Source of the DNA: Candidatus Sumerlaeia bacterium
GTDB lineage: Bacteria; Sumerlaeota; Sumerlaeia; MVZB01
Length of the DNA stretch: 64,000 nucleotides
Reading direction: 5' to 3'
Assembly: GCA_039683515.1 (NCBI GenBank)
Contig: JBDKRG010000059.1
Span: forward strand, 105,003 to 169,002
Part shown: in pieces, positions 1-64,000 of the stretch
How positions within the stretch are numbered: the stretch's first letter is position 1
How the letters are laid out: each line of letters begins with the position of its first letter
The notes under the pieces: generated by a model
Database searches by the model: none
Told to the model about the DNA's origin: nothing
The model's input: only the letters and a program-made list of their open reading frames with translations
Position numbers and translations under genes: made by a program

Positions 1-1
1 G

Positions 2-961
2 CGCCCGGCCAACTACGTGGTGATCGCGCACGGCGACGGCCTCTACACGCGCTACTACCACCTGCGCAAGGGAAGCGTGGCGGTGAAGGCCGGCGACGCC
101 GTCCCCGAAGGCCGGCAGATCGGGCTGGTCGGCAGCAGCGGCAACTCCAATTTCCCGCACCTGGACTTCGCCTACATCGAAAACGACAAGGCGCTCGAAA
201 CGTTCCACGGCGCCGGCAACGCGCTCGAGTCGCGCTGGGTGAGCCAGCCCGCCATGCCGACGGGGCCGATCATCACCGATTTTGCGTTCTTCGACCCCAC
301 GGACAACGTCATCCTGCCCAACGATTTCAGGCGCACCGGCACGTTCCTGAAGAACACCATGATCGCATGGATGTATCACGGCGTGAATTTTCCGAGGAGT
401 TACACGGCCCATTTCACCTTCATCCGCCCGGACGGGACCACGGCCGCGACATACAGCGACACCGCGACGTTCGACCCGCTGAACTCCTACACGTGGGATG
501 CGTGGGACTATACGTTTTTCGACGCCACGCCGGTCGGCACGTGGAAGATTCAGATGCGGGTCGACGGCGTGCTCGTCCTGGAGGCGCCGTTCGCGTTCGT
601 CTCCAACCAGGTCTATATCGTCAACCGCCCCCCCAGGGCGATCACGGCCGAGTTCCGCCTGGCGACCGGGTCGATCGCCACGTGCGCCCCCGTGTGCGCG
701 ATCACGAGTCCGCACCTGTGCGACGACTACGACTACGGGACCGTGCGCTACACGTACCTGTGGAAGATCAACGGCAAGACCGTGCGCACCGTGATCAGCG
801 CGGGGATGTCGGACGTGCTGCCGAAGGGACTGGTCAAATACAACGACAAGCTCGAGTGCGTCATCACGCCGTCCGACGGCGTGATGGACGGGGCCCCCAC
901 GACCATTTCGAGGATCGAGAAGAAGAACGCCGCGGAGCCCGGCTGGCTGGGCGCCAGGTGA
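2..961 (+). CDS. M23/LytM-family peptidase domain protein, 5' end outside window, with ~230-aa C-terminal extension
   Basis: The frame is open from nt 2. 'VIAHGDGLYTRYYHL...GLVGSSGNSNFPHLDFAY' is the M23 HxxxD ... P-H-x-H core, but the last His reads Asp (PHLD). I recognise no motif in the C-terminal part. Confidence 0.7.
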   Translation, partial: RPANYVVIAHGDGLYTRYYHLRKGSVAVKAGDAVPEGRQIGLVGSSGNSNFPHLDFAYIENDKALETFHGAGNALESRWVSQPAMPTGPIITDFAFFDPTDNVILPNDFRRTGTFLKNTMIAWMYHGVNFPRSYTAHFTFIRPDGTTAATYSDTATFDPLNSYTWDAWDYTFFDATPVGTWKIQMRVDGVLVLEAPFAFVSNQVYIVNRPPRAITAEFRLATGSIATCAPVCAITSPHLCDDYDYGTVRYTYLWKINGKTVRTVISAGMSDVLPKGLVKYNDKLECVITPSDGVMDGAPTTISRIEKKNAAEPGWLGAR

Positions 962-1042
962 AACGACGCATGAGGAGTGATGAATGGTGAAAACGCCCTG
1001 AAGGGAAATCCCCCACGGGCGGGCCCTGTGAACAAATCTTTA

Positions 1043-1072
1043 TTGACAGAAGCACTCGGAATTTTTTATAAG
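1043..1072 (+). promoter_or_regulatory. sigma70-like promoter candidate for rplM-rpsI
   Basis: TTGACA (1043-1048), a 17-18 nt spacer, then TTATAAG (1066-1072). It sits in an AT-rich patch about 125 nt upstream of rplM. Confidence 0.5.
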
Positions 1073-1196
1073 GTTGCGTTCGTGCGGTTTGCGCGGAAAA
1101 GCAGGCTGGCCCGCCCTTGAGAGGCGGCGATGCACTTCCGGCGCGTGCAAACCAAGCTGAACCAAGCGTAGAGCACCTGAACAGGAAACTGAAGTC

Positions 1197-1646
1197 ATGG
1201 GTTACACCGCCTCCGCCAACGACAAGACACTTCAAGAGAAGTGGTATGTTGTCGACGCCGAGAACAAAATTCTCGGTCGCCTTGCCAGCGACATCGCCTA
1301 CGTCCTGCGCGGCAAGCACACCCCGCAGTACACGCCGCACGCCAACATGAAGACACACGTCGTCGTGGTCAACGCCGAGAAGATCCGGCTGACCTCCGAC
1401 AAGATGCGGACGAAGACCTACCACCGTCACACCGGTTGGCCCGGCGGCCACCACTCGATGACGGCCGAACAGCTCAACGCGCGCAAGCCGGGCGAGCTGG
1501 TTCGCATGGCAGTCCAGGGCATGATCCCGAAAAACCGGCTGGGCCGCGCGACGATGACGCGCCTGCGCATCTTCCCGGGCCCGGACCACACGCATCAGGC
1601 GCAGAAACCCGAACCGCTGCCCGCTCGCACCGTGGCGGCCATGTAA
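1197..1646 (+). CDS. rplM: 50S ribosomal protein L13
   Basis: 'KWYVVDAENKILGRLAS...LRGKHTPQYTPH...VVVVNAEKI...YHRHTGWPGG...GMIPKNRLG' is typical L13. It is followed by S9 as in the conserved operon. Confidence 0.97.
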   Translation: MGYTASANDKTLQEKWYVVDAENKILGRLASDIAYVLRGKHTPQYTPHANMKTHVVVVNAEKIRLTSDKMRTKTYHRHTGWPGGHHSMTAEQLNARKPGELVRMAVQGMIPKNRLGRATMTRLRIFPGPDHTHQAQKPEPLPARTVAAM

Positions 1647-1711
1647 ATGCAGTAGCCCGCACGTAAGCAAGGGCTTCAAATTTTGAACCGATTACAAGCA
1701 GGGGTTAAACA

Positions 1712-2101
1712 ATGGAGCAATACCTGGGAACCGGAAGGCGCAAATGCTCGGTGGCGCGCGTCTACCTTCGGCCCGGCCGCGGCCGCATCGTCATCAATGG
1801 CAAGGCCCCCGAGGTCTACTTCGCCAAGCACCCGACCATCGAGGACACGTTCCGCGCCCCGCTGCGCGAGACGCACACGATCAGCAAGTATGACGTGATC
1901 GTCACCGTCGACGGCGGCGGCGTGCACGGCCAGGCCGACGCGATCCGCCACGGCATCTCCCGCGCCCTCCAGGTCGCCAACCCCGCCCACCGTCCCGTCC
2001 TCAAGTCGCTCGGGTTCCTGACCCGCGACCCGCGCGAGAAGGAAAGGCGCAAATACGGCCTGGTCAAGGCCCGCAAGGCGTTCCAGTTCTCCAAGCGCTA
2101 G
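1712..2101 (+). CDS. rpsI: 30S ribosomal protein S9
   Basis: '[26 protein letters not shown]...[19 protein letters not shown]...[25 protein letters not shown]' is canonical S9, including the C-terminal KR. Confidence 0.97.
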
Positions 2102-2124
2102 GCCGAACGCAACACTCATTACAA

Positions 2125-2156
2125 AGCCCCGGCTCCAGCCGGGGCTTTTTGTTTTT
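2125..2156 (+). terminator. rho-independent terminator after rpsI
   Basis: Stem AGCCCCGGC / GCCGGGGCT with loop TCCA, followed by TTTTTGTTTTT. Confidence 0.85.
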
Positions 2157-2321
2157 ATTGTACCCATGCCGCGCAGGGGGTCGCCGACGAGCGCGAGCTC
2201 ATGGGACGCGGATGACGCGGATCTGACGGATTTTCCCGCACGGTTTATTTACATACTTCTTACATCCGCGTGACAAGCTTTGTGGCATGATTGCTTCAGG
2301 CTTGGGAGAAGGGAGATTAGC

Positions 2322-2798
2322 ATGAAACGCTTCATTTTCGTCGGGCTCGGACTGATGTGGCTGTGCGGCTGCTCCGGCAGCGCGGACCGGATCGAATCGT
2401 CCCGGAAGACGGACGCAACGCCCGCGCCGGAAACAACCCCGGCTCCGGCGCCAATCCTCAATTCGCTCCAGATGGCCGCCAGCGAAACCTATCGGAAATA
2501 CATGACGGCTGCCGTCGGCGCCGGCGCCAAACACCCGGCCACCGAGATCCCGCCGGCATATTGGGCGGACGCCATCAAAGAACTCAAGCCGATCCGGGTC
2601 TATACCCACCGGGTCAACATCGTCGTCGTTCAGCGCGTCAATGAAGAGGTCGAGGAAGGCAAGTATATCTACATCCCGATTTCCTCGTACCTGCCCGAGA
2701 ACGGCGTGGACGGGTTCACGGTGACGCCCAACCCGCATCAGGGCAACACGTACCAGCTCGGCACCGGCGTCTTCGACTACAGCCGCCGCCTAAAATAA
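2322..2798 (+). CDS. hypothetical lipoprotein
   Basis: The start was chosen at the ATG preceded by GGGAGAAGGGAG. 'MKRFIFVGLGLMWLCGCSGS' is a signal peptide plus lipobox (L-C-G-C). Confidence 0.6.
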   Translation: MKRFIFVGLGLMWLCGCSGSADRIESSRKTDATPAPETTPAPAPILNSLQMAASETYRKYMTAAVGAGAKHPATEIPPAYWADAIKELKPIRVYTHRVNIVVVQRVNEEVEEGKYIYIPISSYLPENGVDGFTVTPNPHQGNTYQLGTGVFDYSRRLK

Positions 2799-2830
2799 GC
2801 CCCTATTTTTAATATTGAGGCACTCCTCGC

Positions 2831-2889
2831 ACTCGTGCTCGTGCTCGTGCGTCGTGCTCGTGCGTCGTGCTCGTGCTCGTAATCGTAAC
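2831..2889 (+). repeat. hexamer composite repeat (CGTGCT)n(CGTAAT)n, copy 1
   Basis: actcgtgctcgtgctcgtgcgtcgtgctcgtgcgtcgtgctcgtgctcgtaatcgtaacc. It lies in a convergent intergenic spacer. Confidence 0.9.
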
Positions 2890-3032
2890 CTGGCGCAGCC
2901 AGAACCAAATTGCCGTTCCTTAAGAACCGCGTCAGCGGTTCCGAAATCATCGGATTTTTTCCGTGTCCTCTGGATTTCTGTGACCTCTGTGTATCGAAAA
3001 TCGAATCGCCCTGGTCCATCGCGCAGGACGCG

Positions 3033-4889
3033 CTACTTGACGTAAACCGACAAATCCTTCCCCTTCCAAGCCGCCGTCCACCCCGGTCCCGCGATTTTGT
3101 CGACGTTGCGATCCATCAGGTTCAGCACGACGAGCGCCTGGGCGTCGAACGGCTCGCGGCGCGGGATCAGGTTGCGGTCGCGGCCGTTGTCCTCGAGCAT
3201 GTGCTCGATCCTCACCTGCCCCGCCTCGGGCTCGCCCAGCATCGTCCAGACGGGGTACTCCCACGTGTCGCCGCCGAGAACGAGACCGACGCGCGCGATC
3301 CCTCGCTCGCGAATCACGTTCGTGACCGCCTCGTACTGCCCGCGCCAGTCGGGCTGGGCGATGAACACGAGTTCGCCCGGCGGCGAGGCGAAGATGTTCG
3401 GTTTCCCGAAGAGCGGCCGGAAGTGGTTCCAGCCGAGCCACCAGGTTGAGGCGGCGATGATCACGATCATCGCGCCCGCGGCAAGCCGGCGGAAGCGGGT
3501 CTCGCCCAGCATGAGGCCCGCCAGCGGCGACCACAGCACAAAGAGCGGCAACTGAAGGCGGCTGTGCCACGGCTGCCACTTCAGGTAGAAGCAGAAGATC
3601 AAGGCGCCGCAGATCGCCACGGCCGCCACCGCCGCGCGGCCGCCCCGGGGGCGGGTTTTGACCAGCCAGGCGAGGCCGGCGAGGATCAGGATAAAATGCA
3701 GCGGGTTGCCGGCCTGGTCCTCGTTCGTGGAGAGCTTCAGGATCCGGAACCTGTCGCGGAGGAATGTGGTCGCGGGGTCGTCGGGATCGGCGCCGATCGC
3801 GCGGTGCGCCATGCGGACGGCGTTTTCGGTCTTCCGGTTCACGGACTCCCACGGCGTCGACAGGTGGATGGCGGCGTTGCGCATGAGGTTCGAGAGGATC
3901 GTGCGCGGCCCGTGGGTCTCGTTGTTGTAGGAGAAGAGGTTGGCCTGGTGCAGCTGGCCCGGGCCGAGCGGGTCCCCATAGCGGCCGTAATTGCGCGCCC
4001 AGTGGCCGGCGTTCAGAACCAGGACGACCAGCGCGACGATCGCCAGCTGACGCAGGCGTTTTTCCCCGATAAACCGCGCCAGAATCCAGACGCCGAGCGG
4101 GGCCGCGAACAGCCAGGCCGTCCCCTTGGTCAGCAGCGCCAGGCCGAGGCAGGCGCCGATCATGACCGGCGAGGATCCCGGCTCGAGCAGCAGCGCCGCG
4201 AGGCAAACCAGCCAGAACGCGGTGACATAATCGTTCTGCGTCGAGGTCGACTGGAGGATGCCCATCGGCAGGGTGGCGCAGAACACGGCGGCGGCGATCT
4301 GGCCGCGAACGGACGCGCCGAGCCGGCGCGCGATGCGCGAAACCACGATCGCCGAGCCGACCATCGCCGCCCACTGGACGAGGCTGACGAGCCGGTCGCC
4401 GCCGGCCAGGAGCTTCAGATGCAGGATCGTCATCTCGGCCCAGGGTGGCTGATACAGCTGGCGGTCGTTGCTGGTCGGGTAATGCGCGAGCGAGCGGTTC
4501 TGGATCCAGTGCGACACGCGCCCGAGGTGATACGTCATCGAGTCCCAGTTGTTGGGCGGGGCGATCAGATCGATGAACAGCGTGACAAACGCGATGCAGG
4601 CGATGGCCGCCAGGAGCGCTCCGGCGAACGGGCAGGCGGGCCGTTGCGCCGGCGCGACCGGCTTCCACGCGCGGATGGCGAAACCGGCGGCGGCGATCGC
4701 GGCAACGGCCCAGACGGCGAGGATCGGGAAGAGCGCGAGGGCGTGGAGGCCGCTCAGCGCCTCGGACGCGATCACGACGCAGACGGCGACGGCGGCCGCC
4801 GCGCGGATGAGCGCCATGCGCACATCCCCGGACCGGCCGAAAGCCAGCCACAGCATGGCGAAAACGAGGAACGGGATGAAACCAGGCAT
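3033..4889 (-). CDS. polytopic membrane protein, GT-C-fold glycosyltransferase-like (ArnT/PMT/PIG-V style)
   Basis: About 12 hydrophobic segments. It has a periplasmic-loop motif 'PPNNWDSMTYHLGRVSHW' reminiscent of the acidic-loop motif of GT-C enzymes, and a ~110-aa soluble C-terminus. Confidence 0.5.
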   Translation of the reverse strand: MPGFIPFLVFAMLWLAFGRSGDVRMALIRAAAAVAVCVVIASEALSGLHALALFPILAVWAVAAIAAAGFAIRAWKPVAPAQRPACPFAGALLAAIACIAFVTLFIDLIAPPNNWDSMTYHLGRVSHWIQNRSLAHYPTSNDRQLYQPPWAEMTILHLKLLAGGDRLVSLVQWAAMVGSAIVVSRIARRLGASVRGQIAAAVFCATLPMGILQSTSTQNDYVTAFWLVCLAALLLEPGSSPVMIGACLGLALLTKGTAWLFAAPLGVWILARFIGEKRLRQLAIVALVVLVLNAGHWARNYGRYGDPLGPGQLHQANLFSYNNETHGPRTILSNLMRNAAIHLSTPWESVNRKTENAVRMAHRAIGADPDDPATTFLRDRFRILKLSTNEDQAGNPLHFILILAGLAWLVKTRPRGGRAAVAAVAICGALIFCFYLKWQPWHSRLQLPLFVLWSPLAGLMLGETRFRRLAAGAMIVIIAASTWWLGWNHFRPLFGKPNIFASPPGELVFIAQPDWRGQYEAVTNVIRERGIARVGLVLGGDTWEYPVWTMLGEPEAGQVRIEHMLEDNGRDRNLIPRREPFDAQALVVLNLMDRNVDKIAGPGWTAAWKGKDLSVYVK

Positions 4890-4974
4890 CAGTTCACAAA
4901 TTTCAATGATCGATCCGATCCATCGGTTCGAGTTGTGTTAAGCCCCAAATCGCATTCCGCATTCGTCTTGCAAC

Positions 4975-5007
4975 AATCCGCAATCCGCAATCCGAAATCC
5001 GCAATCC
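4975..5007 (+). repeat. heptamer tandem repeat AATCCGC x ~4.5
   Basis: aatccgcaatccgcaatccgaaatccgcaatcc. It abuts the stop codon of the 5007..5894 gene. Confidence 0.9.
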
Positions 5008-5894
5008 TAAAGCGCGAGTCCCCAGAGGCCGACGGTGATGCCGGCGCCGAGCATCTCGCCGAAGAGGATCAGCAGCGCGATCGGGATGAACTGGATCGCG
5101 CCCTGGCGCCGGCGATGCTCGCGCACGCTCGCCTGCGCGAGCATCCCGTACATGAACGGCAGGATGAGGCCCAGCATGACCCGCGCCAGCAGGGTGGCGA
5201 TCGTCTCGTTGCGCAGCGAGCCGATCATGGCGCGCATGCCGAGGGGCATGTAGACCACGCCGGTCACGATCGAAAACAGGATGAAGACGGCGCGCAGGGC
5301 CACGCCGATGCACACGAACCGGCCAGCGCGCAGGATGCCCTCGTCCCCCTTCTCCTTCTTCCAACACGCAAGCTCGTTGAGGCCGAGCATCGCGGCGTGC
5401 ATCAGGATCGCGCCGCAAAGCAGCCCGCCGCCGATGGAGAAAAAGATCGCCGGCCGGGGCAGCAGGACGCGCTCGGGCCAGCCGGGATATTTCTGCACGA
5501 AAAACAGGCTCAGCGCCCAGGCGGCCGCCGCGCTCAGGCCGAGCTGAAACAGCAACGTGCCGCCGCGCAGGATGCCGTGCCGGCCGGGATGGCCGCTCAT
5601 GCTGCGCGCCACGACCGCCGACCACGCCAGCCCGCACCCCGCGCCGATGGCGAGGATCAAGGACTTCTCGAACGGCGCGATCGCGCGCCACGCGTGCATC
5701 AGGAGCGACATGGCTGCGACCGTCACGAGCGCGAAGAGGCCGCCGACGACGGCGCCCGGCCGCTGCTCGTCGCGCCTGAGCGCGAAACTGAACAGGGCTC
5801 CGCCGAGCGCGATTTCGAACAGGAAGATCGAGAGGGCGATACGCATGGAACCGGCGACTCGTGGGGTAAAGGGGGGCTGGACAGCGGCGGACAA
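5007..5894 (-). CDS. hypothetical polytopic membrane protein
   Basis: Eight or more hydrophobic helices and no recognisable motif. The start is uncertain (TTG at 5894 or ATG at 5846). Confidence 0.5.
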   Translation of the reverse strand: MSAAVQPPFTPRVAGSMRIALSIFLFEIALGGALFSFALRRDEQRPGAVVGGLFALVTVAAMSLLMHAWRAIAPFEKSLILAIGAGCGLAWSAVVARSMSGHPGRHGILRGGTLLFQLGLSAAAAWALSLFFVQKYPGWPERVLLPRPAIFFSIGGGLLCGAILMHAAMLGLNELACWKKEKGDEGILRAGRFVCIGVALRAVFILFSIVTGVVYMPLGMRAMIGSLRNETIATLLARVMLGLILPFMYGMLAQASVREHRRRQGAIQFIPIALLILFGEMLGAGITVGLWGLAL

Positions 5895-5905
5895 CGCCCC
5901 CAGTC

Positions 5906-6859
5906 ATGATAATGAAAAAATCGGCCGGCGCGAGGAGAATTATGGGAATGATGGGAAGCATCGGGAAGAAACGATGTGCTAGGATGCATCCCATGGACCC
6001 GGCCGGCCAGATCCAGCTTGCGCCCGACGATGCGGCCCAGCCGTGGTCGAAAAACCTGCTTTCGGTCTGCGTGGAGGCGCTGGGGCTCGTGCAGAAACGC
6101 TCCGGGCTCGCGCTCACGGGGCCGCTGCGCGTCCTCACACGGGCCGACGAACGGCAACTGCGGCAGTATCTCGGGGCCGACATCGCGCACGTCGTCGCGG
6201 TCGCGATCCCGGCGCGGCGCGAGATCGTGATCGTGCGCGCCGCCCTCTTCGCGCAGTCGCCCGAGGAACAGCTCCAGACGCTCGTCCACGAGATGACGCA
6301 CCTCGTCATCGCCCAGAACATCCCCGGCCGGCTCCCCGCATGGCTCGAGGAAGGGCTGTGCATGATCTTCGCCAACCAGCAGGGCCTCGGCTTCACGTGG
6401 CGGCTGACGGTGGCCGGCTCGCTCGGCGGCGTGCTGCCGATCGAAGAGCTCGAGAAGACGCTCCTCATCGGCGGCGACCTCCAGTCGCTCGCCTATGCGC
6501 AAAGCCTGTCGATGACGCAGTTCCTCGTCCGGCGCACGCTCGCCGAGGAAGGCCGGGGAGGGGACTCCCCCGCCGAGTTCATGCGGCTGCTGGCCGACCC
6601 GGCCGAAGGGCCCCGGATGCTCGGGGCGATGGCGAACCGGAACTGGGCGGCCTCGCTCGACCGGCAGTGGCGCGGCGAGCACCGCTCGGTCTGGAACTGG
6701 ATCGCGATCCTCACCGGCTCGTCGGTGCTGTGGGTGATCACGACGCTGCTGTTCCTCGTCGCGTGGTGGCGCAAGCGCAGGATGAGCGAACTCGCCCGCG
6801 AGAAAATGGACGACGACGAGGATCCGGTATACAGCGAAGATGAATTTGACGAGCGGTGA
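5906..6859 (+). CDS. peptidase MA-like zinc metalloprotease with C-terminal TM anchor
   Basis: 'LVHEMTHLV' (HExxH) followed about 20 aa later by 'WLEEGL' (third ligand Glu). C-terminal TM 'WNWIAILTGSSVLWVITTLLFLVAWW' and an acidic tail. The start is uncertain (several in-frame Met up to 5984). Confidence 0.6.
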   Translation: MIMKKSAGARRIMGMMGSIGKKRCARMHPMDPAGQIQLAPDDAAQPWSKNLLSVCVEALGLVQKRSGLALTGPLRVLTRADERQLRQYLGADIAHVVAVAIPARREIVIVRAALFAQSPEEQLQTLVHEMTHLVIAQNIPGRLPAWLEEGLCMIFANQQGLGFTWRLTVAGSLGGVLPIEELEKTLLIGGDLQSLAYAQSLSMTQFLVRRTLAEEGRGGDSPAEFMRLLADPAEGPRMLGAMANRNWAASLDRQWRGEHRSVWNWIAILTGSSVLWVITTLLFLVAWWRKRRMSELAREKMDDDEDPVYSEDEFDER

Positions 6860-6954
6860 GCGAGAGGCGGGATGGCGACGGCCTGACTGGAAGTGACATG
6901 ATTTTACGGGCGGTCCCGCCGGCGGGCGTTTTATGGATGCCGCTTCGCGCCGAA

Positions 6955-6983
6955 TTGACATACTGACGGGACGTTATCTAATT
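6955..6983 (+). promoter_or_regulatory. promoter candidate upstream of rhomboid fusion gene
   Basis: TTGACA (6955-6960), a 17-nt spacer, then CTAATT, in an AT-rich leader. Confidence 0.35.
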
Positions 6984-7102
6984 CGCTTATTTTACTTTCA
7001 CAAAAGCATCAAAGATTCAGCCAAATCAACGAAATAGCCTTGCGTCAAAGCGGCCGATTCACCAAGATAGCAACATGCAATAAGCATCGGGAGGAGTGCC
7101 CC

Positions 7103-10100
7103 GTGGCCGACTTGCAACGTGCTGTTGTTTTTCCAATCCTGATCCCGCTCGGGACGACCGCCCCGAGTTCACGCCGGACGTTCGCAACCTATACGCTGAT
7201 CGCGATCAGTTTCTTTGTTTTTCTAGCAGGTTTCAGATCCGCTCTCGTCAGCCAGGCGCTCGCGTTCTACACGAACGACGACTGGTATCGATACCTGACC
7301 TATGCGTTCGTGCACGAGTCGTCGTGGTCGGGACTGGCGCACCTGTGCATGAACATGTTCTTCCTGTGGATTTTCGGCAGCCCGCTCGAGACGCGGATGG
7401 GCTGGTGGCGCTTCATCCTGCTCTACCTGGCGTGCGCGGCGGCGGGGGCGGCGGTGTGGGACCTGTTCCAATCGCTGCCCAACGTCAAGCTGATCGGCTC
7501 GTCGGGGGCGGTGTGGGGGTTGATCGGCTCGTATCTCATCCTGTGGCCGTTTTCGTCGGTCATCTGCTACTTCGTCCTGACGGCCCTCTTCTTCCCCTTT
7601 TACGCGACGACCTACCACGCGCTGGCCGTTTTCTTCCCGATCGTCTATTACGTCCTGGCCGGGCTGATTTACTTCATGGCGTGGAGGTTCGACATCAAGC
7701 TGCCGTTCGGGCCCGTCGCCTGGCTGGCGCACCTGGGCGGCATCGCGGCCGGCCTGGGCCTGACGGCGGCGTTCTACGGGTTCCACGGCTTCACCATCGA
7801 GGCCGACGAGGAGGAGTCGCTCCAGAGGAAGCTCCAGCTCCGGATCGACCGGCAGAGGCTCGGGTTCGCCCCCGACGGCCCCAAGGTCGACGTTGCCGAG
7901 CCGCGGCCGGTCAAGCCGATGTCGGCCAGGCTGATGCCGCTGCATGAGGCGGTCGTCAACGGCGACCGCGAGCGCGCCGTCAAGCTCTGGCACGAGCTGC
8001 TCAAGCCGGCGGAGGGGGCCTCCCTCCTGCCCGGGCCGCAGATGGACCTGGCGCGCATCCTGATCCGCGAGGGCGAAACCGGCGAGGCGACCGAGGCGCT
8101 CGAACGGCTCGTCAAGGCGCATCCGGAGTGCGAACTGGCGACGATGGCGCGGTTCGAGCTGGCCACCCTGCTGGTCGATGCCGCCGAATTTGCCCGGGCC
8201 GCCGCGTTCCTGCGCCAAATCGAGTCCAACGCGCCGCTCGACCTGAGCCGGGAGATCAAGCAGCTTCGGCGCCGGATACCGGACCCGTTTCTGGAAGAGC
8301 CGGCCGCCCCCCGGGCCTCGACGGAGCTGTTCGAACCCGGGTCGGAGGAGACCCCCGGCTCCCCGACGATCGACGATTTCATCCGCGCCGCGGGGGGTGG
8401 GCCTTCCCGCAGCGCCGACAGCCTGTTCGGCAACCCCGAAGACACCGACGCGTTCAAGATGCAGGTCGGCAAGGACGCACCGCCCCAATCCAGGCACCGC
8501 CTGGACCAGACGACGCCGCCCATTTTCCTCGACGCCGAGGAGAAGAAGGCCAACGAGCTGTTCGGCGACCCGAACGATACCGACGCGTTCAAGATGAACA
8601 CCGGCAAGGAGATCCCGCTCCAGCCCGGCCTGATCCACGAGGACACCACGCCGCCGGCGATGCTCGAGGCGGAGGAGGCGCGCGCCAAGGACCTGTTCGG
8701 CGACCCCGAGGACACCGGCTCGTTCCAGATGAACGTCAAGCCGGATGCGCCCAGGTCCGTGCCGCTGACCCGGGACCAAACAGACCCGCCGATCCTGTTC
8801 GATACCGATCCGGGCGAGGCGGCGCCCCCGCCCGATCCGCGCCCGGCCCGCGGGAGCGAGCCGCTCGAAGCCGCCGGCGAACTGTTCGGCAACCCCGAGG
8901 ACACCGGGGCGTTCGAGATGAACATGAAGCCGGATGCGCCGAGGCTCAAGCCGCTCACCAGGGACGACACCCGGCCGCCGATCATGCTCGATACCAACCC
9001 GGACGAGGCGGCGCCCCCGCCCGATCCGCGCCCGGCCCGCGGGAGCGAGCCGGACCAACCGGCGCCCTCGCCCGAGCCGCTGGCGCCGATCTTCCTCGAC
9101 GACGACGATTTGCTCAGCGTCCCGCCCCCGGAGGAGAAGGCGGCCGAGCCGTCACCGAAGCCGTGGGAGCCGAGACCGGCGCAGCCCGAGCCGGCCGCGC
9201 CCGAGCCGAAACCGCGGCCGGAAAAATTCATTTTCCGCTCGTCGATCCTGCCCAAGCACGAGATCAAGCAGCCGCTGGCGCCGGTGCAGTCGAGCATCAA
9301 CCTGGAGCCGCTCGACATCCAGCTGGAACGGCTCAAGACCTCGATCACGCCGGCGAGCGGCCCCAGCCCCGAGGTCTTCATCGGCGACATCACGAATTTC
9401 AGCCCGCAGCCGGAGACGAGCGACACGCACGACAAGCGCCTCGTCCTGCGGCGTGGGGTGAAGTACGCGGCGATCCTGACGCCGGGCTGCCCGGTCGACA
9501 TCCCGCTGGTGTGCGCGGCCATCGCGCCCGTGCTGGGGCTCAGCCCCGACGGGACGCACCACGCGCTGCTGCGCCGGCGCGGGATCCTCGCCGAGGATCT
9601 GACCGCGTCCGAGGCCGAGGCGCTCGCCAAGGACCTCAGCGCCAACGGCCAGTCGGTCTCGGTCGTGGCGTGCGACGACCAGCTCGAGTTCGGACCGCCG
9701 CAGGACGTCCTGACCTACAGCGACGAGGGGGCGTCGGCGCGGTTCTCGATTTCCAACGAGGCCCTGACCTGCCGCTGGAGCCAGGCCGTATTCTTCGCCG
9801 CCGGGCTCGTGCGGCTCGACCCGACGGCGCCCGGCCGCGCGCTGATCGACCTGTTCTTCGCGCAGCCGCGCGCGCACCTGCGGATCTGGGAAAACACGTT
9901 CGTCTACCCCGACCGTGTCGTCGTCGCGGCCAAAGGGATGGAAAACCAGCGCCAGAGCGATTCCGACCACGGCTTCCTGCGCCGCGAATGGTGCTTCCGC
10001 TCGATGGCGGCCGAGATCGACACCCACGGCCGCAACGCCGTCCGCACGCGCAGCTTCAGCTCGTGGCTCGACCTGGCGACGCCGCTGCCGACGGCCCATT

Positions 10101-10189
10101 TCTGGAGCCTGATCGAATACGAAAACTTCCTGCGCTGGCACCTGATGGCCTACCACGTGCCCAAGAAGAAGTTCGAGGCGAAGAAATAA
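7103..10189 (+). CDS. rhomboid-family intramembrane serine protease fused to TPR-like helical region, 4 tandem repeats and a large unknown C-terminal domain
   Basis: The GTG at 7103 is preceded by GGGAGGAG. Rhomboid motifs are present: 'YAFVHES...HLCMNMFFLWIFG', 'GSSGAVWGLIG' (GxSG) and 'AHLGGIAAGL'. The remaining ~750 aa has no known catalytic motif. Confidence 0.8.
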   Translation: MADLQRAVVFPILIPLGTTAPSSRRTFATYTLIAISFFVFLAGFRSALVSQALAFYTNDDWYRYLTYAFVHESSWSGLAHLCMNMFFLWIFGSPLETRMGWWRFILLYLACAAAGAAVWDLFQSLPNVKLIGSSGAVWGLIGSYLILWPFSSVICYFVLTALFFPFYATTYHALAVFFPIVYYVLAGLIYFMAWRFDIKLPFGPVAWLAHLGGIAAGLGLTAAFYGFHGFTIEADEEESLQRKLQLRIDRQRLGFAPDGPKVDVAEPRPVKPMSARLMPLHEAVVNGDRERAVKLWHELLKPAEGASLLPGPQMDLARILIREGETGEATEALERLVKAHPECELATMARFELATLLVDAAEFARAAAFLRQIESNAPLDLSREIKQLRRRIPDPFLEEPAAPRASTELFEPGSEETPGSPTIDDFIRAAGGGPSRSADSLFGNPEDTDAFKMQVGKDAPPQSRHRLDQTTPPIFLDAEEKKANELFGDPNDTDAFKMNTGKEIPLQPGLIHEDTTPPAMLEAEEARAKDLFGDPEDTGSFQMNVKPDAPRSVPLTRDQTDPPILFDTDPGEAAPPPDPRPARGSEPLEAAGELFGNPEDTGAFEMNMKPDAPRLKPLTRDDTRPPIMLDTNPDEAAPPPDPRPARGSEPDQPAPSPEPLAPIFLDDDDLLSVPPPEEKAAEPSPKPWEPRPAQPEPAAPEPKPRPEKFIFRSSILPKHEIKQPLAPVQSSINLEPLDIQLERLKTSITPASGPSPEVFIGDITNFSPQPETSDTHDKRLVLRRGVKYAAILTPGCPVDIPLVCAAIAPVLGLSPDGTHHALLRRRGILAEDLTASEAEALAKDLSANGQSVSVVACDDQLEFGPPQDVLTYSDEGASARFSISNEALTCRWSQAVFFAAGLVRLDPTAPGRALIDLFFAQPRAHLRIWENTFVYPDRVVVAAKGMENQRQSDSDHGFLRREWCFRSMAAEIDTHGRNAVRTRSFSSWLDLATPLPTAHFWSLIEYENFLRWHLMAYHVPKKKFEAKK
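8423..9052 (+). repeat. in-frame tandem repeats (4 units of 45-63 aa) inside the rhomboid fusion gene
   Basis: Units start at 8423, 8558, 8693 and 8882, each beginning 'LFG[ND]P[EN]DT[DG][AS]F[KQE]M'. Units 3 and 4 share an identical 48-nt stretch (8816-8863 = 9005-9052). Confidence 0.95.
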
Positions 10190-10193
10190 ACCG

Positions 10194-10237
10194 TAAAATC
10201 CAAAATCCGAATTTCGATATTCGAATTTCGGATTTCC
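10194..10237 (+). repeat. AT-rich short direct repeats (AAAATCC x2, CGAATTTCG x2)
   Basis: aaaatccaaaatccgaatttcgatattcgaatttcggatttcc, between the rhomboid gene stop and the Hsp70 start. CGAATTTCG recurs at 60871. Confidence 0.8.
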
Positions 10238-10305
10238 CCCCTAAATCTCCGCGCGCCATCGGCCGATACCTGAAATGAGGCTGTATCCCTCGGCTGAGGA
10301 GCGCC

Positions 10306-12195
10306 ATGTCGCACGTCATCGGCATAGACCTGGGAACCACCAACTCCGTCGTCGCCTTCCTGGAAGGCGGCCGCCCGGTCGTCATCCCCAACTCCGAGGG
10401 GAACAAGACGACGCCGTCGGTCATCCATTACGGCGAGGACGGGCGCATCATCGTGGGCGAGCTCGCCAAGCGGCAGCGCCTCATCGGCCCCAAGCGCACG
10501 ATCTACTCCATCAAGCGTTTCGTCGGCTGCCGCTGGGACGAGTGCCAGGACCGCCGCGAAGGGATCGAATACAACCTGGTTGCAGGGCCCGAGGGGCACG
10601 TCGCGGTGCAACTCGACCGCCACCTGATCATGCCCGAACAGGTGCAGGCCGAAGTCCTCAAGAAGATGAAGCGCACGGCCGAGGAATTCCTCGGCGAGCA
10701 GATCACCGGCGCGGTCATCACCTGCCCCGCCTATTTCAACGACAGCCAGCGCCAGGCGACCAAGAAGGCGGCCGAGCTGGCCGGGCTCGATGCGCTGCGG
10801 ATCGTGAACGAGCCGACGGCCGCGGCGCTGGCCTACGGCCTCGGCAAGGGCCAGCGCGGCCGGATCGCCGTGTTCGACTTCGGCGGCGGCACCTTCGATA
10901 TCTCGATCCTCGAGATCGACCGCGACGTGTTCGAGGTCAAGTCGACGTGCGGCGACACGTTCCTCGGCGGCGACGTCATCGACCGCATCCTCATCGACTG
11001 GATCGTCGGCGGCATCAAAAAGGACCTCGGCATCGACGCCGCCCCGGACGCCCAGGCAATGACGCGCATCATCGAGGCGGCCGAGAAGGTCAAGTGCGAG
11101 CTCTCGTCGCTGGAAAAAACCACGATTTCCCTCCCGTTCATCGGCGCCGGCGCCGACGGGCCCAAACACTATATCGCCGAGATCGCGCGCGAACAGTTCG
11201 AGCAGCTCATCGCCCCGACGCTCGAGCGGCTGCGCGCGCCGTGCATGCAGGCGATGCGCGACGCCGGACTGCGCAACGAGGACCTGCAGACCGTGATCCT
11301 CATCGGCGGATCGACGCGCATCCCGGCCGTCCAGCGGCTCGTCGCCGAGATTTTCGAGCGCCCGCCGGACCACTCGGTCAGCCCCGACGAAGCGGTCGCG
11401 CTCGGCGCGGCCATCCAGGGCGGCATCATGACCGGCGACCTCGAGGAGATCCTCCTGCTCGACGTGACCCCGCTGTCGCTCGGGATCGAGCTCGAGGGCG
11501 GCCTGTTCTCGGTCCTGATCCCCCGCAACAGCAACATCCCGACGACCGCGTCGAAACGGTTCACGACCGTCAGGGACAACCAGCCGTCCGTCTCGGTGCA
11601 CGTGCTCCAGGGCGAGCGCCGCGTGGCCGCCGAAAACCGCACCCTGGCCCGGTTCCGGCTCGAGGGGATCGCACCCGCGCCGCGCGAGGTCCCCGAAATC
11701 GATGTCAATTTCAAGATCGACGCCAACGGCATCCTGAACGTCTCGGCCATGGACCTGACCACCGGCGCCTCCCAGCAGGTCTGCATCGAGTCCTACCAGC
11801 CGACGGTCGACGCCGACGTCAAGCGGCTCATCGAGGAAGGCACGACCTGCGCCGACGAGGACCGCGACTTCATCCGCAAGCTGAACATGCGCAAGCAGAT
11901 GGACCGCCTCCGCGAACAGTACGAGGAATACACGCTGGCGCCCGACAACCGACCCGTCACCGAAACGCAGGAGCGGCGCATCCACGAGTGCTTCTTCCGG
12001 TTCGACGCCGCCCTCTCGGGCAACGACTGGGCGCACATCGAGTCGGCCGAGAACGAGCTCAAGATGGTCCTGTCCGAGATCATGGCCACGGCCGTCGACC
12101 TGACCGGCTCGATCGTGTTCGACACCCCGACCGACACCAATCCCGGCGCCGACAAAAACAAGAACAAAACCAACTCCAACGCAACCGTAAGCTAG
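10306..12195 (+). CDS. Hsp70-family chaperone (DnaK paralog, no adjacent grpE/dnaJ)
   Basis: 'IGIDLGTTNSVVA', 'DFGGGTFDISIL', 'VILIGGSTRIPAVQ', 'LLLDVTPLSLGIE'. The divergent C-terminal lid ends in an N/K-rich tail. SD GAGGAG lies 4 nt upstream. Confidence 0.9.
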   Translation: MSHVIGIDLGTTNSVVAFLEGGRPVVIPNSEGNKTTPSVIHYGEDGRIIVGELAKRQRLIGPKRTIYSIKRFVGCRWDECQDRREGIEYNLVAGPEGHVAVQLDRHLIMPEQVQAEVLKKMKRTAEEFLGEQITGAVITCPAYFNDSQRQATKKAAELAGLDALRIVNEPTAAALAYGLGKGQRGRIAVFDFGGGTFDISILEIDRDVFEVKSTCGDTFLGGDVIDRILIDWIVGGIKKDLGIDAAPDAQAMTRIIEAAEKVKCELSSLEKTTISLPFIGAGADGPKHYIAEIAREQFEQLIAPTLERLRAPCMQAMRDAGLRNEDLQTVILIGGSTRIPAVQRLVAEIFERPPDHSVSPDEAVALGAAIQGGIMTGDLEEILLLDVTPLSLGIELEGGLFSVLIPRNSNIPTTASKRFTTVRDNQPSVSVHVLQGERRVAAENRTLARFRLEGIAPAPREVPEIDVNFKIDANGILNVSAMDLTTGASQQVCIESYQPTVDADVKRLIEEGTTCADEDRDFIRKLNMRKQMDRLREQYEEYTLAPDNRPVTETQERRIHECFFRFDAALSGNDWAHIESAENELKMVLSEIMATAVDLTGSIVFDTPTDTNPGADKNKNKTNSNATVS

Positions 12196-12225
12196 CGTCG
12201 CGTCGCGCTCTGATTGTGGCGTATG

Positions 12226-12296
12226 CCTGAAAGCGCTGTCCGGTTAATGCAAAAAGTCAGCGCGCTTCAGCGCGGCTTCTCGATCCCGGCTTCAGC
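12226..12296 (+). repeat. short palindromic CTGAAAGCGC / GCGCTTCAGCGC element (possible fragment of the 200-bp composite element)
   Basis: cctgaaagcgctg...cagcgcgcttcagcgc...ggcttcagcc. It shares the CTGAA(A/G)GCGC core with the elements at 44933 and 56538. Confidence 0.5.
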
Positions 12297-12422
12297 CATT
12301 TTAGGTTTATCGGACAGTGCCTAACATCCTGTGGCCGGCGGTCTTCTCCGCATCTCCCGATCATTTCTCAATTCTCATTTCCGATTCGCTCCCCTACACT
12401 ATGAGGAGACTTTATCGGGAGC

Positions 12423-13568
12423 GTGCCGGCGATGGCTGTTGACCTGAACGTTGAATTCCCCGTCCTTGAAAAAATCAATTTCCTGAACCACGCCGCCGTC
12501 GCGCCGATGCCGCGTCGGTCGGCCGACATGGTTCGCCTGTTCGCGACCGAGGCGATGGAACAGGGCTCGGTGGCGTGGCCGCTGTGGGCGGGGCGCGTCA
12601 AGCAGGCGCGGGTCCGCGCCGCGCAGCTTCTCGGCTGCGGCGAGGACGAAGTCACGTTCTCGCACAACACCACGCACGGCCTGCTGTGCGTGGCCAACTC
12701 GCTCCCCTGGCGGCCCGGCGACAACATCGTCACCGCCGCCGGCGAATTCCCCGCCAACGTCTACCCGTGGCGCAACCTGGCCCCGCTCGGCGTGGCGATC
12801 CGCACCGTCGCCGAGCGCCCCGACCGCTCGTTCTCGGCCGACGATTTCGCCGCCGCGATCGATTCGCGCACGCGGCTGATCGCCATTTCATTGGTTCAAT
12901 ACGGGACCGGCTGCCGGATGCCGGTCGAGGCGATCGCCGAGATCTGCCGCAAGCGCGGCATCCTGCTGTGCCTCGACGCGATCCAGGCGGCCGGCGCGAT
13001 GCCGACGCTCGTCGACGAGCTCGGCTGCGATTTCCTGACCGCCGACGGCCACAAGTGGCTGCTGGGGCCCGAGGGGGCCGGCATCCTGTACGTCAAGCGC
13101 GAGCGGCTCGACATGCTCGGCAACGCGATGACCGGCTGGATCGGCCGCGTCCGCCCCAACGACTACACCGATTTCGAGCAACCGCTCGCCCACGCCGCCT
13201 CGCGGTTCGAGGAGGGCTCGCACAACGCCGTCGGGATCGGCGCCCTCGGCGAATCGATCGGCCTGATCCTCGAAGTGGGCATCGACGAGGTCTGGCGGCG
13301 GATCGAGGCGGTGACGGCGCGAATCGACGAGGGCGCGCGCCGGCTCGGACTTGAAGTCGTCTCGCCGCGCGGCGAAGGGGTCCGCTCGGGGATCATCGCG
13401 ATCACCCGCGCCGGGCTCGACGTCGACACGTGCGCGAAGGCGCTGGCCGAAAAGAAGATTTACGTGGCGGCGCGGCGCGGCTGGCTCCGCCTCTCCCCGC
13501 ATTTTTACAATACACTCGAGCAGATGGATGAATTCATCAACGCGCTGGGCTCCATGACAGGGAAATGA
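12423..13568 (+). CDS. class V aminotransferase / cysteine desulfurase-like PLP enzyme
   Basis: 'FLNHAAVAP', 'FSHNTTHGL' and 'FLTADGHKWLLGPEGAGILYV' (PLP-Lys context). The start could instead be the ATG at 12432. Confidence 0.8.
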   Translation: MPAMAVDLNVEFPVLEKINFLNHAAVAPMPRRSADMVRLFATEAMEQGSVAWPLWAGRVKQARVRAAQLLGCGEDEVTFSHNTTHGLLCVANSLPWRPGDNIVTAAGEFPANVYPWRNLAPLGVAIRTVAERPDRSFSADDFAAAIDSRTRLIAISLVQYGTGCRMPVEAIAEICRKRGILLCLDAIQAAGAMPTLVDELGCDFLTADGHKWLLGPEGAGILYVKRERLDMLGNAMTGWIGRVRPNDYTDFEQPLAHAASRFEEGSHNAVGIGALGESIGLILEVGIDEVWRRIEAVTARIDEGARRLGLEVVSPRGEGVRSGIIAITRAGLDVDTCAKALAEKKIYVAARRGWLRLSPHFYNTLEQMDEFINALGSMTGK

Positions 13569-13660
13569 TTCGAATGATTTTGAATTTCATATATTGAACA
13601 TTTGAAATTGTTTCGAATTTAGACATTAGAATTTAGATATTATAATTTTGGAATTATTTG
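13569..13660 (+). repeat. AT-rich low-complexity spacer with GAATTT/GAATGA-type short repeats
   Basis: gattcgaatgattttgaatttcatatattgaacatttgaaattgtttcgaatttagacattagaatttagatatt..., in sharp contrast with the flanking GC-rich genes. Confidence 0.7.
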
Positions 13661-13662
13661 AT

Positions 13663-14880
13663 ATGCCCACCCCGGCCTCCATTCTCTTCGACGCGCGCAC
13701 GATCATGCCCGGCATGACGGGGGTGGGGCGGTATTGCTTGAATCTGTTGTGGGCGCTCTCGGTGGCGCCGGGCGCGCCGCCGATCCGGGCCCTGTTCCGG
13801 CGCGACGCGATCGACACCGCCCGGCTCGACCCGGCGCTCGAGAACGTCGAGCTGATCGAGGCCCCCTGCACGCAGGAAGAGCACCCGTGGGCCGACTGGT
13901 GGCTGTCGCGCAAAATGCCGCACATGCTCAAGCCGGGCGAGGTCTTCCACGGGCCGGCGTTCATCATCCCGGGCGGCCGGCGCAAGTTCCCGCGCGTCGT
14001 GACGATCCACGACCTGTTCGTCTTCACGCACGCCGATTATTATCCGTGGAAATTCGGCGCGTGGCTGCGCTGGGCGACGCGGCGCGCCTGCCGCTGCGCC
14101 GACCGCATCATCGTCCCGAGCGAATCGGTCGCCCAGCAGCTCGAAACATGGCGCCTCGCGCCGCGTTCGAAAATCCGCGTGATCGCCGAGGCACCCGACG
14201 ACACGAACAACATCTGGGACAAACAATGGATCGGATCGGGCGGCCTGGTCGCCGGGCTGGTCGCCGAATCGACGCGCCCGCTCCTGGTGACGGTCGGCAC
14301 GCTCGACCCGCGCAAGGACCCGCGCACCGCGCGCGCCGCGCACATCGAATTGCTCATCAAGCTGAAGCTGGCGCCGATCACGCCGTCGCCCGATGAGGCC
14401 CCTGACGATCCGCTCAACCGCGCGGTCGATTGGTTCTGGCTGGGCGGGGCCGGCGCGCTCCCCGACCCGACGCCGCTCGAGCTGCGCAACCGCGCCGGCG
14501 AAGCCGGATTCCACGAGGTCGGCCACGTCCCGAAGGAGGCCGTCCGCGCCGCGCTGCGCGCCGCGACGGCTTACGTCACCTGTTCGCACGAGGAAGGGTT
14601 CGGCCTGCCCCTGGTCGAGGCGATGGTCGCCGGCTGCCCGATCGTCGCGACCGACATCCCGGTCCACCACGAAGTCGCCGGCGACGCCGCGCTGTATTTC
14701 CCGCCCGGCGACGCCGACGCCCTCGCCGAAGTCCTGCACCGCCTCCTCACCAAGCCCGCCCTGCGCGAAAGCCTCATCGCGCGCGGCCTCGACCGCCAGG
14801 CCGACTTCCGCTGGAGCAAAGCCGCGGACCTGACGCTGCAAGCCTACCAGGAAGCATCCGAAGAAAAGTTGTCCGTGTAG
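13663..14880 (+). CDS. GT-B glycosyltransferase (family 4/1-like)
   Basis: 'MTGVGRY', 'VTIHDL' and 'SHEEGFGLPLVEAMVAGCPIVATDIPVHHEVAGDAALYFPPGD' (E-x7-E region). Confidence 0.85.
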   Translation: MPTPASILFDARTIMPGMTGVGRYCLNLLWALSVAPGAPPIRALFRRDAIDTARLDPALENVELIEAPCTQEEHPWADWWLSRKMPHMLKPGEVFHGPAFIIPGGRRKFPRVVTIHDLFVFTHADYYPWKFGAWLRWATRRACRCADRIIVPSESVAQQLETWRLAPRSKIRVIAEAPDDTNNIWDKQWIGSGGLVAGLVAESTRPLLVTVGTLDPRKDPRTARAAHIELLIKLKLAPITPSPDEAPDDPLNRAVDWFWLGGAGALPDPTPLELRNRAGEAGFHEVGHVPKEAVRAALRAATAYVTCSHEEGFGLPLVEAMVAGCPIVATDIPVHHEVAGDAALYFPPGDADALAEVLHRLLTKPALRESLIARGLDRQADFRWSKAADLTLQAYQEASEEKLSV

Positions 14881-14925
14881 GTCCGCGCGAGTCCGTGCCT
14901 GTCCGTGTCCTTTAGGTCCCTTGCC
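14871..14925 (+). repeat. decamer-period repeat GTCCGTGNNN (x4, then degenerate)
   Basis: gtccgtgtag gtccgcgcga gtccgtgcct gtccgtgtcc tttaggtccc. It overlaps the GT4 stop codon and fills the convergent spacer. Confidence 0.9.
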
Positions 14926-16503
14926 TCATCTGTGCCGGTTCCACGCAATGGCGAGCGGAGTTGCCGCGAGGGGGGTGAAAAGGATGAGGGACACCATCGC
15001 GCTGATGGAGAGCGCGTCAGAGGGCTTTGGATGGCTCGCGCCGTAGGAAACGGCAGCGGCGATCAGGATGAGCGCGGCAATCGGCATCCACGCGGGTACG
15101 TATTTTCTGCGCCACCCGATAAAGAGGATCCACAGCGAGCCCACTACAAACGCGCCGATGAGGGAATAGCCGACTTGCGAATATTTGGCGGCAAACGGCA
15201 TCACGAACAGGCACGCGAAAAAAATCAGAACGAACCCGGCCTGCATAAACGTCCGGCCGGTGAGGTTGAGCGACATCCCGAGATTGATGATCGCCCAATG
15301 GATGACAATCCCGGCGGCAAAAGCCAGCGGGATCCGGACCGGGAGCGGGAACGGGAGACTCGAATAAGTGCTCCAGAATTTCACGATGGCGGCGTGATCG
15401 CCTCGCGCATAGACGATGGCGTTGACGATGAGGAGGATCGCCAGGAAAGCGATCCATCCCCCGGCGATCTCACGCGCGGCCGATCGCAGGAAACCGGCGG
15501 CGAGCTGACGATCGCTCATCGGGCGCGTGCCGCGGAATGCATCGAAGTCGATGCCGGTGTTTAATTTTCGAGTCGCCCCAAGCATGCCGCCGATCGGGAA
15601 CGCGGTCGCCAGCAACAGGAAGAGCGAAATGTTGATCGATCCCTCGAGCAGATCCCTGTGGCTGGCGCCCATCCAAAGCATCGCCCCGACGATGATGGCC
15701 GGCAGCAGGGTCATCGCGACGAGCGTCGGGCCGCCGCGCGCGCTGCGCTCGAACCAAAGCTGCGCCTCGGCGGCGGATTTGAAGCCGGTTTTGCGCGGCT
15801 TGAGCCGGAGCATGGACGCGCCGAGCGTCAGGGGCGGGCTCGAATTCTCCATCGCGTCGCCGCGGCGCTCGCGCGCCGCGCCGATCACGGCCAGCACGTA
15901 GAAAACGATCCATAATCCTAATATGAGGATGATCTGGTCCCACCCGACCCGCGGCCATGCGCCGCCGGCGTTGTGGTAATGGATTTTGTAAAACCAGCCA
16001 TAGGCGCCCACGCCAAGACCAAACGCGGCGAAGATCCTCAGCCAGACATGCCCGGTGAACACCAAAAGCGAATGAACGGCACAAACCGCCAGGGCCATCA
16101 GCAGGATCGGGAACAGGATCGGCATCAAAACCCAGTGCGTCATGCCGAGAACGGCAGCAACCCCAACGTGCATCACGGCCACCACCGCCGAGCCGATCAG
16201 GACGCGCCACGCGACCAGTTCCCACGTGGAGACGGGCAGCCGGTATTGCCGCCGGCTGATGAGGATGATGGTCTTGTCGCTCACCTGCGCCTGGGCAAGC
16301 ATCGAGATGAACATGAGCGTCTCGCAGAGCATCAGAAGCGGGAAGATATGCATCACCTCGGCGGGAGTGGCCGTCTGACCGACCTCGACCGCTTTCAGCA
16401 TCACCATCATGAAGACCGACATCGACGCGATGGCCAGCAGGAACCACCACCGGCCGCGCCGCCATGTCTCCCACGCCAGAGCCCGACCATGCGCCGTCTT
16501 CAT
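14926..16503 (-). CDS. ABC-transporter-associated polytopic permease-like membrane protein
   Basis: The start at 'MKTAHGRALAWETWRRGRWWFLL' overlaps the ATPase stop as ATGA (16500-16503). About 12 or more TM segments and no named motif. Confidence 0.6.
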   Translation of the reverse strand: MKTAHGRALAWETWRRGRWWFLLAIASMSVFMMVMLKAVEVGQTATPAEVMHIFPLLMLCETLMFISMLAQAQVSDKTIILISRRQYRLPVSTWELVAWRVLIGSAVVAVMHVGVAAVLGMTHWVLMPILFPILLMALAVCAVHSLLVFTGHVWLRIFAAFGLGVGAYGWFYKIHYHNAGGAWPRVGWDQIILILGLWIVFYVLAVIGAARERRGDAMENSSPPLTLGASMLRLKPRKTGFKSAAEAQLWFERSARGGPTLVAMTLLPAIIVGAMLWMGASHRDLLEGSINISLFLLLATAFPIGGMLGATRKLNTGIDFDAFRGTRPMSDRQLAAGFLRSAAREIAGGWIAFLAILLIVNAIVYARGDHAAIVKFWSTYSSLPFPLPVRIPLAFAAGIVIHWAIINLGMSLNLTGRTFMQAGFVLIFFACLFVMPFAAKYSQVGYSLIGAFVVGSLWILFIGWRRKYVPAWMPIAALILIAAAVSYGASHPKPSDALSISAMVSLILFTPLAATPLAIAWNRHR

Positions 16504-17420
16504 CGCGTCTCCTCCTCGTTCATCAAGGCCGGACGAAGCGCCCCCTTGACGCGGGCGACGAAGATTTCTTCGAGCGAGGGGGTTTGTTCCTCGGCGATCC
16601 GCGCGCCCATTTCCCGGATGGCGGAACGGACCGCTTCGCTCGCGCCGTTGACGATGCACGTCCACTCGCGGCCGTCGCCCTCGATCGCCAGCGCGCCGGG
16701 CAGGACGGGTCTGGCCGCCGGCGGCTGGTCAAAGGCGATCGTGATGCGGCGGTGGCTTTCCTTGACCTCATCCAGCGCGCCGGACAGCACCAGCCGGCCG
16801 CCGTGGATCATCGCGACGCGGTCGGCGACGCGCTCGACCTCGTCGAGCAAATGCGACGAGAACAGAACCGTCCGCCCCTCGTCGGCGACCGTGCGGATGA
16901 TCGCCGCCAGGATGTCGCGCCGCACGACGGCGTCCAGGCCCGAGCTCGGCTCGTCGAGCAGGAGCAGCTCGGGCCGGTGCGCCAGCGCGATCAGCAGCCC
17001 CGCCTGCGCCCGCTGCCCCCGCGACAGGCTCCCGACCTTCTGGTCGATCTTGAGCCCGAACGCCCGCAGCAGCTCGCCCGCGTAGCCGTCGTCCCAGCCC
17101 GGGTAAAACGCCCGCGTGTAGTTCATCAGCTCGCCGACGCGCATCCAGTCGGGCAGGTCGCGGTCCTCCGATAAATATCCGATCCGGCCGAGGACGCCCG
17201 GCGGATCGCCCACCGGGTCGAGGCCGAAGACGCGCACGCTCCCCTGCCTGGCGCGCAGGAGCCCGAGGAGGTGCTTGATGAGCGTCGTCTTGCCGGCGCC
17301 GTTTTCGCCGACGAGGCCGAAGACGCAGCCCCGCGGCACGTCGAGCGTGACGCTCTCGATCGCCTGCGTTTTGCCGAACCGGCGCGAGAGTTCGCGAACC
17401 TCGATCACGTTGCCGTCCAT
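16500..17420 (-). CDS. ABC transporter ATP-binding protein (ABC-2 / YtrB-like)
   Basis: Walker A 'GENGAGKTT', signature 'LSRGQRAQ', Walker B 'LLLLDEPSSGLD', H-loop 'SSHLL'. Confidence 0.92.
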   Translation of the reverse strand: MDGNVIEVRELSRRFGKTQAIESVTLDVPRGCVFGLVGENGAGKTTLIKHLLGLLRARQGSVRVFGLDPVGDPPGVLGRIGYLSEDRDLPDWMRVGELMNYTRAFYPGWDDGYAGELLRAFGLKIDQKVGSLSRGQRAQAGLLIALAHRPELLLLDEPSSGLDAVVRRDILAAIIRTVADEGRTVLFSSHLLDEVERVADRVAMIHGGRLVLSGALDEVKESHRRITIAFDQPPAARPVLPGALAIEGDGREWTCIVNGASEAVRSAIREMGARIAEEQTPSLEEIFVARVKGALRPALMNEEETR

Positions 17421-17626
17421 TTGGAACCCCTTTCGGAGAATCGTTCAAAATCGGGCAAAATCATTCAAAAATTCGAAACAAAGCTAATGAAAATACATAT
17501 TCATAATAAATTATCCCAACGCCGGCCGCCGCGCGCAACGAATGGCTTTTGGAATCATTGAAATATTCGATCTTTATTTTCCTCGTCATTGTTTCGAATT
17601 TCCGAATGATTTTGACCGATTTTGAT

Positions 17627-18004
17627 TTATTTCATCATCTCGCTGCGCTGCTTGAGCAATTTCACGAGCTCTTCCATCTCGAAGTCCATCTGGCGCGCCT
17701 CGGCCAGGACCAGGTCGATCCGCTCGGCGAGGATCCGCCGCTGCTCGGCGCGGGTCAGCGGCGAGCCCCCCTCCGCGACGTAGACGCCGGCCCCGCGCCG
17801 GGTCATGATCAGCCCCGCCGTCTCCAGCTCGCGGTAGGCCCGCGCCACCGTGTTCGGGTTGACGACGAGTTGCTCGGCCAGCCGCCGCACGGGCGGGAGC
17901 TGCTCGCCGGGGCCGAGCCGGCCCGAGGCAATGAGGTATTTGACCTGGTTCAGGATCTGCAGGTAAATGGGCAAGCCGTCGTGGGAAGAAATATGGATCT
18001 GCAT
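17627..18004 (-). CDS. GntR-family transcriptional regulator, short YtrA-like subtype
   Basis: 'LPIYLQILNQVKYLIASGRLGPGEQLPPVRRLAEQLVVNPNTVARAYRELETAGLIMTRRGAGVYV' plus a short C-terminal helical tail (125 aa total). Confidence 0.88.
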   Translation of the reverse strand: MQIHISSHDGLPIYLQILNQVKYLIASGRLGPGEQLPPVRRLAEQLVVNPNTVARAYRELETAGLIMTRRGAGVYVAEGGSPLTRAEQRRILAERIDLVLAEARQMDFEMEELVKLLKQRSEMMK

Positions 18005-18027
18005 GGCCGTCTCCGATCTCCTGAATT

Positions 18028-18051
18028 ATTGTATTAATACATTAATACAAT
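18028..18051. promoter_or_regulatory. perfect 11-bp-arm palindrome, candidate GntR/YtrA operator
   Basis: ATTGTATTAAT ac ATTAATACAAT, 24 nt upstream of the GntR start. It contains GT-N6-AC cores. Confidence 0.6.
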
Positions 18052-18161
18052 TCTGTCAAGCAATTTTTGGGGCGGGCCGGAACCCCGGCGGCGGTTTCGG
18101 AGGTGGTTGTCCTAATATGCTACTGATTTATCAAGGTTTAACTGGTCCAAAGTGCTTTTTC

Positions 18162-18196
18162 GTTGACTTGAACTGTCATTATGTCAACAATATTAA
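18162..18196 (+). promoter_or_regulatory. promoter / inverted repeat upstream of marR-like gene
   Basis: GTTGAC (18162-67) ... GTCAAC (18183-88) inverted repeat overlapping TTGAAC-N17-TATTAA. Confidence 0.4.
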
Positions 18197-18229
18197 GTGT
18201 ATCGACTCCCCCCTAAGTGAGGCCGCACG

Positions 18230-18706
18230 ATGAGCCTACAAGAAGAACTCAATTTCCCCAATCCGGTGCTGAATCCCCGGCATGAGACGATGATCAGCCT
18301 GGTGCTGACCGGCGCTCTCCTGACCAAGGAGGGCGACCGGCTCCTGAACCCATACGGCCTGACCGACAGCCAATTCAACGTCCTGATGCTCCTGCGCTAC
18401 CAGACCGAGGACGGGCAGCTGAACCAGACGCAGCTGGGGCGCATGCTCCTCGTCAACCGCTCCAACGTGACCGGCCTGATCGACCGGATGGAAAAGGCGG
18501 GCTGGGTGCAGCGCATCTCCAAGTCGGGCGATCGCCGGGTCAACCAGATCAAGCTGACCAATGCCGGCCGGCGGCTGGTGGAAAAAGCGGAAAAGGCGTA
18601 TTTTGCGCGGATCGAGCAGGTTTTGGCCCCCATCAGCGAGAGCGAGCAGATCGCCCTCAAGGACATGCTGAGCCGCATCCGGCAATCGATCCACGTCGAG
18701 CCGTAA
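18230..18706 (+). CDS. MarR-family transcriptional regulator
   Basis: 'LTDSQFNVLMLL...QTQLGRMLLVNRSNVTGLIDRMEKAGWVQRISKSGDRRVNQIKLTNAGRRL' is a winged-helix MarR core. Confidence 0.88.
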   Translation: MSLQEELNFPNPVLNPRHETMISLVLTGALLTKEGDRLLNPYGLTDSQFNVLMLLRYQTEDGQLNQTQLGRMLLVNRSNVTGLIDRMEKAGWVQRISKSGDRRVNQIKLTNAGRRLVEKAEKAYFARIEQVLAPISESEQIALKDMLSRIRQSIHVEP

Positions 18707-18741
18707 GCCGCGTTTGGATTCGGTGCCATGGACAAGATCCG

Positions 18742-18776
18742 GCCCGCCGCGGGTTGACCCTTGCGGCGGGCTTTTT
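18742..18776 (+). terminator. rho-independent terminator after marR-like gene
   Basis: GCCCGCCGC ... GCGGCGGGC stem followed by TTTTT. Confidence 0.75.
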
Positions 18777-18782
18777 CGTCGT

Positions 18783-18819
18783 CAAAAAGAATGACCCCGG
18801 ACTGGGCCGGTCCGGGGTC
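18783..18819 (-). terminator. rho-independent terminator after pilin-like gene (minus strand)
   Basis: GACCCCGGA ... TCCGGGGTC stem. On the minus strand it is followed by ATTCTTTTT. Confidence 0.7.
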
Positions 18820-18873
18820 GCGTTGCGATGGGAAGGAGGGAAGGAGAGAGAGGGAATCCTTAAAGCCGCCCTT

Positions 18874-19263
18874 TTATTGCTGATTGTGGTCCAGCGGCGA
18901 GACCACGGAACATTCGGCGGCGATTGAAATCGAGTTGATCGTGTATTCGCCGCCGCCGGGGCAGACGGGCTGCTTGTTCAGGTAACCGGTGCCGTCGGCG
19001 CTGACCAGATCGGTCCACTGCGGAACGGCATCGACGTCCTGCTTGTATTCGAGGGCCCACTGTTCCTTGGCGCCATCGATCTTGGTAAGGTTCTCCTGGC
19101 ATACGCGCTGCTGCGACAGGAGTCGCTGCTTCATCCAGGTCGGGGCCGCAATCGCTATGATGATCCCCAGAATCGCCACGACAATCATGATCTCCACGAG
19201 CGTGAAGCCGCGAGAGCCGCGTGCGATCCGTGCTGCGTGATTAACCGGCCTCATGGAATTCAT
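18874..19263 (-). CDS. prepilin-type N-terminal cleavage/methylation domain protein (type IV pilin / pseudopilin-like), paralog A
   Basis: 'RGFTLVEIMIVVAILGIIIAIAAP' then 'CQENLTKIDGAKEQWALE...PVCPGGGEYTI'. Confidence 0.88.
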   Translation of the reverse strand: MNSMRPVNHAARIARGSRGFTLVEIMIVVAILGIIIAIAAPTWMKQRLLSQQRVCQENLTKIDGAKEQWALEYKQDVDAVPQWTDLVSADGTGYLNKQPVCPGGGEYTINSISIAAECSVVSPLDHNQQ

Positions 19264-19282
19264 ATCCGGTCATCCTTGACGG
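19264..19282 (-). promoter_or_regulatory. candidate CsrA-binding site overlapping the SD of pilin paralog A
   Basis: mRNA sense is CGUCAAGGAUGACCGGAU-AUG. The core CAAGGAUG equals the CARGGAUG core of the SELEX consensus RUACARGGAUGU. A second GGA lies 9 nt downstream. Confidence 0.4.
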
Positions 19283-19378
19283 AATTTGGAACCGAGAGGT
19301 CAAAAAGAAGGGCGATAGTCGATTGTGACGATCTACCGCCCTTTTTGTTACCCTAACATCTTGCCACACGCGCGCCGA

Positions 19379-19741
19379 TTACAGGTCGGCCAGGCTGTGC
19401 GGGCTGCCAAGGCTGCAGCTCGGATCGGTGCTGACGCTGCCGATCGTGTAGGTGCCGCCACCGGGGCAGGCCGGCTCTTTCTTCATGTAGCCGGAGCCGT
19501 CCGTCTGGACCAGGTCGGTCCACGCCGGGCTGTCGGAAGCGCCCTTGTTGTTCTCGAGCGCCCACTGTTCCTTCGCGCCGTCGATCTTGGACAGGTTTTC
19601 CTGGCAGGCGCGAGCACGCGACTGGGTACGGGCCTGGACGAAGCCGGGGACCGCGATCGCGATCAGGATGCCGATGATCGCCACAACGATCATGATCTCA
19701 ACAAGCGTGAAAGCCTTCCGTGTCTTTGAGAAAAGCTTCAT
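19379..19741 (-). CDS. prepilin-type N-terminal cleavage/methylation domain protein, paralog B
   Basis: 'KAFTLVEIMIVVAIIGILIAIAVPGF' then 'CQENLSKIDGAKEQWALE...PACPGGGTYTI'. Confidence 0.9.
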   Translation of the reverse strand: MKLFSKTRKAFTLVEIMIVVAIIGILIAIAVPGFVQARTQSRARACQENLSKIDGAKEQWALENNKGASDSPAWTDLVQTDGSGYMKKEPACPGGGTYTIGSVSTDPSCSLGSPHSLADL

Positions 19742-19923
19742 TGATCCACCTCCGTGTATTGATCCGAGTCCCTTGGGGGATTCTCGTTGTTCCCTTCGCC
19801 GATCTGATTCAGCAAAGCTAATGCCAATTCTCGGTTCGATTTTCTATTAGCTTTGATTTCCCTCCTTTTCGGCCAGATATCCAATGTTTTCAGCGTCTTG
19901 TCGGATGTCGTCGATTTTTTCAT
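19738..19923 (-). CDS. candidate 61-aa small protein, translationally coupled to pilin paralog B
   Basis: 'MKKSTTSDKTLKTLDIWPKRREIKANRKSNRELALALLNQIGEGNNENPPRDSDQYTEVDQ'. Its TGA overlaps the pilin ATG as ATGA (19738-19741). There is no clear SD, and the longer 106-aa version is unlikely. Confidence 0.35.
   Translation of the reverse strand: MKKSTTSDKTLKTLDIWPKRREIKANRKSNRELALALLNQIGEGNNENPPRDSDQYTEVDQ
19748..19770 (-). promoter_or_regulatory. candidate CsrA-binding site(s) in leader of pilin paralog B
   Basis: mRNA sense is CUCGGAUCAAUACACGGAGGUGGAUCA-AUG. AUACACGGAGGU matches RUACARGGAUGU at 10 of 12 positions and covers the SD. A second GGA lies 12 nt upstream. Confidence 0.4.
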
Positions 19924-20095
19924 CGGCCGCCGGGGCCGCCGCCGCGGCCGTCCCGCCGGCCTCGGCCTGGGTAATGGGCAGGACATTACCCATTCGCGCG
20001 TGTAACCCCTTACCCGTCGGTGGCCAAAAAAAGAGCCCTTGTTACCGGGGTACAGCAATCAAGGACTCGGGAACCGGCGCGCGGCGGCCGGACGG

Positions 20096-20587
20096 TTACG
20101 AGGCCGCGCGTTCCATTTCCACGAACTCGCACTCTTCATCCGTCTTGCCGCCGCCCAGCGTCGTGAACACGGGCGAGTTGATCTGGTAGCAGTTGGTGCT
20201 CAGCACCACCTGGCGGCCGCGCCGCGTCTCGACGTTGACGACCAGCGGGGCCTTGAGGTTCGCGGTCATCATCAGCGGGGCGTTGTGCGGGATCGTGGCG
20301 ATCGCCATCAGGGCGCAGCAGTTGGGCAGGTCGGTGCCGATGATGCGCTCGGTGTCGACGTCGATCTCGAACCGGTAGTCGGAGACGATCTGGTACGGAT
20401 CGAGCACGATGAACGCGAGGTCGGCGTTGTCCAGCGACTGAAGCCACTTGAACGGGCTGCCGTTGGCGTCATGCTCGAGCAGGATGTAACGCTTGTTGTC
20501 GGGAAAGCCGAGCACGCCTTCAGGGAAGCTCATGACGACTTCGTCGGTGAATTCGATCTCGCCAAAACGTGTGGTCCTGAATTTCAT
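20096..20587 (-). CDS. fliW: flagellar assembly factor FliW
   Basis: 'MKFRTTRFGEIEFTDEVVMSFPEGVLGFPDNKRYILLE...FKWLQSLDNADLAFIVLDP...NLKAPLVVN' is typical FliW. An alternative TTG start at 20626 would overlap the csrA stop. Confidence 0.9.
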   Translation of the reverse strand: MKFRTTRFGEIEFTDEVVMSFPEGVLGFPDNKRYILLEHDANGSPFKWLQSLDNADLAFIVLDPYQIVSDYRFEIDVDTERIIGTDLPNCCALMAIATIPHNAPLMMTANLKAPLVVNVETRRGRQVVLSTNCYQINSPVFTTLGGGKTDEECEFVEMERAAS

Positions 20588-20622
20588 TGCTGCCGTTTCC
20601 TTTGCTGACTGAAATCCGCGCT

Positions 20623-20883
20623 TCAAACCAGGGGCCGCCCCCCCCCGTCACCCTTGTGCTGTTGCCAGATCGAGGTGAGCGCGTCGACCGTTGAGGGACT
20701 GGACTGGGCCGCCATTTCGTTTTCCTGCCGGATCAGCGAGTAAATCTCGTCGCGGTGGACCATGATGTTCTTGGGCGCATCCACGCCCAGCCGAACCTGG
20801 TTGCCGCGAATCTCGATCACCTTGATCGTGATCGAATCGCCAATCCGGATCCCCTCGCCGGACTTCCGTGTCAAAATCAGCAT
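20623..20883 (-). CDS. csrA: carbon storage regulator CsrA
   Basis: '[48 protein letters not shown]' is canonical CsrA, with a ~35-aa C-terminal extension as in FliW-partnered CsrA. Confidence 0.95.
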
Positions 20884-20989
20884 CGGTTAACTTCCTTGTT
20901 CTACGTTCCTTGTGGGGACACCGAATCTGTTAATCTCTACGGTATGAACCGCTCAAATCTTTAGCCGCGGGATAACTTTTCTGTTTCGT

Positions 20990-21865
20990 TTACGGCTGCA
21001 GCGCGGCGCGGGCTTCCTTGCGGTCGCGCAGCAGGTGGCGCTGCACCTTGAACAGGTGATGGATCAGGCGCTCGCGGTCGGCCTCGTGGATGTGGGTGAA
21101 CCGCACGCCGATGTCGTAGCGCTCCGGCCCGCTCTCCCCCGGCTGCTGGACGCGCGCGCAGCGGACGACCGCCCCCATGCACTCGATGTGGATCGCGGGG
21201 GTGGCGCGCAGCTTCATTTCGATCCGGATGTAATCGCCCGCCGTCAGCGGCTGCGCCGCGATGAACCCGACGCCCAGGCTCGAGCAGTCGACGACCATGA
21301 CCGGCCGGACCATCCCGTGCATGGCGGCCACGGGGAGTTCGCCGCGCACGGCGGCCGCCAGGTCCTCGACCTTGCCGGCCAGATCCTGCACGAGCTCCTT
21401 GAGGGAGGCGATTTCCGCGCGCATCTCCTCGAGCGGGTCTTCCTCGGCCTTCAGAAGCTTGTTGGCTTCGCTGCCGGGCTCGTCGGCCATGTTGACGCGC
21501 GACATGACAAGATCGGCGATCTGGCTGACGTCGGCGGCCGGTACGGCCTCGTACCGCAGGTCGACATCGATCCGCCAGCGCGGCGCCTCTCGCCTCTCCT
21601 GAATGATCAACTGGCCCACCAGCTCACTGCCGGTATGGCTGCGCACGAGGAACTGACAGCTGCGCTGCACACTGTCCTTTTCCCACGCGAGCATGTACAT
21701 TTTCTCGATTCGTTGCGGGATCCGGCCGCTCTGGCCTCGATCGAGCTCGACGATCAGGGTCTCGCTGTCGCTGATCTTGACGGAGCCCTTGAAGCGCTCG
21801 CCATTGGTCAACGACAGCGTCGGGATGCTGATCTGTTGGCCGCGGCCAATTTCAACGATCGCCAT
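20990..21865 (-). CDS. PilZ-motif protein (YcgR-like layout) with internal coiled-coil insertion
   Basis: 'RREAPR' (RRxxxR) and 'DCSSLG' (DxSxxG) are both present but about 95 aa apart, separated by 'LEEMRAEIASLKELVQDLAGKVEDLAAAV'. Confidence 0.55.
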   Translation of the reverse strand: MAIVEIGRGQQISIPTLSLTNGERFKGSVKISDSETLIVELDRGQSGRIPQRIEKMYMLAWEKDSVQRSCQFLVRSHTGSELVGQLIIQERREAPRWRIDVDLRYEAVPAADVSQIADLVMSRVNMADEPGSEANKLLKAEEDPLEEMRAEIASLKELVQDLAGKVEDLAAAVRGELPVAAMHGMVRPVMVVDCSSLGVGFIAAQPLTAGDYIRIEMKLRATPAIHIECMGAVVRCARVQQPGESGPERYDIGVRFTHIHEADRERLIHHLFKVQRHLLRDRKEARAALQP

Positions 21866-21990
21866 TCATCCTCACCTCGCCGTATATGGAACGGCTCAGC
21901 CGCATTTACCGGCTCCTTCATCCTATCGGCCGATGGGCGGGAACGAATTAGGGATGATGGGACAATTGGGATGGAAATTTTACCGGGGTC

Positions 21991-22027
21991 CACGGACGGG
22001 CACGGACATACACGGACGAGGCACGGG
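21991..22027 (+). repeat. decamer-period repeat CACGGACNNN (reverse complement of the GTCCGTG family)
   Basis: cacggacggg cacggacata cacggacgag gcacgggg. Confidence 0.9.
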
Positions 22028-22091
22028 GTAAACCAAGCGGGATGGCGGGGTGGACGGCCCGATGGGGGGCTTGGGCCGCCACGACAGCCAG

Positions 22092-22577
22092 CTAGTCGTC
22101 TCCGCGGCGGCCGCGGCGCATGGCGCGGTCCATCTCGCGCGCGGTGTCGCGTTCCTTGATCGACTCGCGCTTGTCGAACGCCTTCTTGCCGCGGGCCACG
22201 CCGACCAGGACCTTGACCCGGCCGCGCTTGAAATAGACCTCGAGCGGGACGAGCGTATAGCCCTTTTGCTGGATCGCGGTCTCCAGCTTGTTGATCTCCT
22301 TGCGGTGCATCAGCAGGCGGCGGGTGCGGACGGGATCGGCGTTGAAGCGGTTGGCCTGCTCGTAGGGCGGGATGTGGAACTGCATGATCCAGGCCTCGCC
22401 CCCCTTGATCTGCGCGAACGACTCCTGGACGCTGCCGTGGCCGAGGCGCAAGCTCTTGACCTCGGTCCCCTTGAGCTCCAGGCCCGCCTCGACGGCGTCT
22501 TCAATAAAGTATTCGTGCCGCGCCTTGCGGTTCTGGCAGATCAGTTTTTCGCGATCGGGGTGTTTGTCTTTGGCCAT
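22092..22577 (-). CDS. smpB: SsrA-binding protein SmpB
   Basis: 'NRKARHEYFIEDAVEAGLELKGTEVKSLR...LLMHRKEINKL...GYTLVPLEVYFKRGRVKVLVGVARGKKAFDKRE'. Confidence 0.96.
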   Translation of the reverse strand: MAKDKHPDREKLICQNRKARHEYFIEDAVEAGLELKGTEVKSLRLGHGSVQESFAQIKGGEAWIMQFHIPPYEQANRFNADPVRTRRLLMHRKEINKLETAIQQKGYTLVPLEVYFKRGRVKVLVGVARGKKAFDKRESIKERDTAREMDRAMRRGRRGDD

Positions 22578-22604
22578 TTTCTCTACATTATTGGATGAGA
22601 ATGA

Positions 22605-22675
22605 TTCGTGCTCGTGCGTCGAGCTCGTGCTCGTGCTCGTGCTCGTAATCGTAATCGTAATCGAAAATCGATCGA
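22605..22675 (+). repeat. hexamer composite repeat (CGTGCT)n(CGTAAT)n, copy 2
   Basis: ttcgtgctcgtgcgtcgagctcgtgctcgtgctcgtgctcgtaatcgtaatcgtaatcgaaaatcgatcg. It begins 28 nt upstream of the smpB start codon, on the opposite strand. Confidence 0.92.
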
Positions 22676-22700
22676 ACCGAAAAACGGTTCTGATATCGCA

Positions 22701-23501
22701 TTATCCCTCCAGCCCGACGAGGAAATCATACAGCAACTCGTTGAACCGCTCGGGGTTTTCGAGGTTGCACATGTGGGCGGCCTGCGGGATGACGTGGAAT
22801 TCGGAGCCGGCGATCCCGGCCTGGATCTCGCGCCCGATCGAGACCGGCGTCAGCGCGTCTTCCTCGCCGTAGAGGATCAGCGTCGGGACGGCGACACTGG
22901 CGAGGCCCGGGGTCAAATCCGGCCGCGTGGCCAACGCCCGGATGGCGCCGATCACGCCGATCGGCTGGTGTCCCTCGATGATCGCCAACTGGTGGTCGAT
23001 GATCTGCGGGGCCTTGACGAACGTCTGCGGCGAGAACAGCCGCTTCAGGAAATCCTCGGCGAACGGGCGCACGCCGCGGTGCTTGACGATCTCGATCCAG
23101 CGCTGGCGCATCTCGAGCGCCTGCTCGTCGTCGGCGTTGGCCCGGGTCGAGAACAGCATCATCGCCCGCACGCGCTCCGGCGCCCGCTCGCAGAGGCGCA
23201 TGCTGACGTAGCCGCCCATCGACAGGCCGCCGACGGCGGCGCGCTCGATGCCGAGCCCGTCCATGATGCGCAGCACGTCGTCGACGTAGTCGTCGAGCTT
23301 CCATTCGCCGGTGCCGGGTTCGCTGCGGCCGAGGCCGCGCACGTCGAACGTGACGACGCGCCAGCGCTCGTTGAGCACCTCGACCTGCGGCAGCCACATC
23401 TCGTGCGTGAACGGGAAGGCGTGCGCCAGGATGACGGCCTCGCCGTCGCGCACGCCGGAATCGGTGTAGAAAACCTTCGGATCGGCCAGGAATTTCTGCA
23501 T
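22701..23501 (-). CDS. alpha/beta-fold hydrolase
   Basis: 'ILAHAFP', nucleophile elbow 'GLSMGGYV', and C-terminal 'AAHMCNLENPERFN'. Confidence 0.85.
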   Translation of the reverse strand: MQKFLADPKVFYTDSGVRDGEAVILAHAFPFTHEMWLPQVEVLNERWRVVTFDVRGLGRSEPGTGEWKLDDYVDDVLRIMDGLGIERAAVGGLSMGGYVSMRLCERAPERVRAMMLFSTRANADDEQALEMRQRWIEIVKHRGVRPFAEDFLKRLFSPQTFVKAPQIIDHQLAIIEGHQPIGVIGAIRALATRPDLTPGLASVAVPTLILYGEEDALTPVSIGREIQAGIAGSEFHVIPQAAHMCNLENPERFNELLYDFLVGLEG

Positions 23502-23532
23502 GGGTGGGCTCCTTGATGGATTGGGGGCATAA

Positions 23533-23570
23533 ACCCCATGGGTCCCATGGGACCCATGAGACGCATGCGT
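23533..23570 (+). repeat. nonamer-period repeat (GGKNCCCATG-type)
   Basis: aaccccatg ggtcccatg ggacccatg agacgcatg. Confidence 0.85.
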
Positions 23571-23611
23571 CGTTACCGCAAAGCGATCTTCACCAAGCCA
23601 CCATTCATTTA

Positions 23612-24313
23612 TCAGTCTTCGTCCGTGCCGGGGTCAAGAACTCGTTGCGCCCGGCGGTCGAGCGAATCGAGCAGCTTGCCGAGCTGCGCCGCGTGCTCGT
23701 GATCGTCGCCGGGCCACTGCCGCGGGTCGATCGGCGGGCCGACGCAGGCGATCATTTTCGCAAACGGCATGGGCAGCCGGGTTCGATCCCATGATTTAAA
23801 AACGATTTGGTTCGAATACGCAAACCCGATCGGCACGATGAGGGCGTCGGCCTTGCGCGCCAGGAGCGCGACGCCGGGCTTGGCCTCGTGCCGCGGCCCG
23901 CGCGGGCCGTCGGGCGCGATCGCCGCTGTGGCCCCGGGCTTGCCGCCCAGATAATGCGCCAGCTCGACGAGCCCCGCGACCGCCCCGCGCGACGAGCTCG
24001 CCCGGACCGGGACCATCCCGAGCCGGCCGATCACCGACGCCAGCTTGTCGCCGTCGCGCGAGCGGCTGATCATGACCGCCACCTCGCCGTGGCCGATCCG
24101 GTTGCGGAAGATCGCGATGCCGGCGAGGTTCTCGTGCCAGAACGCGGCGATGAGCGGCCGGCCCGAATCGAGCGCGCGCCGCACATGCTCGGGCCTGGGG
24201 ATCCGCATCCGCAGCGACCGCCCCAGCAGCCGCAGCAACACCGCGACGACCGGCCCGGCGAACTTTTCCGCGAGCCAATCCAAAGCCTTGCGCGTGATCC
24301 GCTTCTTCTTCAT
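23612..24313 (-). CDS. DUF374-type lysophospholipid acyltransferase-family protein
   Basis: The start at 'MKKKRITRK' overlaps the upstream stop as ATGA. 'AAFWHENL...ISRSRDGDKLASVIGRLGMVPVRASSSRG...APDGPRGPRH' matches my recollection of DUF374 proteins found next to Kdo/lipid A genes. Confidence 0.65.
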   Translation of the reverse strand: MKKKRITRKALDWLAEKFAGPVVAVLLRLLGRSLRMRIPRPEHVRRALDSGRPLIAAFWHENLAGIAIFRNRIGHGEVAVMISRSRDGDKLASVIGRLGMVPVRASSSRGAVAGLVELAHYLGGKPGATAAIAPDGPRGPRHEAKPGVALLARKADALIVPIGFAYSNQIVFKSWDRTRLPMPFAKMIACVGPPIDPRQWPGDDHEHAAQLGKLLDSLDRRAQRVLDPGTDED

Positions 24314-25260
24314 TGTGCCGGCACCAGGTTGAATTCCACCATGCGGTGATCCGAAAGCCACGTGCTGATCAGCCGGCAATAGCCGCACTTCAGCGCCCGG
24401 CCGACCCACACCTGGTCGATGGCGATCACCGGCAGCGGGATGGGCCACGAGGCGAAGCACCCCTGCCCCGCCTGCTCGAAACCATGATTCATCTTTTCGC
24501 GCCAACTGTCGAAAAATACCGAATCGGCGGGGGTGTTGAAATCCCCCACGACGACGAGCGGCGCGTCCGGCCACGCCGTGGAAAACTCGTACAGCTGCCC
24601 GAGCGGCACGCCTCGCGACTGCAGCGGATTGCTCATCACGTCGGCCACCGCAAGCCGGAACGTCAGCCCCGCCGTCTCGATCCGAACCGTCAGGCATCGC
24701 GCGTTGTCGAATCGCTTGTATTGCTCGCCGCTGATCGTTCCGCGCGCGATCACGATCAACCCGCCGTGACAGTTGGAGACGCAATAGCCGGGAAACTGGC
24801 GCGCCCAGAAGCCGGTGTTGTCGACCCGCGCCGCCTCGGCGAACGCGATCACGTCGGGGTCCTCGCGGCGGATCCGCGCCACGATCGCATCGACGCCCAT
24901 CGCCCCCCGCGCGATATTCCAGAACACGATCCGCGGCCCGGCCGCCGGCGTCGCGGCGTTCGCATAAAAAACCCCGTGGTGCCACCACGCCAGGAGCGCC
25001 GCCGCCCCGATCGCGCACGGCGCGGCCAGCCGCCACTTCCTGCGGAGCCCCCACGACGCGCCGGCCACGATCACAAGCGCGGCCTGCACGACGGCCGGCA
25101 ACGCATAATAGAAAACCGAGACGACGGGCACGCGGTCGCGCACCGTCAGCCTGACGAGCAATCCCAATGCGGCAAGACCGAGAAAAGCGATCGGCAATCC
25201 TCGGAGCGCGCGGCGCGCCCAGGACCGGATGCGCGCGCGGCCGTCCGGGCCGCCGCTCAT
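24310..25260 (-). CDS. membrane-anchored endonuclease/exonuclease/phosphatase (EEP) family hydrolase
   Basis: Three N-terminal TM helices, then 'IVFWNIARG', 'DVIAFAEA', 'VVVGDFNTP' and a C-terminal 'LSDHRMV' (EEP catalytic motifs). ATGA overlaps at both ends. Confidence 0.8.
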   Translation of the reverse strand: MSGGPDGRARIRSWARRALRGLPIAFLGLAALGLLVRLTVRDRVPVVSVFYYALPAVVQAALVIVAGASWGLRRKWRLAAPCAIGAAALLAWWHHGVFYANAATPAAGPRIVFWNIARGAMGVDAIVARIRREDPDVIAFAEAARVDNTGFWARQFPGYCVSNCHGGLIVIARGTISGEQYKRFDNARCLTVRIETAGLTFRLAVADVMSNPLQSRGVPLGQLYEFSTAWPDAPLVVVGDFNTPADSVFFDSWREKMNHGFEQAGQGCFASWPIPLPVIAIDQVWVGRALKCGYCRLISTWLSDHRMVEFNLVPAQ

Positions 25261-26450
25261 CCATCCACCTCGGCGGCGTTGACCAGGTCGATCACGTGGC
25301 GCGCCACGCGCTCGCTCGCGCCGCGGCCGCCCATCTTTTCCTTAACCATCGCGAGCTGGTATTTCACCCGCTCGACCTCGCGCGGATCGGTCAGGATCGC
25401 CAGCGCCGAATCGGCCACGTTCTGCGGCGTGCACTGCTCCTGGATCAGCTCGGGGGCGATCATGTCGCCCGCGACGATATTGATCAGGCCGATGTACGGG
25501 ATCTTCACCAGGCTCTTGCCGATCAGCCAGGAGAGGTACGCCACCTTGTAGACGATGATCATCGGCGTGCCGAGCAGGCCCGTCTCCAGGGTCGCCGTCC
25601 CGGAGGCCACGATCGCCATGTCCATCGCCGCGCGCACGTTGTAGCGATACGACTCGACGACCTTGACCGGCACCTGGGCGAGCGTCAGCAGGTGCTCGAC
25701 GATCTCGCGCCGCACGGTCGTCGCGCGCGGGATCACGAACTGGACGTCGGGGCACTTGGCGTAAATTTTCTCGGCCGCCTCGAGCATCGTCGGCAGCAAC
25801 GACTCGACCTCGCGCCGGCGGCTGCCCGGGAGCAGGCCGACGAGGCGCTTGTTCGGGTCGAGGCCGAAATGCTCGAACACCTGCTCGCGGTTCATCGTGA
25901 TCGTCATCAGGTCGAGCCACGGCGTCCCGACGAACTCCGCGTCGACGCCGTGGCGTTTCATGAATCCCTCTTCGAACGGCAGGATCACGAGCGCCTTGTC
26001 GACGTATTTGCGGATCCGTTTGATGCGCCCCTGGTGCCACGCCCACACCTGCGGGCAGACGTAATAGACGACCTTGATGCCGAGGTCGTGGGCTTCCTTG
26101 GCCATGCCGCTGATCAGGAACGTCCCGAGGTTGAACCCCGGGTAGTCTATCAGCACCACGACCGCCGGCCGGTGCTCGCGCAGGTATTTGACCGCTTCGT
26201 CGAAGACGCGCTTGACCTTGGGGTATTTCGTGACCGCCTCGGCAAAGCCGATGATCGCCAGCTCCTTGACCATGTTGTGGAGGATCGTCGCGCCGGCGGC
26301 TTCCATCCGCTCGCCGCCGAGGCCGGAAATCTTCAGCGTCGGGTCGAGCTTCAAAAGCTGCTCGATCAGCAGCGACGCGATCAGGTCGCCCGACAGCTCG
26401 CCGGCGCTGATGAAGATCTCGCGTCCGTTCTGGGCGCTGGCTTCAGCCAT
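25257..26450 (-). CDS. lpxB: lipid-A-disaccharide synthase
   Basis: 'IFISAGELSGDLI', 'DYPGFNL', 'YYVCPQVWAWHQGRIKRIRKYVD', 'LLPGSRRREV', 'ASGTATLE'. Confidence 0.93.
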   Translation of the reverse strand: MAEASAQNGREIFISAGELSGDLIASLLIEQLLKLDPTLKISGLGGERMEAAGATILHNMVKELAIIGFAEAVTKYPKVKRVFDEAVKYLREHRPAVVVLIDYPGFNLGTFLISGMAKEAHDLGIKVVYYVCPQVWAWHQGRIKRIRKYVDKALVILPFEEGFMKRHGVDAEFVGTPWLDLMTITMNREQVFEHFGLDPNKRLVGLLPGSRRREVESLLPTMLEAAEKIYAKCPDVQFVIPRATTVRREIVEHLLTLAQVPVKVVESYRYNVRAAMDMAIVASGTATLETGLLGTPMIIVYKVAYLSWLIGKSLVKIPYIGLINIVAGDMIAPELIQEQCTPQNVADSALAILTDPREVERVKYQLAMVKEKMGGRGASERVARHVIDLVNAAEVDG

Positions 26451-26452
26451 GC

Positions 26453-27448
26453 TTATTGAACCCCGTCCGGCACGGCCTGGATCATCTTCTCGATCGCCGG
26501 CGACTTGGACTGGATCTGCTCGACGATCTGGATCGCCACCTCGAGGGCGTTCTGGCCGTGCTCGCCGGTCACCGCCGGCTCGACCCCGTCGCGCACGCAG
26601 CCCGTGAAGTGGTCCAGCTCGCGCCGCAGCGGCTCCTGCTGCTTGAGCTTGATGCGCCGGCGGACGATCTGCGCCCCCGGCTCGCCGTCGGACGCGTCGG
26701 CGATCGTCTCCTTCTGGTGGATCTCCATCGCCTGTTCCTGGTAGTCGATCGACACGTACGTGTTGGGCTGGAAGATGCGGATCTTGCGCATCTTGTTCGG
26801 CGTCACGCGGCTCACCGTCAGGTTGGCCGTGCAGCCGTTGGCGAACTTGATCCTCGCGTTGGCGATGTCCTCGCGCTCGGAGAGGATCGGCACCCCGACG
26901 GCGTCGATCGACACGATCGGCGAGTTGACGAGCTGCAGCACGATGTCGATGTCGTGGATCATGAGGTCGAGGACGACGCCGACGTCGCGCACGCGCGGGT
27001 CGTAGGGCCCGAGCCGGTGGCTCTCGATGAAGCCGGGGTTGGTGAGGACTTCCTGCAGCTTGACGATGGCCGGGTTGAAGCGCTCGATGTGGCCGACCTG
27101 GAGGACCAGGTTGCGTTCGCGCGCCAGCTCGATCAGCTCGCGGGCCTCGGCGACGGTCGTCGTGATCGGTTTCTCGATGAGGACGTGCACGCCGGCGAGG
27201 ATGAAATCCTTGGCCACCATGTAATGCATCGTGGTCGGCACGACGATCGACACGGCGTCGACCTGGCCGATCAGCATCTTGTAGTCGAACAGTGCCTGGG
27301 TGCGGAATTTGTCGGCGAAACGCGTGGCGGCCTTGCGGTCCTTGTCGACCACGGCCACCAGGTCGACATTTTCCATCTCGCTGTAGTTGCGCGCGTGATG
27401 CTGGCCGAGGTGCCCGACCCCCACCACGCCGACCCTGATCTTTCCCAT
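26453..27448 (-). CDS. Gfo/Idh/MocA-family NAD(P)-dependent oxidoreductase (lipid A operon-associated)
   Basis: 'IRVGVVGVGHLGQHHARNY' Rossmann motif and 'HVLIEKPIT'. The stop lies 2 nt before the lpxB start. The start is at 'MGKIRVG'. Confidence 0.85.
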   Translation of the reverse strand: MGKIRVGVVGVGHLGQHHARNYSEMENVDLVAVVDKDRKAATRFADKFRTQALFDYKMLIGQVDAVSIVVPTTMHYMVAKDFILAGVHVLIEKPITTTVAEARELIELARERNLVLQVGHIERFNPAIVKLQEVLTNPGFIESHRLGPYDPRVRDVGVVLDLMIHDIDIVLQLVNSPIVSIDAVGVPILSEREDIANARIKFANGCTANLTVSRVTPNKMRKIRIFQPNTYVSIDYQEQAMEIHQKETIADASDGEPGAQIVRRRIKLKQQEPLRRELDHFTGCVRDGVEPAVTGEHGQNALEVAIQIVEQIQSKSPAIEKMIQAVPDGVQ

Positions 27449-27573
27449 AACGGCGGCAAATCCTTCTGAAAGGCTGGAGCGCGCGCCGGCCGCCCGAAAG
27501 TGACCGCCGCCGCTCAACCGCCCATTGTCACGAAAACCAGCCCCAATCGGCAATTGAAATATGGACGGAGAGG

Positions 27574-27600
27574 CACGGACGGGCACGGACAAGCACAGAT
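27574..27600 (+). repeat. decamer-period repeat GCACGGACNN
   Basis: ggcacggac gggcacggac aagcacagat, in the divergent spacer before the TPP riboswitch. Confidence 0.8.
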
Positions 27601-27667
27601 AATGGCATCACGGCTCGGGCGAAATCGAATCAGTTTGCCTTTGATCGCCTCCCGCGATAGCCTATGG

Positions 27668-27750
27668 GTCTGAGCTGGGGGTGCTGCGCCGAACGGCGCG
27701 GCTGAGAGAGTCCCTTCGAACCTGATCCGGGTAATGCCGGCGCAGGGAAA
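27668..27750 (+). promoter_or_regulatory. TPP (THI-box) riboswitch aptamer
   Basis: gggggtgc...ggCTGAGAgagtcccttcgaACCTGATCcGGgTAATgCCggCGcAGGGAA matches the conserved TPP aptamer cores (CUGAGA; ACCUGAUCUGGAUAAUGCCAGCG). It lies directly upstream of thiC. Confidence 0.88.
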
Positions 27751-27780
27751 GCTTTCCGGCTTTCTTTCCCCCACACTTAA

Positions 27781-29706
<1,926 letters not shown>

Positions 29707-29728
29707 TATTTACGCTGGTTTGGGAAAT

Positions 29729-31396
29729 TTATTGATAATCCACCCAATCTCGCGCCGCGTTGTGGATCTTCTCGGCATAGACCCCCAGCGATCCCTTGGC
29801 GCCGAATTTGCTTGCCAGGAATACCACCCGGTCATTTTCGGCCCACAACAGCCCCGCGACCGCGAAACCTTTCCCAACCAGGTCGAGTGAATATGTGCCG
29901 CGCGGGCTGCCGTCGCTAATCCATATTTCCAGGTGATTGCTCGTCGGATGGCGCGCAACGAACACGAATTGATCGCTGTCCGGAATCACCTTACAGTTCC
30001 CAGACAGGCTCTTTGTTGTCGAGGGATCGCACTCCTTGAGCTTGACCGTCCCCGCCGCGGTCAGGTCGGTCACCCACGGTTCCTGCACATGCGTGGCGTC
30101 GCTCGCGACGAAGTAATAGCGCCCCTTGCCAATCGGCAACAATCTTCCCGTCGGCGCAGACGGATCTGAATAGATTGACGCGAGCCCGTATGACCCGAAC
30201 GCGGTAAATCCCTTGCAGACCCGCGTGACGGTGGTTCCCTGGTCGCATCGCCAGATGCCCCACCCGTCCGCGCTGGTCGACGCCATGAAAATCATGGTCT
30301 GACCAATGTTGAATTCAGGGGACACGCTGTCGAACTCGGGGCCGATTTGACGAATCGAACAAGGCGGAGACGCCGAAAACCGCCACATCCGCACCTTGCC
30401 TCCCGATTTCGCGAAGAAGTCGAGCGATGACGGTGTCGGAACGCCGCACACATACGATCCGACCGTGACGGGGCTCGGAAGCATGGCCGCGGGTTGTGCG
30501 CCGTAGAGGTCGTAGAACTGGATATCCGACCCATACACCAGCGCCAGAACCGGATGGTTTCCCAGGATCGCGAACTGCGCCGGGGCCGGGGCTCCACCCG
30601 GTCCCATCGAAATGGACGCATACGTCGCCAGGGTCGGGGATGTCTTTGTGGCGTCCCAGACATGAATGACGGCCTGCGGGACCTGTGATCCGTACTCATT
30701 GATGTAATACTTGTTGTTAAAAACGCCGAGCACGCCGCTCAGACTGGCACCCGGGGTATTCGGCTTGATCGTGTAGCGCCTGAACCGCTTCATGTCGAAC
30801 AGGCCATACTCGATCGAACTGGCGTATGGCGTCCACCAGAAATAATTGATCGGCATGATGTTGCCGACCACGGAACCGTAATTCAAGTGCCCGGTTCCAA
30901 TCGTGCTGCCATGGTATTCGAACGCGAGTTTGCCCGTTGGCAAATGGATCAGGTACACGAAATAGCCGTGCATGAACCCGCTGATTACGCCGACATTCAG
31001 AAAATCACCAATCCGAATCATATAATCGATGTGCGACATGCCGCCCGCGTATTCGCCTAACCGGCGGATCGTGCGCCCATCACTCACCCAGACACTCTGC
31101 ATCGAGCCGTCCTCAGGGGTCGCGAAACATATATAATCCGAATTGCATACTGCGGTTGAGAAGCTGGTCTCTTCGGTCCCAAGGAGCGCCCGATTCAGCT
31201 TCACAATCCGCTTGGGCTCGGTCCCGGTATAGGCATAACTGTTCTGAAACCCGACATAGGCATAACCCTCGAGCGTGCCGTAATAGGTGACCCGCGTGGT
31301 GTCGGTCGTAACCGGGATCAACAACTGAGTCCGCGCAGACACGGAAAAAGGAAACAGGGCAAAAATCAGGGATATGAGAATGCAGTGCTTGATCAT
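29729..31396 (-). CDS. secreted repeat protein, ELWxxDGT-like beta-propeller candidate, lower GC than surroundings
   Basis: Signal peptide 'MIKHCILISLIFALFPFSVSA'. Motifs 'SVWVSDGRT', 'EPWVTDLTAAGT' and 'EIWISDGSPRGT' resemble ELWxxDGT repeats. Strong SD AAGGAGGT. Confidence 0.5.
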   Translation of the reverse strand: MIKHCILISLIFALFPFSVSARTQLLIPVTTDTTRVTYYGTLEGYAYVGFQNSYAYTGTEPKRIVKLNRALLGTEETSFSTAVCNSDYICFATPEDGSMQSVWVSDGRTIRRLGEYAGGMSHIDYMIRIGDFLNVGVISGFMHGYFVYLIHLPTGKLAFEYHGSTIGTGHLNYGSVVGNIMPINYFWWTPYASSIEYGLFDMKRFRRYTIKPNTPGASLSGVLGVFNNKYYINEYGSQVPQAVIHVWDATKTSPTLATYASISMGPGGAPAPAQFAILGNHPVLALVYGSDIQFYDLYGAQPAAMLPSPVTVGSYVCGVPTPSSLDFFAKSGGKVRMWRFSASPPCSIRQIGPEFDSVSPEFNIGQTMIFMASTSADGWGIWRCDQGTTVTRVCKGFTAFGSYGLASIYSDPSAPTGRLLPIGKGRYYFVASDATHVQEPWVTDLTAAGTVKLKECDPSTTKSLSGNCKVIPDSDQFVFVARHPTSNHLEIWISDGSPRGTYSLDLVGKGFAVAGLLWAENDRVVFLASKFGAKGSLGVYAEKIHNAARDWVDYQ

Positions 31397-31836
31397 GATT
31401 GCACCTCCTTGAAGGATGCGAACAACTGCGAGAGCGAAACAGCCGAACGGGATGCACGGGCAGGGCGTTCATCCTTCCCGCGCATGCGAAATGAATAAAT
31501 AAGCCGATCGGGAAGAGAAGAGCGCACAGCCCCGCCATGAGAAAACCTCCTTTCAGATGGATGCCACGAAAGATTTTTATGCCGCCGCCGGGTTCAAAGT
31601 CAATGAATATTATTTTTTGATCTCATTGCATTTATAATAAGTCTCAAATAGAATGGATTTTCAAGGTTCCATATTCAAATACTATGAATAATAATATATA
31701 ATGTTATGTTTTGTCGGATAACGCAAAAGGGGACATATCGGCAGAATTCGGCCGCGGCCAGAACACGAAAACGTACAATTTTCACCTTGTGGATTAATCG
31801 CGAACTGCCCGACAAGGGGACCAATCGATTGTGACA

Positions 31837-31866
31837 CTTTTCGCTTTGCCGCTTTTCGCTTTGCCG
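31837..31866 (+). repeat. 15-nt perfect tandem duplication
   Basis: cttttcgctttgccg x2, about 70 nt upstream of the DUF2167-like gene. Confidence 0.9.
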
Positions 31867-31935
31867 CTTGACTCTGTCATTTCCGGGCCGTATCTTTCCC
31901 CTTTCATCGAGTCCCATTCAGAGGAAGGTCTGCAC

Positions 31936-32787
31936 ATGAAGATCCTCACCCGGGCACTGGCAACTTTTCTGCTTTTCGCCAACCTGGCCGTGTTCGCGCA
32001 GGATGACGCCGACACGTCGAAAACCACGGTCGAAAAGATCGAGTCGCAACTGAAGCTCAAATTCCAGAAGGGGCCCGGCGTCGGCAATCTCGGCGGCGCC
32101 GCCGAGATCAAGATCCCGGAAGGATTCGTGTTCCTCGAGGCCAAGGACACGCAGACCCTGCTGGAGGCGATGGAAAACCCGACCGGCGGCGACGAACTCG
32201 GCTTCATCGCCCCCGCCAGCCTCGACTGGTTCGTCGTGTTCGAGTTCGACGACAGCGGCTACGTCAAGGACGACGAAAAGGGCAACCTCGACGCCGACAA
32301 GATGCTCGAATCCATGAAGCGCGGCAACAAGGAAGGCAACAAGGAGCGCAAGCGGCGCGGCTGGGCGGAGCTGAACCTCATCGGCTGGGAGATCAAGCCC
32401 GCCTACAACGACCAGACGCACAACCTGGAGTGGGCGATCAAGTGCGAGAGCGCAGGGAAGATGGTCATCAACCACAACACGCGCGTCCTGGGCCGCAAGG
32501 GCGTGATGGAAGTGACGCTCGTCGCCGGACCCGAGGAACTCGCCCCGAACCTGCCCAAGTTCCGCGAGGTGCTCACCGGGTTCGATTACAAGTCCGGCAA
32601 CAAATACGCCGAATACCGGCAGGGCGACAAGATCGCCGAATACGGCCTCACCGCGCTCGTCGTTGGCGGCGCCTCGGCCGTCGCGCTCAAGTCGGGCGCG
32701 TTCAAGGGGCTGTGGAAACTCATCGTCCTGGCCATCGCCGGCATCGGCGGCCTCTTGGGGAAACTTTTCGGCCGCAAGTCCGAATGA
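31936..32787 (+). CDS. DUF2167-like membrane-anchored protein
   Basis: The ATG is preceded by GAGGAAGG. It has signal peptide 'MKILTRALATFLLFANLAVFA'. 'GWEIKPAYNDQTHNLEWAI' and 'NHNTRVLGRKGV' match my recollection of the DUF2167 family. Two C-terminal TM helices. Confidence 0.55.
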   Translation: MKILTRALATFLLFANLAVFAQDDADTSKTTVEKIESQLKLKFQKGPGVGNLGGAAEIKIPEGFVFLEAKDTQTLLEAMENPTGGDELGFIAPASLDWFVVFEFDDSGYVKDDEKGNLDADKMLESMKRGNKEGNKERKRRGWAELNLIGWEIKPAYNDQTHNLEWAIKCESAGKMVINHNTRVLGRKGVMEVTLVAGPEELAPNLPKFREVLTGFDYKSGNKYAEYRQGDKIAEYGLTALVVGGASAVALKSGAFKGLWKLIVLAIAGIGGLLGKLFGRKSE

Positions 32788-32794
32788 GCAGGCC

Positions 32795-33964
32795 ATGAGC
32801 GACGGACAAAAGCTTTTACTGATCCTGATACTCCTCTACGGCTTCGACTGCCTGGTGTGGATCGGCAGGCGCACGGTCCTGTTTTCCTCGGCGTGGATGA
32901 ACCGCCGACGGGCAGGGTTCGCCGCCGATTTCTTCGGCAACAGCTCGGGGAGCGTGGCGATCCTCAACCCGCTCCCCTTCCTCGAGCCGAACTACCTGGC
33001 CCACTGGCCGCCGGTGTCGATCTCGCCCGAGGGCGTCTGCTCGCTTGCCGTCGAGGCCTTCCCCGGCGGCGACGCCGGGGGCGCCGCCGAAACGCTCGGT
33101 TTCGAGGCGATCGCGAAGTCGGGAACCGACGGCAAGCGCCTCCTGCTGAACGGGGCGCGGTTCGCCATGTGCGGCAGCGAGGAAGAGGCCAGGGCGATTG
33201 CCGGGCTCGTGAGGCGGCTCGGGGCGGCGCCGAAGCACGAGCGCGAGAACATCATCCGCGCCGAACTGGCCGCCCAGTTCAATCGCACGCGGGCCGTTCG
33301 GATGCTCCGGATCATCACGCCGCGGGCCAACGCGCTGCGCCGGGCCGGGACCGCGCTGTTCGCGTTTCTCTACGTCGCCGCCCCGGTCGCGTCTTATTTC
33401 TACGGGGTTGCCAACCTCGTGATCCCGGCCGGGATCGTGATGTTCCTGGCGGCGTGGTCGATCGGCGCCTGTTACTACCGCGCCGACCGGGCGCTCCACC
33501 CGGCGCGGGTTTCCGACCGGATCGCGAACCTCGTCAACATGTGCATCTGCGCGCCGGCCGCGATCAGGGCGGCCGATTTCCTCACGCTTCGCTCGATGAA
33601 CCGGTTCCATCCCGTTCTGCTGGCCGACCTGCTCCTCGGCGAGGACGGCCTCGCTTTCGCGCAAATCGTCGTGCGGAATCTGAAGTACCCGGGCCGCCGC
33701 GACACCTGCGACCCGGTTGCCGCCGCGATTGTCCGGTGGCAGAGGGACCTGCAGCTCGAGGCGTGCGCGGAGTTCGTTGAGAAGCGCCATCAGATTTCGG
33801 TCGAGGAGCTGCTGGTTCAGCCCCAGTGGGACGGCGGCTCGGCGGCGTACTGCCCGCGGTGCCTGGCGCAATACCCCGCCGCCGGCGAGTGCATGGACTG
33901 CCCGGGGACCGAACTGATCCCGTTCAAGACCGCCCAAGAAACGGAGGCGATCCATGAGTCGTGA
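32795..33964 (+). CDS. hypothetical polytopic membrane protein with C-terminal Cys4 zinc-ribbon
   Basis: It starts 8 nt after the previous stop. It has an N-terminal TM helix and central TM helices, and a C-terminal 'CPRCLAQYPAAGECMDCPG'. Confidence 0.5.
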   Translation: MSDGQKLLLILILLYGFDCLVWIGRRTVLFSSAWMNRRRAGFAADFFGNSSGSVAILNPLPFLEPNYLAHWPPVSISPEGVCSLAVEAFPGGDAGGAAETLGFEAIAKSGTDGKRLLLNGARFAMCGSEEEARAIAGLVRRLGAAPKHERENIIRAELAAQFNRTRAVRMLRIITPRANALRRAGTALFAFLYVAAPVASYFYGVANLVIPAGIVMFLAAWSIGACYYRADRALHPARVSDRIANLVNMCICAPAAIRAADFLTLRSMNRFHPVLLADLLLGEDGLAFAQIVVRNLKYPGRRDTCDPVAAAIVRWQRDLQLEACAEFVEKRHQISVEELLVQPQWDGGSAAYCPRCLAQYPAAGECMDCPGTELIPFKTAQETEAIHES

Positions 33965-34196
33965 GGACCTGATCCTGATCGGAACCGTCATCGTGGCGTT
34001 CGTGATCGGTTACGCGGTCGTAAGCGTGATCATCGCGTTCATCAAAACGCCCCGGTTCAAGCCCGAGGACGAGCAGGCGAAGCCGCTCGAGGAGGGCGAG
34101 CTGCCGCTCCTCGAAGACCCGACGCGGGACCCGAAATACACCTCCTCCGGCTACGGCGACCGATACGGCGCCCGGCAGCCGCCGAGGCAAGAGTAG
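33954..34196 (+). CDS. hypothetical 80-aa single-pass membrane protein
   Basis: It overlaps the previous gene by 11 nt. TM 'LILIGTVIVAFVIGYAVVSVIIAFI' followed by an acidic/Pro-rich tail. Confidence 0.45.
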   Translation: MSREDLILIGTVIVAFVIGYAVVSVIIAFIKTPRFKPEDEQAKPLEEGELPLLEDPTRDPKYTSSGYGDRYGARQPPRQE

Positions 34197-34270
34197 GGTT
34201 GGGCCGGAGCGCGAAATACCCTCCGGCGGCACTTTCATGCGGCCATGCCATCCCGGCTGAAATCAAGTGC

Positions 34271-34301
34271 TTGACGGTCGGGCGAGGATTTGGTTTATAA
34301 G
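34271..34301 (+). promoter_or_regulatory. promoter candidate for the Y1 transposase gene
   Basis: TTGACG (34271-76) ... TTTATAAG (34294-34301), followed by hairpin CGGGGAC-N15-GTCCCCG just before the ATG. Confidence 0.4.
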
Positions 34302-34333
34302 CGGGGACAGTCACTGGATCGGAGTCCCCGCAC

Positions 34334-35020
34334 ATGCCCCGCATCGCCCGTTTTGTCCTGCCCGGCCACGCCCACCACATCCTCCAGCGCGGCAATAACG
34401 ATCAGCCCGTATTCCTTTCGGACGAGGATCGGATGGCGTATCTGGAGCTCCTGCGCGACGAGTCCGAGCGCCACGGCCTGCACATCCTAGGCTACTGCCT
34501 CATGGACACGCACCTGCACCTGGTCGCGATCCCGACCGAGGCCGAGTCGCTCGCCCGGGCCGTCGGCCGGGCGCACTTCCGCTATGCGCAGCAGTTCAAC
34601 CTCGCCCACCAGCGCGGCGGGCATTTCTGGAACAACCGGTTCCACTCGTGCCTGCTCGAAGGGCCGTGCACGCTGGCGGCGCTGCGGCTGATCGAGCGGA
34701 ACCCGGTCCGCGCCGGCTCGGTCAAGCAGCCGTGGCAATGGCCGTGGTCGAGCGCCTCGGCGCATTTGGGCGAAATCGACTTCAGCGGCCTGATCGACCC
34801 CGAGCGCTGGTCGGCGCTGTCGCACGGCCGTGACTGGCGCAACGAGCTCAAGCGCAAAGACGACGAGGCCGAGCTCAAGCGGCTGCGCCTGGCGACCAGC
34901 ACCGGCCGGCCGTGGACCAGCGAGGCGTTCCTGAAGAAACTGGAAAACGACCTGGGCAAGCGGTTCCACGCGCTCGCCCCGGGCCGGCCCAAAAAGAAAA
35001 CCGAAACAGCCGTGGCGTAA
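34334..35020 (+). mobile_element. IS200-like Y1 transposase, REP-associated tyrosine transposase (RAYT)-type, solitary
   Basis: 'HAHHILQRGNNDQPVF' (HuH region), 'GLHILGYCLMDTHLHLV', 'YAQQFNLAHQRGGHFWNNRFHS' (catalytic Tyr region). No partner tnpB and no obvious IS ends. Confidence 0.8.
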
Positions 35021-35039
35021 CCGGCCGGACCATCAACAG

Positions 35040-35081
35040 AAAAAGCCGCCGGACTCTCAAGAGCCCGGCGGCTTTGGTTTT
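35040..35081. terminator. bidirectional rho-independent terminator
   Basis: AAAAAGCCGCCGG...CCCGGCGGCTTTGGTTTT, between the convergent transposase and lipoprotein genes. Confidence 0.75.
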
Positions 35082-35082
35082 G

Positions 35083-35125
35083 ATTCCGCAATCCGCAATC
35101 CGCAATCCGCAATCGGCGCAATCGG
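35083..35125 (+). repeat. heptamer tandem repeat AATCCGC (x4-6)
   Basis: attccgcaatccgcaatccgcaatccgcaatcggcgcaatcgg. It uses the same unit as the array at 4975. Confidence 0.9.
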
Positions 35126-35126
35126 C

Positions 35127-35762
35127 CTACTTTTCCATGCGCTCGAGGGTGACGACGTTGCGCTGGAGTTCGCCCTTGAGGGGGGTCTCTTCGATCGCGG
35201 TGACGGTGCGGCCGTCGCCGGCGATCACGAAGGAGAAGCGGGTCTGGCCCTGCTGCGCGCGAAGCATCTTGCCGGTCCACTCGGCCTGGAGGACGGTCGG
35301 CAGCTCGCCGCGGCCGAACAGCGTCACCGTGTAGCCGGGGTATTTCGGCGTGAACGCGTAGTAGACCATCATGTGGCCGCTGGTGGCGGGGCGGTAGACG
35401 CCCGTGAATTCCATCGGCGCCTGGGTCGGCAGGTACCGGTCGATGACCGGCTTGCGGAAATTAAAGATGTAGTAGCCGGTTTCGGGGATCTGCTCGATGT
35501 CGTGAAGCTTGAAGCCCTCCTTGGAGAGCTGATCCATCGAGTGGTTCAGCGCGCCGGCGGGGAGGGTCCGCTCGGTCAGGACCTGCAGCGGCAGCGGGGC
35601 TTCCATCGTCGTGGGAAGGGGCTGGCCGGCCTGGAACACGCGGTAGCGGTATTCGAACGCCTCGGTCGGCGAGGCAGGCGGCAGAATGCGGCAGCCGGCG
35701 AGCAGGAGCAGGACGCAGACGGCGGCCAGATTGCGACAGCAACGGAGAACTTGCGCGTTCAT
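35127..35762 (-). CDS. hypothetical lipoprotein
   Basis: 'AAVCVLLLLAGCRILPP' is a lipobox. No other motif was recognised. Confidence 0.6.
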   Translation of the reverse strand: MNAQVLRCCRNLAAVCVLLLLAGCRILPPASPTEAFEYRYRVFQAGQPLPTTMEAPLPLQVLTERTLPAGALNHSMDQLSKEGFKLHDIEQIPETGYYIFNFRKPVIDRYLPTQAPMEFTGVYRPATSGHMMVYYAFTPKYPGYTVTLFGRGELPTVLQAEWTGKMLRAQQGQTRFSFVIAGDGRTVTAIEETPLKGELQRNVVTLERMEK

Positions 35763-35856
35763 GAGATCCCTCGACTGATAGAATGACGGACACGCCCGGC
35801 CGGGCCGGCGCGATCATATGATGACACAGTAACCGAGCCGCATGGAAAGTCAAGAA

Positions 35857-35968
35857 GATGAATGATGAATGATGAGAGATGAATGATGAATAAGAGAAAA
35901 GAAATTCGCCTTCATCCTTCAAGCATTCATATTCTTTCATCATTCCTCATTCATCATTCATCATTCAG
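35857..35968. repeat. inverted arrays of heptamer GATGAAT
   Basis: Left arm is gatgaatgatgaatgatgagagatgaatgatgaat. Right arm is ttcatcattcctcattcatcattcatcattc. The right arm includes the last codons (NDE-stop) of the 35954..36718 gene. Confidence 0.85.
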
Positions 35969-36718
35969 TCGGAACAGCCTGATGGCGTTGCCGCTCAGGA
36001 TCCGCTCCTTGTCCTCGTCGCTGATCCGGGCGCTGCGGACGCGCAGCGGGCCGACCTCGGGGGGCATCTGCAGGACCATGCACGAGCCGTGCAGGATCCG
36101 GCCCGCCCCGACCTCGCGCACGAAGATCTCGAGCTCGCCCAGGCCCATCATGCCGGAGGTTTCGACCCACGCGTTGGGGCAGTTGCGCAGGATGTCGAGC
36201 GTCGACTGCATCTCGAACAGGTAGTTGACGCACGCGACGATGAACTGGGTCCCGGGGTGCTGGGCGATGAACGCCTTGTAGGCCGGCAGCGACGCCGCCC
36301 CGATCCGCTGGGTCGTCCACATGCGGTTGACGAGCATGACCGGGATCCCTTTTTCCCCGCAGTAGTCGGCCATCGCGGCCAGGCCGGGCTCCTCGCTCAG
36401 GACGAAGTTCTGGTGCTGCGGCAGGAGCTTGACGAGCTTGGGTCCGGGCGCGTCGAGCTGTTCCTTGTATTCCAGGCCGTTGGGGTACGGGTTGAACGTC
36501 AGGGCCGGCCAGAGGCGGCCGGGGTGTTTCGCGCAGGCGGCGAGGGCCTCGGCGTTGCCGTCGCGGTCGCTGGTCAGGTAGCCGCGGATCGGGCTGACGA
36601 ACGCCCGCTCGATCCCGGCGATGTCCATCCGGCTGACGAGCCCGTCGGCATCGTTGTGGCGGAGCTGCCAGTAGGGCAGGTTGCCGATGTATGTATTGAC
36701 GTCGATGATCACTGCCAT
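35954..36718 (-). CDS. amidohydrolase-fold (amidohydrolase_2-like) protein lacking the metal-binding signature
   Basis: TIM-barrel amidohydrolase-like layout. However, the N-terminal HxH reads 'IDVNTY' and the strand-8 'GSD' reads 'HGSC'. Its ATG directly abuts the upstream TAA. Confidence 0.55.
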   Translation of the reverse strand: MAVIIDVNTYIGNLPYWQLRHNDADGLVSRMDIAGIERAFVSPIRGYLTSDRDGNAEALAACAKHPGRLWPALTFNPYPNGLEYKEQLDAPGPKLVKLLPQHQNFVLSEEPGLAAMADYCGEKGIPVMLVNRMWTTQRIGAASLPAYKAFIAQHPGTQFIVACVNYLFEMQSTLDILRNCPNAWVETSGMMGLGELEIFVREVGAGRILHGSCMVLQMPPEVGPLRVRSARISDEDKERILSGNAIRLFRLNDE

Positions 36719-37459
36719 TTACCTCCGCAGGCTCAGGAGCCGTTCGATGTTGCCGCCCAGGATGAGCGCCTTGGCCTCGTCGCTGATCTCGGCCCCCCTG
36801 ACCTTCTGGATCTGCAGGATGGGGTCGAGCAGCGGCGTGTCCGAACCGTAGACGATGCGCTCGGGACCGAGCTCCTCGACGGCGGTCTCGATCATCGCGT
36901 TGTCGAACGAGGAGGTCGTGGTGTCGAGGATCAGGCTCGGGAAGGCCTTGGCCGCGGCGATCGAGCGCTGCCAGTCGCCATGGCCCTGCGGGCTGCCGTT
37001 CATGTGCGCGTTGATGAGCATCGCCTCCGGGATGCGGCTCAGGACGTCCTCGCACTCGTAGGCGTTGCAGTGCGACAGGATCGGGATGCGCATCTGGGCG
37101 GCCTTCTCGATGAGCGGGTACATGTAGGGGTCGACCATCAGGTGCGTCGGCGGCGTCGAGTAGATCTTGAGGCCGACGAAGCCGTAGTCGTTCACGTAGC
37201 GCTCCAGCTCGTCGATGACTTTCTTGCCGTAGCGCGGCGAGGAGACGGTGTAATACGGATAAATGCGGTCGGGGTGCTGCCGGTGGAACTTGCGCATCAG
37301 CTCGTTGCCTTCGAACGAGTCGTACAGCAGCGCGGAAAATTCGGTGACCATCATGCGGTCGATGCCGGCCCGGTCGGCGATGGCGACGAGCCCGTCGGCG
37401 TCGATGTCGACATGAAACATCGTGTTGCGTCCGATATGTACATGGGCGTCAAAAATCAT
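36719..37459 (-). CDS. amidohydrolase-family metal-dependent hydrolase
   Basis: 'MIFDAHVHIG' (HxH), 'ILSHCN', 'INAHMNG' and 'IVYGSDTPLLDP' (Asp of strand 8). Confidence 0.75.
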   Translation of the reverse strand: MIFDAHVHIGRNTMFHVDIDADGLVAIADRAGIDRMMVTEFSALLYDSFEGNELMRKFHRQHPDRIYPYYTVSSPRYGKKVIDELERYVNDYGFVGLKIYSTPPTHLMVDPYMYPLIEKAAQMRIPILSHCNAYECEDVLSRIPEAMLINAHMNGSPQGHGDWQRSIAAAKAFPSLILDTTTSSFDNAMIETAVEELGPERIVYGSDTPLLDPILQIQKVRGAEISDEAKALILGGNIERLLSLRR

Positions 37460-37483
37460 GGGCAATCCCCTCCTTCTCACACG

Positions 37484-37538
37484 AACTCGTGCTCGTGCGT
37501 CGTGCTCGTAATCGTCATCGTAATCGTAATCGAACGCG
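37484..37538 (+). repeat. hexamer composite repeat, copy 4
   Basis: aactcgtgctcgtgcgtcgtgctcgtaatcgtcatcgtaatcgtaatcgaacgcg, 25 nt upstream of the amidohydrolase start (opposite strand). Confidence 0.9.
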
Positions 37539-37576
37539 ATTCCAATGATTTTGGGGTGAGGGCGAAACAAGGCGGA

Positions 37577-37630
37577 TGGGGTGGATCGATTTTCGATTAC
37601 GATTACGAGCACGAGCACGAGCACGACGCA
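37577..37630 (-). repeat. hexamer composite repeat, copy 5 (inverted relative to copy 4)
   Basis: cgattttcgattacgattacgagcacgagcacgagcacgacgcacgagcacgaa is the reverse complement of the family consensus. Confidence 0.9.
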
Positions 37631-37664
37631 CGAGCACGAAAAAAGGCCCACGCTTTTCGGCGTG
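37628..37664 (-). terminator. rho-independent (bidirectional) terminator after the 37690..40488 gene
   Basis: AAAAAAGGCCCACGC-ttttcg-GCGTGGGCCTTTTT. Confidence 0.85.
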
Positions 37665-37689
37665 GGCCTTTTTCATCCAAGGGGTGCGA

Positions 37690-40488
37690 TTAGTATTGTG
37701 TGATCTTGGCGGTCTCGCGCAGCTTGTCCATCCAGTCCTCCAGGTTCGGGAAGATCGGATACTGGTGGCCGGCCACCCAATCCGAGCGGATGCTGTAGGT
37801 GAACTTCTGGCCGACCTGGTAATTCATGATGGCATAGGTCTCGCCCGGCAGTTGCTCCAGCCGATTGAAACGCGCCACCGGGTAAACGACGCCGATGCCG
37901 ATCCAGCCGATGCTCCCGTCCTGGAAGCCGCGGTAGCCCATCACGCCGGCCGTCTCGTCGATGGCGAACGTCGAGCTGGTGATCTTGCGGAGGCCGATGC
38001 CGACCTCGACCTTGTCGCCCTTCTTGCCGCCCTTGATCTGGACCTCGATCGGCGAGTCGGGCCGGCCGGCCAGCGCCGTCGGGCGGAAGATCACGGTGTA
38101 GGGATTGTCCGCCGGGCCGACATTGGTCACGACGCACTCCAGCGTGACCTTGGTCTTCGTGTACTCGATCGGCTCGATCTTGCCGTCCTTGCCCTTGTGC
38201 CACGTGAAGATGGGGTTCATCTTCGGGGCTTCGGGGACGTCCGGCTTGTAGACCGGGTAGTTCTTCCCGTTGATCCACAGCATCAGGCCGCCGCACCCGC
38301 AGGTGTTGCCGATGTGCAGGCAGTCCATCCCCCAGTTCTGCTGTTCGTGGTAGCTGCCGCCGCCGCCGCGATTGGGGCTGGTGATGATGGGGTACAAGAG
38401 GACCGGGCGGGTCTTGCCGAAGCAATCCCAATGGCCGTAATACATGCGGTAGCCCGTCTCCCCGTTCAGGGATTCCCAGCCGACGTTGGGCGGGAGCCAC
38501 GTGTCGTCCCACGCCACCGCCTGGACCTGGGGCTCCTTCTGCAGTTGGGCGCGCCACTTGGCGTAGGCCTTGGGCGCGGGGGCGGCAAAGAGGCCGGCGA
38601 ATTTCTGAACCGGGTTGCAGTATTGCTTGCGGATGAGCCGCGTCATCGCATCGGTGTCGCCCGTGACGCGGGCGGCGACGAGCTTCTCGACGAACGCGGT
38701 CTTGTTGGCGGCGTTGGCCTGCTCCTGGAGGGCGCACAGGCGGCGGTCGGCGGCAAGCCGCATGAAGAACATCATCGATTCGTCGCGGGCGAGCAGCTTC
38801 CTGGACAGCGTCTCGGTCGTGATCGGGCTGAGGAACTTGGCCTCGATGAAGCTCCAGACCTCGTCCTTGCCCGAGCCCGGCTTGATGTTGTTCAGGGCCG
38901 TGGCCAGCGCCTGGTTGAGCGCGTAGAGGCGGGCGGGCTCGTCGTTGACGACCGGCCCGAACGCGCCGTTGACTTCCTGGAAGTTCCACTTGACCGGCTT
39001 GACGCCGCCCTCGTCGAGCTTCCAGTAATCCTCGGTCTCGCCGTCGCCGTTGACGTCGATCTGGACGCGGTCGACGATGCCGTTGGAGTCGGTGTCGAAC
39101 CACTCGTAGCGCATGTCGTTCTTGCCGTCGAAGTTGTAGTCGACGTCCATCCACGCCGTGCTCTGGTCCTTGAGGTGGATGCGCTTGTCGGCGGGGCTGA
39201 AGTAGTATTCAAACGGGCCCTTGGGGGCGTTGATGTATTCGAAGCGGCGGTTGACGGGGCCGCTCGAGGGGCCGCCCACGGCCGGGAAAATGACCTGGCC
39301 GTCGCGTCCCTTGTAGGCCTCGTTCAGGACGCCTTCCCAGCGCTCGCCGGCGGCCTTCTGGACCGCGGGCACGGGGGCGACGTTGTTGCCGTCCTCGACC
39401 CACGTCAGCATCGCGGCCGGGTACGTGACCGAGCCGAGCCATTCGGCGGCGCGGTCGCGGTCGAGCATGATGCCGACCGGCCTGCCCTGGACGGTCCACT
39501 CGGGCCGGGCGTATTCCTGCGGGATGCGCAGCGTGAACGCCGGGCCGGTGCGGCTCGGGTCGACCTTCTGGGTCCAGCCCGGGCCCTCGGCCGAGATCGA
39601 GACGTCGTAGGCGCGCGGGTTATCCTTCGTCCCGGCGTTGGCCGCGTCGAAGCTCCAGCGCAGCGAGCGGACGAGGCCGTCGTCGGCGACCAGGCGGATG
39701 ACTTCCTCGGTCACGCCGTCGCCGTCGCGGTCGTAGAACTCGAACGGGTTCTCGAAGAACGCCGTCCAGCGCGGCTCGCCCGGCTTGATGCGCAACTCGA
39801 CGAACCCCTCGTTGCCGTTGAAGTGTGTGCGCGTCTGGCAGCGGTTCTGGTCGTAGGCATAGTTGACGTCGTACCACAGCAGGTGGTCCTTGCCGACTTC
39901 CTTCTCGGTCGCGCCGTAGTTCTGGGAGTACCAGCAGAGCACCATCCCGCCGTTGTAGGCGGAGCCGGTATACATGCCCATGCGGTCGAGGCCGCCGTCG
40001 CCGTCGACGTCTTCGTAGTCGATCACGGCGTCGAGCATGCCGTCGGCCTTCCAGTCGGCGTAGAACGTGCTGTTGGCCTTGTTGGGCTCGTCGCCCTTCT
40101 TGATCGGGTACTTGGGGACGGCCTTGACGATGATCGGCTTGCGGGCGGCCGAGTGGCGCGAGTCGTTGTCGAGGAACCACACCTCGTCGGGCTGGCCGTC
40201 GTTGTTGGTGTCATAGTAGAAGCGCGGGGCGGGATCCTCGGCCCCCAGCTTTTTGCCCGAGGCCAGGACTTCCGAGACCTTGGCCGGATCGAGCTTGGCC
40301 TTGTCGCCGAAAACATACTCCAGAGCGGCCTGTTTGTCGGCGGGGTTTGGCGCCTGGCGGGCCGGAGCCTTCTTGCCGGCCGCGGCGGCCCCGCGCTGCC
40401 CGTTGCGGCCGGGCCGCTGGGCCTGGACCTCGACCGCCATCGCGAACACAACCACCAGTGCGATTGACAACATCAATCGACTCTTCAT
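37690..40488 (-). CDS. large secreted protein, paralog 1 (Ca-binding-loop repeats; C-terminal DUF4861-like region)
   Basis: The start at 'MKSRLMLSIALVVVFAMAVEVQA' has SD AAGGGAGAG. There are multiple D-x-[DN]-x-DG loops ('DTNNDGQPDE','DVDGDGGLD','DRDGDGVTEE','DVNGDGETED'). The C-terminal 'GWESLNGETGYRMYYGHWDCFGK...NTCGCGGLMLWING' is reminiscent of DUF4861. Confidence 0.6.
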   Translation of the reverse strand: MKSRLMLSIALVVVFAMAVEVQAQRPGRNGQRGAAAAGKKAPARQAPNPADKQAALEYVFGDKAKLDPAKVSEVLASGKKLGAEDPAPRFYYDTNNDGQPDEVWFLDNDSRHSAARKPIIVKAVPKYPIKKGDEPNKANSTFYADWKADGMLDAVIDYEDVDGDGGLDRMGMYTGSAYNGGMVLCWYSQNYGATEKEVGKDHLLWYDVNYAYDQNRCQTRTHFNGNEGFVELRIKPGEPRWTAFFENPFEFYDRDGDGVTEEVIRLVADDGLVRSLRWSFDAANAGTKDNPRAYDVSISAEGPGWTQKVDPSRTGPAFTLRIPQEYARPEWTVQGRPVGIMLDRDRAAEWLGSVTYPAAMLTWVEDGNNVAPVPAVQKAAGERWEGVLNEAYKGRDGQVIFPAVGGPSSGPVNRRFEYINAPKGPFEYYFSPADKRIHLKDQSTAWMDVDYNFDGKNDMRYEWFDTDSNGIVDRVQIDVNGDGETEDYWKLDEGGVKPVKWNFQEVNGAFGPVVNDEPARLYALNQALATALNNIKPGSGKDEVWSFIEAKFLSPITTETLSRKLLARDESMMFFMRLAADRRLCALQEQANAANKTAFVEKLVAARVTGDTDAMTRLIRKQYCNPVQKFAGLFAAPAPKAYAKWRAQLQKEPQVQAVAWDDTWLPPNVGWESLNGETGYRMYYGHWDCFGKTRPVLLYPIITSPNRGGGGSYHEQQNWGMDCLHIGNTCGCGGLMLWINGKNYPVYKPDVPEAPKMNPIFTWHKGKDGKIEPIEYTKTKVTLECVVTNVGPADNPYTVIFRPTALAGRPDSPIEVQIKGGKKGDKVEVGIGLRKITSSTFAIDETAGVMGYRGFQDGSIGWIGIGVVYPVARFNRLEQLPGETYAIMNYQVGQKFTYSIRSDWVAGHQYPIFPNLEDWMDKLRETAKITQY

Positions 40489-40677
40489 CTGACTCTCCCT
40501 TCGATGAAAATATAGTCCGAGGCGCGTCACGGCCGATCCGGCCGCGCAGAGTAACCGTTCATTCAATCAAATACCATTCATCACTCATCAGTCAGGCAAT
40601 GTCAATAAAACTAGTGTCGCGTCAAATGTCATCTGTTGGATTTGTTTTTGAACCGCGAAGCGGTTCGACGTTCAAAG

Positions 40678-40716
40678 CCGTGGGTTGAATCGCCGCTGTT
40701 GCGATTCAACCCACGG
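40678..40716. other. perfect 16-bp stem hairpin
   Basis: CCGTGGGTTGAATCGC-cgctgtt-GCGATTCAACCCACGG, 19 nt beyond the stop of the 40735..43410 gene. There is no U-tract, so it is not a classical terminator. Confidence 0.8.
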
Positions 40717-40734
40717 AACGCGCTCAGTCCTGTT

Positions 40735-43410
40735 TCAATAGTTCGCCAGCTTGGCCGTCCGGCGCAGCTGGTTCATCCAGTCCTCCGGCGACGGCGCGAC
40801 CGGGAACCGGTGGCCGCGGACCCAGTCCGACTGGATGCTGTAGGTGAACGTCTCGCCGACCTTGTATTTCAGCACGGCGAAGTGCTGGAACGGCATCGTC
40901 TCGACGCGCAGGAACCGGTCGGCCGGGAAAACCACGCCGAAGCCGGCCCAGCCGATCGACGGGTCCTGCCAGCCGCGGACGCCCATGACGCCGGCCTGGC
41001 CGTCGATCATGAACGTCTCGCTCCCCATCGGCCGCCCCTGGGACTGGAAGCCCAGGCCGACGCCGACCTCGAGCTTGTCGCCCGGGTCGCCGCCGGTGAT
41101 CGTGACCTCGATTGGGGAGTCGGCGCGGCCGGCCAGCGCGCTCATCCGGAACCGAACCGTGTACGGCGTGGTTCCGGTCGTGCCGACGTTGGTCGCCACG
41201 CACTCGAGCGTGACCTTGTCGCGCGTCGAAACGACCGGGCCCGCCGTCCACGTGAACTCGGGCCCCGCCTTGCCGATCTTGTAAACCGGGCAGGGCGTGC
41301 CGTTGACCCACAGCATGAGGCCGCCGAGGCCGCACGTCTGGCCGCCGTGCAGGATGTCCATCCCCCACGACGTGTTGTTGCGGATCATGGCTTCCTTGTC
41401 GGCGTTGAGGATCGGGTAGCACAGCACGTCGCGGCTCTTGCCGAACGTGTCGAAGTGGCCGTCATACATCCGGAACGCCCCCTGCAGCGACTCCCAGCCG
41501 TAGTTGGGCGGCAGCCACTGGTTGTCCCAGCCGACGAGTGGGCCCTGGGGCCTGGCGCGCAGCGCGCCGATCCAGTCGGCGTAGGTCTGCGGCGGGGCTG
41601 AGACCTTGAACGCCTTGCGGACAAGCCTCGTCATCGCGTCGATGTCCCCCCGGCTCCTGGCCGCCTCGAACCTGCCCAGGAACTTCGCGTCGCCCGCGGC
41701 CTGCGCCTTGAGCGCGCACAGCGCCTGGTCGGCCGAAAGCCGCAGGTAGAACAGGATCGACTCGTCGCTCGACAAAAGCTTCTGCTGGAGCGCCTCGGTC
41801 GTAGTCGCGCACCGGAACCGGTTGTTGAGGAGCGTCCATGCCGCGTTCCACGGCGTGTTGGGCCGGTTCTTCTCGATCGCCCGCAGGAGCGCGCAGTTGA
41901 GGGCATAAAGCTTGGCGGGTTCCTGTTTTTCGACCGGGCCGGTCGCCTGGTTGATCGCCTCGAACGTCCACGCCACCGGCGCGATCCCCGCCTGGTCGAG
42001 CGGCCACGCGTCGTCGATTTTCCCGTCGCCGTTGACGTCGACCGTCATCTTGTCGACGTAGCCGTTGCGGTCGGCGTCGACGAACTCGTAGAACATGTCG
42101 GTCCGGCCGTCGCGGTCCATGTCGACGTCGATGAACGAGCGGTCGGCGCCCTTGAGATGCAGGCGCTTGTCGGCGGGCAGGAAGTAGTATTCGAGCGGGC
42201 CCTTCGGGGCCGCCAGGTATTCGTTGCGCTTGTTGAACCGGCTGCACGGCGGCCCGCCGACCTGCGGGAAGACGACCTTGCCGTCTTCCGAATACGCGTG
42301 GTTGAGGATCCCCTCCCAGCGCTCGCCGAGACCGGTGTCGCGCGGGGTGACGTTGTCGTCGTCCTCGTCCCACGTCATGAGGGCCGCCGCCCACGTGACC
42401 GGCATGAGCCAGCCCACGCACTTGCCGGGGTCCATCATGAGGTTCGTCTTGAAGCCGCGGACCGTCTCGGTCTTGCAGACGTCCTCGCCGTAGCGGAGCG
42501 TCAGGCTGCTGCGGTCGCCCTGCGCGAGCGTCCAGCCCGGGGCGCGCGCCGAAATGGAGACGTCGTAGTCGCGCGGCGAGTCGGCCGCGCCGTCGCCGTC
42601 GGCGTCGAAGCTCCAGCGCAGCGAGGCGACGAGGCCGCCTTCGCTCACGACGCGGACGACTTCCTCGGTCACGCCGTCGCCGTCGCGGTCGAAGAACAGG
42701 AACGGGTTTTCGTAGCGGCAGGTCCAGCGGTCCTCGCCCGGGCGGATGCGCAGGGCGTAGAACGATTCGCTCCCGCCGAAGTGGGTGCGGTACTGGCATT
42801 CCGTCTGGCTGTAGCGGTAGTCGATGTCGTGCCAGAGGAGGTTGTCGTCGCCGTCGTCGCGCGACCACCAGCAGTCGACGCTCTCCTTGCGGGCGGTGAA
42901 GATGCCCATGCGGTCCAGGTCGCCGTCGCCGTCGGTGTCCTCGTAATCGACGACCGAGTCGACGAGGCCGTCGGCATGGCAGTCGGCCACGAACGTCGCG
43001 TTGGCGCGGCCGACTTCGTCCCCTTCCTTCAGCTTGCCGGTCTTGTCGATGGCGCGGACGAGGAGCGGCCGGTTGCCGGGCATCGCGCCCGGGTCGATGA
43101 ACCAGGCCTCCTCCGGCTTGCCGTCGTTGTTGGTGTCGGCATAGAAACGCTGGCCGGGCCGGGCGGCCCTGACCTTGGCGATCATCGCCGGGTCGAGCTT
43201 GACCTCGCCGCCGAACACGTACTCGAAGTTGGCCTGCCGGGCCTCCGCCAGCGCCTTCTGTTCGGGCGTCATGACGAACGGCGGATAGACCGGCGCCGCG
43301 TCCGCGCGCCGGCCCCGGCGCGCCGGCTGGGGCTCGTCGCCTTCCTGCGCGTGGACGGCAACCGCGCTGAAAAACAAAAACAGAGCAGCCAGGATCAATC
43401 GACTCTTCAT
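40735..43410 (-). CDS. large secreted protein, paralog 2
   Basis: The start at 'MKSRLILAALFLFFSAVAVHA' has SD GGGAG. It is colinear with paralog 1: 'ENPFLFFDRDGDGVTEEVVRVV', 'LRWSFDA', 'YDVSISA', 'PKGPLEYYFLPADKRLHLK', 'WGMDILHGGQTCGLGGLMLWVNG', 'FTYSIQSDWV'. The N-terminal 440 aa of the 1335-aa ORF in the track is spurious. Confidence 0.6.
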   Translation of the reverse strand: MKSRLILAALFLFFSAVAVHAQEGDEPQPARRGRRADAAPVYPPFVMTPEQKALAEARQANFEYVFGGEVKLDPAMIAKVRAARPGQRFYADTNNDGKPEEAWFIDPGAMPGNRPLLVRAIDKTGKLKEGDEVGRANATFVADCHADGLVDSVVDYEDTDGDGDLDRMGIFTARKESVDCWWSRDDGDDNLLWHDIDYRYSQTECQYRTHFGGSESFYALRIRPGEDRWTCRYENPFLFFDRDGDGVTEEVVRVVSEGGLVASLRWSFDADGDGAADSPRDYDVSISARAPGWTLAQGDRSSLTLRYGEDVCKTETVRGFKTNLMMDPGKCVGWLMPVTWAAALMTWDEDDDNVTPRDTGLGERWEGILNHAYSEDGKVVFPQVGGPPCSRFNKRNEYLAAPKGPLEYYFLPADKRLHLKGADRSFIDVDMDRDGRTDMFYEFVDADRNGYVDKMTVDVNGDGKIDDAWPLDQAGIAPVAWTFEAINQATGPVEKQEPAKLYALNCALLRAIEKNRPNTPWNAAWTLLNNRFRCATTTEALQQKLLSSDESILFYLRLSADQALCALKAQAAGDAKFLGRFEAARSRGDIDAMTRLVRKAFKVSAPPQTYADWIGALRARPQGPLVGWDNQWLPPNYGWESLQGAFRMYDGHFDTFGKSRDVLCYPILNADKEAMIRNNTSWGMDILHGGQTCGLGGLMLWVNGTPCPVYKIGKAGPEFTWTAGPVVSTRDKVTLECVATNVGTTGTTPYTVRFRMSALAGRADSPIEVTITGGDPGDKLEVGVGLGFQSQGRPMGSETFMIDGQAGVMGVRGWQDPSIGWAGFGVVFPADRFLRVETMPFQHFAVLKYKVGETFTYSIQSDWVRGHRFPVAPSPEDWMNQLRRTAKLANY

Positions 43411-43448
43411 CGTTTTCTCCCTCGGGTAGGTATATTCCTCTGGTGATT

Positions 43449-43492
43449 GGATCCTATGAGTCCCATGAGTCCTATAAGTCCTATGGGACTCA
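43449..43492 (+). repeat. nonamer tandem repeat GAGTCCYAT x ~4.5
   Basis: ggatcctat gagtcccat gagtcctat aagtcctat gggactc. Confidence 0.9.
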
Positions 43493-43508
43493 ATGGCGGC
43501 GATGTCTT

Positions 43509-44825
43509 TTACCAGGTCTTGGCCATCGCGGCCATTGCATCGCCGGCGGCTTCGAGCGTCTGCTCGACCTCGCGGTCGCCGTGCGCCGTCGAGACGAACA
43601 TCAACCCGGCCGGCGTCGAGCGGATGCCGCGTTCCTGGAATTCCCGGAACAGGCGCCGCGTCCTCGCCGTGTCGGTCTGCGCGTAGGTGCGCGAATCGAC
43701 GACGGGCGCGGCGTCCGGCGGCAGGAACGACACGTGCATGATCGGGCCCGCCCCGCGGACGGCCAGCGGCAGCTCGAGCTTGCGGCCGATCTCGCGGAAA
43801 CCCTCGCGCAGCCGCTCGGCGACGCCGTGCGCCTGGTTGAGCAGCATGGCGTCGTCGGCGCTGAGCATGTTGAGCGCCGCCTTGACCGCGGCCATCATCA
43901 TCGGCATGGCGTTGTAGGTGCCGGCGTGGACGGTCTTGAGCGCCCCGATCCGGTCCATGTACTCGGCCTTGCCCGCGAACGCGCCGACCGGCATGCCGCC
44001 GGCGATCGCCTTGGCGAACGTGGCGAGGTCGGGGGTCACGCCGTAGTAGCCCTGGCCGCTGGAAAGCGCCAGGCGGAAGCCGGTGATGACCTCGTCGAAG
44101 ATGAGGAGCGAGCCGTGCTTGTCGCAGACCGCGCGCAGGCCGGCGAGGAAACCTTCCTTGGGCGCGACCGCCCCGTTGTTGGCCATCAGCGGCTCGGTGA
44201 TGATCGCGGCGATCTCGCCGCCGTGCTCGGCAAAAACCTGCTCCACGAGCGCCGGGTCGTTCCACGGGATGACGATCAGGTTCTTCGCGTCGTCGGGGTT
44301 CATCCCCTCGCTGCTCGGGATGACGTTCGGGCGCTCGCGCGGGCCGGCCTTGTCGAGCGGGCAGCCGTTGCTCCACGCGATGTTGTCGAACCAGCCGTGG
44401 TAGCCCGACTCGAACCTCAGGATCTTGCGGCGGCCGGTGACGGCGCGCGCCAGCCGGAGCGCGGCGTGGACCGATTCGGAGCCGGACGACGTGAACCGCA
44501 CGCGCTCGGCGCAGGGGGTGAACTGGCAAACCAGCTCGGCGGCCTCGATTTCGACCTCGGTCTGGCCCGAGTAGATCAGCCCCTTGTAGAGCTGCTCGGC
44601 GACCGCCTCGATCACCGGCCGCGGGCTGTGGCCGAGCAGCGCCGGCCCCCGCCCCAGCACGTAGTCGATGAATTCGTTGCCGTCGGCGTCCCACACGCGC
44701 GCCCCTTCGCCGCGCGCGTAGAACATCGGGTGCGGGTCCCACATGGCCCGCACGTTGCTGTTGATCCCGCCGGGGATCACGCGCCGGGCCCGTTCGAACA
44801 GCCGTGCCGATTCATCGAATCTCAT
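43509..44825 (-). CDS. class III (GSA-aminomutase-like) PLP aminotransferase
   Basis: The start at 'MRFDES' has SD GGAGGAG. 'IPGGINSNVR', 'GEGARVWDADGNEFIDY', 'SSGSESVHAALRLAR', 'FESGYHGW', 'LIFDEVITGFR'. It is not clearly HemL itself. Confidence 0.75.
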   Translation of the reverse strand: MRFDESARLFERARRVIPGGINSNVRAMWDPHPMFYARGEGARVWDADGNEFIDYVLGRGPALLGHSPRPVIEAVAEQLYKGLIYSGQTEVEIEAAELVCQFTPCAERVRFTSSGSESVHAALRLARAVTGRRKILRFESGYHGWFDNIAWSNGCPLDKAGPRERPNVIPSSEGMNPDDAKNLIVIPWNDPALVEQVFAEHGGEIAAIITEPLMANNGAVAPKEGFLAGLRAVCDKHGSLLIFDEVITGFRLALSSGQGYYGVTPDLATFAKAIAGGMPVGAFAGKAEYMDRIGALKTVHAGTYNAMPMMMAAVKAALNMLSADDAMLLNQAHGVAERLREGFREIGRKLELPLAVRGAGPIMHVSFLPPDAAPVVDSRTYAQTDTARTRRLFREFQERGIRSTPAGLMFVSTAHGDREVEQTLEAAGDAMAAMAKTW

Positions 44826-44932
44826 AATGACTCCTCCACAACTGACCAACGGCCGAATACAAATCCCATTACGGATACAAACAGCAAACAAGCCGAAAGG
44901 AGACGAAACCCGATATGTGCTTAGCTGGTTCT

Positions 44933-45128
44933 AAGCGCTGAAAGCGCGGGAGATTTCAGCCTGGGGTGGAGCGAAGCGTAGCCCCAGGAATAAGGCGTAA
45001 CATTGACAGGAGCGCTGAAGGCGCGAGAGAAACTTATGTCACGCCTTCAGCGCTCGTTATTTCTTCGTCCGACACCTGGGGCTGCGCTTCGCTCCACCCC
45101 AGGCTTAATTCTCTTGCGCCTTCAGCGC
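44933..45128. repeat. ~200-bp composite nested-palindrome element, copy 1
   Basis: Module order: AAGCGCTGAAAGCGCG / CCTGGGG-N15-CCCCAGG / GAGCGCTGAAGGCGCG / CGCCTTCAGCGCTC / CCTGGGG-N15-CCCCAGG / GCGCCTTCAGCGC. The outer, middle and inner pairs are mutually complementary. Confidence 0.9.
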
Positions 45129-45174
45129 ATGATTCAAATCACACGCCAAACGCGTTTCTCGAAACGCGGTCCGC

Positions 45175-46209
45175 TCAGCTCAGATCGATCGCCTTGCCCG
45201 TGCGCTGCGATTCGTAGCAGGCGAGCACGGCGGCGACGGCCTGGCGGCCGTCCCAACCGGTGATCGGCGGTTCCTTGTCGTTGATGATCGCGGCGAAGAA
45301 GGTCTTCAGCAGCCGCGTGAACGACGCGAGGCGGACCTGGTCGAGATAGCCCTTGCCCTTCCAGTCGATCGGCTCCTGAACGGCGATCGTCTCCCACTGG
45401 CCGCCCCTGATGGCCATCTTGGCGTGGCTGTACGAATCGACGTCGAGGAGACCGTCCTGGCAGAAGATCTGGAAGTTGTACTTTTCCTTGAAGCTCGGCG
45501 GCGGCAGCTCGAACGAGTTGAAGATGTATGCGGTCGAGCCGTCGGCCATCTCCATGAGCGCCTCGACGGTGCCGTCCGACGGCAGGTGCGGCATGTAATT
45601 GCGGCACTTGGCGTAGATGGACTTGATTTCCTGGCCGGTGAAGAACCGGATCGAGTCATAGGTGTGGATGCAGTGGCCGAGGATCAGGCCGCCCTGCTCC
45701 GGGTCCAGGTTCCAGCGCGGGACGTTGGCCTTGGCCTCGGGCTCCATGCACAGGCCCCGGATCTGGTGGACCTTGCCGATCTTGCCCGAATCGATCGCCT
45801 CTTTGGCGATGTAATTGCAGATGCGGTGGCGCTGCGTCTGGGCGACGGTGATCTTGACGTTGTTCTTCTTGGCGGCCTCGATCATCTTGTCGCAATCCTC
45901 GACCGTCGTCGCCATCGGCTTCTCGACCATGACGTGCTTGCCGGCGTTGAGCGCCGCCAGGGCGATCCTGGCGTGGAAGAGCTGCGGCGTGGGGGTCAGG
46001 ACGACGTCGATCTCGTCGCTGTTGACGAGGTCTTCCCACCGGTCGTACTGCTTCACCTTGTATTCAGTGGCGATTTCGTCGGCTCCGCGCTCGGCGGATA
46101 CGCCCGTCAGTTGGGCCTCCGGGAGATTCTTGGCGACGCAGGCCGCATAGGTCTTGCCCATGAAGCCGGCCCCGACAATGCCGATTCTCAGCTTTTCACC
46201 GTTGCTCAT
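45175..46209 (-). CDS. Gfo/Idh/MocA-family oxidoreductase
   Basis: 'LRIGIVGAGFMGKTYA' and 'KHVMVEKPMA'. Confidence 0.88.
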   Translation of the reverse strand: MSNGEKLRIGIVGAGFMGKTYAACVAKNLPEAQLTGVSAERGADEIATEYKVKQYDRWEDLVNSDEIDVVLTPTPQLFHARIALAALNAGKHVMVEKPMATTVEDCDKMIEAAKKNNVKITVAQTQRHRICNYIAKEAIDSGKIGKVHQIRGLCMEPEAKANVPRWNLDPEQGGLILGHCIHTYDSIRFFTGQEIKSIYAKCRNYMPHLPSDGTVEALMEMADGSTAYIFNSFELPPPSFKEKYNFQIFCQDGLLDVDSYSHAKMAIRGGQWETIAVQEPIDWKGKGYLDQVRLASFTRLLKTFFAAIINDKEPPITGWDGRQAVAAVLACYESQRTGKAIDLS

Positions 46210-46398
46210 GATTGGTCCCTTTCTACAGGCAATTTTCCTGGCCGCATTAGGGCGGCCGATTTTTCACGACGACTCGGCTGACGGATCGTAAGCCGCCGTC
46301 CATTGTCAACGGGGAGAAAATGTTTTCAAGTTATTTGAGCCTGCGGCCTTATCTCATCGAGATATTGTTTCAAACACGAAACTTGCCGCAACCCGTTT

Positions 46399-46431
46399 GG
46401 GCCTTGGGTCCCTTGGGTCCCTTGGGTCCTT
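46399..46431 (+). repeat. nonamer tandem repeat TTGGGTCCC x3
   Basis: gggccttgggtcccttgggtcccttgggtcc, ending 5 nt from the FAH gene stop. Confidence 0.9.
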
Positions 46432-46435
46432 TTTC

Positions 46436-47254
46436 TCACCCTATTTTCGACGCGTTGGGCAGGCCCTTGCGCACCGGGTTGCGCAGCGTGCCGACCCCCT
46501 CGATCTCGACCTCGACCGTCTCGCCCTCGCGCATGAACCGCGGCGGGGTGCGCATGTGGCCGACCCCCTCGGGCGTGCCGGTCAGGATGATCGTCCCCGG
46601 CAGCAGCGTGAACTGGTGCGACAAGTAACTGACCAGCGTCCGGCAGCTGAACAGCATCTCCTTCGTGCAGGCCTCCTGCATGAGCTCCCCCTCGAGCCGG
46701 GTGCGGATCGCGAGGTTGTCGGGGTCCCCCTCCGTCTGGATGCACGGGCCGATCGGGCAGAACGTGTCGAAGCTCTTGGCGCGCGTCCACTGGACGTCGA
46801 GCCGCATCTGGCAGTCGCGGGCGCTGACGTCGTTGGCGGCCGTCCAGCCCAGGACGTAATCCATCGCCTCGTCGCGGCTGATGCCGCGGGCCTTGCGGCC
46901 GATCACCAGCGCCAGCTCGCCCTCGAAATCGACTTCGTTGGGCGCCTGCGGCGGCAGCAGGATCGGGTCGCCGGGGCCGGCGAGCGAGGTCGTGGCCTTG
47001 AGGAAAACGACCGGGGCCGTCGGCAGCTTCATCTCGGTTTCGCGCGCGTGGCCGACGTAATTCAGGCCGATCGCAACGATGTTGGGCGGGTCGACCGGGG
47101 CCAGCATCCGCTCGATCGATTCGGCGGCGACGGCGTCCGGGCCGACGCTCCACTTGCCGAGGATATTGCCCTCGATCCGGCGCACCGAGCCATTTTCTTC
47201 CATCACGCCGTGGCACACCTCGCCGGCGTGAGTCCGAACGCGCACGATCTTCAT
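46436..47254 (-). CDS. fumarylacetoacetate hydrolase (FAH)-family protein
   Basis: 'IVAIGLNYVGHA', 'PVVFLKATTSL', 'VDFEGELALVIG' and 'ILTGTPEGVG'. Confidence 0.88.
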   Translation of the reverse strand: MKIVRVRTHAGEVCHGVMEENGSVRRIEGNILGKWSVGPDAVAAESIERMLAPVDPPNIVAIGLNYVGHARETEMKLPTAPVVFLKATTSLAGPGDPILLPPQAPNEVDFEGELALVIGRKARGISRDEAMDYVLGWTAANDVSARDCQMRLDVQWTRAKSFDTFCPIGPCIQTEGDPDNLAIRTRLEGELMQEACTKEMLFSCRTLVSYLSHQFTLLPGTIILTGTPEGVGHMRTPPRFMREGETVEVEIEGVGTLRNPVRKGLPNASKIG

Positions 47255-47384
47255 GATGCCTCTCCCCCGGTGAATTCAACCAGACAACGAACGACCTATA
47301 GCAAAGCGTCAACATATTTGGAATGATGAATGATTGTCGGATCATGGATGCTGACCGGCAGACTTGCACTCGGGAGGGACCGCG

Positions 47385-47702
47385 ATGACCGAGGCGATCA
47401 TGGTGACGATCACGTTCGACAGCGCCGAGAAGGCCAATGAGATGGCGCGGTTGATCCTGGAGCGACGGCTCGCGGCCTGCATCCAGGTGCTGGGGCCGGT
47501 GACCAGCACGTACCGCTGGAACGGCCCGATCGAGTCGGCCCAGGAATGGCTGGCGCTGATCAAGACGCGCCACGAGCACTTCGAGTCGCTCGAGCTGCTC
47601 GTCAAGGAACACCATTCCTACGAGGTCCCCGAAATCCTCGCCGTCCCCATCGTCGCCGGCAGCAGGGACTACCTGGACTGGCTGATGAACGAAACCGAAT
47701 GA
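47385..47702 (+). CDS. cutA: divalent-cation tolerance protein CutA
   Basis: 'ERRLAACIQVLGPVTSTYRWNGPIESAQEWLALIKT...HSYEVPEILAVPI'. SD GGGAGGGA. Confidence 0.9.
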   Translation: MTEAIMVTITFDSAEKANEMARLILERRLAACIQVLGPVTSTYRWNGPIESAQEWLALIKTRHEHFESLELLVKEHHSYEVPEILAVPIVAGSRDYLDWLMNETE

Positions 47703-47777
47703 GCATCGACCGGTCAACAATCAGAGGTTGAACTATTTCGTCGCGCCCTGCAAAATGGCCCTGAGAGGTTGTTTACG

Positions 47778-48587
47778 ATGCCCGATTCGAAGACATGGTG
47801 GCCGGAAGCGGCCCGCGGCTGGAGCGCCGAGGAGCAACAACTGCTGGGCTTGCTCGACCCCGGCCGCATGCCGGCCCACGTCGCCATCATCATGGACGGC
47901 AACGGCCGCTGGGCGCGCCAGCGCGGCTACCTCGACCGCATCCGCGGCCACGAGGCCGGCATCGAATCGGTCCGCGAGGCCACGCGCACGAGCGCCCAGC
48001 TGCGCCTCGAGGTCCTCACCCTCTACGCCTTCAGCAAGGAAAACTGGCGCCGCCCGGCCGCCGAGGTCGCCGCGCTCATGGAGCTGCTGCGGCGGTTCCT
48101 GATCGCCGAGCGCGACGAGCTGATGGAGAACAACATCCGGCTGCTGACGATCGGCAACGCGGACGACCTGCCCTCGGGCGCGCGCGCGGCCCTCGACGAG
48201 ACGATCCGCATCACGGCCGGCAACACCGGCATGAAGCTCGTCCTGGCGCTCAGCTACGGCGGGCGCGACGAGCTCGTGCGCGCCGCCCGGCGCATCGCCG
48301 AGCAGGCGCGCGACGGCCGGCTCGACCCCGCAAAAATCGACGAGAGCCTGATCGATGCGCAGCTCGACACGGCCGGCATGCCCGACCCCGACCTGCTCAT
48401 CCGCACCAGCGGCGAGCTGCGCGTCAGCAACTTCCTGCTGTGGCAGATCGCCTATGCCGAGATTTTCGTCACCCCCGTGCTCTGGCCCGATTTCCGGCGG
48501 CGGCAGCTGCTCGAGGCGCTGGTCGACTACCAGCGGCGCGAGCGGCGCTACGGCGGCGTCGGTCAATCCACCGCCCCGCGAGGATAA
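47778..48587 (+). CDS. uppS: isoprenyl transferase (undecaprenyl-diphosphate synthase)
   Basis: 'HVAIIMDGNGRWA', 'LTLYAFSKENWRRP' and 'IRTSGELRVSNFLLWQIAYAE'. Confidence 0.95.
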   Translation: MPDSKTWWPEAARGWSAEEQQLLGLLDPGRMPAHVAIIMDGNGRWARQRGYLDRIRGHEAGIESVREATRTSAQLRLEVLTLYAFSKENWRRPAAEVAALMELLRRFLIAERDELMENNIRLLTIGNADDLPSGARAALDETIRITAGNTGMKLVLALSYGGRDELVRAARRIAEQARDGRLDPAKIDESLIDAQLDTAGMPDPDLLIRTSGELRVSNFLLWQIAYAEIFVTPVLWPDFRRRQLLEALVDYQRRERRYGGVGQSTAPRG

Positions 48588-48593
48588 TCGCCC

Positions 48594-49445
48594 ATGCTGT
48601 CGATGCGACTGCTCTCCGGCATCGTTTTCTTCATCCTGTTCTTCGTCGGCCTGTTCGCGCCGCACATGCAGTTCCTGCTGGTCGTCCTGCTGGCGTTCGG
48701 CGCCCTCATGGGCGTGCACGAGTTCATTTATTTCAGCCGCGAGAAACCGCCCCGCTGGCTCGTCCGCCTCACGCTCGTCGCGGCCCTCGCCATGCTCGTC
48801 AACGCCTACTGGTTCCACTACGAATACACGTTCATCGTCATCAGCCTGGCCGCCGTCCTCGCGCTCGGGATCATCACGTTCACCGACGATCCCAACCCGA
48901 CCGACCACGCCTCGCGCGCGATCATGTCGCTGATCTACGTCGCCATGCCGCTGTCGCTCATCATGGCGATCTGGCACACCCTCAGCGGCAAGCCCGACTT
49001 CGACAGCCCGCAGCACTACATCATCTTCCTCGTCCTGGTCACCTGGTCCTCCGACATCGGCGCCTATTTCGTCGGCCGCGCCTTCGGCAAGCACAAGCTC
49101 GCCCCGAAGATCAGCCCGGGCAAAACGATCGAGGGCCTGGCCGGCGGCGTCGCCATGACGCTCCTGGTCGCCGTCTGCATGAAGCTGTTCTGGAACAATA
49201 TCGACCGCATCTTCCCCGGCCCCAAGGGGTGGTTCGAGGTCCTCGGCCTGGCGATCGCGTTCAGCCTGATCGGCCCGTGGGGCGACCTCGCCGAGAGCCG
49301 CATGAAACGCTCCACCGGCGTCAAGGATTCGGGCCAGACCTTCACCGGCCACGGCGGCATGCTCGACATCATCGACAGCCTGCTGTTCACGACGATCGTC
49401 TTCTACGCCTACCTGAAGTTCTTCCGCGATTTTTCGCTGTTTTAA
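48594..49445 (+). CDS. cdsA: phosphatidate cytidylyltransferase
   Basis: 'SDIGAYFVGRAFGKHKLAPKISPGKTIEG' and 'GDLAESRMKRSTGVKDSGQTFTGHGGMLDIIDS'. Confidence 0.93.
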   Translation: MLSMRLLSGIVFFILFFVGLFAPHMQFLLVVLLAFGALMGVHEFIYFSREKPPRWLVRLTLVAALAMLVNAYWFHYEYTFIVISLAAVLALGIITFTDDPNPTDHASRAIMSLIYVAMPLSLIMAIWHTLSGKPDFDSPQHYIIFLVLVTWSSDIGAYFVGRAFGKHKLAPKISPGKTIEGLAGGVAMTLLVAVCMKLFWNNIDRIFPGPKGWFEVLGLAIAFSLIGPWGDLAESRMKRSTGVKDSGQTFTGHGGMLDIIDSLLFTTIVFYAYLKFFRDFSLF

Positions 49446-49487
49446 TACCTCCCCTTTGGTTAAATTCAGAAGTGGAGGACGCGCAAT

Positions 49488-49715
49488 ATGCGAAAAATTG
49501 CCCCCCGCATCGTGGCGGACGAAAAAGTCCGATTTGGAAAGCCCGTCATCGAGGGCACACGCGTCCCGGTGGATCTTGTGCTTGGCAGGCTCGCCGCCGA
49601 AATGAGCATTGAGGAAATCTGCGAGGAATACGGCATTGTTCGTGAAGACGTGTTGGCGGCATTGAGCTACGCCGCGACCGTCCTGGCCGAAGAACAAATC
49701 CGGGCGGTCGGCTGA
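49488..49715 (+). CDS. DUF433-family antitoxin-like protein
   Basis: 'VRFGKPVIEGTRVPVDLVLGRLAAEMSIEEICEEYGIVREDVLAAL' is the DUF433 pattern. The stop overlaps the next start (TGATG). Confidence 0.75.
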   Translation: MRKIAPRIVADEKVRFGKPVIEGTRVPVDLVLGRLAAEMSIEEICEEYGIVREDVLAALSYAATVLAEEQIRAVG

Positions 49716-50076
49716 TGCCTCAATTTCTAACCGACGAGGACATGCCTCGTTCACTTGCCCGCTTTTTGACCGAGTCAAATGTGGATACCCTTGACGTGCG
49801 CGACGCGGGTCTTCGCGGCCAACCCGATGAAGCAATACTCGCTTATGCAAAAACAAATCAGCGCACAATCATCACGGCCGATGTTGAATTCGGAAACATA
49901 TTAAGATTTGCACTCGGAACCCATCCGGGAATCATTGTCGCGCGCTTCCCCGTCCAGATTCCGATTCGGGAAGTGAATGCAGCAATTCTCGCCGCGATCC
50001 AATCTTTGAGTGAATCCGATCTCGCCGGAAATGTCGTTACCATCACGCCGACGCAAATCCGTATCCGCCGGCATTC

Positions 50077-50080
<4 letters not shown>
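49715..50080 (+). CDS. DUF5615-family PIN-like toxin candidate
   Basis: '[11 protein letters not shown]...[36 protein letters not shown]' is the DUF5615 (Mut7-C/PIN-like) pattern, commonly paired with DUF433. Confidence 0.7.
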
Positions 50081-53781
<3,701 letters not shown>

Positions 53782-53804
53782 GGGTGGATCCTTCCCCCTA
53801 AATC

Positions 53805-53830
53805 ACTATATCCGGATTTAAGGATATAGT
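53805..53830. promoter_or_regulatory. 9-bp perfect inverted repeat in the metH / flavoprotein divergent spacer
   Basis: ACTATATCC-ggatttaa-GGATATAGT, 24 nt upstream of the metH start. Confidence 0.4.
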
Positions 53831-53934
53831 TTCGGCGCCCGCTTTGTCAAGCCCTTGCGGCACGAACGCAATCGAATGTTGCATGCCCGCGACACATCCC
53901 TAAAATGGCTCCTACGTTCCGGCCGGAGGCGCCC

Positions 53935-54570
53935 ATGCGGATCTCGATCATCCTCGCCCATCCATCGAATTCGAGCTTCAACCATGCGATCGCCCGCAGG
54001 GCGCATGAATCCGCCGCGGCCAACGGCCATGAAGTCGCCTTCCACGATCTCTACGGCGAAGGCTTCGATCCGCTCATCGGCGCGGACGAACTCGGCCGCG
54101 ACGCGCATCTGGCCGAGACGATCGCCCGCCACTGCGACGAGATCCGCCGGGCGGACGGCATCGTCATCGTGCACCCGAACTGGTGGGGGATGCCGCCGGC
54201 CATCCTCAAGGGCTGGATCGACCGCGTGATCCGGCCCGGCGTCGCCTATGAGTTCATCGAAGGCGACAACGGCGAAGGGATTCCGAACGGGCTGCTGCGC
54301 GCGCGAACGGCCGTCGTGTTCAACACGGGCGACACGGAAGCCGGCCGCGAGCGGGACGTTTTCGGCGATCCGCTGGAGACCATCTGGCGCAACTGTATTT
54401 TCGGCTTCTGCGGCGTCGCCGATGTTCGCCGCCGGCTGTTCGGGATCGTCATCACGAGCGACGCCGAGCAGCGCGCCCATTGGCTCGACGAAGCGGCGGC
54501 CATTGTTGAGGACGCATTCCCATCGGCAAAAAATGCTGATCAAACCGGGGACCGGAAAGTTACGGCCTAG
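53935..54570 (+). CDS. flavodoxin-like-fold NAD(P)H dehydrogenase (quinone) / NQO-KefF-type
   Basis: 'MRISIILAHPSNSSFNHAI', 'DLYGEGFDP' and 'ADGIVIVHPNWWGMPPAILKGWIDRV'. Confidence 0.8.
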   Translation: MRISIILAHPSNSSFNHAIARRAHESAAANGHEVAFHDLYGEGFDPLIGADELGRDAHLAETIARHCDEIRRADGIVIVHPNWWGMPPAILKGWIDRVIRPGVAYEFIEGDNGEGIPNGLLRARTAVVFNTGDTEAGRERDVFGDPLETIWRNCIFGFCGVADVRRRLFGIVITSDAEQRAHWLDEAAAIVEDAFPSAKNADQTGDRKVTA

Positions 54571-54575
54571 CAACC

Positions 54576-56405
54576 ATGCAGATCTTCTTACTATGGCGCG
54601 ACCGCGATGAGCCGCTCGACCCGCGCCGGGTCGAGAGCCGGCTGCGCGGGTTTTATGAGCCGCTCCTGCGCGGGCGGCCCGCCTCGACGCATCTTCGCGC
54701 CGGCGGCGCGTCGGCGGTTTACCTCGAGTTGCCGGTCGACGGCTGGATCCCCCCCTTCCTCGAGCAAACCGAGTCTTCCTGGACGCTGGGGCTGGACTAC
54801 CCGGTCGAGGCGCGGCGCGCGCTCGAGACGCGCGGCATCAAGCCGCGGCCGGGAGGCGTTCTCGCGGCCTTCGCCGACGAACTCGAAAAAGACCCCGCGC
54901 CGCTCCTGCGCGAGGTCTCGGCCCCGTTCGTGATCGCGTGGCGGTCGCGCCGCGACCCGAACGTCCTGATGATCCAGAACGACGGCATCGGGATCGGCCA
55001 GATTTTCGTCTACGACGACGGCCGGCGCTGGGCGGCCTCCAACCGCATCTTCGCGTTCAAGGCGCTGGGGCTTGACGTCAAAATGGAGCCCGCGCAGTGG
55101 GCCACGCAGGCCGTGCTCGGCTGGTTCCCGCTCAACGACACCGGCTACAGGAACATCTCGGTCATCCCCCCGGCCACGCGGCTGCGCGTCGAAGACGGCA
55201 ACGTCGCGGGCGAGACATTCGACGTTCTGGATTTTCTCATGAACGACACCGTGCCGCGCGAGGAGGCGCTCGAGCTCGGCCGCCAGGCGGCGCTCGATTA
55301 CGCCAGGAGCGCGGGCGAGCTGTTCGGCACGGCCTCGGCGGGGCTGACCGGCGGCTGGGACACGCGCGCCGTCGTCTCGTCGTTCCTGGCCGCCGGCGTC
55401 GATCACTTCCGCCTCCACGTGCGCGGCCGCCGCGACGTCGACGACGTCGTCGTCGCCGAGCGCCTCGCGCAGATCATCGGCAAGCCGCTCAACGTCAAAA
55501 CCCGCGGCGGCCTCCCGCCGGCCACAGCCTCAATGCTCGAGAAAAGCATGGACGAGGCGCTGCGCTGGCAGGCGGGCCACGCCGAGTTCAAGGGCGCCAA
55601 GATGTTCCTCAACAGCAACGGCCGGCTCGACGGCGGCTGGGTCAACATCATGGGCCAGCACGGCGCGGTCGGGCGCGGGTTCTACATCGGCCGCACCCAT
55701 GCGATGGAGCTCGACCCGTCGCAGTTCGAGGACAAGCTGCTCGAATACGTCTCGCAGTGGACGCGCTCGTTCATGCGGCCGCCGATGCGCGAGCACGCCG
55801 AGGAGACGATCCGCGCGGCCTACCGCGCCGCCGACCGCCACGGCGTCGAGGGCTACAACCGCCTCGACTTTTTCTACATGTACGAGCGGACGCGGCGCTG
55901 GGCGTCGGGCGGCCAATACAACCAGCCCGGCAAGGTCCTGACGCCGTTCCTCACGCCCGGCTACATCCGCGCCAGCTTCAGCTTCCCCGGCCCCGAGCGT
56001 GTCCTCAACCCGGTGCACCGCTACATCATCGACACGAACATGCCGGTCTGGTCGAAGGTCCCGTTCCACTACGAAGTCACGCCGAAGCTGCGCGACGAGT
56101 GGGCGCGCCAGTGGCGGCGGGCCAGCCGCGGGAATCGGGCGATCGCGCGCTGGCGCATATGGCGGGAGCGGCTCGACGCCATGGCCCTGTTCGGCGGGCA
56201 ACTCAAAAACTACCGCGAATCCGGCCGGCGCGGGTTCAACAACGGCAATTACTGGAAGGCGGTCGGCCGCCCGCTCATCGAGCGCGCGCTGCGCGACGGC
56301 GGCCTGTGGACGGAAGTTTACGATCCGCGGCTGGCGTCGCAGAAGTGGGCCGAGGGCCCCGACGACATCGTGGTCCTGTGGCTACTGGAGAAGATTTGTT
56401 CGTAG
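54576..56405 (+). CDS. asparagine-synthase-related PP-loop protein without the N-terminal Cys nucleophile
   Basis: It starts 5 nt after the previous stop. 'ASAGLTGGWDTRAV' resembles the SGGxDS PP-loop of AsnB-type synthetase domains. The N-terminus 'MQIFLLW' lacks Cys2. Confidence 0.45.
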   Translation: MQIFLLWRDRDEPLDPRRVESRLRGFYEPLLRGRPASTHLRAGGASAVYLELPVDGWIPPFLEQTESSWTLGLDYPVEARRALETRGIKPRPGGVLAAFADELEKDPAPLLREVSAPFVIAWRSRRDPNVLMIQNDGIGIGQIFVYDDGRRWAASNRIFAFKALGLDVKMEPAQWATQAVLGWFPLNDTGYRNISVIPPATRLRVEDGNVAGETFDVLDFLMNDTVPREEALELGRQAALDYARSAGELFGTASAGLTGGWDTRAVVSSFLAAGVDHFRLHVRGRRDVDDVVVAERLAQIIGKPLNVKTRGGLPPATASMLEKSMDEALRWQAGHAEFKGAKMFLNSNGRLDGGWVNIMGQHGAVGRGFYIGRTHAMELDPSQFEDKLLEYVSQWTRSFMRPPMREHAEETIRAAYRAADRHGVEGYNRLDFFYMYERTRRWASGGQYNQPGKVLTPFLTPGYIRASFSFPGPERVLNPVHRYIIDTNMPVWSKVPFHYEVTPKLRDEWARQWRRASRGNRAIARWRIWRERLDAMALFGGQLKNYRESGRRGFNNGNYWKAVGRPLIERALRDGGLWTEVYDPRLASQKWAEGPDDIVVLWLLEKICS

Positions 56406-56537
56406 CCCCGCCTTCAGGCGGAATCCATGAATGTCGTCGGTTTCCCGCCTGAAGGCGCGATGGCGACGAATCCATTTTCGAGAATCCTCTCATACTGCTC
56501 TGCCATATGGCGTATGTTTTGGGATGCAAGCGATCCC

Positions 56538-56736
56538 AAGCGCTGAAAGCGCGAAAGAATACAGCCTGGGGCGCAGCGAAGCGCAGCCCCAGGTAAGCGG
56601 CGCCATATCATTGGAGCGCTGAAGGCGCGGAAGAAGCCGATTTCTCTCGCTCCTTCAGCGCTCCGGTTTGGTGCGGTTCGTGACCTGGGGCTGCGCTGCG
56701 CTTCGCCCAGGCTATGATCTCTTGCGCCTTCAGCGC
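56538..56736. repeat. ~200-bp composite nested-palindrome element, copy 2
   Basis: Same module order and spacing as 44933-45128: AAGCGCTGAAAGCGCG ... CCTGGGG-N15-CCCCAGG ... GGAGCGCTGAAGGCGCGG ... GCTCCTTCAGCGCTCC ... CCTGGGG-N15-CCCAGG ... GCGCCTTCAGCGC. Confidence 0.9.
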
Positions 56737-56770
56737 AAAAAAACTGATCACATGGAGTGGCCGAGTCGTA

Positions 56771-57355
56771 CTAAAAATCGTGGCTGTCGATGATTTGCGT
56801 CTCGAACGCGGAGAGCCGGGTCTCGCCCAGCGGCACGCTCGGGTCGATCCCCGCCTTGCGGTAGAGATGCGCCAGGAACGTCGGCACGTCCCAACCGTGC
56901 TCGCTGGCGACGTCGGGCAGCAGGAGCCCGCGCTGATAATCGTGCTCGATCAGCAGCCCGTCGCGTCCGATCACGATTTCGGCCGGGGAATGAATGCGGC
57001 GGCTCGGCGTGAGGATCGAGAGCTTGAAATCAAGCCGGGCGAGCTCGTCGGGGCGGACCGGATCGAACCGCGGGTCGAGCCGGGCCGCGCGCCACGCGCA
57101 CCTGGCCACCACGCGCGCGACGGGATCCTCGGCGCGGATCTCGCCGAGGCAGCCGCGCAGCTCTTGATTCACGTACACGGTCGTGAACGCCGCGCGCGGA
57201 TCGGCCAGGGCCGGATTCCGCCCGATCGCCTCGTCGATGCAGTCCAGATCGTATCCGGCGGTGTCGCGAACGGACGCCTCGATCGCCGCCCACGCCACCT
57301 CGACAAGGGCCTTCTGGCAGGAAGCATCCAGCAGTTTTTTCTCTTCGCTCATCAA
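56771..57355 (-). CDS. AMMECR1-domain protein
   Basis: 'LRGCLGEI', 'DPRFDPV' and 'LLIEHDYQRGLLLPDVA'. Confidence 0.88.
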   Translation of the reverse strand: MMSEEKKLLDASCQKALVEVAWAAIEASVRDTAGYDLDCIDEAIGRNPALADPRAAFTTVYVNQELRGCLGEIRAEDPVARVVARCAWRAARLDPRFDPVRPDELARLDFKLSILTPSRRIHSPAEIVIGRDGLLIEHDYQRGLLLPDVASEHGWDVPTFLAHLYRKAGIDPSVPLGETRLSAFETQIIDSHDF

Positions 57356-57430
57356 TGCCGATTATAGCCTCGACGCGATTTCAAAGCGATTCGATTCTCG
57401 ACGATTGCCCGCGCGGGCATGGGCACGTTC

Positions 57431-58792
57431 TTAGAATCCGACCCGGCTCATGCCGTGCACGTAGGCGATGACGGCCGAGGCGACCGCCGAGGCGACCCGG
57501 CCGGCGTCCTCGGGATCGGGCGTCTCCTGCCTGGCGCCCATCGGGACGACGACGGCCGCCGACGGGGCGTCGACGCGCCGCAGCAGATACGACGGGGCCA
57601 GCTCGTAGGCGATCGTCTGGTCGGGGAACTGTCGGCCGAGCTCGGTCCTCAGCAGCGAACCGAGCGCCAGCGACTGGAATTCGTGCTGGGCGAAACGCTG
57701 GGCCACGGGCTCGCCCGATTGCCGCTCGGGCCACAGCGCGCTATTGACCACCCAGATCGCGTAGCTCTTCGGGTCGTCCGCTTTCTGCGATGCCGGCCTC
57801 GTCGCCATGACGTCGATCACGAGCTGGGGCGACTGGCCGTAGACCTGCGTGACCAGGGAGTCCTGCGCGCGCTGGCCGTTGGGGGCGATCAGCACCGAAC
57901 TTTCGAGCTGGATGCGCTCCTCGAGCTCCTGGCCGATCTTCTGCGCGATCGGCTCGAGCGCCCGGTCGCACACGATCGTGATGCGGCTGGGCGGCTGGCG
58001 GTGCGCCAGGTCCGAGAGCTGCGCCCAGGAAAGCCCGACCGTGCCGGCCAATGCTTGCGGCGGCTGCAGGACGGCTTCGTCGCCATTGGACGGGCTCTTC
58101 TTCTGCCTCGGCTCGGGGCGGCTGGGAACGATCACCGTGCGGCGCGCCTCGTCCGGCGGCGCGGGGGCGACGGTCGGCTCGGGCGTCGGCTCGGCAATGG
58201 CGGGGGCGGCGGTCGGGGCGGCGGTCGGCGTCGGCGAAGGGGTCGGCGTCGGCCGGTTCAGGACGCCGGTCGGGATGTCCGGCAGCGCCGGGACGGCCGG
58301 CGCCGGCGTGGGCGTGGGCGTCGCCGCGACGGGCGCCGGGGCGGCCGGGACGGAAGCCGGCGCCTTCTGGCCCTCGCCGGAGACTTCGATGTTGAGCGCC
58401 GTCAGGACCTTGCGGACGGTCGCCTCGGGGACGAGCACGCGCCCCTCGCGCAGCGTGAGCTGCCGGTCGACGCCGCTCATCCTGCCGTCGATCACGATCG
58501 CCGGCTGGCGGCCGAGGATGTCGAACTGCTTGCCGCCGGCGTTGATCCGCACGCTCTGGCTGCGCGAATCGTAGCCGCCCCGGGCCTGCGGGTCGAAGTG
58601 CTGCACGACGCGCAGGAAGTCCTGCATGAGCAGGTAATGCTCCCCTGCCTCGCTGATCAGGGTCATGGTGACCTCGCCCGACGGGGTCGGGGCGGCGGTT
58701 TGCGCGGCGGCGAACCGGGCCGCCAGGATCACGGCGGCGAGCAGCATCAGGATGCGGGTCAAGGCGGTCGGCAGGTTCATGGAGGGGGTCAT
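57431..58792 (-). CDS. secreted protein: stalk-like beta domain, P/A/T-rich linker, degenerate amidase_3-like C-terminal domain
   Basis: Signal peptide 'LTRILMLLAAVILAARFAAA'. 'IDGRMSGVDRQLTLREGRVLVPEATVRKVLTAL' is like the copper-amine-oxidase-N/stalk fold. The linker is 'PAPVAATPTPTPAPAVP...PTPSPTPTAAPTAAP'. The C-terminal 'LLRRVDAPSAAVVVPMG' is like the amidase_3 end, but the GHGG and His motifs are absent. Confidence 0.35.
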   Translation of the reverse strand: MTPSMNLPTALTRILMLLAAVILAARFAAAQTAAPTPSGEVTMTLISEAGEHYLLMQDFLRVVQHFDPQARGGYDSRSQSVRINAGGKQFDILGRQPAIVIDGRMSGVDRQLTLREGRVLVPEATVRKVLTALNIEVSGEGQKAPASVPAAPAPVAATPTPTPAPAVPALPDIPTGVLNRPTPTPSPTPTAAPTAAPAIAEPTPEPTVAPAPPDEARRTVIVPSRPEPRQKKSPSNGDEAVLQPPQALAGTVGLSWAQLSDLAHRQPPSRITIVCDRALEPIAQKIGQELEERIQLESSVLIAPNGQRAQDSLVTQVYGQSPQLVIDVMATRPASQKADDPKSYAIWVVNSALWPERQSGEPVAQRFAQHEFQSLALGSLLRTELGRQFPDQTIAYELAPSYLLRRVDAPSAAVVVPMGARQETPDPEDAGRVASAVASAVIAYVHGMSRVGF

Positions 58793-58835
58793 TTTCGGCT
58801 CTGGGAATCGGTCTCAAGCGTGTGAAAAAAACAGC

Positions 58836-58863
58836 TTGACATTCGTGTCATATATGCTATAAG
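58836..58863 (+). promoter_or_regulatory. near-consensus sigma70-type promoter with no downstream ORF
   Basis: TTGACA (58836-41), a 16-nt spacer, then TATAAG (58858-63). Confidence 0.5.
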
Positions 58864-59200
58864 TCCACACAATGTTTTCACAACCATACAACATCTTGAC
58901 ATGGGAGGTCAAGACGAGGTTGGAAATTCAGTAAGTGTTGTTCCTTAAAACGACCGTCAGCGGATTCTCCAGTTGTTCCAGCTCAAGTTCCCGCTCAACC
59001 TGGTCGGGTCGGTCGATTTAAGGGGCAAGGGGACGACCTGGTGGCGGGTCGAGGGTTCCTGCCCATCAACAACCCATCCACACTCAGGTCCCTTCCTGCG
59101 ACAAGCCTGATTTCGGCACGCCGCCCGCCGTTTTCCCCCGACCGGGCACGCGTGTCTGGCCCTGGTTCGTCACAGGTCGTCCCCATCACCTCCCAATCTT
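58864..59200 (+). ncRNA. candidate structured non-coding RNA (family unknown)
   Basis: No plausible ORF on either strand. Hairpin CTTGAC-atgggag-GTCAAG (58895-58913). An exact 12-bp long-range pairing GGGGACGACCTG (59029-40) / CAGGTCGTCCCC (59173-84) encloses GC-rich complementary segments. The strand is assigned only from the promoter. Confidence 0.35.
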
Positions 59201-59250
59201 AAATCCCCAGCATTGAGCTTCCAATCGGAAAAAAACAAAATTGATGGAAT

Positions 59251-59286
59251 GGATCCTTTGGGTCCCATGAGTCCTATGGGTCCTAG
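59251..59286 (+). repeat. nonamer tandem repeat (GGATCCTTT GGGTCCCAT GAGTCCTAT GGGTCCTAG)
   Basis: Same family as 43449-43492 and 23533-23570. Confidence 0.9.
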
Positions 59287-59307
59287 AGCGCTTGACGAAA
59301 GTTATCG

Positions 59308-59350
59308 GTTCGTGCTCGTGCTCGTGCTCGTGCTCGTAATCGTAATCGAA
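59308..59350 (+). repeat. hexamer composite repeat, copy 6
   Basis: ttcgtgctcgtgctcgtgctcgtgctcgtaatcgtaatcgaat. Confidence 0.92.
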
Positions 59351-59361
59351 TCAGCACCAGG

Positions 59362-59432
59362 AAATTCGGTGAAAATTCGGTGACAGCGACCGCATTTGTC
59401 TCTATTGAAAATCAATGCGGCCGCTGTCACCG
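59362..59432 (+). other. 11-nt tandem duplication feeding into a 19-bp hairpin
   Basis: AAATTCGGTGA x2. Then CGGTGACAGCGACCGCATT - 17-nt loop - AATGCGGCCGCTGTCACCG, with one mismatch. Confidence 0.85.
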
Positions 59433-59450
59433 GATGAACCGGATCGCTGT

Positions 59451-59495
59451 GGGGCCGGCGCCCCGCCGGCCATTCACGCATCTTTTTTGTCACCC
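59451..59495 (+). terminator. terminator-like hairpin
   Basis: GGCCGGCG-ccc-CGCCGGCC followed 12 nt later by TTTTTT. The spacing is not ideal. Confidence 0.4.
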
Positions 59496-59506
59496 ACATA
59501 GCCAAA

Positions 59507-59535
59507 GGCCGGCGTTTGTGCGCCGGCCTTTTTGA
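59507..59535. terminator. rho-independent terminator (bidirectional; also ends the GspF-like gene)
   Basis: GGCCGGCG-tttgtg-CGCCGGCC followed by TTTTTGATTTTT. Confidence 0.8.
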
Positions 59536-59558
59536 TTTTTGGACTTATCTCGTCGTTT

Positions 59559-60794
59559 TTACTTCACGCCGACCACCTGCGCCATGTTGAAGTAGGGCAG
59601 CAGGACGGCCGTCGCGATGAAAATCACCACGCCGCCGAGCATGATGATCAGGACCGGCTCGATGATGCTGGCCATGCCGGCCAGCGTCGTGCTGACTTCG
59701 GTGTCGTAGGTATCGGCGATCTTGTTGAGCATCGTGTCGAGCGTGCCGGTTTCCTCCCCGACCGCGATCATGTCGACGACCATCGACGGGAAGATCCGCG
59801 CCTGCGCGAGCGGTTCGCTCATCCGGCCGCCGCGCTCGACCTCGTCGCGCACGTCGTACCAGGCGTCGGCCACAAGCAGGTTCTCGCTCGAGTCGCCGGT
59901 GATCCGGATCGCGTCGGTCAGCGGGATGCCGGCCGAAACCAGGCCGCCCAGCGTCCGGCAGGAGCGGGCCACGGCGATCTTGCGGTTAATGCCGGACACG
60001 ATCGGGATCCGCAGCCCCAGCCACGAATACACGCGCCGCCCTGACGGGACCCGGCCCCACAGGCTCAGGCCGATGACGCCGGCCACGAGCGCGACAATGA
60101 TCACGGGCCACGCGGCCGCGAAGAAATCCGACATCCCGATGATGACCGTCGTGGGCCGCGGCAGGTTGACGTCGTTCTGCTTGTAGACCTCGGCGAAGGT
60201 CGGGATCGCCTTGACCATGATGACCATCACGACCATGATCGCCACGCACAGCGCCACGATCGGGTACATCGCCGCGGACCACGCCTGCCGGCGGATGCGC
60301 GCCTTGGATTCCATGATGTCGGCCAGGCGCCGGAGCGATTCCTCCAGGATGCCGCCGACCTCGCCGATGCGGACGATCGAGACGACGAGCGTCGAGAACG
60401 TGCGCTCGTGGCGGGCAAGCGCCTGGTGGATCGGCTCGCCTTCCTCGACACCCTTGGCGGCGTCGGCGATGGCGTTGCGCAGGCGGCCGTTGCTCGTGCG
60501 CTTGGAGAGCATCTGGAGCGACTTGAGGACCGGGATGCCGACCTGGATCAGCGTCGAGAACTGGCGGCAGAACACCGCCTTCTCCAGGAACGTCGGTCCG
60601 AACACCGAGATCGGCTTGGCCAGCGTGCTGACCATGGCGTCGGTCGTGCCGCCGGCTGCCGGACCCGTCTCGAGCGCTTCGCCTTCGCGCGCCAGCGGCG
60701 CGTCCTTCTCGTGGGGCAGGCCGGCCTTGGCAAGGGCCTCCTGCAGAGATGAACGCCCGGAACTGGCCTTGTTGGTGTCTTTACGAGGTTGCAT
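59559..60794 (-). CDS. type II secretion / type IV pilus platform protein (GspF/PilC family)
   Basis: Two T2SSF repeats: 'FCRQFSTLIQVGIPVLKSLQML...GEPIHQAL' and 'SCRTLGGLVSAGIPLTDAIRI...GGRMSEPL'. Three TM segments. Confidence 0.9.
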   Translation of the reverse strand: MQPRKDTNKASSGRSSLQEALAKAGLPHEKDAPLAREGEALETGPAAGGTTDAMVSTLAKPISVFGPTFLEKAVFCRQFSTLIQVGIPVLKSLQMLSKRTSNGRLRNAIADAAKGVEEGEPIHQALARHERTFSTLVVSIVRIGEVGGILEESLRRLADIMESKARIRRQAWSAAMYPIVALCVAIMVVMVIMVKAIPTFAEVYKQNDVNLPRPTTVIIGMSDFFAAAWPVIIVALVAGVIGLSLWGRVPSGRRVYSWLGLRIPIVSGINRKIAVARSCRTLGGLVSAGIPLTDAIRITGDSSENLLVADAWYDVRDEVERGGRMSEPLAQARIFPSMVVDMIAVGEETGTLDTMLNKIADTYDTEVSTTLAGMASIIEPVLIIMLGGVVIFIATAVLLPYFNMAQVVGVK

Positions 60795-60920
60795 CGCCTG
60801 TTTCCTCCGCTTGGCTGTTTGCCTTTGTGTTCAATCCTTATCCAGTTTAAACGATCCCGCGGTTGAAATTCGAATTTCGCGACCGGTTCGGATCCCGAAA
60901 TGCGAACGTTGTGCTTCTCC

Positions 60921-63152
60921 CTAGATCTCGAACAGTATCTTGCGGCTCACCTCCTCGACGGTCGTGTGCCCGTCGAGAACCTTGAGGCCGGCGGCCTGTT
61001 CCAGCGCGATCATCCCCGACTCGCGCGCCACCTTCTCGAGCTCGGCCGAGCTGTTGGAGTCCGAGATCAGCAGGCGCATCGCTTCGCGGATCGCGACGGT
61101 CTCGAAAACGCCCGTCCGGCCCAGGTAGCCCGAGTGCAGGCATGCATCGCAGCCGCCCGCCTTGTAAATCCGCTTGCGCGTCCCCTCGGGCAGCCGCAGC
61201 CGCGTGACCTCGTCGGCCTTGAGCATGTATCCCTTGCGGCAATCGCCGCACAGCTGGCGGACGAGGCGCTGGCTGAGGATGCCGACCAGCGAGGCGGCCA
61301 CCATGAAGCGCATCGCCCCCAGGTGGATGAGCGCGTCGATGGCCCCGAGCGCCGTGTTGGTGTGCAACGTGGACAGGACCAGGTGGCCGGTCATCGCGGC
61401 GCGGATGGCGATGTGCGCCGTGTCGCCGTCGCGAATCTCGCCGACCATGATCACGTCCGGGTCCTGGCGCAGGATCGAGCGCAGCCCCTGGGCGAATCCC
61501 ATGTTGATGTTGGAGTCGACCTGGACCTGGTTGACGCCGACGAGCTGGTACTCGACCGGGTCCTCGATGGTGACCAGGTTGCGGCTCTCGAGGTTGAGCT
61601 TGGAGAGCGCGGTGTAAAGCGTCGACGTCTTGCCGCTGCCGGTCGGGCCGGTCACGAGGATCATCCCGAACGGGCTCTCCAGCATCTGCTCGAACAGCTT
61701 CTGCTGGTCGGCGAGCATCCCGAGGTCGGCCAGGCCCATGCTGACCCGCGCCGAGTCCAGGATTCGAATCACAACCTTTTCGCCATGAATCGCGGGCAGC
61801 GTCGAGATCCGGAAGTCGATGCCGCGGTCGTCCAGGCGCAGCTCGAAGTGGCCGTCCTGCGGCCGGCGCCGCTCGGTCACGTCCATCTCGGCCAGGACCT
61901 TGATGCGCGACACGACCGGCTGCATGAGCCCCGGCGGGATCGTCAGGATCCGGCGCAGCTCCCCGTCGATGCGGAACCGGACGGTCATGCCGTCGGCCAT
62001 CGGCTCGAGGTGGATGTCCGTGGCGCGCGTGTCGAGCGCGCTCTCGATGAGCGAACTGACGAGCTGCACGGCCGAAACGTTGTCGGCCACGGTGACCTCG
62101 GCGTGATCGGTCCACGACACGGTCGGGGTCGGTTCGGCCTTGCCCTCGCCGGCGCCCCCCTTGGCCCGCGGCGGCTGCTTCTGGACGGGCGGCTTGACGG
62201 GGGCCGGCGGCGGCACGAAGGCCGGCGCCGGGCTGGCCGGCGCCTCGCTCGCCTTGTAGAAACTGTTGATCTGGTTGATGATGTCCTGGGCGGGGGCCAG
62301 GAACGGCTGCGGCCACATGCCGGTCGCCCAGCGGATCAGCCCCCACAGCGGCAGGTTCATCGGGTCGGCGGTCACGATCCCCAGCCGGCCGTCCTGCTTG
62401 AACAGCGGGACGATCATGTGCCGGCGCAGGAAACTCTGCGGGAAGAGCCCGAACATGACCGGGTCGGCCTGGAATTCGGCGGGCGGCTCGAACGGCAGCC
62501 GCAGCCCCTCATCGATCTGCTTCATGAGCGATTCGGAGGTCAGGCCGCTCTTGGCCAGCCGGCCGACGAGCTCGGAGTCCTCGATCAGCTTCGGGGCCTG
62601 GGCGAGCAGGTCGTCGCCGACGAGGTCGTTGGCGCGGGCCAGCACCACCGCGACCCACATCGCCGCCTCGCGCGACGGCATCCCCTGCGGGTTGCTCAGC
62701 CACTGGCAGACGGCCTGGGCCGAAACCATCTCATCGATCACGATCCAGCCCGGGTCGTTCGAGCCGCGCCGGCCGGCCTCGGCCATGATCTGGCCGGCCC
62801 GGTCCGGGCTGATCACGCCGTCGCGCTCGAGCGGCCCGATCAGGCCCGCCATCGGCGGCCGGTGCAGCGAAAGCAGCTGCGCCAGCTCCTGGTCGTTGAT
62901 CATGCGCGACGATGTCAGGCCCGAGTGAAGCGCCTCGTGGCCCTGACCGCTCTTGAGGGTGATTTCGGCGTTGAGCAGGTCGCGGAAGGTGTCGAGCGAA
63001 ACCTCCTGGAAGAGCACCCCGAGGATCGGTTTGTGCTTCTGGTTGCGCTTGATGAACGCGGACCACTCGTTTTCGCTCAGCAGGCCGGCCGTGTGGAAAA
63101 GTCGCACCAACTGCGGGGACTGCTTGGACTTGGGGGTAGTTACCTGGTTCAC
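60921..63152 (-). CDS. GspE/PilB-family secretion ATPase with ~330-aa N-terminal extension
   Basis: Walker A 'GPTGSGKTST', Asp box, Walker B 'IMVGEIRD', His box 'GHLVLSTLHTN' and tetracysteine 'CGDC...CDAC'. A T2SSE_N-like region 'FLRRHMIVPLFKQDGRLGIVTADP' and a Pro-rich linker precede the ATPase. Confidence 0.92.
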   Translation of the reverse strand: MNQVTTPKSKQSPQLVRLFHTAGLLSENEWSAFIKRNQKHKPILGVLFQEVSLDTFRDLLNAEITLKSGQGHEALHSGLTSSRMINDQELAQLLSLHRPPMAGLIGPLERDGVISPDRAGQIMAEAGRRGSNDPGWIVIDEMVSAQAVCQWLSNPQGMPSREAAMWVAVVLARANDLVGDDLLAQAPKLIEDSELVGRLAKSGLTSESLMKQIDEGLRLPFEPPAEFQADPVMFGLFPQSFLRRHMIVPLFKQDGRLGIVTADPMNLPLWGLIRWATGMWPQPFLAPAQDIINQINSFYKASEAPASPAPAFVPPPAPVKPPVQKQPPRAKGGAGEGKAEPTPTVSWTDHAEVTVADNVSAVQLVSSLIESALDTRATDIHLEPMADGMTVRFRIDGELRRILTIPPGLMQPVVSRIKVLAEMDVTERRRPQDGHFELRLDDRGIDFRISTLPAIHGEKVVIRILDSARVSMGLADLGMLADQQKLFEQMLESPFGMILVTGPTGSGKTSTLYTALSKLNLESRNLVTIEDPVEYQLVGVNQVQVDSNINMGFAQGLRSILRQDPDVIMVGEIRDGDTAHIAIRAAMTGHLVLSTLHTNTALGAIDALIHLGAMRFMVAASLVGILSQRLVRQLCGDCRKGYMLKADEVTRLRLPEGTRKRIYKAGGCDACLHSGYLGRTGVFETVAIREAMRLLISDSNSSAELEKVARESGMIALEQAAGLKVLDGHTTVEEVSRKILFEI

Positions 63153-63165
63153 GACGGCTGCCTTT

Positions 63166-63630
63166 CTAGCGGGTGATGGGTTGCGCGGCCAGGCGAACCA
63201 TGCCTCGGCGGCGCGACTGGGTGTTGATGAGGACGCGGTCGACCGTGCCGGCCGCGGGTCCGCCCGTCCAGCGGATGTTCAGGAGCATGTCGCCCGGACG
63301 CTGGCGCATGCCGGGCATCGAGCCCCACGCCTCGTCGGCCGCCGCCAGCGGGCGGACGCCGACCTGCGCCGAAAACGCCATGTCCGTGATGATCGGCTTC
63401 TCGGCGGTGGACGTGATCGTGATGGTGGTCGCGGTGTCGACGGGCGAGACGATCCCCGCCATCGCCGCCAGCGCCCCGGCGTGCTCCATCCGGCCGCGGC
63501 CGGTGTCGTCCTGGTGGACGGTCTGGCTGACGGAGCCCTGCACCGCGGCCAGGTAGAAGATGAGCACGGTCAGGACGCCGATGACCGCGATGAGCGCGAA
63601 ACCGCGCCGGCTGCGTGAATGTTGCATCAT
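63166..63630 (-). CDS. minor pseudopilin / GspK-like hypothetical protein
   Basis: The start at 'MMQHSRSRRGFALIAVIGVLTVLIFYLAAV' overlaps the upstream stop as ATGA. The hydrophobic N-terminal helix is typical of GspK-like components. The 267-aa ORF in the track is an over-extension. Confidence 0.4.
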   Translation of the reverse strand: MMQHSRSRRGFALIAVIGVLTVLIFYLAAVQGSVSQTVHQDDTGRGRMEHAGALAAMAGIVSPVDTATTITITSTAEKPIITDMAFSAQVGVRPLAAADEAWGSMPGMRQRPGDMLLNIRWTGGPAAGTVDRVLINTQSRRRGMVRLAAQPITR

Positions 63631-64000
63631 GGCCGTGCCTCCCTGGCGGGCCGCGCCGCCACGAGCCCCGGGATCGCCGCCGTCTCCAGCGCGATCGTCC
63701 GGCTGTCTTCGAGCTTCGCCTCGACGCGCACCTGGATCAGCGCCGGCCACCCCGGCGAAGTCCATTGATCCTGGTAATGCGGGCGCTGGCCCGGCGGGGT
63801 CGTCGCCGCGTAGGCGAACCGGATGCTCGGCTTGAAGCCGGCCGGCTTGATCCCCCCGAGGTCCCCCGTCATCTGCACGGCCTGGGAGCCGGCCGAGCCG
63901 ACCGCCCCGATCGGGTCGTGCGCCAGGACGATGCCGGAGTCGGCGCTCTGCGCGATCCGCGCATGGCACAGGCCGCCGGCGTTGTAGGTCAGCAGGTCAA
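63627..64000 (-). CDS. hypothetical protein, 5' end outside window (same operon)
   Basis: The frame stays open from the window edge ('...DLLTYNAGGLCHARIAQSADSGIV...'). Its stop is coupled to the next gene. No motif was recognised. Confidence 0.35.
   Translation of the reverse strand, partial: DLLTYNAGGLCHARIAQSADSGIVLAHDPIGAVGSAGSQAVQMTGDLGGIKPAGFKPSIRFAYAATTPPGQRPHYQDQWTSPGWPALIQVRVEAKLEDSRTIALETAAIPGLVAARPAREARP

Follow-up and report, generated by a model that had tools for sequence, protein, structure and literature searches.

At this locus, two motility modules are neighbours and are apparently promoted independently, a two-module architecture in which we have considerable confidence. 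The first, csrA-fliW, would be the canonical partner switch of flagellin homeostasis, placed behind a sigma-28-like late-flagellar motif; the second consists of two type-IV-pilin-like genes, with pilin B behind a putative sigma-54 promoter with activator repeats and pilin A located behind a terminator. The order csrA-fliW-pilin-pilin is kept in nine species-level loci of a single Sumerlaeota lineage (window/L001, L003, L004/L167, L005/L086, L011, L089, L168, L169 and L170/L171), its conservation exceeds chance, and the linkage is suggestive, though not proof, of cross-talk between the production of flagella and that of pili. That CsrA directly controls the translation of the pilins is a tentative reading of the leader sequences, which we rate somewhat below an even chance. 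The features of the locus are given below, with positions counted in the window, that is, the whole stretch of 64,000 nucleotides that was analysed.

20990..21865, minus strand: gene of a PilZ-domain protein upstream of csrA (291 aa; Pfam PilZ, E = 3.3e-09)
20935..20963, minus strand: sigma-28 (FliA)-like motif TAAAG-N16-CCGTAGAG, about 50 nt 5' of the csrA start
20883-20623, minus strand: csrA (86 aa; Pfam CsrA, E = 8.5e-24, and an NCBIfam CsrA match)
20587-20096, minus strand: fliW (163 aa; Pfam FliW, E = 5.9e-36)
20026..20032, minus strand: T7 run after a weak hairpin 3' of fliW, not flagged by the terminator scan
19969..20015, minus strand: upstream inverted repeats GTAA-N4-TTAC and GTAA-N11-TTAC, a putative enhancer for a sigma-54 activator
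19811..19826, minus strand: candidate sigma-54 promoter of pilin B, TGGCAT-N5-TTGCT, by motif match
19765..19786, minus strand: hairpin in the pilin B 5'UTR, predicted in every species, the stem sequences differing
19747..19757, minus strand: ribosome-binding region of pilin B, ACACGGAGGUG, the "site" of the original prediction
19741-19379, minus strand: pilin B (120-aa prepilin; N_methyl, E = 8e-08)
19302..19341, minus strand: intrinsic terminator in the gap between pilin B and pilin A, GGGCGGTAG...CTATCGCCC and then a T-run, as read from the sequence
19266..19282, minus strand: predicted hairpin on the ribosome-binding site of pilin A, CCGUCA[AGGA]UGACCGG, containing CAAGGAUG
19263-18874, minus strand: pilin A (129-aa prepilin; N_methyl, E = 1.5e-08)
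18793..18819, minus strand: terminator 3' of pilin A from the terminator scan, preceded by a CU-rich tract

All four genes named in the original prediction, csrA, fliW, pilin B and pilin A, were confirmed at these positions and on the minus strand. The statement that csrA-fliW sits directly upstream of the pilins holds for the order on the strand but not for adjacency: while csrA and fliW are separated by 35 nt only, a spacer of 354 nt, with what appear to be its own sigma-54 promoter and upstream repeats, lies between fliW and pilin B. The sequence of CsrA marks it as a FliW-partnered protein: besides R6 and E46, the residues for RNA binding, it has the C-terminal extension with Asn55 (N55) that antagonism by FliW needs. 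Its alignment to B. subtilis CsrA (1t3o) extends as far as residue 71, and it also aligns to the Geobacillus CsrA of the FliW complex 5dmb. FliW itself matches PDB 5dmb_A with E = 2.3e-17, and 26 invariant columns are common to the FliW of this lineage and the flagellar-operon FliW of other Sumerlaeota.

In the window, the pattern TAAAG-N14..17-CCGTWDAG is matched once, against an expectation of 0, and the sigma-28-like motif was found 5' of csrA in L001, L003, L004, L011, L089, L167, L168, L169 and L170, the last one spotted by eye, the locus having been added later than the scan; L086 shows CTCAAG as a variant, and the pattern also occurs in two FliW loci of other phyla. The published sigma-28 consensus is TAAA-N15-GCCGATAA, and from it we infer a sigma-28-like late-flagellar promoter, the -10 element before csrA agreeing at only about 4-5 of 8 positions. 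According to published gene tables, fliA is annotated in two subgroup-3 MAGs. The same tables indicate, for one member MAG, that the lineage is flagellated: ADurb.BinA292 carries three copies of fliC, fliD, two of fliS, fliFGMNOPQR, flgDE and flhB (PMC8092238 Data Set S1e). The original prediction had stressed that the pair is followed by pilins and not by a flagellin. This is right for the locus, and neither the window nor the lineage's 20-kb loci showed a flagellin gene, but it misleads, given the three fliC of ADurb.BinA292 and the sigma-28-like motif before csrA; with three fliC and export and hook genes in a member MAG, the pilins therefore do not replace flagellin.

The Pfam matches of both pilins are limited to the prepilin N_methyl motif, and TIGR02532 was also matched. 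Both show the features of a class III signal peptide (G/A at -1, F at +1, E at +5 and a hydrophobic helix), pilin B having a short leader peptide ending in KA/FTLVE, with Ala at -1, Phe at +1 and Glu at +5, and pilin A a long basic one ending in RG/FTLVE. The two proteins are 57-59% identical, and their orthologue groups separate cleanly in the alignment. Pilin B resembles GspG, PilA and ComGC weakly and in the N-terminal helix only; membership in the GspG, PilA (Myxococcus) and ComGC families was rejected, the NCBIfam scores being 40-44 bits against cut-offs of 75-400. An AlphaFold2 model of pilin B, built on database homologues, has a pLDDT of 85 and consists of a 50-residue helix (13-63), short strands and a small globular domain, and a Foldseek search with it returned pilins only, the best being PilJ, GspG and PilA1, though weakly (E >= 0.7).

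The spacer between fliW and pilin B carries the elements that would set the second module apart. The T7 run after fliW is at best a weak terminator, and two linked loci, the window and L003, are alone in having a T-run here; of the other seven, six show the upstream repeats of the pilins beginning at 16-65 nt past the fliW stop, and L089, with a disrupted fliW reading frame, was left unscored. All nine linked loci have a GTAA-N4..11-TTAC element, at 145-185 nt 5' of the sigma-54 motif. The sigma-54 pattern (TGGCAY-N5-TTGC, with the -24 GG and the -12 GC at exact spacing) has a single match in the window, where 0.03 are expected, and the motif is kept 69-99 nt 5' of the pilin B start in 8/9 linked loci, with AG replacing GG in L089. 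For this promoter, as for that of csrA, the sigma factor is assigned by likeness of motifs and remains probable at most. RpoN is reported in 13 Sumerlaeota genomes and no PilR/PilS orthologues are annotated in Sumerlaeota MAGs (published gene tables); no gene for a sigma-54 activator was found within the window. A 48-aa open reading frame called by the gene finder in the spacer (19993-19847) was treated as spurious because it is found in no relative and overlaps the conserved upstream repeats. A search of Rfam with positions 18700-21100 gave no match even at E <= 1, and a CsrB/RsmY-like sponge RNA, or another known RNA, in the spacer was rejected on this basis.

Two unlinked pilin pairs, L172 and L173, help to tell which of these elements come with the pilins. 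Both have the sigma-54 motif before the pilins, the UTR hairpin and the GGAGG site; similar GTAA/TTAC repeats are clearly kept in L172 and are less clear in L173. As they are kept in the unlinked pairs, the promoter, the UTR hairpin, the GGAGG site and, by the example of L172, the upstream repeats belong to the pilin genes themselves. The stem sequence of the terminator between pilin B and pilin A is kept in L004, L005, L011, L089 and L168, and the CU-rich tract and a GACCCCGG...CCGGGGTC stem after pilin A recur in linked and unlinked loci alike; the CU-rich tract as a CsrA-related feature was rejected since the unlinked loci have it too.

The original prediction argued for CsrA also from paired GGA motifs in the pilin leaders, and this part of the argument did not survive comparison with the 48 gene leaders of the 64-kb window, which served as the background. 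A GGA is found in the ribosome-binding-site (Shine-Dalgarno, SD) window of 36/48 leaders, a second GGA 6-30 nt away from it in 14/48, and in 15/48 the SD GGA is placed in a loop whose closing stem has 3 bp or more. Bipartite GGA is thus at background level as a CsrA signature, being present as pairs in 14 and as GGA in a loop in 15 of the leaders, and as pairs are common in unrelated leaders, we rejected the bipartite argument for CsrA control. Both pilins do have a GGA at -12 to -10, overlapping the SD. The second GGA, said to be 9-12 nt away, lies 8 nt downstream in pilin A, and in pilin B 6 nt downstream with another 12 nt upstream. Bridging by a CsrA dimer has a minimum of about 10 nt, reported in E. 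coli work, and a workable range of about 10-63 nt; the claim that the second GGA fits a dimer fails at the 8-nt and 6-nt spacings, and none of the second GGAs is conserved, that of pilin A occurring only in the window and L003 and the +6 and -12 GGAs of pilin B not being conserved in the relatives. The fold energies of the leaders are no better than those of shuffles.

Taken one by one, the two leaders differ in what they offer. For pilin B, the leader string AUACACGGAGGU and its 10/12 match to RUACARGGAUGU are exactly as originally described, the 12-mer score tying with csrA's own leader for the first place among the 48, and the four GGAs of the leader are the most found in the window. The supposed CsrA-consensus site is nevertheless essentially a strong GGAGG SD, and CGGAGG-type SDs are present at other window genes. 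The region ACACGGAGGUG is unique in the window, but 0.94 copies are expected at no more than one mismatch; ACACGGAGGU is found in 7/11 linked B-type copies. The SD GGA is associated with a stem of 3 bp only (CAC/GUG). The 5'UTR of pilin B is structured and about 60 nt long, the leaders with the UTR hairpin having energy z-scores of -0.5 to -2.5 that are individually not significant, and the hairpin was rejected as a CsrA site, its loops lacking GGA.

For pilin A, the leader string CGUCAAGGAUGA and the exact match of its core CAAGGAUG stand, while the whole 12-mer agrees with RUACARGGAUGU at only 8/12 positions and its score ties for the fifth place among the 48 leaders. The one copy of CARGGATG in the 64-kb window is located at the ribosome-binding site of pilin A (shuffles give 4.4 window-wide), and in the predicted minimum-energy fold, AGGA is placed in a tetraloop on that site. 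In 4/8 linked species, UCA[AGGA]UGA lies within a predicted 6-7-bp stem, and UCAAGGAUGA is found in the window, L003, L086 and L170 (4/8 linked species) and in 0/2 unlinked ones; one outer stem pair has changed from G-C to A-U in L086, and the CAAGGAUG hairpin was not found at pilin A in 4/8 linked species. Of nine CARGGATG copies in the scanned DNA of the clade, three coincide with the ribosome-binding site of a pilin A gene, and no other copy is at a plausible ribosome-binding site. The CARGGAUG core is found at -36 to -59 in 9/30 flagellin leaders of other phyla, several of these cores being flanked by complementary sequence; unlike flagellin leaders, neither pilin leader has an upstream hairpin site together with a copy on the ribosome-binding site.

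Unlike the GGA pairs, the gene order stands above chance. The original prediction had named the loss of synteny in relatives as an argument against itself; instead, the csrA-fliW-pilin order is kept while the flanking genes differ. Across the linked loci, FliW identity to the window FliW falls to 59-64%, the downstream neighbours include MarR, LacI, MlaA, an unknown protein followed by infC, SDR and amine oxidase, and the upstream neighbours of the block vary likewise, such that both flanks have changed in most of the nine species. The PilZ gene is upstream of csrA in 6/9 linked loci (window, L003, L005/L086, L011, L169 and L170) and was not found there in L167 and L168. Among 80 FliW loci of species-representative genomes, a prepilin gene lies within 3 kb of fliW in four, all from this lineage, and none was found within that distance in the remaining 76. 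Other Sumerlaeota have flgM-N-K-L-csrA-fliW without pilins, and the position held here by the pilins belongs, in 17 loci of other phyla, to a flagellin gene whose start is no more than about 1.7 kb past fliW/csrA. The pilin family is very large, with 6434 homologues at E <= 1e-10, and of 80 metagenome loci examined for it, one (L089) has csrA-fliW beside the pilin homologue. A rough count of junctions gives about 10 rearrangements on the three other junctions and 0 on that between fliW and pilB, or (3/4)^10 = 0.06, and as an argument for selected linkage this is only marginal.

Our proposal is that csrA-fliW moved away, in this lineage, from the 3' end of a flgJ-M-N-K-L operon, where it is usually located, and that the two modules then stayed adjacent through the reshuffling of both flanks, the functional link most likely being post-transcriptional. 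Free CsrA would reduce pilin translation by binding the AGGA-loop hairpin of pilin A and, possibly, also the GGAGG site of pilin B; FliW, released on flagellin export, would sequester CsrA and lift the block, and the supply of pilus subunits would thus track the state of flagellar assembly. Both the binding of CsrA to the pilin leaders and the direction of the regulation are here what we infer from the pattern. The stronger form, in which FliW-CsrA has gained the pilin mRNAs as direct targets and flagellin export sets pilin translation through a hard-wired flagellum-to-pilus switch, we consider doubtful, and we are similarly reserved about its genomic unit being the conserved four-gene block of sigma-28 csrA-fliW and sigma-54 pilins, in many cases accompanied by a PilZ protein that binds c-di-GMP.

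The plainest competing explanation does without a regulatory link: flagellin genes elsewhere in the genome are the only targets of csrA-fliW, the pilins form an ordinary sigma-54 locus, the adjacency dates from one ancestral rearrangement and has not yet been broken, and the "CsrA sites" are ribosome-binding sites. We find this quite plausible, at rather under an even chance. In its favour, csrA and pilin B stand behind different motifs (sigma-28-like and sigma-54, respectively), flagellar genes are reported in ADurb.BinA292, three fliC included, the GGA features are at background level, half of the linked species lack the pilin A motif, and unlinked pilin pairs have the same promoter and UTR layout; among the thousands of pilin homologues, too, csrA-fliW turned up in only the one metagenome locus. 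It accounts less easily for an adjacency that outlasted the change of both flanks in most of the nine species, for an association unique to this lineage among the 80 FliW loci, and for the position of the sole CARGGATG of the 64 kb on the pilin A ribosome-binding site.

The link could also be transcriptional, with transcripts from the sigma-28-like promoter reading through fliW into pilin B and the pilins being partly late-flagellar besides their sigma-54 control. This is compatible with control by CsrA, and we regard it as improbable. The four genes are co-oriented on one strand, the terminator scan flagged nothing after fliW in the window, and while the window and L003 have a T-run there, six other linked loci have no terminator-like element and their repeats start close to the fliW stop; yet a dedicated and conserved sigma-54 promoter with repeats makes a second promoter unnecessary, and termination could be Rho-dependent. 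Least probable by far is that FliW has switched its partner to a pilin, or that the module was put to use for pili after a loss of flagella in the lineage. All that speaks for it is the position of the pilins, where other phyla have flagellin, whereas ADurb.BinA292 carries three fliC and other flagellar genes, the sigma-28-like motif is retained before csrA, and the 26 invariant FliW columns are common to flagellar-operon FliW; moreover, the globular domains of the pilins would be periplasmic and beyond the reach of a cytoplasmic FliW, and binding of FliW to a membrane-inserted pilin seems unlikely.

FliW-type CsrA is usually regarded as a dedicated flagellin regulator, and the evidence for wider roles, in C. 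difficile and Geobacter, is recent and indirect. If direct control by CsrA is true, the linkage of csrA-fliW and the pilins would point, for the first time on genomic grounds, to a specific target of CsrA other than flagellin, with pilin A carrying a textbook CsrA hairpin, as predicted, on its ribosome-binding site, and it would suggest how bacteria with two organelles coordinate swimming with pilus-based behaviour, here in a phylum that, to our knowledge, has no cultured member. Should no such link exist, the locus would still illustrate cleanly both a sigma-54 promoter of pilin genes and the departure of a csrA-fliW pair from its flagellar operon.

The Hag-FliW-CsrA system of B. subtilis, and likewise those of Campylobacter jejuni flaA and Clostridioides difficile fliC, share with our locus the CsrA extension with N55 and the neighbouring FliW. 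A late-flagellar-type promoter motif and a next downstream gene with GGA on its ribosome-binding site are further likenesses to B. subtilis; the order is csrA-fliW here and fliW-csrA there, and the downstream genes here are not flagellin but pilins with an apparent sigma-54 promoter of their own. Major type IV pilin genes are under sigma-54/PilR-type control in Pseudomonas, Myxococcus and Geobacter. The GG-N10-GC promoter, the inverted repeats at about -150 to -190 and the placement of the promoter at the head of a pilin array resemble that arrangement, whereas GTAA-Nx-TTAC is no known PilR site, nor are PilR/PilS annotated in Sumerlaeota MAGs. With Geobacter sulfurreducens, where the operon is flgJMNKL-csrA-fliW (PMC11934962, PMC13407953), our locus has the csrA-fliW order in common, and distant Sumerlaeota share the Geobacter operon layout, extended upstream by rod/ring genes (flgF/G-A-H-I). 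There, CsrA affects biofilm and pilA-N expression (PMC11934962, PMC13407953), and deletion of csrA alters pilA-N mRNA, the authors suggesting control of pilA translation (PMC11934962). In both cases, a pilin that depends on sigma-54 is suspected to be under the influence of a FliW-type CsrA; in Geobacter, pilA lies away from csrA-fliW and the link consists of a transcript-level effect and speculation, whereas here the pilins are physically linked to a csrA-fliW pair that stands outside the flagellar operon.

The csrA, fliW and two prepilin-type genes originally predicted were confirmed on the minus strand by their coordinates and Pfam, and the locus reads as follows.

Features of the csrA-fliW-pilin locus, in minus-strand order
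21865-20990, minus strand: PilZ-domain protein, upstream of csrA
20963-20935, minus strand: sigma-28-like motif TAAAG-N16-CCGTAGAG, upstream of csrA
20883-20623, minus strand: csrA (Pfam CsrA, E = 8.5e-24)
20587-20096, minus strand: fliW (Pfam FliW, E = 5.9e-36)
354 nt, minus strand: spacer after fliW and before pilin B
20015-19969, minus strand: inverted repeats GTAA-N4-TTAC and GTAA-N11-TTAC, ~145-185 nt upstream of the sigma-54 motif
19826-19811, minus strand: sigma-54 motif TGGCAT-N5-TTGCT, in the spacer before pilin B
19741-19379, minus strand: pilin B, prepilin with N-terminal methylation motif
19341-19302, minus strand: sequence-conserved intrinsic terminator between pilin B and pilin A
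19263-18874, minus strand: pilin A, prepilin with N-terminal methylation motif
18819-18793, minus strand: terminator after pilin A

The alignment of CsrA to B. subtilis CsrA (1t3o) reaches through the C-terminal extension, with R6, E46 and N55 kept, and FliW matches the Geobacillus FliW from the CsrA complex 5dmb; by sequence, this CsrA is of the FliW-partnered type. The pilins are paralogues (57-59% identity) for which the methylation motif is the sole match, both scoring under the cut-offs of all named pilin families. Their class III signal peptides are KA|FTLVE (pilin B) and RG|FTLVE (pilin A), and a confident AlphaFold2 model (pLDDT 85) gives a 50-residue helix and a small domain, whose fold matches are weak, every one a pilin or pseudopilin. 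Residue -1 of pilin B (19712-19714, minus strand) is Ala, where Gly is usual before the prepilin cleavage site; Ala is shared by the window and the relatives L003 and L170, the remaining orthologues having Gly. The 48-aa ORF that a gene-finder placed in the spacer showed no conservation in relatives.

The original observation as a whole proved real, and its strongest part is the conserved linkage: relatives keep the order with differing flanks, a stronger case than the sequence alone could make.

Fetched loci with the csrA-fliW-pilin-pilin order, and FliW identity to the window
L003: 73%
L004/L167: 64%
L005/L086: 61%
L011: 61%
L089: 64%
L168: 59%
L169: 61%
L170/L171: same order

The downstream flank is variously MarR, LacI, MlaA, an unknown protein then infC, a short-chain dehydrogenase or an amine oxidase; the upstream flank is a PilZ gene in six and other genes in two. 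The adjacency outlasted roughly ten rearrangements at neighbouring junctions, for which the chance under equal junction rates is, by a rough estimate, ~0.06, suggestive and only marginal statistically. The pilin order in L168 is B, A, then a second B; L169 has two B-type copies, one promoter unit apiece, and its species seems to have lost pilin A, since an apparent A-type C-terminus remnant (DGSGYLKQKPICPASGTYTLGS) persists downstream of the second B-type pilin (~4500-4630). Among 80 FliW loci of species-representative genomes, a prepilin gene lies within 3 kb of fliW in four, all of this lineage. Other phyla supply 17 loci in which fliW/csrA is followed within ~1.7 kb by the start of a flagellin gene, and the pilins thus take the place usual for the known CsrA-FliW target. 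In the distant Sumerlaeota L083 and L084, csrA-fliW ends flgF/G-A-H-I-J-M-N-K-L and no pilins follow. The pilin family is very large (6434 homologues at E <= 1e-10) and its tandem arrays away from csrA-fliW are common; two unlinked pairs adjoin a secretin (L172) and a PilT-sized ATPase (L173). We found no description of the csrA-fliW-pilin-pilin arrangement in the literature searched.

Among named FliW homologues, the closest belong to Candidatus Sumerlaeota (formerly BRC1), and a 10-kb contig of a public sequencing run carries an identical locus. The relative MAG ADurb.BinA292 (L004), with the same gene order, was assigned to subgroup 3, order UBA8349, one of two flagellated subgroups (Fang et al. 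2021, PMC8092238); in Data Set S1e it is credited with fliC x3, fliD and fliS x2, and fliF, G, M, N, O, P, Q, R, flgD, flgE and flhB (PMC8092238). Neither the window nor the lineage's fetched loci contain a flagellin gene; because of these gene tables, we conclude that the lineage is flagellated and its flagellin genes are located elsewhere. The same entries speak against FliW having switched its partner to pilin, or flagella having been lost, which is unlikely. The tables further give 6-26 'gspG-like' genes per genome in all Sumerlaeota genomes but one, RpoN in 13 genomes, and no annotated pilA, pilR or pilS (PMC8092238).

The CsrA-motif argument, that both pilin leaders carry consensus sites over the ribosome-binding site, comes down mostly to ribosome-binding-site resemblance, pilin A excepted. 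The leader strings were exact, and against RUACARGGAUGU pilin B (AUACACGGAGGU) matches 10/12 and pilin A (CGUCAAGGAUGA) 8/12 with its core CAAGGAUG intact. The second GGA, placed originally 9-12 nt away, lies 8 nt downstream in pilin A, and 6 nt downstream and 12 nt upstream in pilin B. The bipartite-GGA argument fails against background: among the 48 window leaders, the ribosome-binding-site window contains a GGA in 36, a second GGA lies 6-30 nt off in 14, and in 15 the GGA sits in a 4-8-nt loop with a closing stem of at least 3 bp. The pilin B score, shared at the top with csrA's own leader (GAACAAGGAAGU), comes mainly from its perfect GGAGGU ribosome-binding site; other window genes also have sites of the CGGAGG type. 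ACACGGAGGU is kept in 7/11 linked copies, and a GGA was never seen in the loop of the pilin B UTR hairpin. Pilin A makes the stronger candidate CsrA site. Its CAAGGAUG is the sole CARGGATG in the window (4.4 expected anywhere), and in the scanned clade DNA three of nine copies fall at the pilin A ribosome-binding site and none at another plausible one; L170, outside that scan, is a fourth species with it. The motif occurs in 4/8 linked species and is missing from both unlinked pairs, and the minimum-energy fold places an AGGA tetraloop on a 6-7-bp stem, although fold energies of the pilin leaders are no better than shuffles. The same 8-mer lies at -36 to -59 in 9/30 flagellin leaders adjoining fliW/csrA in other phyla. 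Those leaders appear to be built on two sites, a hairpin with this 8-mer upstream and the GGAGGA ribosome-binding site; the two do not occur together in either pilin leader.

The csrA leader in the window (20886-20925, minus strand) contains the motif ACAAGGAA twice, at a distance of 15 nt. All linked loci keep the copy on the ribosome-binding site, as (A/C)CAGGAAGG or ACAAGGAAG, and the other, further upstream, is not conserved; CsrA may autoregulate through this leader. The motif TAAAG-N16-CCGTAGAG, the sole match in the window (0 expected), precedes csrA in linked loci and is seen in FliW loci of one Nitrospirae and one Bdellovibrionales genome; it resembles the sigma-28/FliA consensus TAAA-N15-GCCGATAA, which makes it a putative sigma-28 promoter.

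The sigma-54 motif (one match in the window, 0.03 expected) lies 69-99 nt before the pilin B start codon in 8/9 linked loci, the GTAA/TTAC repeats are kept in 9/9, and the stem sequence of the pilin B 5'UTR hairpin varies by species. Since the unlinked pairs keep promoter, hairpin and GGAGG site, the repeats clearly so in L172, these features belong to the pilin genes themselves; they resemble sigma-54 pilin control of the classical, activator-dependent kind. Such self-sufficiency suits the absence of any regulatory link between csrA-fliW and the pilins, a reading we consider a serious possibility; the adjacency kept despite changing flanks, its uniqueness among the 80 FliW loci and the pilin A motif speak against it. 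A T-run follows fliW only in the window and L003, and in six other linked loci the fliW stop and the beginning of the repeats are 16-65 nt apart; transcripts from the csrA promoter may thus run on into pilin B, although purely transcriptional coupling by this route seems improbable.

A CU-rich tract (UCCUUCC repeats, anti-SD-like; 18820-18873, minus strand) separates the pilin A stop codon from the terminator; tract and conserved GACCCCGG...CCGGGGTC terminator recur in L003, L086, L170, L172 and L173, csrA-linked and unlinked alike. Rfam gave no known RNAs in the region. Soil-metagenome pilin homologues (L087-L166) carry another leader sequence, GTTCACGCCGC...CAGAAAGG, strongly conserved and 25-40 nt before their start codons; ~20-40% of them, by motif strictness, also have a sigma-54 promoter, mostly ~100-115 nt upstream.

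Elsewhere in the window, 59559-63278 (minus strand) holds a T2SSF (PilC/GspF-like) gene adjoining a T2SSE ATPase with an MshEN c-di-GMP-binding N-terminal domain, an assembly platform for a pilus or for type II secretion at ~40 kb distance from the two pilins. The palindrome TTGTATTAATGTATTAATACAAT (18030-18065), between GntR (17627-18004, minus) and MarR (18230-18706, plus) and kept in L003, is probably the operator of the GntR-family gene downstream of it. We also noted ~10 tandem TCGTGC/TCGTAA hexamers just upstream of smpB (22606-22663, plus), a TPP riboswitch upstream of thiC (27667-27766, plus), an IS200/Y1-type transposase-like gene (34334-35020, plus), two adjacent DUF4861 proteins of ~900 aa each (37690-43410, minus) and two Acido-Lenti-1 RNA motifs (44934-44988 and 56539-56593, both minus).

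Overall, the architecture is well supported: a flagellar-type csrA-fliW unit and a sigma-54 pilin unit have stayed neighbours in one flagellated lineage of Sumerlaeota. A regulatory link between the units is not established. We tentatively favour, at somewhat below even chances, that CsrA would control pilin translation directly, mainly through pilin A, a moderately interesting and directly testable hypothesis of flagellum-pilus cross-talk. The closest precedent for a CsrA-pilin link is Geobacter, in which csrA deletion changed pilA-N mRNA and the authors speculate on control of pilA translation (PMC11934962). Geobacter shares csrA-fliW at the end of flg genes with L083 and L084, in a shorter version, flgJMNKL-csrA-fliW (PMC11934962). 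The locus is a new variant of the known FliW-CsrA system rather than something new in kind.

Follow-up and report, generated by a model that had tools for sequence, protein, structure and literature searches.

The stretch of DNA analysed here (the window; 64,000 nt of contig JBDKRG010000059.1 from a Candidatus Sumerlaeia bacterium, with a G+C content of 65%) contains six composite arrays of the form (TCGTGC)n(TCGTAA)m, usually with a TCGA end. An earlier note on this DNA had described at least six copies of such a two-block element, all of them intergenic. The six copies listed there exist, with exact limits within a few bases of those given there, and a GC3-based gene map of the window, together with protein family checks, places all of them between genes. 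The arrays, and the loop that separates two of them, are as follows.

Copy 1, solo arm: 2833-2888, plus strand; TCGTGC x2, TCGTGCG, TCGTGC, TCGTGCG, TCGTGC x2, TCGTAA x2
Copy 2, solo arm: array 22606-22664, with the tail TCGAAAATCGATCGAAC reaching 22677, plus strand; TCGTGC, TCGTGCG, TCGAGC, TCGTGC x3, TCGTAA x3, TCGAAAATCGATCGAAC
Copy 3, solo arm: 27794-27833, plus strand; TCGTGC x3, TCGTAA x3, TCGA
Copy 4, left (plus-strand) arm of a hairpin: 37487-37533, plus strand; TCGTGC, TCGTGCG, TCGTGC, TCGTAA, TCGTCA, TCGTAA x2, TCGA
Hairpin loop between copies 4 and 5: 37534-37591, about 57 nt, no strand assigned; without ORF
Copy 5, partner arm: 37592-37639, minus strand; TCGTGC, TCGTGCG, TCGTGC x3, TCGTAA x2, TCGA, as read on the minus strand
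Copy 6: 59286-59349, with the array at 59310-59349, plus strand; box AGCGCTTGACGAAAGTTATCGGT, then TCGTGC x4, TCGTAA x2, TCGA

When the units are read in the phase TCGNNN, the order of the blocks is invariant, in such a way that the GC-rich TCGTGC units come first and the TCGTAA units second in 6/6 copies, as had been claimed. The number of units differs between copies, also as claimed, with 3-7 GC-rich and 2-4 AT-rich units in each. The terminal CGA attributed to the element is present, as TCGA, in five of the six copies, copy 1 showing TCGTAAC instead. The counts greatly exceed chance: allowing up to one mismatch, CGTGCTCGTGCT was matched 20 times in the window (0.68 expected) and CGTAATCGTAAT 10 times (0.03 expected), the expected dodecamer counts being obtained from dinucleotide-preserving shuffles. 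Further runs of at least three TCGTNN units were sought across the window, and none was found beyond the six arrays.

Copy 1 comes after the stop codon of ORF 2280-2798 (plus strand), which follows rplM-rpsI, and before a terminator-like hairpin (2940-2954); the next gene, 3033-4889 (minus strand), is convergent and has its 3′ end towards copy 1. Copy 2 separates the ATG of smpB (22577, minus strand), which is 28 nt away, from the alpha/beta-hydrolase stop codon (22701, minus strand), and in the smpB mRNA it would read in its reverse form, ACGAGC/ACGAUU. Copy 3 belongs to the thiC leader, having a TPP riboswitch aptamer (27667-27766) on one side and the thiC ATG (27862) on the other, with 28 nt between its TCGA and the ATG. 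Copies 4 and 5 are bounded on one side by a terminator-like hairpin and on the other by the translation start of an amidohydrolase gene (PF04909), with its Shine-Dalgarno sequence and ATG: copy 4 is 27 nt away from the ATG at 37459, and copy 5 starts directly after the hairpin (GGCCCACGC..GCGTGGGCC and then T6) downstream of gene 37690-40566 (minus strand), a hairpin that was read from the sequence by eye and was not flagged by the terminator scan. On one side of copy 6 is the start of gene 57431-58792 (minus strand), and on the other the terminator region that follows pilC/gspF (59559-60794, minus strand). The proximity of three copies to the start codons of smpB, thiC and the amidohydrolase gene, described in the earlier note, is therefore real. 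With respect to these leaders, the array is in sense orientation in the thiC mRNA and antisense in those of smpB and the amidohydrolase. A match to rRNA was sought in the window and none was found, every copy lying between protein-coding genes.

Folding of the arrays and other repeats of the window

Copies 4 and 5 had been counted as separate copies; they are two arrays, but as an inverted pair (37487/37639) they constitute a single hairpin, with 48-nt arms that are 92% complementary and a loop of 57 nt. Folded as RNA, the segment 37487-37639 has a minimum free energy of -92.9 kcal/mol, versus -54.3 +/- 4.3 kcal/mol for its shuffles (z -8.9). The solo copies gave no significant structure, the region of copy 1 folding no better than its shuffles (z -1.2) and copy 2 reaching z -2.2, and single arms are not palindromes. 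In the thiC leaders only the riboswitch fold was obtained, the array adding no significant structure.

Other repeats were observed in the window. A second tandem-repeat hairpin is present at 35859-35967, built from (GATGAAT)n versus (TTCATCA)n; its arms measure 32 nt, are 91% complementary and flank a loop of 45 nt, its RNA folds at -45.2 kcal/mol (z -4.4), and it is intergenic and adjoins gene 35954-36718 (minus strand). An inverted repeat at 17445-17625, beside a gene of the GntR family, has arms of 56 nt that are 82% complementary and a loop of 69 nt, and a tandem array of a 10-nt unit (AATCGTTCAA x3.2) forms part of it. Matches to the Rfam family Acido-Lenti-1 were found at 44934-45128 and 56539-56708 (38 and 47 bits), each of them being one arm of a larger inverted repeat (54-nt and 26-nt arms, respectively) and both including the mini-hairpin motif GCGAAGC, in the form AGCGAAGCG. 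Within the long ORF 7040-10189 (plus strand), a unit of 189 nt is duplicated in tandem at 8693-9052 (1.9 copies, 85% identical). Finally, intergenic tandem arrays of a 9-nt unit, approximately (A/T)TGNGTCC(T/C), occur at 23535-23567, 43452-43485, 46402-46429, 50678-50702 and 59249-59285, the last one immediately preceding copy 6.

Family membership, relatives and distribution across phyla

An irregular 7-nt unit, TCGTGCG, is found near the 5′ end of copies 1, 2, 4 and 5 only, and it was absent from around 100 copies from other genomes in which it was sought. Copies 2 and 5 also have in common the tail TCGAAAATCGATC. Copy 6 begins with a 22-nt non-repeat box that recurs in the nearest relative of the source genome, the MAG bin.378 (JAJFUE01), where box, array (2-7 and 1-3 units) and around 90 further conserved bases are repeated together in at least 10 places, that is, the element has been copied within the genome. 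The copies are members of a dispersed family and not products of independent slippage, as the earlier note had proposed; this is shown by the shared TCGTGCG unit, the recurring two-block order and the composite boxes, and the presence of the junction between the blocks in many phyla (see below) supports the same.

The composite of bin.378 is around 170 nt long and consists of the box TAGAGCGCTTGCCGAWAGTTGTCCGT, hexamer arrays, some 90 nt with a small hairpin and a similar direct box, GCGCATTGCCGGAAAACTTTTGTCA. Its members are at loci L017, L030, L038, L045, L066, L079, L087 and L088, to which L085 and L089 were added by eye, and at 59286-59349 of the window. This composite repeat is a candidate for a small RNA gene, a promoter pair or a mobile unit. 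The 9-nt units described above are also found after hexamer arrays in bin.378 (L030, L051).

In the interval bounded by the hydrolase gene and thiC, the contig JAJFUE010000142 of bin.378 is syntenic with the window (80-85% amino acid identity), and its thiC leader contains (TCGTGC)3(TCGTAA)2 TCGA at the same site as copy 3, thus differing by one unit. The core of this array is 100% identical in both genomes, whose ThiC proteins are 80% identical, and the flanking spacer is only around 50-60% identical; a perfect array amid a diverged spacer looks more like constraint than junk, as judged from the sequences compared. In a third genome, whose ThiC is 74% identical, both riboswitch and thiC are present and the array is absent. 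In this array-less leader (L104, around 9940-9960) there is a single TCGTGC unit (CCGTCGTGCCGC), which may be due to chance or may be a seed or a remnant. In bin.378, a degenerate stretch beyond the 3′ end of the hydrolase gene (TCGTGG..TCGTAA..TCGTAA..TCGCGA) may be a remnant, but it was too irregular to be called.

A search for the junction 23-mer CGTGCTCGTGCTCGTAATCGTAA, made over a single genome for each species, found it in at least 96 stretches from at least 38 assemblies, under around 11 phylum-level labels, with a chance expectation, by arithmetic, of around 0.02 in 1.2e12 positions. The labels among the matches listed are Planctomycetota, Chthoniobacterales/Verrucomicrobiae (Verrucomicrobiota), Victivallales, Hydrogenedentota, Riflebacteria, Sumerlaeota, Acidobacteriota, Nitrospiraceae, Desulfobacterota, Bacteroidota and Bacillota; no cyanobacterial label was found among the carriers listed. 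An isolate chromosome and long-read chromosomes are among the carriers, whose G+C content ranges from 42 to 68%. Only 2 viral contigs in a collection of 2.9 million had the junction.

These data bear on the simplest of the alternatives, namely that each array is a microsatellite of independent origin, or that the arrays are an artefact of assembly. Simple tandem units and a source that is probably a metagenome assembly would be in line with it, but the two-block order, the terminal TCGA and the irregular unit recur at unlinked loci, the junction is also found in the isolate genome and in the long-read chromosomes, and the orthologous array at the thiC site comes from an independent assembly. 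This reading is already contradicted by the observations, and we give it almost no credence.

The loci retrieved and the window contain 165 arrays, with arms of 4-14 units, and 28 neighbouring pairs in which a forward array is followed by a reverse one. In 16 of these pairs the loop measures 18-107 nt, and the TCGTAA/TCGA ends point to the loop. Approximately one array in five belongs to an inverted pair, the majority being solo. Among the 63 arrays with two called neighbours, 14 have convergent genes on their two sides, 9 have divergent ones and 40 have genes in tandem, the latter comprising 16 arrays in sense and 24 in antisense orientation. This unbiased gene context and the occurrence of both orientations indicate that there is no preference for promoters, leaders or a strand.

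The emphasis that the earlier note placed on leaders and promoters is consequently not sustained by the 63 arrays, in which position relative to start codons and strand showed no preference. The corresponding explanation would give the arrays a cis-regulatory role in leaders or promoters, where they would tune transcription or translation of the downstream gene, with the number of units acting perhaps as a rheostat, in the manner of a contingency locus. It would account for the three copies at 27-28 nt from start codons, for the array kept perfect, with one unit of difference, at the same site of the bin.378 thiC leader, and for the changes in unit number between close relatives (see below). 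Against it, in addition to the unbiased context, copy 1 is placed between two gene 3′ ends, copies 5 and 6 come after terminator-like hairpins, the orientation of the array differs between the leaders of thiC (sense) and smpB (antisense), no sigma-70-like promoter was present at the copies scanned, the third relative has riboswitch and thiC without the array, and the solo arrays lack significant structure. A contingency locus has its repeat in a promoter spacer or in an ORF, and the arrays showed no positional or strand preference, some of them lying between convergent genes. We regard a cis-regulatory nature of the arrays as improbable.

Several other candidates were tried and rejected. Arrays that seemed to lie inside genes were an artefact of over-extended or spurious ORF calls. 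An insertion preference after the T-runs of terminators was discarded as only 10/137 arrays follow TTT, and convergent pairs 1-3 kb apart were discarded as cargo carriers as they contain ordinary host genes. The scarcity of the junction among viral contigs led to the rejection of a phage vector. A leader peptide (VLVLVIVI or RARARNRN) was rejected because the orientation to genes varies and the nucleotides are conserved, not the peptide. As for TRAP-like (GAG)n, Rho, CsrA and sigma-54 motifs, their spacing or orientation does not fit, and the units of the window are without GGA.

Two further observations concern arrays of other genomes. An 11-12 nt insert, CCGCTTCGCTGA (variants CGCTGCGCTGA and CGCTATCGCTGA; CAGCGAAGCGG on the other strand), interrupts one arm in L007, L010, L033, L049, L059, L044 and L048, which come from Bacteroidota, Bacillota, Riflebacteria, Desulfosarcina and Planctomycetota, and is conserved as nucleotides, not as peptide. 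In L048, from a Thermoguttaceae MAG, positions 600-3300 are a multi-kb non-coding region made up almost entirely of assorted short tandem arrays, and the same locus has a unit of around 380 nt repeated three times, each with a tail-to-tail array pair.

The four-helix-bundle gene between the arms

At locus L067, arms of the same type as those of the window (TCGTGC/TCGTAA) enclose an ORF for a TIGR02436 "four helix bundle protein", scored at 57 bits (cut-off, 24 bits). The Pfam family of TIGR02436 is PF05635, the 23S rRNA intervening-sequence protein, and a link between PF05635 and Avd (DGR) has been described (PMC10053308). The arms of a second locus, L012, enclose a frameshifted remnant of a TIGR02436/PF05635 gene. 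In the window such a gene was sought and none was found. At L099, L101 and L102 the arms abut the upstream stop and the downstream start codons, with the layout TAA|TCGTCCTCG...TCGTAATCGA|ATG, the gene, and then TCGAGGACGAGGACGA... up to the start of the next gene; in two of these three loci the flanking genes are those for PDH E2 and lpd. A query with one subfamily gave 1,713 homologues of the four-helix-bundle protein, many of them with tails (SRTRTRTRT, EDEDENEN, EHEHEYEH) or heads (VLVLVLVL) that are hexamer arrays read in frame.

The association was quantified in 80 metagenome loci selected by the four-helix-bundle protein alone, and hence unbiased for arms, with control windows located at least 400 nt from the gene.

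At least three perfect TCGTNN units upstream of the gene: 41/80 loci; 0/369 controls
At least three perfect NNACGA units downstream of the gene: 43/74 loci; 3/369 controls

When one imperfect unit was allowed, at least one arm was detected in 66/80 loci, and the arrangement of a forward array upstream and a reverse array downstream was found in 33 of the 80 loci, versus 2 with the opposite one. Some four-helix-bundle genes are flanked by two complete empty hairpins. The units around these genes are mostly TCGTCC, TCGTTC and TCGTCG, and the end is often TCGTAA TCGA, from which it follows, across the loci surveyed, that TCGT is constant and two positions vary. At these variable positions true partner arms agree in 77.4%, versus 71.1 +/- 1.4% in permuted pairs, the observed agreement being reached in 0/2000 permutations, so that complementarity between partners is modestly above the control. 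Having in mind that elements with the gene have mostly TCGTCC and those without it TCGTGC, the link between both is carried by their shared architecture and by L067 and L012.

With regard to dynamics, contigs with 96-97% identity differed by two indels only, of 6 nt (one unit) and 18 nt (three units), both within arrays. Unit number is thus changed by whole units between close relatives. Across contigs with 72-100% nucleotide identity, the element located between the genes for PDH E2 and lpd is orthologous, which supports long persistence at one site. There is a large metagenome clade with a four-helix-bundle element exactly between PDH E2 and lpd, to which L099, L102, L110, L118-L121, L124, L127, L128, L130, L133 and others belong. 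A transposase or other means of movement was sought in the loci inspected and none was found; in the same loci no RAYT (Y1 transposase) gene was seen between or beside arrays, and no target-site duplication was found at the borders of short hairpins.

Mobilisation in trans by a RAYT or an IS200/IS605-type transposase, as for conventional MITEs or REP/REPIN sequences, would be consistent with the many copies, all intergenic, with the coexistence of inverted doublets and many singlets, as in REPINs, and with the conserved flanks of the bin.378 composite. However, the arms are non-palindromic and variable in length, the hairpin borders lack target-site duplications, widely spaced pairs enclose ordinary host genes and no transposases, PF05635 being the only recurrent enclosed gene, the elements stay at one locus across the identities given above, and viral contigs are nearly devoid of the junction. 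A MITE has terminal inverted repeats, a target-site duplication and a defined length, and the elements described here vary in length and are mostly single arms. We consider this origin very unlikely.

A different proposal is that the arrays are binding sites on DNA or RNA, with the TCGT period read by a multimeric protein, possibly the four-helix-bundle pentamer or, as for BIMEs, a factor of the nucleoid or gyrase type. It would account for the identical unit sequence across phyla, with TCGT invariant and two positions varying over hundreds of units, for the identical 23-mer in genomes of such different G+C content and for the perfect conservation of the solo thiC copy, and the protein encoded between the arms is related to Avd, which is reported to bind nucleic acid. 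On the other side, the sites are putative, the window has arrays without a four-helix-bundle gene, the arms co-vary with their partners and form hairpins, both needless for a simple binding array, and a period of six bases does not match the helical repeat of DNA. We consider this proposal unlikely, although the constancy of the TCGT period and of the 23-mer across phyla, together with the perfect solo array of thiC, keeps both this proposal and the cis-regulatory one under consideration.

Probable foldback elements and their comparison with known systems

The interpretation that we favour, and consider probable, is that the arrays are the arms of widespread palindromic foldback elements, the complete ones carrying a PF05635/TIGR02436 gene and the copies of the window being gene-less. 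An arm is a series of tandem hexamers, each with an invariant TCGT and two variable bases, with the GC-rich units at the base, TCGTAA toward the loop and TCGA at the inner end. In this reading, a complete member consists of a forward arm, the four-helix-bundle gene as cargo and a reverse arm, a layout like that of S23p-type intervening sequences, and the window contains one empty hairpin (37487-37639) and four solo arms. Solo arms may be half-elements left by deletion, kept uniform through slippage or gene conversion and with little function in cis. Several facts count against the foldback interpretation, namely that the window is without a four-helix-bundle gene, that most arrays are solo, here and elsewhere, that the solo array of the thiC leader is perfectly conserved, that the units differ between elements with and without the gene, that no means of movement was found in the loci inspected, and that the complementarity of partner arms at the variable positions is only modestly above the permuted control.

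When transcribed, paired arms would yield a near-perfect duplex of 30-50 bp, whose base would join the flanking cistrons by bringing the upstream stop near the downstream start. By analogy with rRNA intervening sequences and STRR hairpins, the duplex would be a likely substrate of RNase III or a protector of 3′ ends, or could serve in translational coupling, and such a role in RNase III cleavage, transcript protection or coupling would allow the element to be tolerated inside operons and leaders. A more speculative extension, which we put forward tentatively and hold to be doubtful, is that the TCGTNN hairpins are an undescribed class of genetic element, a pan-phylum, free-living counterpart of rRNA intervening sequences with the Avd-like protein as their sole gene, that this protein, or a partner of it such as a reverse transcriptase, reads the TCGT period, and that gene-less arms dispersed over leaders and 3′ UTRs, sense in thiC and antisense in smpB, could form long duplexes in trans and tie unrelated mRNAs to RNase III.

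To our knowledge, the role of S23p/PF05635 genes has been unknown since rRNA intervening sequences were first described. The genes of this family are very numerous in environmental bacteria, where they are normally inside hairpins whose arms follow a single conserved hexamer grammar, and dozens of arms of this kind are also found where the gene is missing. This gives a candidate nucleic-acid partner for binding, a defined duplex for RNase III and a marker for spread between phyla. In annotation, it accounts for many spurious ORFs and for odd protein tails (RTRTRT, EDEDEN, EHEHEH), and it flags long perfect duplexes in operons and riboswitch leaders.

The earlier note recognised no described family in the arrays, and our searches agree with it: no Rfam family was found over arrays or hairpins in the window, and likewise in 20 other loci, and literature searches by sequence string and by hexanucleotide repeats/Planctomycetes, which covered the literature incompletely, returned nothing on TCGTNN arrays or on their association with PF05635. 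What the analysis adds to the note is that the arrays are of the arm type of elements with the four-helix-bundle gene, and that hairpins of tandem repeats are already known, as the STRR of cyanobacteria. The latter are 7-nt tandem repeats, intergenic and with many copies per genome, whose inverted arrays form intergenic hairpins, such as that between hupS and hupL, and whose function is unknown, transcript stability or translational coupling having been proposed (PMC2670836). The arrays described here are likewise tandem, intergenic and multi-copy, and pair into hairpins (37487-37639 in the window and 16 short-loop pairs elsewhere). By contrast with the STRR heptamers, their units are of 6 nt, with a fixed TCGT and a two-block order and with an identical junction under around 11 phylum-level labels, a 7-nt hairpin being also present at 35859-35967; and whereas STRR come from filamentous (heterocystous) cyanobacteria, none of the phylum-level labels listed for the junction is cyanobacterial. 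We know of no report linking STRR to PF05635 genes.

The second relevant system is that of the rRNA intervening sequences. In Coxiella, the intervening sequence has a 28-bp terminal stem with S23p in the loop, is excised by RNase III and shows variable tandem heptamers (GACAGAT) at its 5′ end; S23p-type intervening sequences are kept vertically, and their ORF can decay (PMC4990558). The likeness includes a long terminal stem, seen at 37487-37639 and in the gene-bearing elements, not in the four solo copies, a PF05635 ORF between arms, as in Coxiella and Leptospira, seen in L067, in L099-L102 and in the 80 metagenome loci, not in the window, and a decayed copy of the gene in L012. S23p intervening sequences are found in helix 45 of the 23S rRNA (helix 25 in some bacteria), whereas the elements described here are located between protein-coding genes or in mRNA leaders; the former are excised by RNase III, and the latter have arms made entirely of hexamer arrays, with no ORF in the copies of the window.

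Other systems share fewer traits. The REP, BIME and REPIN sequences of Proteobacteria are also abundant intergenic repeats, with inverted doublets and singlets, and are often transcribed in operons, but REP units are imperfect palindromes of fixed length tied to RAYT, whereas the arms described here are non-palindromic, variable and associated with a four-helix-bundle gene. Eukaryotic Foldback (FB-type) transposons have long inverted arms of short tandem repeats, variable in length, most of their copies have a small central cargo or none, and few of them contain ORFs; they differ in being eukaryotic, in their much longer arms and in a mobility linked to a transposase, so the likeness is only architectural. 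The nearest described kinds are the STRR hairpins and the S23p-type rRNA intervening sequences.

Follow-up and report, generated by a model that had tools for sequence, protein, structure and literature searches.

The gene pair and its neighbours

The window, that is, the whole stretch of 64,000 nucleotides that was analysed (65% GC), carries two adjacent genes for long-form DUF4861 proteins, here called paralog A and paralog B, which lie in the gene order FAH, GFO, AT3, A, B, Amidohydro_2, Amidohydro_2. From upstream to downstream the features are as follows.

46436..47254, minus strand: FAH-family protein, 272 amino acids (Pfam FAA_hydrolase, 2.8e-72)
45175..46209, minus strand: Gfo/Idh/MocA NAD(P) oxidoreductase (GFO), 344 amino acids (Pfam), without a signal peptide
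43509..44825, minus strand: class-III HemL-like aminotransferase (AT3), 438 amino acids, directly upstream of A with a 98-nt gap
43417..43423, minus strand: Shine-Dalgarno-like GAGGGAG, 6 nt before the ATG of A (sequence read directly)
40735..43410, minus strand: paralog A, 891 amino acids, the upstream copy (open reading frame and translation)
40678..40716, minus strand: perfect 16-bp stem-loop, 19 nt past the A stop codon, with a weak U tract
40495..40500, minus strand: Shine-Dalgarno-like AGGGAG, 6 nt before the ATG of B (sequence read directly)
37690..40488, minus strand: paralog B, 932 amino acids, the downstream copy (open reading frame)
37639..37673, minus strand: canonical intrinsic terminator after B (14-nt perfectly complementary inverted repeat, 6-nt loop, U6 tract)
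36719..37459, minus strand: Amidohydro_2 protein a, 246 amino acids (Pfam Amidohydro_2, 1.4e-26)
35954..36718, minus strand: Amidohydro_2 protein b, 254 amino acids (Pfam Amidohydro_2, 3.5e-18), abutting protein a

The observation of the pair is confirmed as a whole. Both reading frames are intact, with a GC3 of about 0.9 that is typical of coding sequence, and BLASTP aligned the two proteins colinearly over their full length (855 bits, E = 0, 49% identity, 63% positives), in agreement with an initial annotation that had described head-to-tail, diverged paralogs of 932 and 891 amino acids; the two copies are the products of an old duplication. The signal peptide proposed for each protein was found by inspection at residues 1-22 of A (MKSRLILAALFLFFSAVAVHA followed by QE, the cleaved end being AVHA) and residues 1-24 of B (MKSRLMLSIALVVVFAMAVEVQA followed by QR, the cleaved end being EVQA), and in both the n-region, hydrophobic h-region and AxA-type cleavage site of a Sec-exported protein can be read from the sequence. 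Nearly all of 88 homologs likewise have a signal or lipoprotein-type leader at the N-terminus. Each gene also has the Shine-Dalgarno sequence of its own that had been claimed for it.

The spacer between A and B is 246 nt long and its RNA folds at -89 kcal/mol (z = -4.05). It had been said that A has its own terminator, and a perfect hairpin does follow the gene, but the U tract is weak and the structure was not called by a consensus terminator scan; it is possibly a terminator or attenuator, or else an RNA-stabilising hairpin. The inverted repeat of the terminator after B has a 9-bp GGCCCACGC core between A/U pairs. B is transcribed in situ: the whole gene is covered by RNA contigs in three metatranscriptomes, the coverage by such assembled contigs is far better for B than for A, and contig depth falls from B to A across the spacer. 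The start of Amidohydro_2 protein a was revised, on reading of the sequence, to MIFDAHVHIG with a GGAGGGG Shine-Dalgarno sequence, which places it past the B terminator and a repeat element, and RNA contigs over this gene start near 37489-37492.

The statement that enzymes of sugar-acid type adjoin the pair proved sound for the FAH protein, the Gfo/Idh/MocA protein and the two Amidohydro_2 proteins. The FAH-family protein is predicted to be of the keto-acid hydrolase, decarboxylase or dehydratase type; it resembles HpaG and L-2,4-diketo-3-deoxyrhamnonate hydrolase at scores under the equivalog cut-offs, and its gene holds the same position in a syntenic relative, locus L077. The nearest solved relatives of the GFO protein are inositol dehydrogenases (1e-28), whilst every NCBIfam match falls below its cut-off, including a weak resemblance to UDP-GlcNAc 3-dehydrogenase. 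The aminotransferase, which the initial annotation did not mention, matches Pfam Aminotran_3 (2.4e-61) and passes the cut-off of the NCBIfam PRK00062 subfamily (406 bits against 398) but lies below that of the hemL equivalog (377 against 527). No lyase, sulfatase or SSF genes were found near the pair in the window. The housekeeping genes for UppS and CdsA lie close to the pair on the other strand.

Domain architecture and calcium-type loops

AlphaFold divides the proteins into an N domain (about 460 amino acids, acidic and rich in beta-structure), a basic helical bundle (H) and a galactose-mutarotase-like beta-sandwich (C) that corresponds to DUF4861. The models are confident (AF2 pLDDT 91.9 and pTM 0.88 for full-length B; 93.1 and 0.91 for its N domain), and the isoelectric points are 4.5-4.7 for the N domain and 9.5-9.7 for H.

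A, residues about 51-482, positions 41965-43260, minus strand: N domain
A, residues about 483-623, positions 41542-41964, minus strand: helical domain
A, residues about 624-891, positions 40738-41541, minus strand: DUF4861 beta-sandwich
B, residues 25-44, minus strand: disordered linker
B, residues 45-502, positions 38983-40356, minus strand: N domain
B, residues 503-655, positions 38524-38982, minus strand: helical domain
B, residues 656-932, positions 37693-38523, minus strand: DUF4861 beta-sandwich

HMMs made for the N, H and C domains match A at E values of 1e-179, 2e-46 and 2e-103, and all three also match B. The initial annotation had singled out a shared, conserved C-terminal region of about 330 amino acids. 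All three of the motifs quoted for it (GWES..RMY.GH.D.FGK, WGMD.LH.G.TCG.GGLMLW.NG and FTYSI.SDWV) are there, but the identity of A and B is 53% in the N domain, 44% in the helical domain and 58% in the C domain, so that conservation is not limited to the C-terminal part.

The several D-x-[DN]-x-DG loops reported for each paralog were recovered with the expression D.[DN].[DN]G, which matches seven times in A and six times in B against an estimated chance expectation of about 0.1 per protein. Seven loops of the DxDxDGxxD type are kept family-wide (B residues 93, 145, 160, 253, 450, 465 and 478), and the N domain carries these together with most of the family-invariant residues; on this sequence pattern A and B would be expected to bind Ca2+. 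Integrin FG-GAP, VCBS and thrombospondin-type repeats typically contain such loops, and the loops of A and B, written D-x-[DN]-x-[DN]-G-x-x-[DE] and lying mostly between beta-strands, are like those of FG-GAP, VCBS, thrombospondin type 3 and dockerin repeats. They differ in forming two clusters of three with a spacing of 13-15 amino acids, the clusters being weakly alike (hhalign P 5e-4), and Pfam places A and B in none of these repeat families. An FG-GAP, VCBS or integrin-type beta-propeller was considered and rejected, as the N-domain model (pLDDT 93) gave no propeller match in Foldseek, the best PDB TM score being no higher than 0.17.

Relationship to DUF4861 and to known glycan-degrading enzymes

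The likeness of the C-terminal region to DUF4861 is borne out by Pfam PF16153 (gathering threshold 22.3 bits), which scores 61.2 bits in A (E 1.2e-16, residues 637-887) and 79.6 bits in B (E 3e-22, residues 669-928). The match is partial, covering positions 128-372 of the 380 in the model and some 250-260 C-terminal amino acids, whereas at 891 and 932 amino acids A and B have an additional N-H region of about 600 amino acids without a family assignment. The DUF4861 protein BT3233 of Bacteroides thetaiotaomicron is required for growth on heparin, chondroitin sulfate and hyaluronan, and its homologs are mostly confined to Bacteroides (Liu et al. 2021, PMC8121099). A and B are like it in export and in a link to the utilisation of acidic glycans (glycosaminoglycans), and the same paper quotes an InterPro assignment that fits their galactose-mutarotase-like beta-sandwich. 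The BT3233 equivalog of NCBIfam (NF058564, cut-off 320 bits) has no match in A and matches only a short stretch of B at 37.1 bits.

It had been suggested that AlphaFold and Foldseek be used to find lyase or hydrolase folds. The C domain finds the beta-supersandwich of GH65, GH94, GH63 (YgjK), GH36, GH38 and GH95 as its best matches (probability 0.97-1.0, E 1e-6 to 3e-3, 260-340 aligned columns). In those enzymes the sandwich is an N-terminal accessory to the catalytic domain that follows it, either an (alpha/alpha)6 or a TIM barrel, whereas A and B have no such catalytic domain. The N domain has no Pfam model, its AlphaFold model has no meaningful Foldseek match in the PDB or BFVD, and a search of PDB sequences with a profile of 69 family members gave no match.

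Two-domain lyases (heparinase II/III, PL12, PL8, PL33, PL15/17) share with A and B the order of a helical region followed by a C-terminal antiparallel beta-sandwich. Weak Foldseek matches were obtained to heparinase III (5jmd) and to the PL33 enzyme BT4410 (8r71), with E about 3e-3 over 455-527 aligned columns, but the TM scores are only 0.13-0.20 and the rmsd about 20 A. In contrast to the lyases, the helical part of about 150 amino acids is too small for an (alpha/alpha)5-6 toroid and the catalytic Tyr/His tetrad is not alignable. Membership of the heparinase II/III lyases was rejected, there being no Pfam Hepar_II_III_N or Hepar_II_III_C match at E <= 1, and neither Pfam nor NCBIfam gave any other glycosidase or lyase match for A or B.

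Conservation and distribution of the family

The long-form family (N-H-C) is defined here by full-length colinear homology to proteins of about 830-980 amino acids and by possession of all the family-invariant residues; A and B both belong to it. It comprises about 88 clusters at 90% identity, most of the 88 homologs having a query coverage of 94-100%, and has 362 relatives in GTDB species representatives. The family is not new to databases, although the source labels of its members read only "DUF4861 family protein" or hypothetical, and a literature search on it gave nothing beyond PMC8121099. Its range takes in Bacteroidales, Hydrogenedentota, Omnitrophota, Planctomycetota, Sumerlaeia, Terriglobia and Opitutales. 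Cultivable bacteria with members of the family include Proteiniphilum sp. X52, Petrimonas sulfuriphila DSM 16547, Mariniphaga sediminis SY21 and Parabacteroides sp. Marseille-P3160. Marine PVC genomes had been suggested as the setting; instead, the window was found in wastewater and freshwater metagenomes and the family is spread across several phyla.

The most conserved and most novel part of the proteins is the N domain and not the DUF4861 tail. Across 69 sequences, A and B among them, 40 columns are invariant, and at least 90% conservation is seen at 151 positions (141 kept in A, 139 in B), of which 104 are in the N domain and 39 in the C domain. The invariant N-domain residues outside the loops are, in B numbering, E246, R265, R277, R383-W384-E385, N413, R415, E417, Y429, D434 and H438, and the R, E, H, Y and N residues of this kind stay invariant in N-domain proteins of other architectures that are only 20-29% identical. 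Conserved polar residues of the C domain are E672, R681, D688, K692, D722, E784 and Q856, together with the WGMDxLHxG motif. With 210 clusters in 1.84 billion representatives the N domain is rare, and it occurs both alone, in proteins of about 500-700 amino acids that come in some cases from the same loci, and fused to F5/8-type-C CBM-like (four proteins), heparinase II/III C, sulfatase, BNR_4, Laminin_G_3 and alpha-mannosidase mid domains. Because it occurs alone and fused to CBM-like and enzyme domains, it behaves like a catalytic module.

Conserved loci across phyla

The gene neighbourhood was surveyed at 78 loci. At 13 of these (the window and 12 others) the gene has AT3, GFO and Amidohydro_2 all next to it, and there is a conserved locus type with an SSF transporter, a Gfo/Idh/MocA protein, an aminotransferase, the long DUF4861 protein and two Amidohydro_2 proteins. 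AT3 lies directly upstream at 16 of the 78 loci, GFO is present at 21, and an aminotransferase of either of two unrelated families (AT3 or DegT) at 31. The Amidohydro_2 pair follows the long DUF4861 gene in, for example, L025, L027, L030, L076 and L079, and the closest relative, L077, has FAH, SSF, GFO and AT3 with it. An adjacent same-strand gene of the alkaline phosphatase superfamily (sulfatase-like) was found at 21 of the 78 loci, and in some cases (P0031, L033) it forms a fusion with the long DUF4861 gene. Heparinase II/III-like genes are often neighbours (10-14 loci), and in P0176 the N domain is fused to such a domain. Other recurrent neighbours are SusC/D, GH20, an SGSH-type sulfatase, a NagX/HGSNAT-like protein and an acid-sugar dehydratase, whilst at about half of the loci none of the partners lies within 10 kb. 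Among the surveyed loci the link to carbohydrate genes holds across phyla, and so the objection that no such association exists elsewhere fails. The heterogeneity of the partner set makes the substrate class uncertain; GFO, Amidohydro_2, MR_MLE and FAH are accommodated about equally well by a glucosamine pathway and by an oxidative pathway for uronates or deoxy-sugars.

Possible functions of the paralogs

A and B are tentatively regarded as exported, Ca-stabilised enzymes that process an anionic, hexosamine-containing glycan, a reading whose chances fall a little short of even. They have no sequence or structural likeness to any known catalytic domain, so that the word enzyme draws on the conservation pattern and the genomic context, from which we infer catalysis, the class of substrate and what each domain does. 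An alternative, rather less probable, is that the proteins are non-catalytic binding or scaffold proteins, SGBP-like or for periplasmic capture, whose N domain and sandwich pass a polyanionic glycan to lyases, sulfatases and transporters. Neither Foldseek nor profile searches detect a catalytic fold, proteins with the galactose-mutarotase-like superfold often lack catalytic activity, lipoprotein-type leaders are seen in some homologs, and adjacency or fusion to sulfatase-like and heparinase-like enzymes could be the arrangement of a binding module. The gene also lies directly after susD in L002, L004, L005, L033 and L081, Bacteroidales loci among them, a slot that is also typical of non-catalytic surface glycan-binding proteins, but outside Bacteroidota it is embedded between genes for cytoplasmic enzymes without SusC/D. 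Moreover, the invariant charged and aromatic residues, spread over some 460 amino acids, are unusually many for a lectin-like module, and fusion of the N domain itself to a bona fide CBM of the F5/8 type C is a pattern expected of a catalytic module.

Catalysis might instead reside in the DUF4861 domain, acting as a mutarotase-, epimerase- or isomerase-like enzyme on a released unsaturated uronate or hexosamine, with the N domain only a Ca-dependent anchor or means of substrate capture. The galactose-mutarotase fold includes true enzymes such as aldose 1-epimerase, and the C domain keeps its conserved polar residues and motif; the glycosaminoglycan-specific fitness phenotype of BT3233, a stand-alone DUF4861 protein, points the same way (PMC8121099). 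This is distinctly unlikely given the partial match to the model and the low or absent equivalog score, the small share of conserved positions that falls in the C domain, and the many proteins that have the N domain without it (N-only or N-H). Least probable of all, and very doubtful, is a role outside catabolism, whether as Ca-binding surface adhesins or structural envelope proteins of the FG-GAP, VCBS or TSP3 kind or as periplasmic modifiers in the biosynthesis of amino-sugar polymers, in which GFO and an aminotransferase would act as in UDP-GlcNAc3N synthesis. The form of the loops would suit the former, but no Pfam match to FG-GAP, VCBS, TSP_3 or any adhesin family was obtained at E <= 1 and Foldseek gave no propeller or adhesin match; a check for homology to adhesins or other characterised non-enzymatic families thus found no confident match in sequence or structure. 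Pairs of GFO with DegT or AT3 also occur in nucleotide-amino-sugar biosynthesis, in keeping with the weak resemblance to UDP-GlcNAc 3-dehydrogenase and the proximity of UppS and CdsA. Those two genes, however, are housekeeping genes on the opposite strand, no glycosyltransferase, flippase or polymerase is among the 17 annotated recurrent neighbour families, and what surrounds the family instead is genes for SusC/D, GH20, GH106, lyase-like and sulfatase proteins.

If A and B, as Sec-exported proteins, are glycan-processing enzymes, they would act in the periplasm or outside the cell on a polysaccharide or oligosaccharide that is heparin- or heparan-like, or that belongs to a glucosamine-containing bacterial capsule or EPS. 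The active site would lie in the acidic N domain, made rigid by its seven loops, and the Arg-rich invariant set would suit a substrate with carboxylate, sulfate or phosphate groups. The helical bundle, which is basic (pI about 9.6), may help the DUF4861 sandwich to hold the polyanionic chain; the beta-sandwich domains present in lyases of PL8, PL12 and PL33 and in GH65 and GH94 enzymes offer a parallel. The small sugar released would be taken up, an SSF symporter probably serving in related genomes, and be catabolised by the products of the adjacent cytoplasmic genes, with the Gfo/Idh/MocA enzyme performing an oxidation or reduction, the HemL-like aminotransferase removing or shifting the amino group or converting an aldehyde or keto group, the Amidohydro_2 pair acting as lactonase or hydrolase, and the FAH protein cleaving or dehydrating a keto acid. 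A more specific version, which is on the unlikely side, makes the N domain the catalytic module of an unrecognised CAZyme family (PL, GH or a new type of exo-enzyme) with a fold absent from the PDB. It would act on anionic glycans with N-unsubstituted or N-sulfated glucosamine, or on lyase-made oligosaccharides in place of GH88-type enzymes, and would feed an undescribed transaminase- and oxidoreductase-dependent route of amino-sugar catabolism in Planctomycetota, Omnitrophota, Hydrogenedentota and Bacteroidales.

Significance

The initial reading of the pair is partly supported. The carbohydrate context and the intact, exported pair speak for a candidate new glycan-acting family, but the family is already in databases and its activity is a matter of prediction; on sequence grounds A and B are credible candidates for a new family of carbohydrate-active enzymes. 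Few "unknown" families have, as DUF4861 does, a genetic phenotype in the use of glycosaminoglycans by a gut Bacteroides. To this the long form adds a large, highly conserved and confidently modelled domain to which the libraries searched offer no structural relative, a genomic link, conserved over several phyla, to heparinase-like, sulfatase-like, hexosaminidase and NagX/HGSNAT-like proteins and to two unrelated aminotransferase families, and hosts that can be cultivated for genetic work. Should the N domain serve only in binding, it would still be a new Ca-dependent glycan-recognition fold. If it is catalytic, both the CAZyme family that it defines and the route by which amino sugars from anionic polymers are handled would be new, with relevance to the turnover of necromass and EPS in wastewater and anaerobic digesters and possibly to the degradation of glycosaminoglycans.

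Two ancient paralogs of a conserved family

The two genes encode intact, exported and ancient paralogs of a conserved three-domain family, the long-form DUF4861 proteins, in which a Ca-loop N-terminal domain (N) is followed by a helical bundle (H) and a DUF4861 beta-sandwich (C). The upstream copy (A) and the downstream copy (B) lie head to tail with a spacer of 246 nt, in the following cluster:

46436-47254, minus: FAH-family protein (FAH)
45175-46209, minus: Gfo/Idh/MocA oxidoreductase (GFO)
43509-44825, minus: HemL-like class-III aminotransferase (AT3)
40735-43410, minus: A, 891 aa
40678-40716, minus: perfect 16-bp hairpin after A
37690-40488, minus: B, 932 aa
37639-37673, minus: canonical terminator after B
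36719-37459, minus: first Amidohydro_2 protein
35954-36718, minus: second Amidohydro_2 protein

Long antisense ORFs are common in the window because its GC content is about 65%, and real genes were told from them by codon-position GC. Plus-strand ORFs at 37576-40467 and 42157-43446 were rejected as high-GC antisense artefacts, GC3 analysis and homology both assigning the genes to the minus strand. Both A and B have a GGGAG-type ribosome-binding site 6 nt 5' of the ATG and, as read from the sequence, a classical Sec signal peptide. BLASTP aligned them colinearly over their full length at 49% identity (E = 0), with 53% in N, 44% in the helical domain and 58% in C, and the regular expression D.[DN].[DN]G matched seven times in A and six times in B. 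The sole Pfam match in either protein was DUF4861 (PF16153), above the gathering score in both, C-terminal and confined to model positions 128-372 of 380; a search of NCBIfam matched the BT3233 family alone, far below threshold. With gene models, paralogy, signal peptides, loops and DUF4861 match all found, the tandem secreted paralogs described in the initial annotation are borne out in nearly every detail.

In a neighbour-joining tree A falls outside the clade formed by B and its nearest relatives, and the duplication is therefore old. Several genomes have more than one long DUF4861 copy, but in none of the other 76 loci were two full-length copies found in direct tandem. In the rest of the family 151 positions are conserved in at least 90% of members, of which 104 fall in N, 39 in C and 8 in H, and as A keeps 141 of these and B 139, both copies look functional.

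Domain anatomy

An AlphaFold2 model of full-length B built from a 69-sequence alignment (pLDDT 91.9, pTM 0.88) gave the following layout:

Residues 1-24: signal peptide
To about residue 45: disordered linker
Residues 45-502: N domain, two helices and then a large beta-rich region
Residues 503-655: H domain, helical bundle
Residues 656-932: C domain, beta-sandwich corresponding to the DUF4861 match

When the B model was compared with the PDB using Foldseek, only galactose-mutarotase-like beta-supersandwich domains were matched, these being the accessory domains of GH94/Cgs, GH65, GH63 YgjK, GH36, GH38 and GH95 enzymes, with weaker matches to heparinase III and PL33 (query-normalised TM about 0.14). 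The C domain is thus DUF4861 with a galactose-mutarotase-like fold. The N domain modelled by itself (pLDDT 93.1, pTM 0.91) had no meaningful Foldseek match in the PDB (best E 1.7e-3, probability at most 0.16, TM at most 0.17) and nothing meaningful in BFVD, where only spurious beta-hairpin-repeat matches appeared; PDB sequences searched with B alone and with the 69-sequence profile yielded nothing. The N domain is without a solved structural relative and without a Pfam, NCBIfam or PDB-sequence match. A beta-propeller or FG-GAP reading of the Ca-loop region was rejected, there being no Pfam match and no propeller match for the pLDDT-93 model. Seven DxDxDGxxD-type loops are kept family-wide (B residues D93, D145, D160, D253, D450, D465 and D478), arranged as two clusters of three, weakly alike (hhalign P 5e-4), and one central loop. 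The domains differ in charge: the pI is 4.5-4.7 for the acidic N domain and 9.5-9.7 for the basic H domain, with C close to neutral.

Size and distribution of the family

A word-indexed search returned 88 clusters of homologs, mostly of 830-980 aa and with 94-100% coverage, which in their sources are named at most 'DUF4861 family protein'. The N domain is rare: among 1.84 billion representatives, an exhaustive HMM search with its profile found no more than 210 clusters (50% identity). Our own N, H and C HMMs assigned the 232 retrieved proteins to N-H-C (107), N only (88, many of them fragments), N-H (15) and N-C (12) architectures, among others. Non-canonical N-domain proteins include four with F5/8-type-C domains and one of 1718 aa (P0176) that joins an N domain to a heparinase II/III C domain; other fusion partners are sulfatase/phosphodiesterase, BNR_4, Laminin_G_3 and alpha-mannosidase mid domains. 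Relatives of N that are only 20-29% identical keep, as invariant or nearly so, E246, R265, R277, R383-W384-E385-G386, N413, R415, E417, Y429, D434 and H438 (B numbering, mapped by motif), and loci of the long form also encode proteins of about 600 aa whose N domain is distant (24-26% identity).

With each GTDB species represented by a single genome, relatives are encoded in 362 stretches. The sources of the 76 retrieved loci are Bacteroidales (Proteiniphilum, Petrimonas, Fermentimonas, Prolixibacteraceae, Mariniphaga and Parabacteroides) together with Hydrogenedentota, Omnitrophota, Planctomycetota, Sumerlaeia, Terriglobia and Opitutales, with identities to B of at most about 41%. The nearest relative of B (P0003, 57% identity) is on a MAG contig syntenic with the window, carrying CdsA, UppS, CutA, FAH, an SSF symporter, GFO, AT3 and a single long DUF4861 gene.

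Conserved gene neighbourhoods

Neighbouring genes were compared by clustering, annotation of representatives, a tblastn presence check and six pre-annotated contigs. Neighbour ORFs came from a greedy longest-ORF procedure that makes antisense calls in high-GC loci, and were cross-checked by tblastn and against the pre-annotated contigs; one apparent family, neighbour cluster 13, proved to be the antisense of Amidohydro_2. The family is associated across phyla with carbohydrate catabolic genes, in two layouts. The first, found in Planctomycetota, Omnitrophota and unclassified MAGs, has the order SSF symporter, Gfo/Idh/MocA, class-III aminotransferase, long DUF4861, Amidohydro_2, Amidohydro_2, often with FAH, a heparinase II/III-like gene, a sulfatase (some with SGSH_C), an esterase, an MR_MLE acid-sugar dehydratase or a 600-aa N-domain protein. 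The window follows it (FAH, GFO, AT3, A, B, Amidohydro_2, Amidohydro_2) and is one of the 13 of 78 loci in which AT3, GFO and Amidohydro_2 occur together. The second layout is that of Bacteroidales SusC/D loci, whose further genes encode GH20, a ceramidase-like protein, an aminotransferase of the DegT family, heparinase II/III-like proteins and a NagX/HGSNAT-like membrane protein. There, an alkaline-phosphatase-superfamily (sulfatase/phosphodiesterase-like) gene of about 390 aa is a consistent partner that directly adjoins the long DUF4861 gene on the same strand (21 of 78 loci), and in seven Bacteroidales loci the pair is adjoined by the NagX/HGSNAT-like gene. Examples are:

L081, 12658-13824: alkaline-phosphatase-superfamily partner, ~390 aa
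L082, 8824-9993: the same partner
L011, 21044-22198, and six other Bacteroidales loci: NagX/HGSNAT-like membrane protein, 384 aa

The sulfatase-like partner is sometimes fused to the long DUF4861 protein (P0031, L033), which argues for a shared pathway. An apparent short DUF4861 gene beside the long one in Bacteroidales was a single-linkage artefact arising through fusion proteins, the neighbour of about 390 aa being the alkaline-phosphatase-superfamily gene.

Habitat, transcription and repeats

The 5.7-kb A-B region was almost complete in a wastewater metagenome (0.99 of sampled words) and partly found in wastewater metatranscriptomes and freshwater metagenomes, and the marine, PVC setting suggested in the initial annotation is not supported. 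Metagenome contigs over 34.0-49.5 kb had an even DNA word depth of about 40-46. RNA contigs spanned all of B, at word depths of about 45, 72 and 8-14 in runs X2, X3 and X5, whereas A, with a DNA depth equal to that of B, was patchy (depth 0-12); GFO was also well covered. Since contig depth measures expression poorly, these data do no more than indicate that B is transcribed more than A. In three runs the RNA contigs of B stop at 40481-40493, right at its start codon. The hairpin after A, the terminator after B and the high-copy palindromic repeat that sets B apart from the Amidohydro_2 genes fit separate regulation.

Other features of the window are as follows; neither rRNA nor tRNA was found in its 64 kb:

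26453-27607, minus: second Gfo/Idh/MocA oxidoreductase, with an N-terminal extension of ~56 aa
27667-27766, plus: TPP riboswitch, 69 bits
34334-35020, plus: IS200/Y1-type transposase, REP-associated tyrosine transposase-like (NCBIfam 59.6 bits, cut-off 80)
37487-37639: hexamer-repeat palindrome between B and the Amidohydro_2 genes, arms 37487-37534 and 37592-37639
Near 2866, 22620-22657, 27795-27826, 59311-59348: other hexamer-repeat copies
44934-44988 and 56539-56593, minus: Acido-Lenti-1 RNA (Rfam, 38.1 and 46.9 bits, above gathering score)

The dispersed hexamer repeat, (CGTGCT)n(CGTAAT)n, is matched 16 times across six sites of the window, with none expected. Its palindrome (48 nt, 92% complementary) reaches a word depth of about 2200 in the wastewater metagenome, against about 45 in the flanks, with many assembly joints, and has the appearance of a REP- or MITE-like element in high copy. 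The distance from the transposase to the gene cluster is about 1 kb, and the window is rich in palindromic repeats. The first Acido-Lenti-1 match, inside the 349-nt GFO-AT3 spacer, is one arm of a 54-nt inverted repeat (44935-44988 / 45075-45128) of raised metagenome depth (about 520), and in the window this motif may be a repeated palindromic element. The motif is also the one taxonomic hint in the window, towards Acidobacteriota or Lentisphaerota. Four tandem units of 9-10 nt at 43449-43487 on the minus strand (CATAGGACTT / ATAGGACTC / ATGGGACTC / ATAGGATCC), within the 98-nt spacer just upstream of A, may be an operator-like or repeat element. The riboswitch is directly 5' of the ThiC gene (27781-29706), and one hexamer copy (27795-27826) lies just 3' of it, inside the 5' end of the ThiC stop-to-stop ORF. 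The region 29729-32787, in which GC falls to 54% at 30-32 kb, encodes a 555-aa ORF with an ELWxxDGT repeat (no Pfam match) and a DUF2167 protein, and may be foreign DNA. The best match of the second oxidoreductase, sub-threshold, is to UDP-GlcNAc 3-dehydrogenase (294 bits, cut-off 450).

Proposed function

Literature searches for DUF4861, BT3233 and PF16153 found only Liu et al. 2021 and its preprint; there BT3233, a stand-alone DUF4861 protein, is important to B. thetaiotaomicron when it grows on heparin, chondroitin sulfate and hyaluronan (PMC8121099). Several recurring partners concern anionic glycans and, in particular, the hexosamine amino group: two unrelated aminotransferase families, the NagX/HGSNAT-like protein, the ceramidase-like amidase, GH20, SGSH-type sulfatases and heparinase II/III-like lyases. 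NagX has been proposed to N-acetylate periplasmic glucosamine (PMC9007349), and its relative beside the long DUF4861 gene, although at 129 bits the L011 protein does not reach the equivalog cut-off of 480, points to a substrate with free-amine glucosamine residues. It may well be the case, and this is put forward tentatively, that the long DUF4861 protein is exported as a Ca-stabilised enzyme and that its N domain would process an anionic, glucosamine-containing glycan or its oligosaccharides, with H and C aiding glycan binding and the flanking cytoplasmic enzymes using up the product. The window's own neighbours suit about equally well an oxidative uronate or deoxy-sugar route, in which GFO would be followed by a lactonase, a dehydratase, FAH and a semialdehyde transaminase. 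They do not specify an exact pathway, as GFO, FAH and both Amidohydro_2 proteins miss the NCBIfam equivalog cut-offs; AT3 (best homolog 71% identical) reaches a cut-off only for PRK00062, a broad subfamily model, and the PDB relatives of these enzymes are generic.

Other readings concern the protein itself. That it is a non-catalytic glycan-binding protein is rather unlikely, catalysis in the DUF4861 domain of the long form is improbable, and an adhesin or biosynthetic role is very improbable. On the preferred reading, of an enzyme acting through its N domain, A and B are good and testable candidates for a new CAZyme family. The family is already in databases under a DUF label and the genes themselves are not of a new kind; the features hitherto undescribed are the long N-H-C architecture, the structurally orphan N domain and the conserved locus.

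Follow-up and report, generated by a model that had tools for sequence, protein, structure and literature searches.

The window, by which we mean the whole analysed stretch of 64,000 nucleotides, contains a palindromic element of approximately 200 bp at two intergenic sites. Copy 1 (44933-45129) is located just past the stop codon, at 45175, of an oxidoreductase gene of the minus strand, and copy 2 (56538-56737) lies between two convergent genes with stops at 56405 and 56771. Both had been reported at these positions by a sequence-only reading of the window. Inspection of the sequence confirmed that six hairpin modules follow each other in identical order in the two copies and that the CCTGGGG-N15-CCCCAGG modules of copy 1 are one base short of being exact reverse complements, as that reading had described. 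Two of its statements had to be amended. The extent of the element was understated, as degenerate terminal repeats lie 7-21 bp beyond the ends assigned to it. In addition, a supposed related fragment at 12226-12296 gave E>10 with our covariance model of the half unit (R1) and has in common with the element only one mini-hairpin of the GCGCTTCAGCGC type.

The alignment of both copies gave 81% identity over about 260 columns; the likeness ends at the outer GCGC mini-hairpins, beyond which the flanks are unrelated. The arms of copy 1 (44935-44988 and 45075-45128) are 89% complementary. The pattern CCTGGGG-N15-CCCCAGG was observed four times in the window against 0.45 expected, and perfect mini-hairpins with a 4-bp GC stem and a YTTCR loop ten times against 1.8 expected, six of the ten being within the two elements. 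The R1 model gave exactly four significant matches in the window, which are the four arms. A chance palindrome or a local segmental duplication, the latter having been raised by the sequence-only reading, has in its favour nothing else than the presence of just two copies in the window. The probability left to it is practically nil, given the unrelated flanks, the approximately 300 related units found in other genomes and the shuffle controls, which were surpassed throughout. The features of both copies, where hp1 and hp2 denote the two types of hairpin described below, are the following.

44904-44911, no strand: remnant of the left target-site duplication of copy 1, CGAAACCC, read from the sequence and placed by right-end alignment to intact relatives
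44912-44925, plus strand: degenerate left terminal inverted repeat of copy 1, GATATGTGCTTAGC, matching from 44913 the family repeat GTATGTGTTTAGC at 11 of 13 positions
44932-45027, minus strand: left half unit of copy 1 (hp2-spacer-hp1-linker-hp2); R1 score 89.8 bits, E=2.8e-19
44934-44949, 44960-44988 and 45010-45025, minus strand: outer hp2, hp1 and inner hp2 of the left half unit of copy 1
45038-45131, plus strand: right half unit of copy 1; R1 score 84.9 bits
45042-45055, 45075-45103 and 45116-45128, plus strand: inner hp2, hp1 and outer hp2 of the right half unit of copy 1
45145-45158, minus strand: degenerate right terminal inverted repeat of copy 1, GCCAAACGCGTTTC, aligned column for column with GCTAAACACATAC of the related loci L051, L007 and L002
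45160-45167, no strand: remnant of the right target-site duplication of copy 1, CGAAACGC, from the sequence and the alignment to relatives
56410-56772, no strand: whole intergenic insert of copy 2, 363 bp, absent from the related X6 strain
56410-56486, no strand: extra 77-bp segment of copy 2 with an inverted pair of hp2-like mini-hairpins, GCCTTCAGGC ... GCCTGAAGGC, read from the sequence and missing at the X6 empty site
56492-56504, plus strand: degenerate left terminal inverted repeat of copy 2, ATACTGCTCTGCC, matching GTACTACTCTGCC at 11 of 13 positions
56537-56631, minus strand: left half unit of copy 2; R1 score 93.7 bits
56646-56739, plus strand: right half unit of copy 2; R1 score 79.4 bits
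56759-56771, minus strand: degenerate right terminal inverted repeat of copy 2, GGCCGAGTCGTAC, 11 of 13 positions matching; its outer end is the breakpoint of the empty site

The two duplication remnants of copy 1, CGAAACCC and CGAAACGC (45160-45167), match at seven of eight positions when one extra T at 45159 is allowed, and its right flank CACGCCAAACGCGTTTC could be aligned in every column to the right terminal repeat of intact relatives, CACGGCTAAACACATAC. The terminal repeat of copy 1 and CGAAACGC form a hairpin, CGCGTTTC-TC-GAAACGCG, which comes just after the stop codon of the oxidoreductase gene. No target-site duplication was found at the ends of copy 2. The subfamily consensus GTACTACTCTGCC used for this copy was obtained from the flanks of other copies, which appear as loose ends in the metagenome runs X1, X5, X6 and X7. 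Both copies in the window are old and partly decayed.

As most other loci match only half of the 200-bp dimer, the conserved unit was defined as a sequence of about 95 nt with three hairpins in the order hp2, a spacer of about 20 nt, hp1, a 12-nt linker and hp2. The hp2 module is a short GC hairpin with a YTTCR loop and hp1 is the longer CCTGGGG...CCCCAGG hairpin; the element of the window is a head-to-head dimer of two such half units. A genome scan with the arm pattern yielded at least 81 loci, the matches listed belonging to Acidobacteriaceae/Granulicella, Sumerlaeota, Hydrogenedentota, Verrucomicrobiota, Lentisphaerota and the unclassified MAG bin.378. The R1 model detected at least 122 units in genome loci and 168 further units in 100 of the 120 metagenome loci fetched with a pattern of hp1 only, so that the total is of at least about 300 units in roughly 200 loci and at least five phyla. 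Among the matches listed, the full dimer was present in bin.378 at 70-81% identity (L002, L007, L051, L004 and L032) and in more distant versions at L055, L071, L036 and L046. Neighbouring units, again among the matches listed, were arranged head-to-head (-,+) as in the window in 42 pairs, tail-to-tail (+,-) in seven and in tandem in eight. The arm was also found elsewhere in tandem arrays, with a period of 74-76 nt or of about 315 nt. The interior is modular and consists of hp2 alone (L083, an element of 97 bp), of one half unit (L041, L044 and L056) or of the dimer (L002, L007, L051 and L151). Neither the search of metagenomes with a pattern from the right end of copy 2 nor that of PLSDB plasmids in distant mode gave any match. 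The BIME/MITE-like, modular palindromic architecture previously attributed to the element is supported, as is its membership of a dispersed family.

This family had been considered an unrecognised one. However, each arm belongs to the curated Rfam family Acido-Lenti-1 (RF01687), whose covariance model has a gathering threshold of 37 bits. The left arms of copy 1 (44934-44988, minus strand) and copy 2 (56539-56593, minus strand) scored above it, with 38.1 and 46.9 bits, and the right arms (45075-45129 and 56684-56737, both on the plus strand) below it, with 28.2 and 26.3 bits, respectively, each with E<=5e-4 in the local search. The portion of the unit corresponding to the Rfam motif is hp1-linker-hp2. 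As all arms are Acido-Lenti-1, the element consists of two divergent motifs plus two more hairpins of hp2 type at its centre. The motif was described in Acidobacteria and Lentisphaerae with no function assigned, the only remark being on the proximity of some copies to group II introns (Weinberg et al., 2010; PMC2864571). No title or abstract listed from the searchable literature naming Acido-Lenti-1 dealt with its function or with an origin from mobile elements. The original seed alignment includes tandem arrays, those of Lentisphaera with a period of 74 nt, and also one divergent pair laid out like the element of the window (wf3_AHAI13594_y1, 575-530 on the minus strand and 682-727 on the plus strand). 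The arms of the window share with the Rfam motif two hairpins and the conserved linker GGCU...U.U..CG. They differ from it in that the 6-nt loop of the motif is replaced in hp1 by a 15-nt extension, an extra upstream hp2 lengthens the conserved unit, and the arms form an inverted dimer within an element bounded by terminal repeats. The hosts now also include Sumerlaeota, Hydrogenedentota and Verrucomicrobiota, and, in contrast to the Rfam label of 'Gene; sRNA', the evidence presented below favours a DNA repeat.

Structure-preserving substitutions, which the sequence-only reading had proposed to look for, were abundant, and the local stems covaried strongly in both sets of units. In the first set (the at least 122 units of genome loci), 97.1% of the stem cells were paired with 155 double-change cells; in the second (the 168 metagenome units), these values were 98.2% and 258. 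None of 500 shuffles reached the values of pairing or double change, and slid controls collapsed. Both hp2 stems were outside the search pattern of the second set and are thus free of ascertainment; their pairs alternate between GC, CG, UA and AU (for example, 55/51/4/8). As regards the whole element, each copy was predicted to fold as a single strand into one long imperfect hairpin, with -137.5 kcal/mol (z = -14.3) for copy 1 and -140.4 kcal/mol (z = -11.6) for copy 2. The long branched hairpin that had been envisaged is thus thermodynamically possible, but it is not the conserved structure, because the spacers of partner arms are not complementary: these spacers of about 20 nt are only 27% alike, whereas hp1 is 94% alike. 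At L055, L046 and L004 the stem of the inner hp2 differs between the two sides of the element; the left and right modules are not complementary to each other, but each still pairs locally. For the linker and outer hp2, arms on the same side of different elements are more alike (0.80) than partner arms (0.70), which indicates that the dimer is inherited with a left/right polarity and is not a fresh inverted duplication.

The covariation of the hairpins raises the question of whether they act as RNA or as DNA. On the strand used by Rfam, G·U/U·G pairs numbered 16 versus 31 A·C/C·A in the first set and 14 versus 20 in the second. The wobble bias is at most weak and toward the opposite strand, and the commonest hp2 loop, CUUCA, is closed on the Rfam strand by a C·A mismatch. 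That G·U is no commoner than A·C argues for hairpins acting at the DNA level, or on both strands, over a strand-specific RNA. As to transcription, the oxidoreductase gene upstream, on the minus strand, is represented in the metatranscriptome by contigs with a depth of 37-52 that extend to 45084-45140, which is the right half of copy 1. No RNA contigs were found over 44818-45078, and the depth of the downstream gene was 5 or less. However, the assembly is broken by the repeated hp1 31-mers at the point where the oxidoreductase contigs end, and these ends cannot be read as 3' ends of RNA. These contigs are unstranded and can be read-through; others contain the tandem-array form. No sigma-70 promoter was found in either element, and no intrinsic terminator (GC hairpin plus U-tract) was found in 44750-45250 or 56350-56850.

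Two explanations centred on RNA must be weighed against these data. A functional structured RNA as classified in Rfam, with the arms encoding a small RNA or a cis-acting module, would account for the two arms exceeding the gathering threshold, for the covarying hairpins and for the presence of the right half of copy 1 and of the tandem-array form in metatranscriptome contigs. We consider it very unlikely: besides the wobble data, the mismatched loop closure, the lack of promoter and U-tract terminator and the nature of the contigs, every dimer contains both orientations, no gene is consistently associated with the units, and these occur in tens or hundreds of copies per genome equivalent with presence or absence varying between strains. 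Together these results suggest that the Acido-Lenti-1 'sRNA' of Rfam is a DNA repeat and not an sRNA gene. The second explanation is an exapted 3'-end element, whose hairpins would stabilise or terminate the upstream mRNA as those of REP/BIME do, copy 1 insulating the oxidoreductase from the aminotransferase gene and copy 2 separating the convergent genes. The location of both copies relative to the stop codons and the drop in RNA contigs across copy 1 fit this proposal. It is nevertheless improbable, as the contig ends coincide with the repeated hp1 31-mers and may be assembly breaks, a U-tract is lacking, and related strains do without either element.

Evidence of mobility was obtained from the ends of related copies. 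In the copies of bin.378 and Sumerlaeota, a terminal inverted repeat, GTATGTGTTTAGCG, is located 15-55 bp outside the core, and a perfect 8-bp direct repeat follows immediately on its outer side. The copies with clean terminal repeats and 8-bp duplication, the last two of which were given by an automated scan, are the following.

L007: duplication AGGCCCGA, terminal repeat GTATGTGTTTAGCG
L002: duplication GCCACGAT, terminal repeat GTATGTGTTTAGCG
L051: duplication CTGAAACC, terminal repeat GTATGTGTTTAGCG
L044: duplication AGGGCGTG, terminal repeat GTATGTGTTTAGCG
L041: duplication TCCGGGTT, terminal repeat GTATGTGTTTAGCG
L056: duplication TCCCCGCA, terminal repeat GATGATTATCAAGCTTGCTCAGG
L151: duplication GCGCCCAG, terminal repeat CCTTGTCTTCAC

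The automated scan detected a 12-nt terminal repeat with a perfect 8-bp duplication in five of 255 units or dimers and in none of the shifted controls; counting L041 and L044, seven copies have them. Only the 8-bp length was enriched, with no enrichment over shifted controls for target duplications of 4-7, 9 or 10 bp. The 8-bp duplications of related copies usually fall within hairpin loops. When the element and one repeat were excised in silico, a perfect hairpin was rebuilt at L007, L002, L044 and L041 (in the latter, GGCCACAACCCG-TTC-CGGGTTGTGGCC) and an imperfect one at L071. The terminal repeats vary by lineage (GTATGTGTTTAGCG, GATGATTATCAAGCTT, CCTTSTCTTYAC and GTACTACTCTGCC) and the hairpin core is constant. 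The Granulicella subfamily has a different terminal repeat of about 29 bp, possibly with a TA duplication.

Related strains were also compared at the sites of the window. A contig of the X6 strain joins 56409 to 56773 with TATA alone between them, and therefore the whole 363-bp insert of copy 2 is absent from this strain. At the site of copy 1, 95 unrelated letters replace 334 bp (44838 to 45173) in the same strain, and 201 letters replace 404 in the more distant X5 strain. The closest public genome is bin.378, with an AMMECR1 protein 69% identical and conserved gene order; no unit was found in its orthologous spacer at the syntenic site. Three other families of intergenic repeats are common to bin.378 and the window. 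In a source-like metagenome, the depth of hp1 31-mers was 2000-5300 versus 37-42 for the flanks, which is 50-130 times the genome depth. These repeated 31-mers explain why the assemblies of such MAGs break at these sites.

We consider that a non-autonomous miniature transposon (MITE) probably inserted at both loci long ago and that the copies have since partly decayed. Complete elements, of about 190-330 bp, would end in short terminal inverted repeats and be moved in trans by a transposase that cuts the two strands with an 8-bp stagger, preferably in the loops of GC-rich hairpins between genes. After insertion, the element would be passively co-transcribed with the neighbouring gene, and its stable hairpins may then affect the 3' end of the mRNA. 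From the fixed 8-bp duplication we infer that the enzyme acting in trans would be of DDE type. In accordance with a MITE, these are small, non-coding and multi-copy elements with terminal inverted repeats (intact in seven relatives), a duplication of fixed length and presence/absence between strains. Unbiased clustering of all ORFs from the 81 loci gave no recurrent neighbours other than response regulators, histidine kinases and ABC ATPases of generic type; as no protein family recurs beside the units, these are non-autonomous. The window and 1.2 Mb of loci yielded neither an autonomous element nor a cognate transposase sharing these ends. The search for a transposase bracketed by (-)...(+) unit pairs 0.5-4.5 kb apart gave one candidate ORF of 410 aa (L157), which was set aside because, judging by its sequence, it is more likely an FAD-oxidase/BBE-type protein than a transposase.

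Several observations go against the MITE explanation. Clean ends with a duplication are present in only the five of 255 scanned units or dimers mentioned above (seven copies in all), and copy 2 has no duplication and carries the extra 77-bp segment on its left side. Moreover, a cut-and-paste transposon needs no such strong conservation of internal hairpins, and transposition of an element bounded by terminal repeats does not produce tandem arrays such as those described above. Finally, since the terminal repeats differ by lineage and the core is constant, the core may be an independent entity that different shells carry or have received by insertion.

MITEs with modular interiors are known, such as Correia/NEMIS of Neisseria and BOX or RUP of Streptococcus. 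The elements described here resemble them in being non-coding, intergenic and multi-copy sequences of 100-330 bp, with terminal inverted repeats, fixed-length duplications and a variable number of internal modules. In contrast, here one hairpin core occurs in unrelated shells across several phyla, insertion is into hairpin loops, and no parent insertion sequence was identified. We also considered IS66, the ends of which, according to PMC11946415 (citing Ross et al., 2021), have terminal repeats of 20-30 bp starting with GTAAGCG and 8-bp direct repeats. The 8-bp duplication and the GTA start of the terminal repeat in the bin.378/Sumerlaeota subfamily are shared with it. However, the terminal repeat is here GTATGTGTTTAGCG instead of GTAAGCG, it begins with GAT or CCT in other subfamilies, and no IS66-type genes were found. 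An IS66-derived MITE is retained only as a lead. Integron attC sites, CRISPR arrays, retron RNA and IS200/IS605 ends were considered and rejected, their defining boxes, variable spacers or strand asymmetry being absent.

The main rival, possible but doubtful, is a REP/REPIN-like system, in which the unit of tag plus hairpin would be the single-stranded-DNA substrate of a RAYT/TIRYT (HUH) tyrosine transposase, the head-to-head dimer would be the mobile form as with REPINs, and the palindromic shells would be targets or carriers. The scarcity of wobble pairs, which on both strands equals that of A·C mismatches, fits DNA hairpins, and the apex of hp1 on one strand is GCGAAGC, which is a very stable DNA mini-hairpin. 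The organisation of the units as singles, head-to-head dimers, clusters, tandem arrays and dimers within longer palindromes fits that of REP families (PMC3733652), and inverted dimers and clusters were found in the numbers given above (42 head-to-head, seven tail-to-tail and eight tandem among the matches listed). In that study, REP dimers inside longer palindromes were described, and the TIRYT genes of Acidobacteria were reported to have double-palindromic repeats on their flanks (Di Nocera et al., 2013; PMC3733652). We used their Koribacter sequence as query for homologues and read the flanks at three loci, where the repeats were in inverted orientation around every gene. The flanks of these Terriglobia RAYT genes consist of GGTTTGTATCAGG-GCACGGC-TT(T)CA-GCCGTGC, 21 nt and GGGCTTTAGCCCC, with stems that covary between genomes, and resemble the linker plus hp2 of Acidobacteriaceae units, GTTATGT(A/G)TCGCGCCTTCAGCGC. 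What is shared with the linker and hp2 module is thus a TGTATC-type tag and a hairpin with a TT(T)CA loop.

The likeness to RAYT flanks is one of a tag of about 10 nt plus a loop, and neither the Rfam nor the R1 model matched these flanks (best E=0.038, inside a gene). No RAYT-like ORF was found in the window or in the 1.2 Mb of sampled loci, a regular expression (HUH plus Y..NP..G) giving 0 matches in the window and 207 sources; in the lineage of the window no RAYT is linked to the family of the element. The tags GTAG/CGTC, which define the known REP superfamilies, were absent from the foot of the palindromes: hp1 is flanked by a conserved AGCC/GGCU, and the linker varies. A further point against the REP/REPIN-like explanation is that HUH transposition would not make target duplications, yet clean 8-bp ones are seen in some copies. 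With REP, BIME and REPIN the units have in common short GC-rich palindromes, covarying stems, location downstream of genes, head-to-head dimers of conserved architecture, clusters and embedding in longer palindromes, but they are of about 95 nt with three hairpins instead of 20-40 nt. To the BIME of E. coli there is only a general likeness in the alternating orientation and the modular linkers.

The MITE explanation and the REP-like one could also be combined, in what is a speculative and rather unlikely proposal, into a two-tier system. A cross-phylum REP-like module of single-stranded DNA, substrate of an Acidobacteria-type RAYT/TIRYT, would spread as head-to-head dimers inside, or carried by, unrelated MITE shells that target hairpin loops and have terminal repeats and 8-bp duplications. 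If this were true, RF01687 would describe a DNA element and not an sRNA.

The kind of element is a familiar one, MITE- or REP-like. New are the three-hairpin unit, its head-to-head dimer, the terminal repeats with 8-bp duplication, the preference for hairpin loops as target and the evidence that the motif filed as an sRNA is more probably a repeat acting as DNA. For mobile DNA, the interest lies in this hairpin-loop targeting and in the fact that shells unrelated to each other contain one and the same hairpin core. RF01687, an orphan motif whose function has been unexplained since 2010, is thereby given a concrete and testable identity, and matches to it in the genomes of Acidobacteriota, Sumerlaeota, the PVC group and related bacteria should be annotated with caution, as they probably mark a mobile repeat and not sRNA genes.

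Several families of short repeats are present in the window. Blocks of (TCGTGC)n followed by (TCGTAA)n are found at at least six of its intergenic sites, and the closest public MAG, bin.378, also carries such blocks, one of them in the spacer orthologous to that of copy 2, the second of the two hairpin-built elements. An intergenic 9-mer family with the variants CCATGGGTC and TCCTATGAG is likewise common to the window and bin.378.

Short repeats in the window and in L083, a locus from another genome
2832-2888, 22606-22688, 27787-27845, 37487-37545, 37591-37640 (inverted) and 59298-59367: hexamer blocks
L083 1410-1470 and 6765-6805: hexamer blocks
23527-23574, 43445-43492, 46402-46440 and 59238-59294; L083 920-955: 9-mer family
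4963-5020 and 35085-35114: heptamer arrays (TCCGCAA)
35857-35891 / 35936-35967: GATGAAT/TTCATCA arrays, as an inverted pair

Two neighbouring paralogous genes of ~3 kb on the minus strand (37.7-40.5 and 40.7-43.4 kb) show 73-80% nucleotide identity across several blocks, and a different gene contains tandem repeats of 135/189 bp (8413-9060). A TPP riboswitch (RF00059; 27667-27766, plus strand, 69.2 bits) lies directly upstream of a long ORF (27796-29706).

Inverted repeats were observed in two further segments of the window. An intergenic gap holds an AT-rich, 56-nt inverted repeat (17445-17500 / 17570-17625, 82% complementary), which encloses a short GC-rich core and might be another small palindromic element. 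Immediately after the stop codon of the ORF at 54576-56405, a 77-bp segment (56410-56486) presents mini-hairpins resembling hp2, the short GC hairpin of the Acido-Lenti-1 arm, as an inverted pair, GCCTTCAGGC ... GCCTGAAGGC; a related strain in sequencing run X6 lacks both this segment and copy 2.

In other genomes, a double-hairpin repeat, GGTTTGTATCAGG-GCACGGC-TTCA-GCCGTGC ... GGGCTTTAGCCCC, is conserved on both sides of Terriglobia RAYT/TIRYT genes (REP-associated tyrosine transposases); at the 3' end, its inner hairpin falls within the coding sequence. Additional repeat copies were found near the gene of L209.

RAYT/TIRYT loci with the double-hairpin repeat
L207 2430-3030
L209 2425-3040 and 4560-4850
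L210 2495-3105

In the Granulicella MAG CBDCLP01 (L016-L067), a single ~95-nt hairpin unit is placed within a different shell of ~190 bp, whose ends are TAGAGCCGTTTCCCTCCAGG ... CCTGAATGTAAACAGCTTTA and which may be flanked by TA.

The Acido-Lenti-1 arm was also observed in repeated form. In an Acidobacteriaceae MAG (L075, 1-2100), each copy of a satellite-like tandem repeat of ~315 bp, present in at least six copies, includes one arm with a long extension of hp1, its longer hairpin. Moreover, a 106-nt cyclic unitig from runs X1-X4, matching the left arm of copy 2 (56539-56593), consists of the arm plus a 21-nt spacer, GCAATGGGCACACGGGATCGG. Its depth was 169 in DNA and 4.5-10 in the metatranscriptomes, where it was present in all three. 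This cyclic unitig implies that a tandem array of the arm, with a 76-nt period, exists somewhere in the community.
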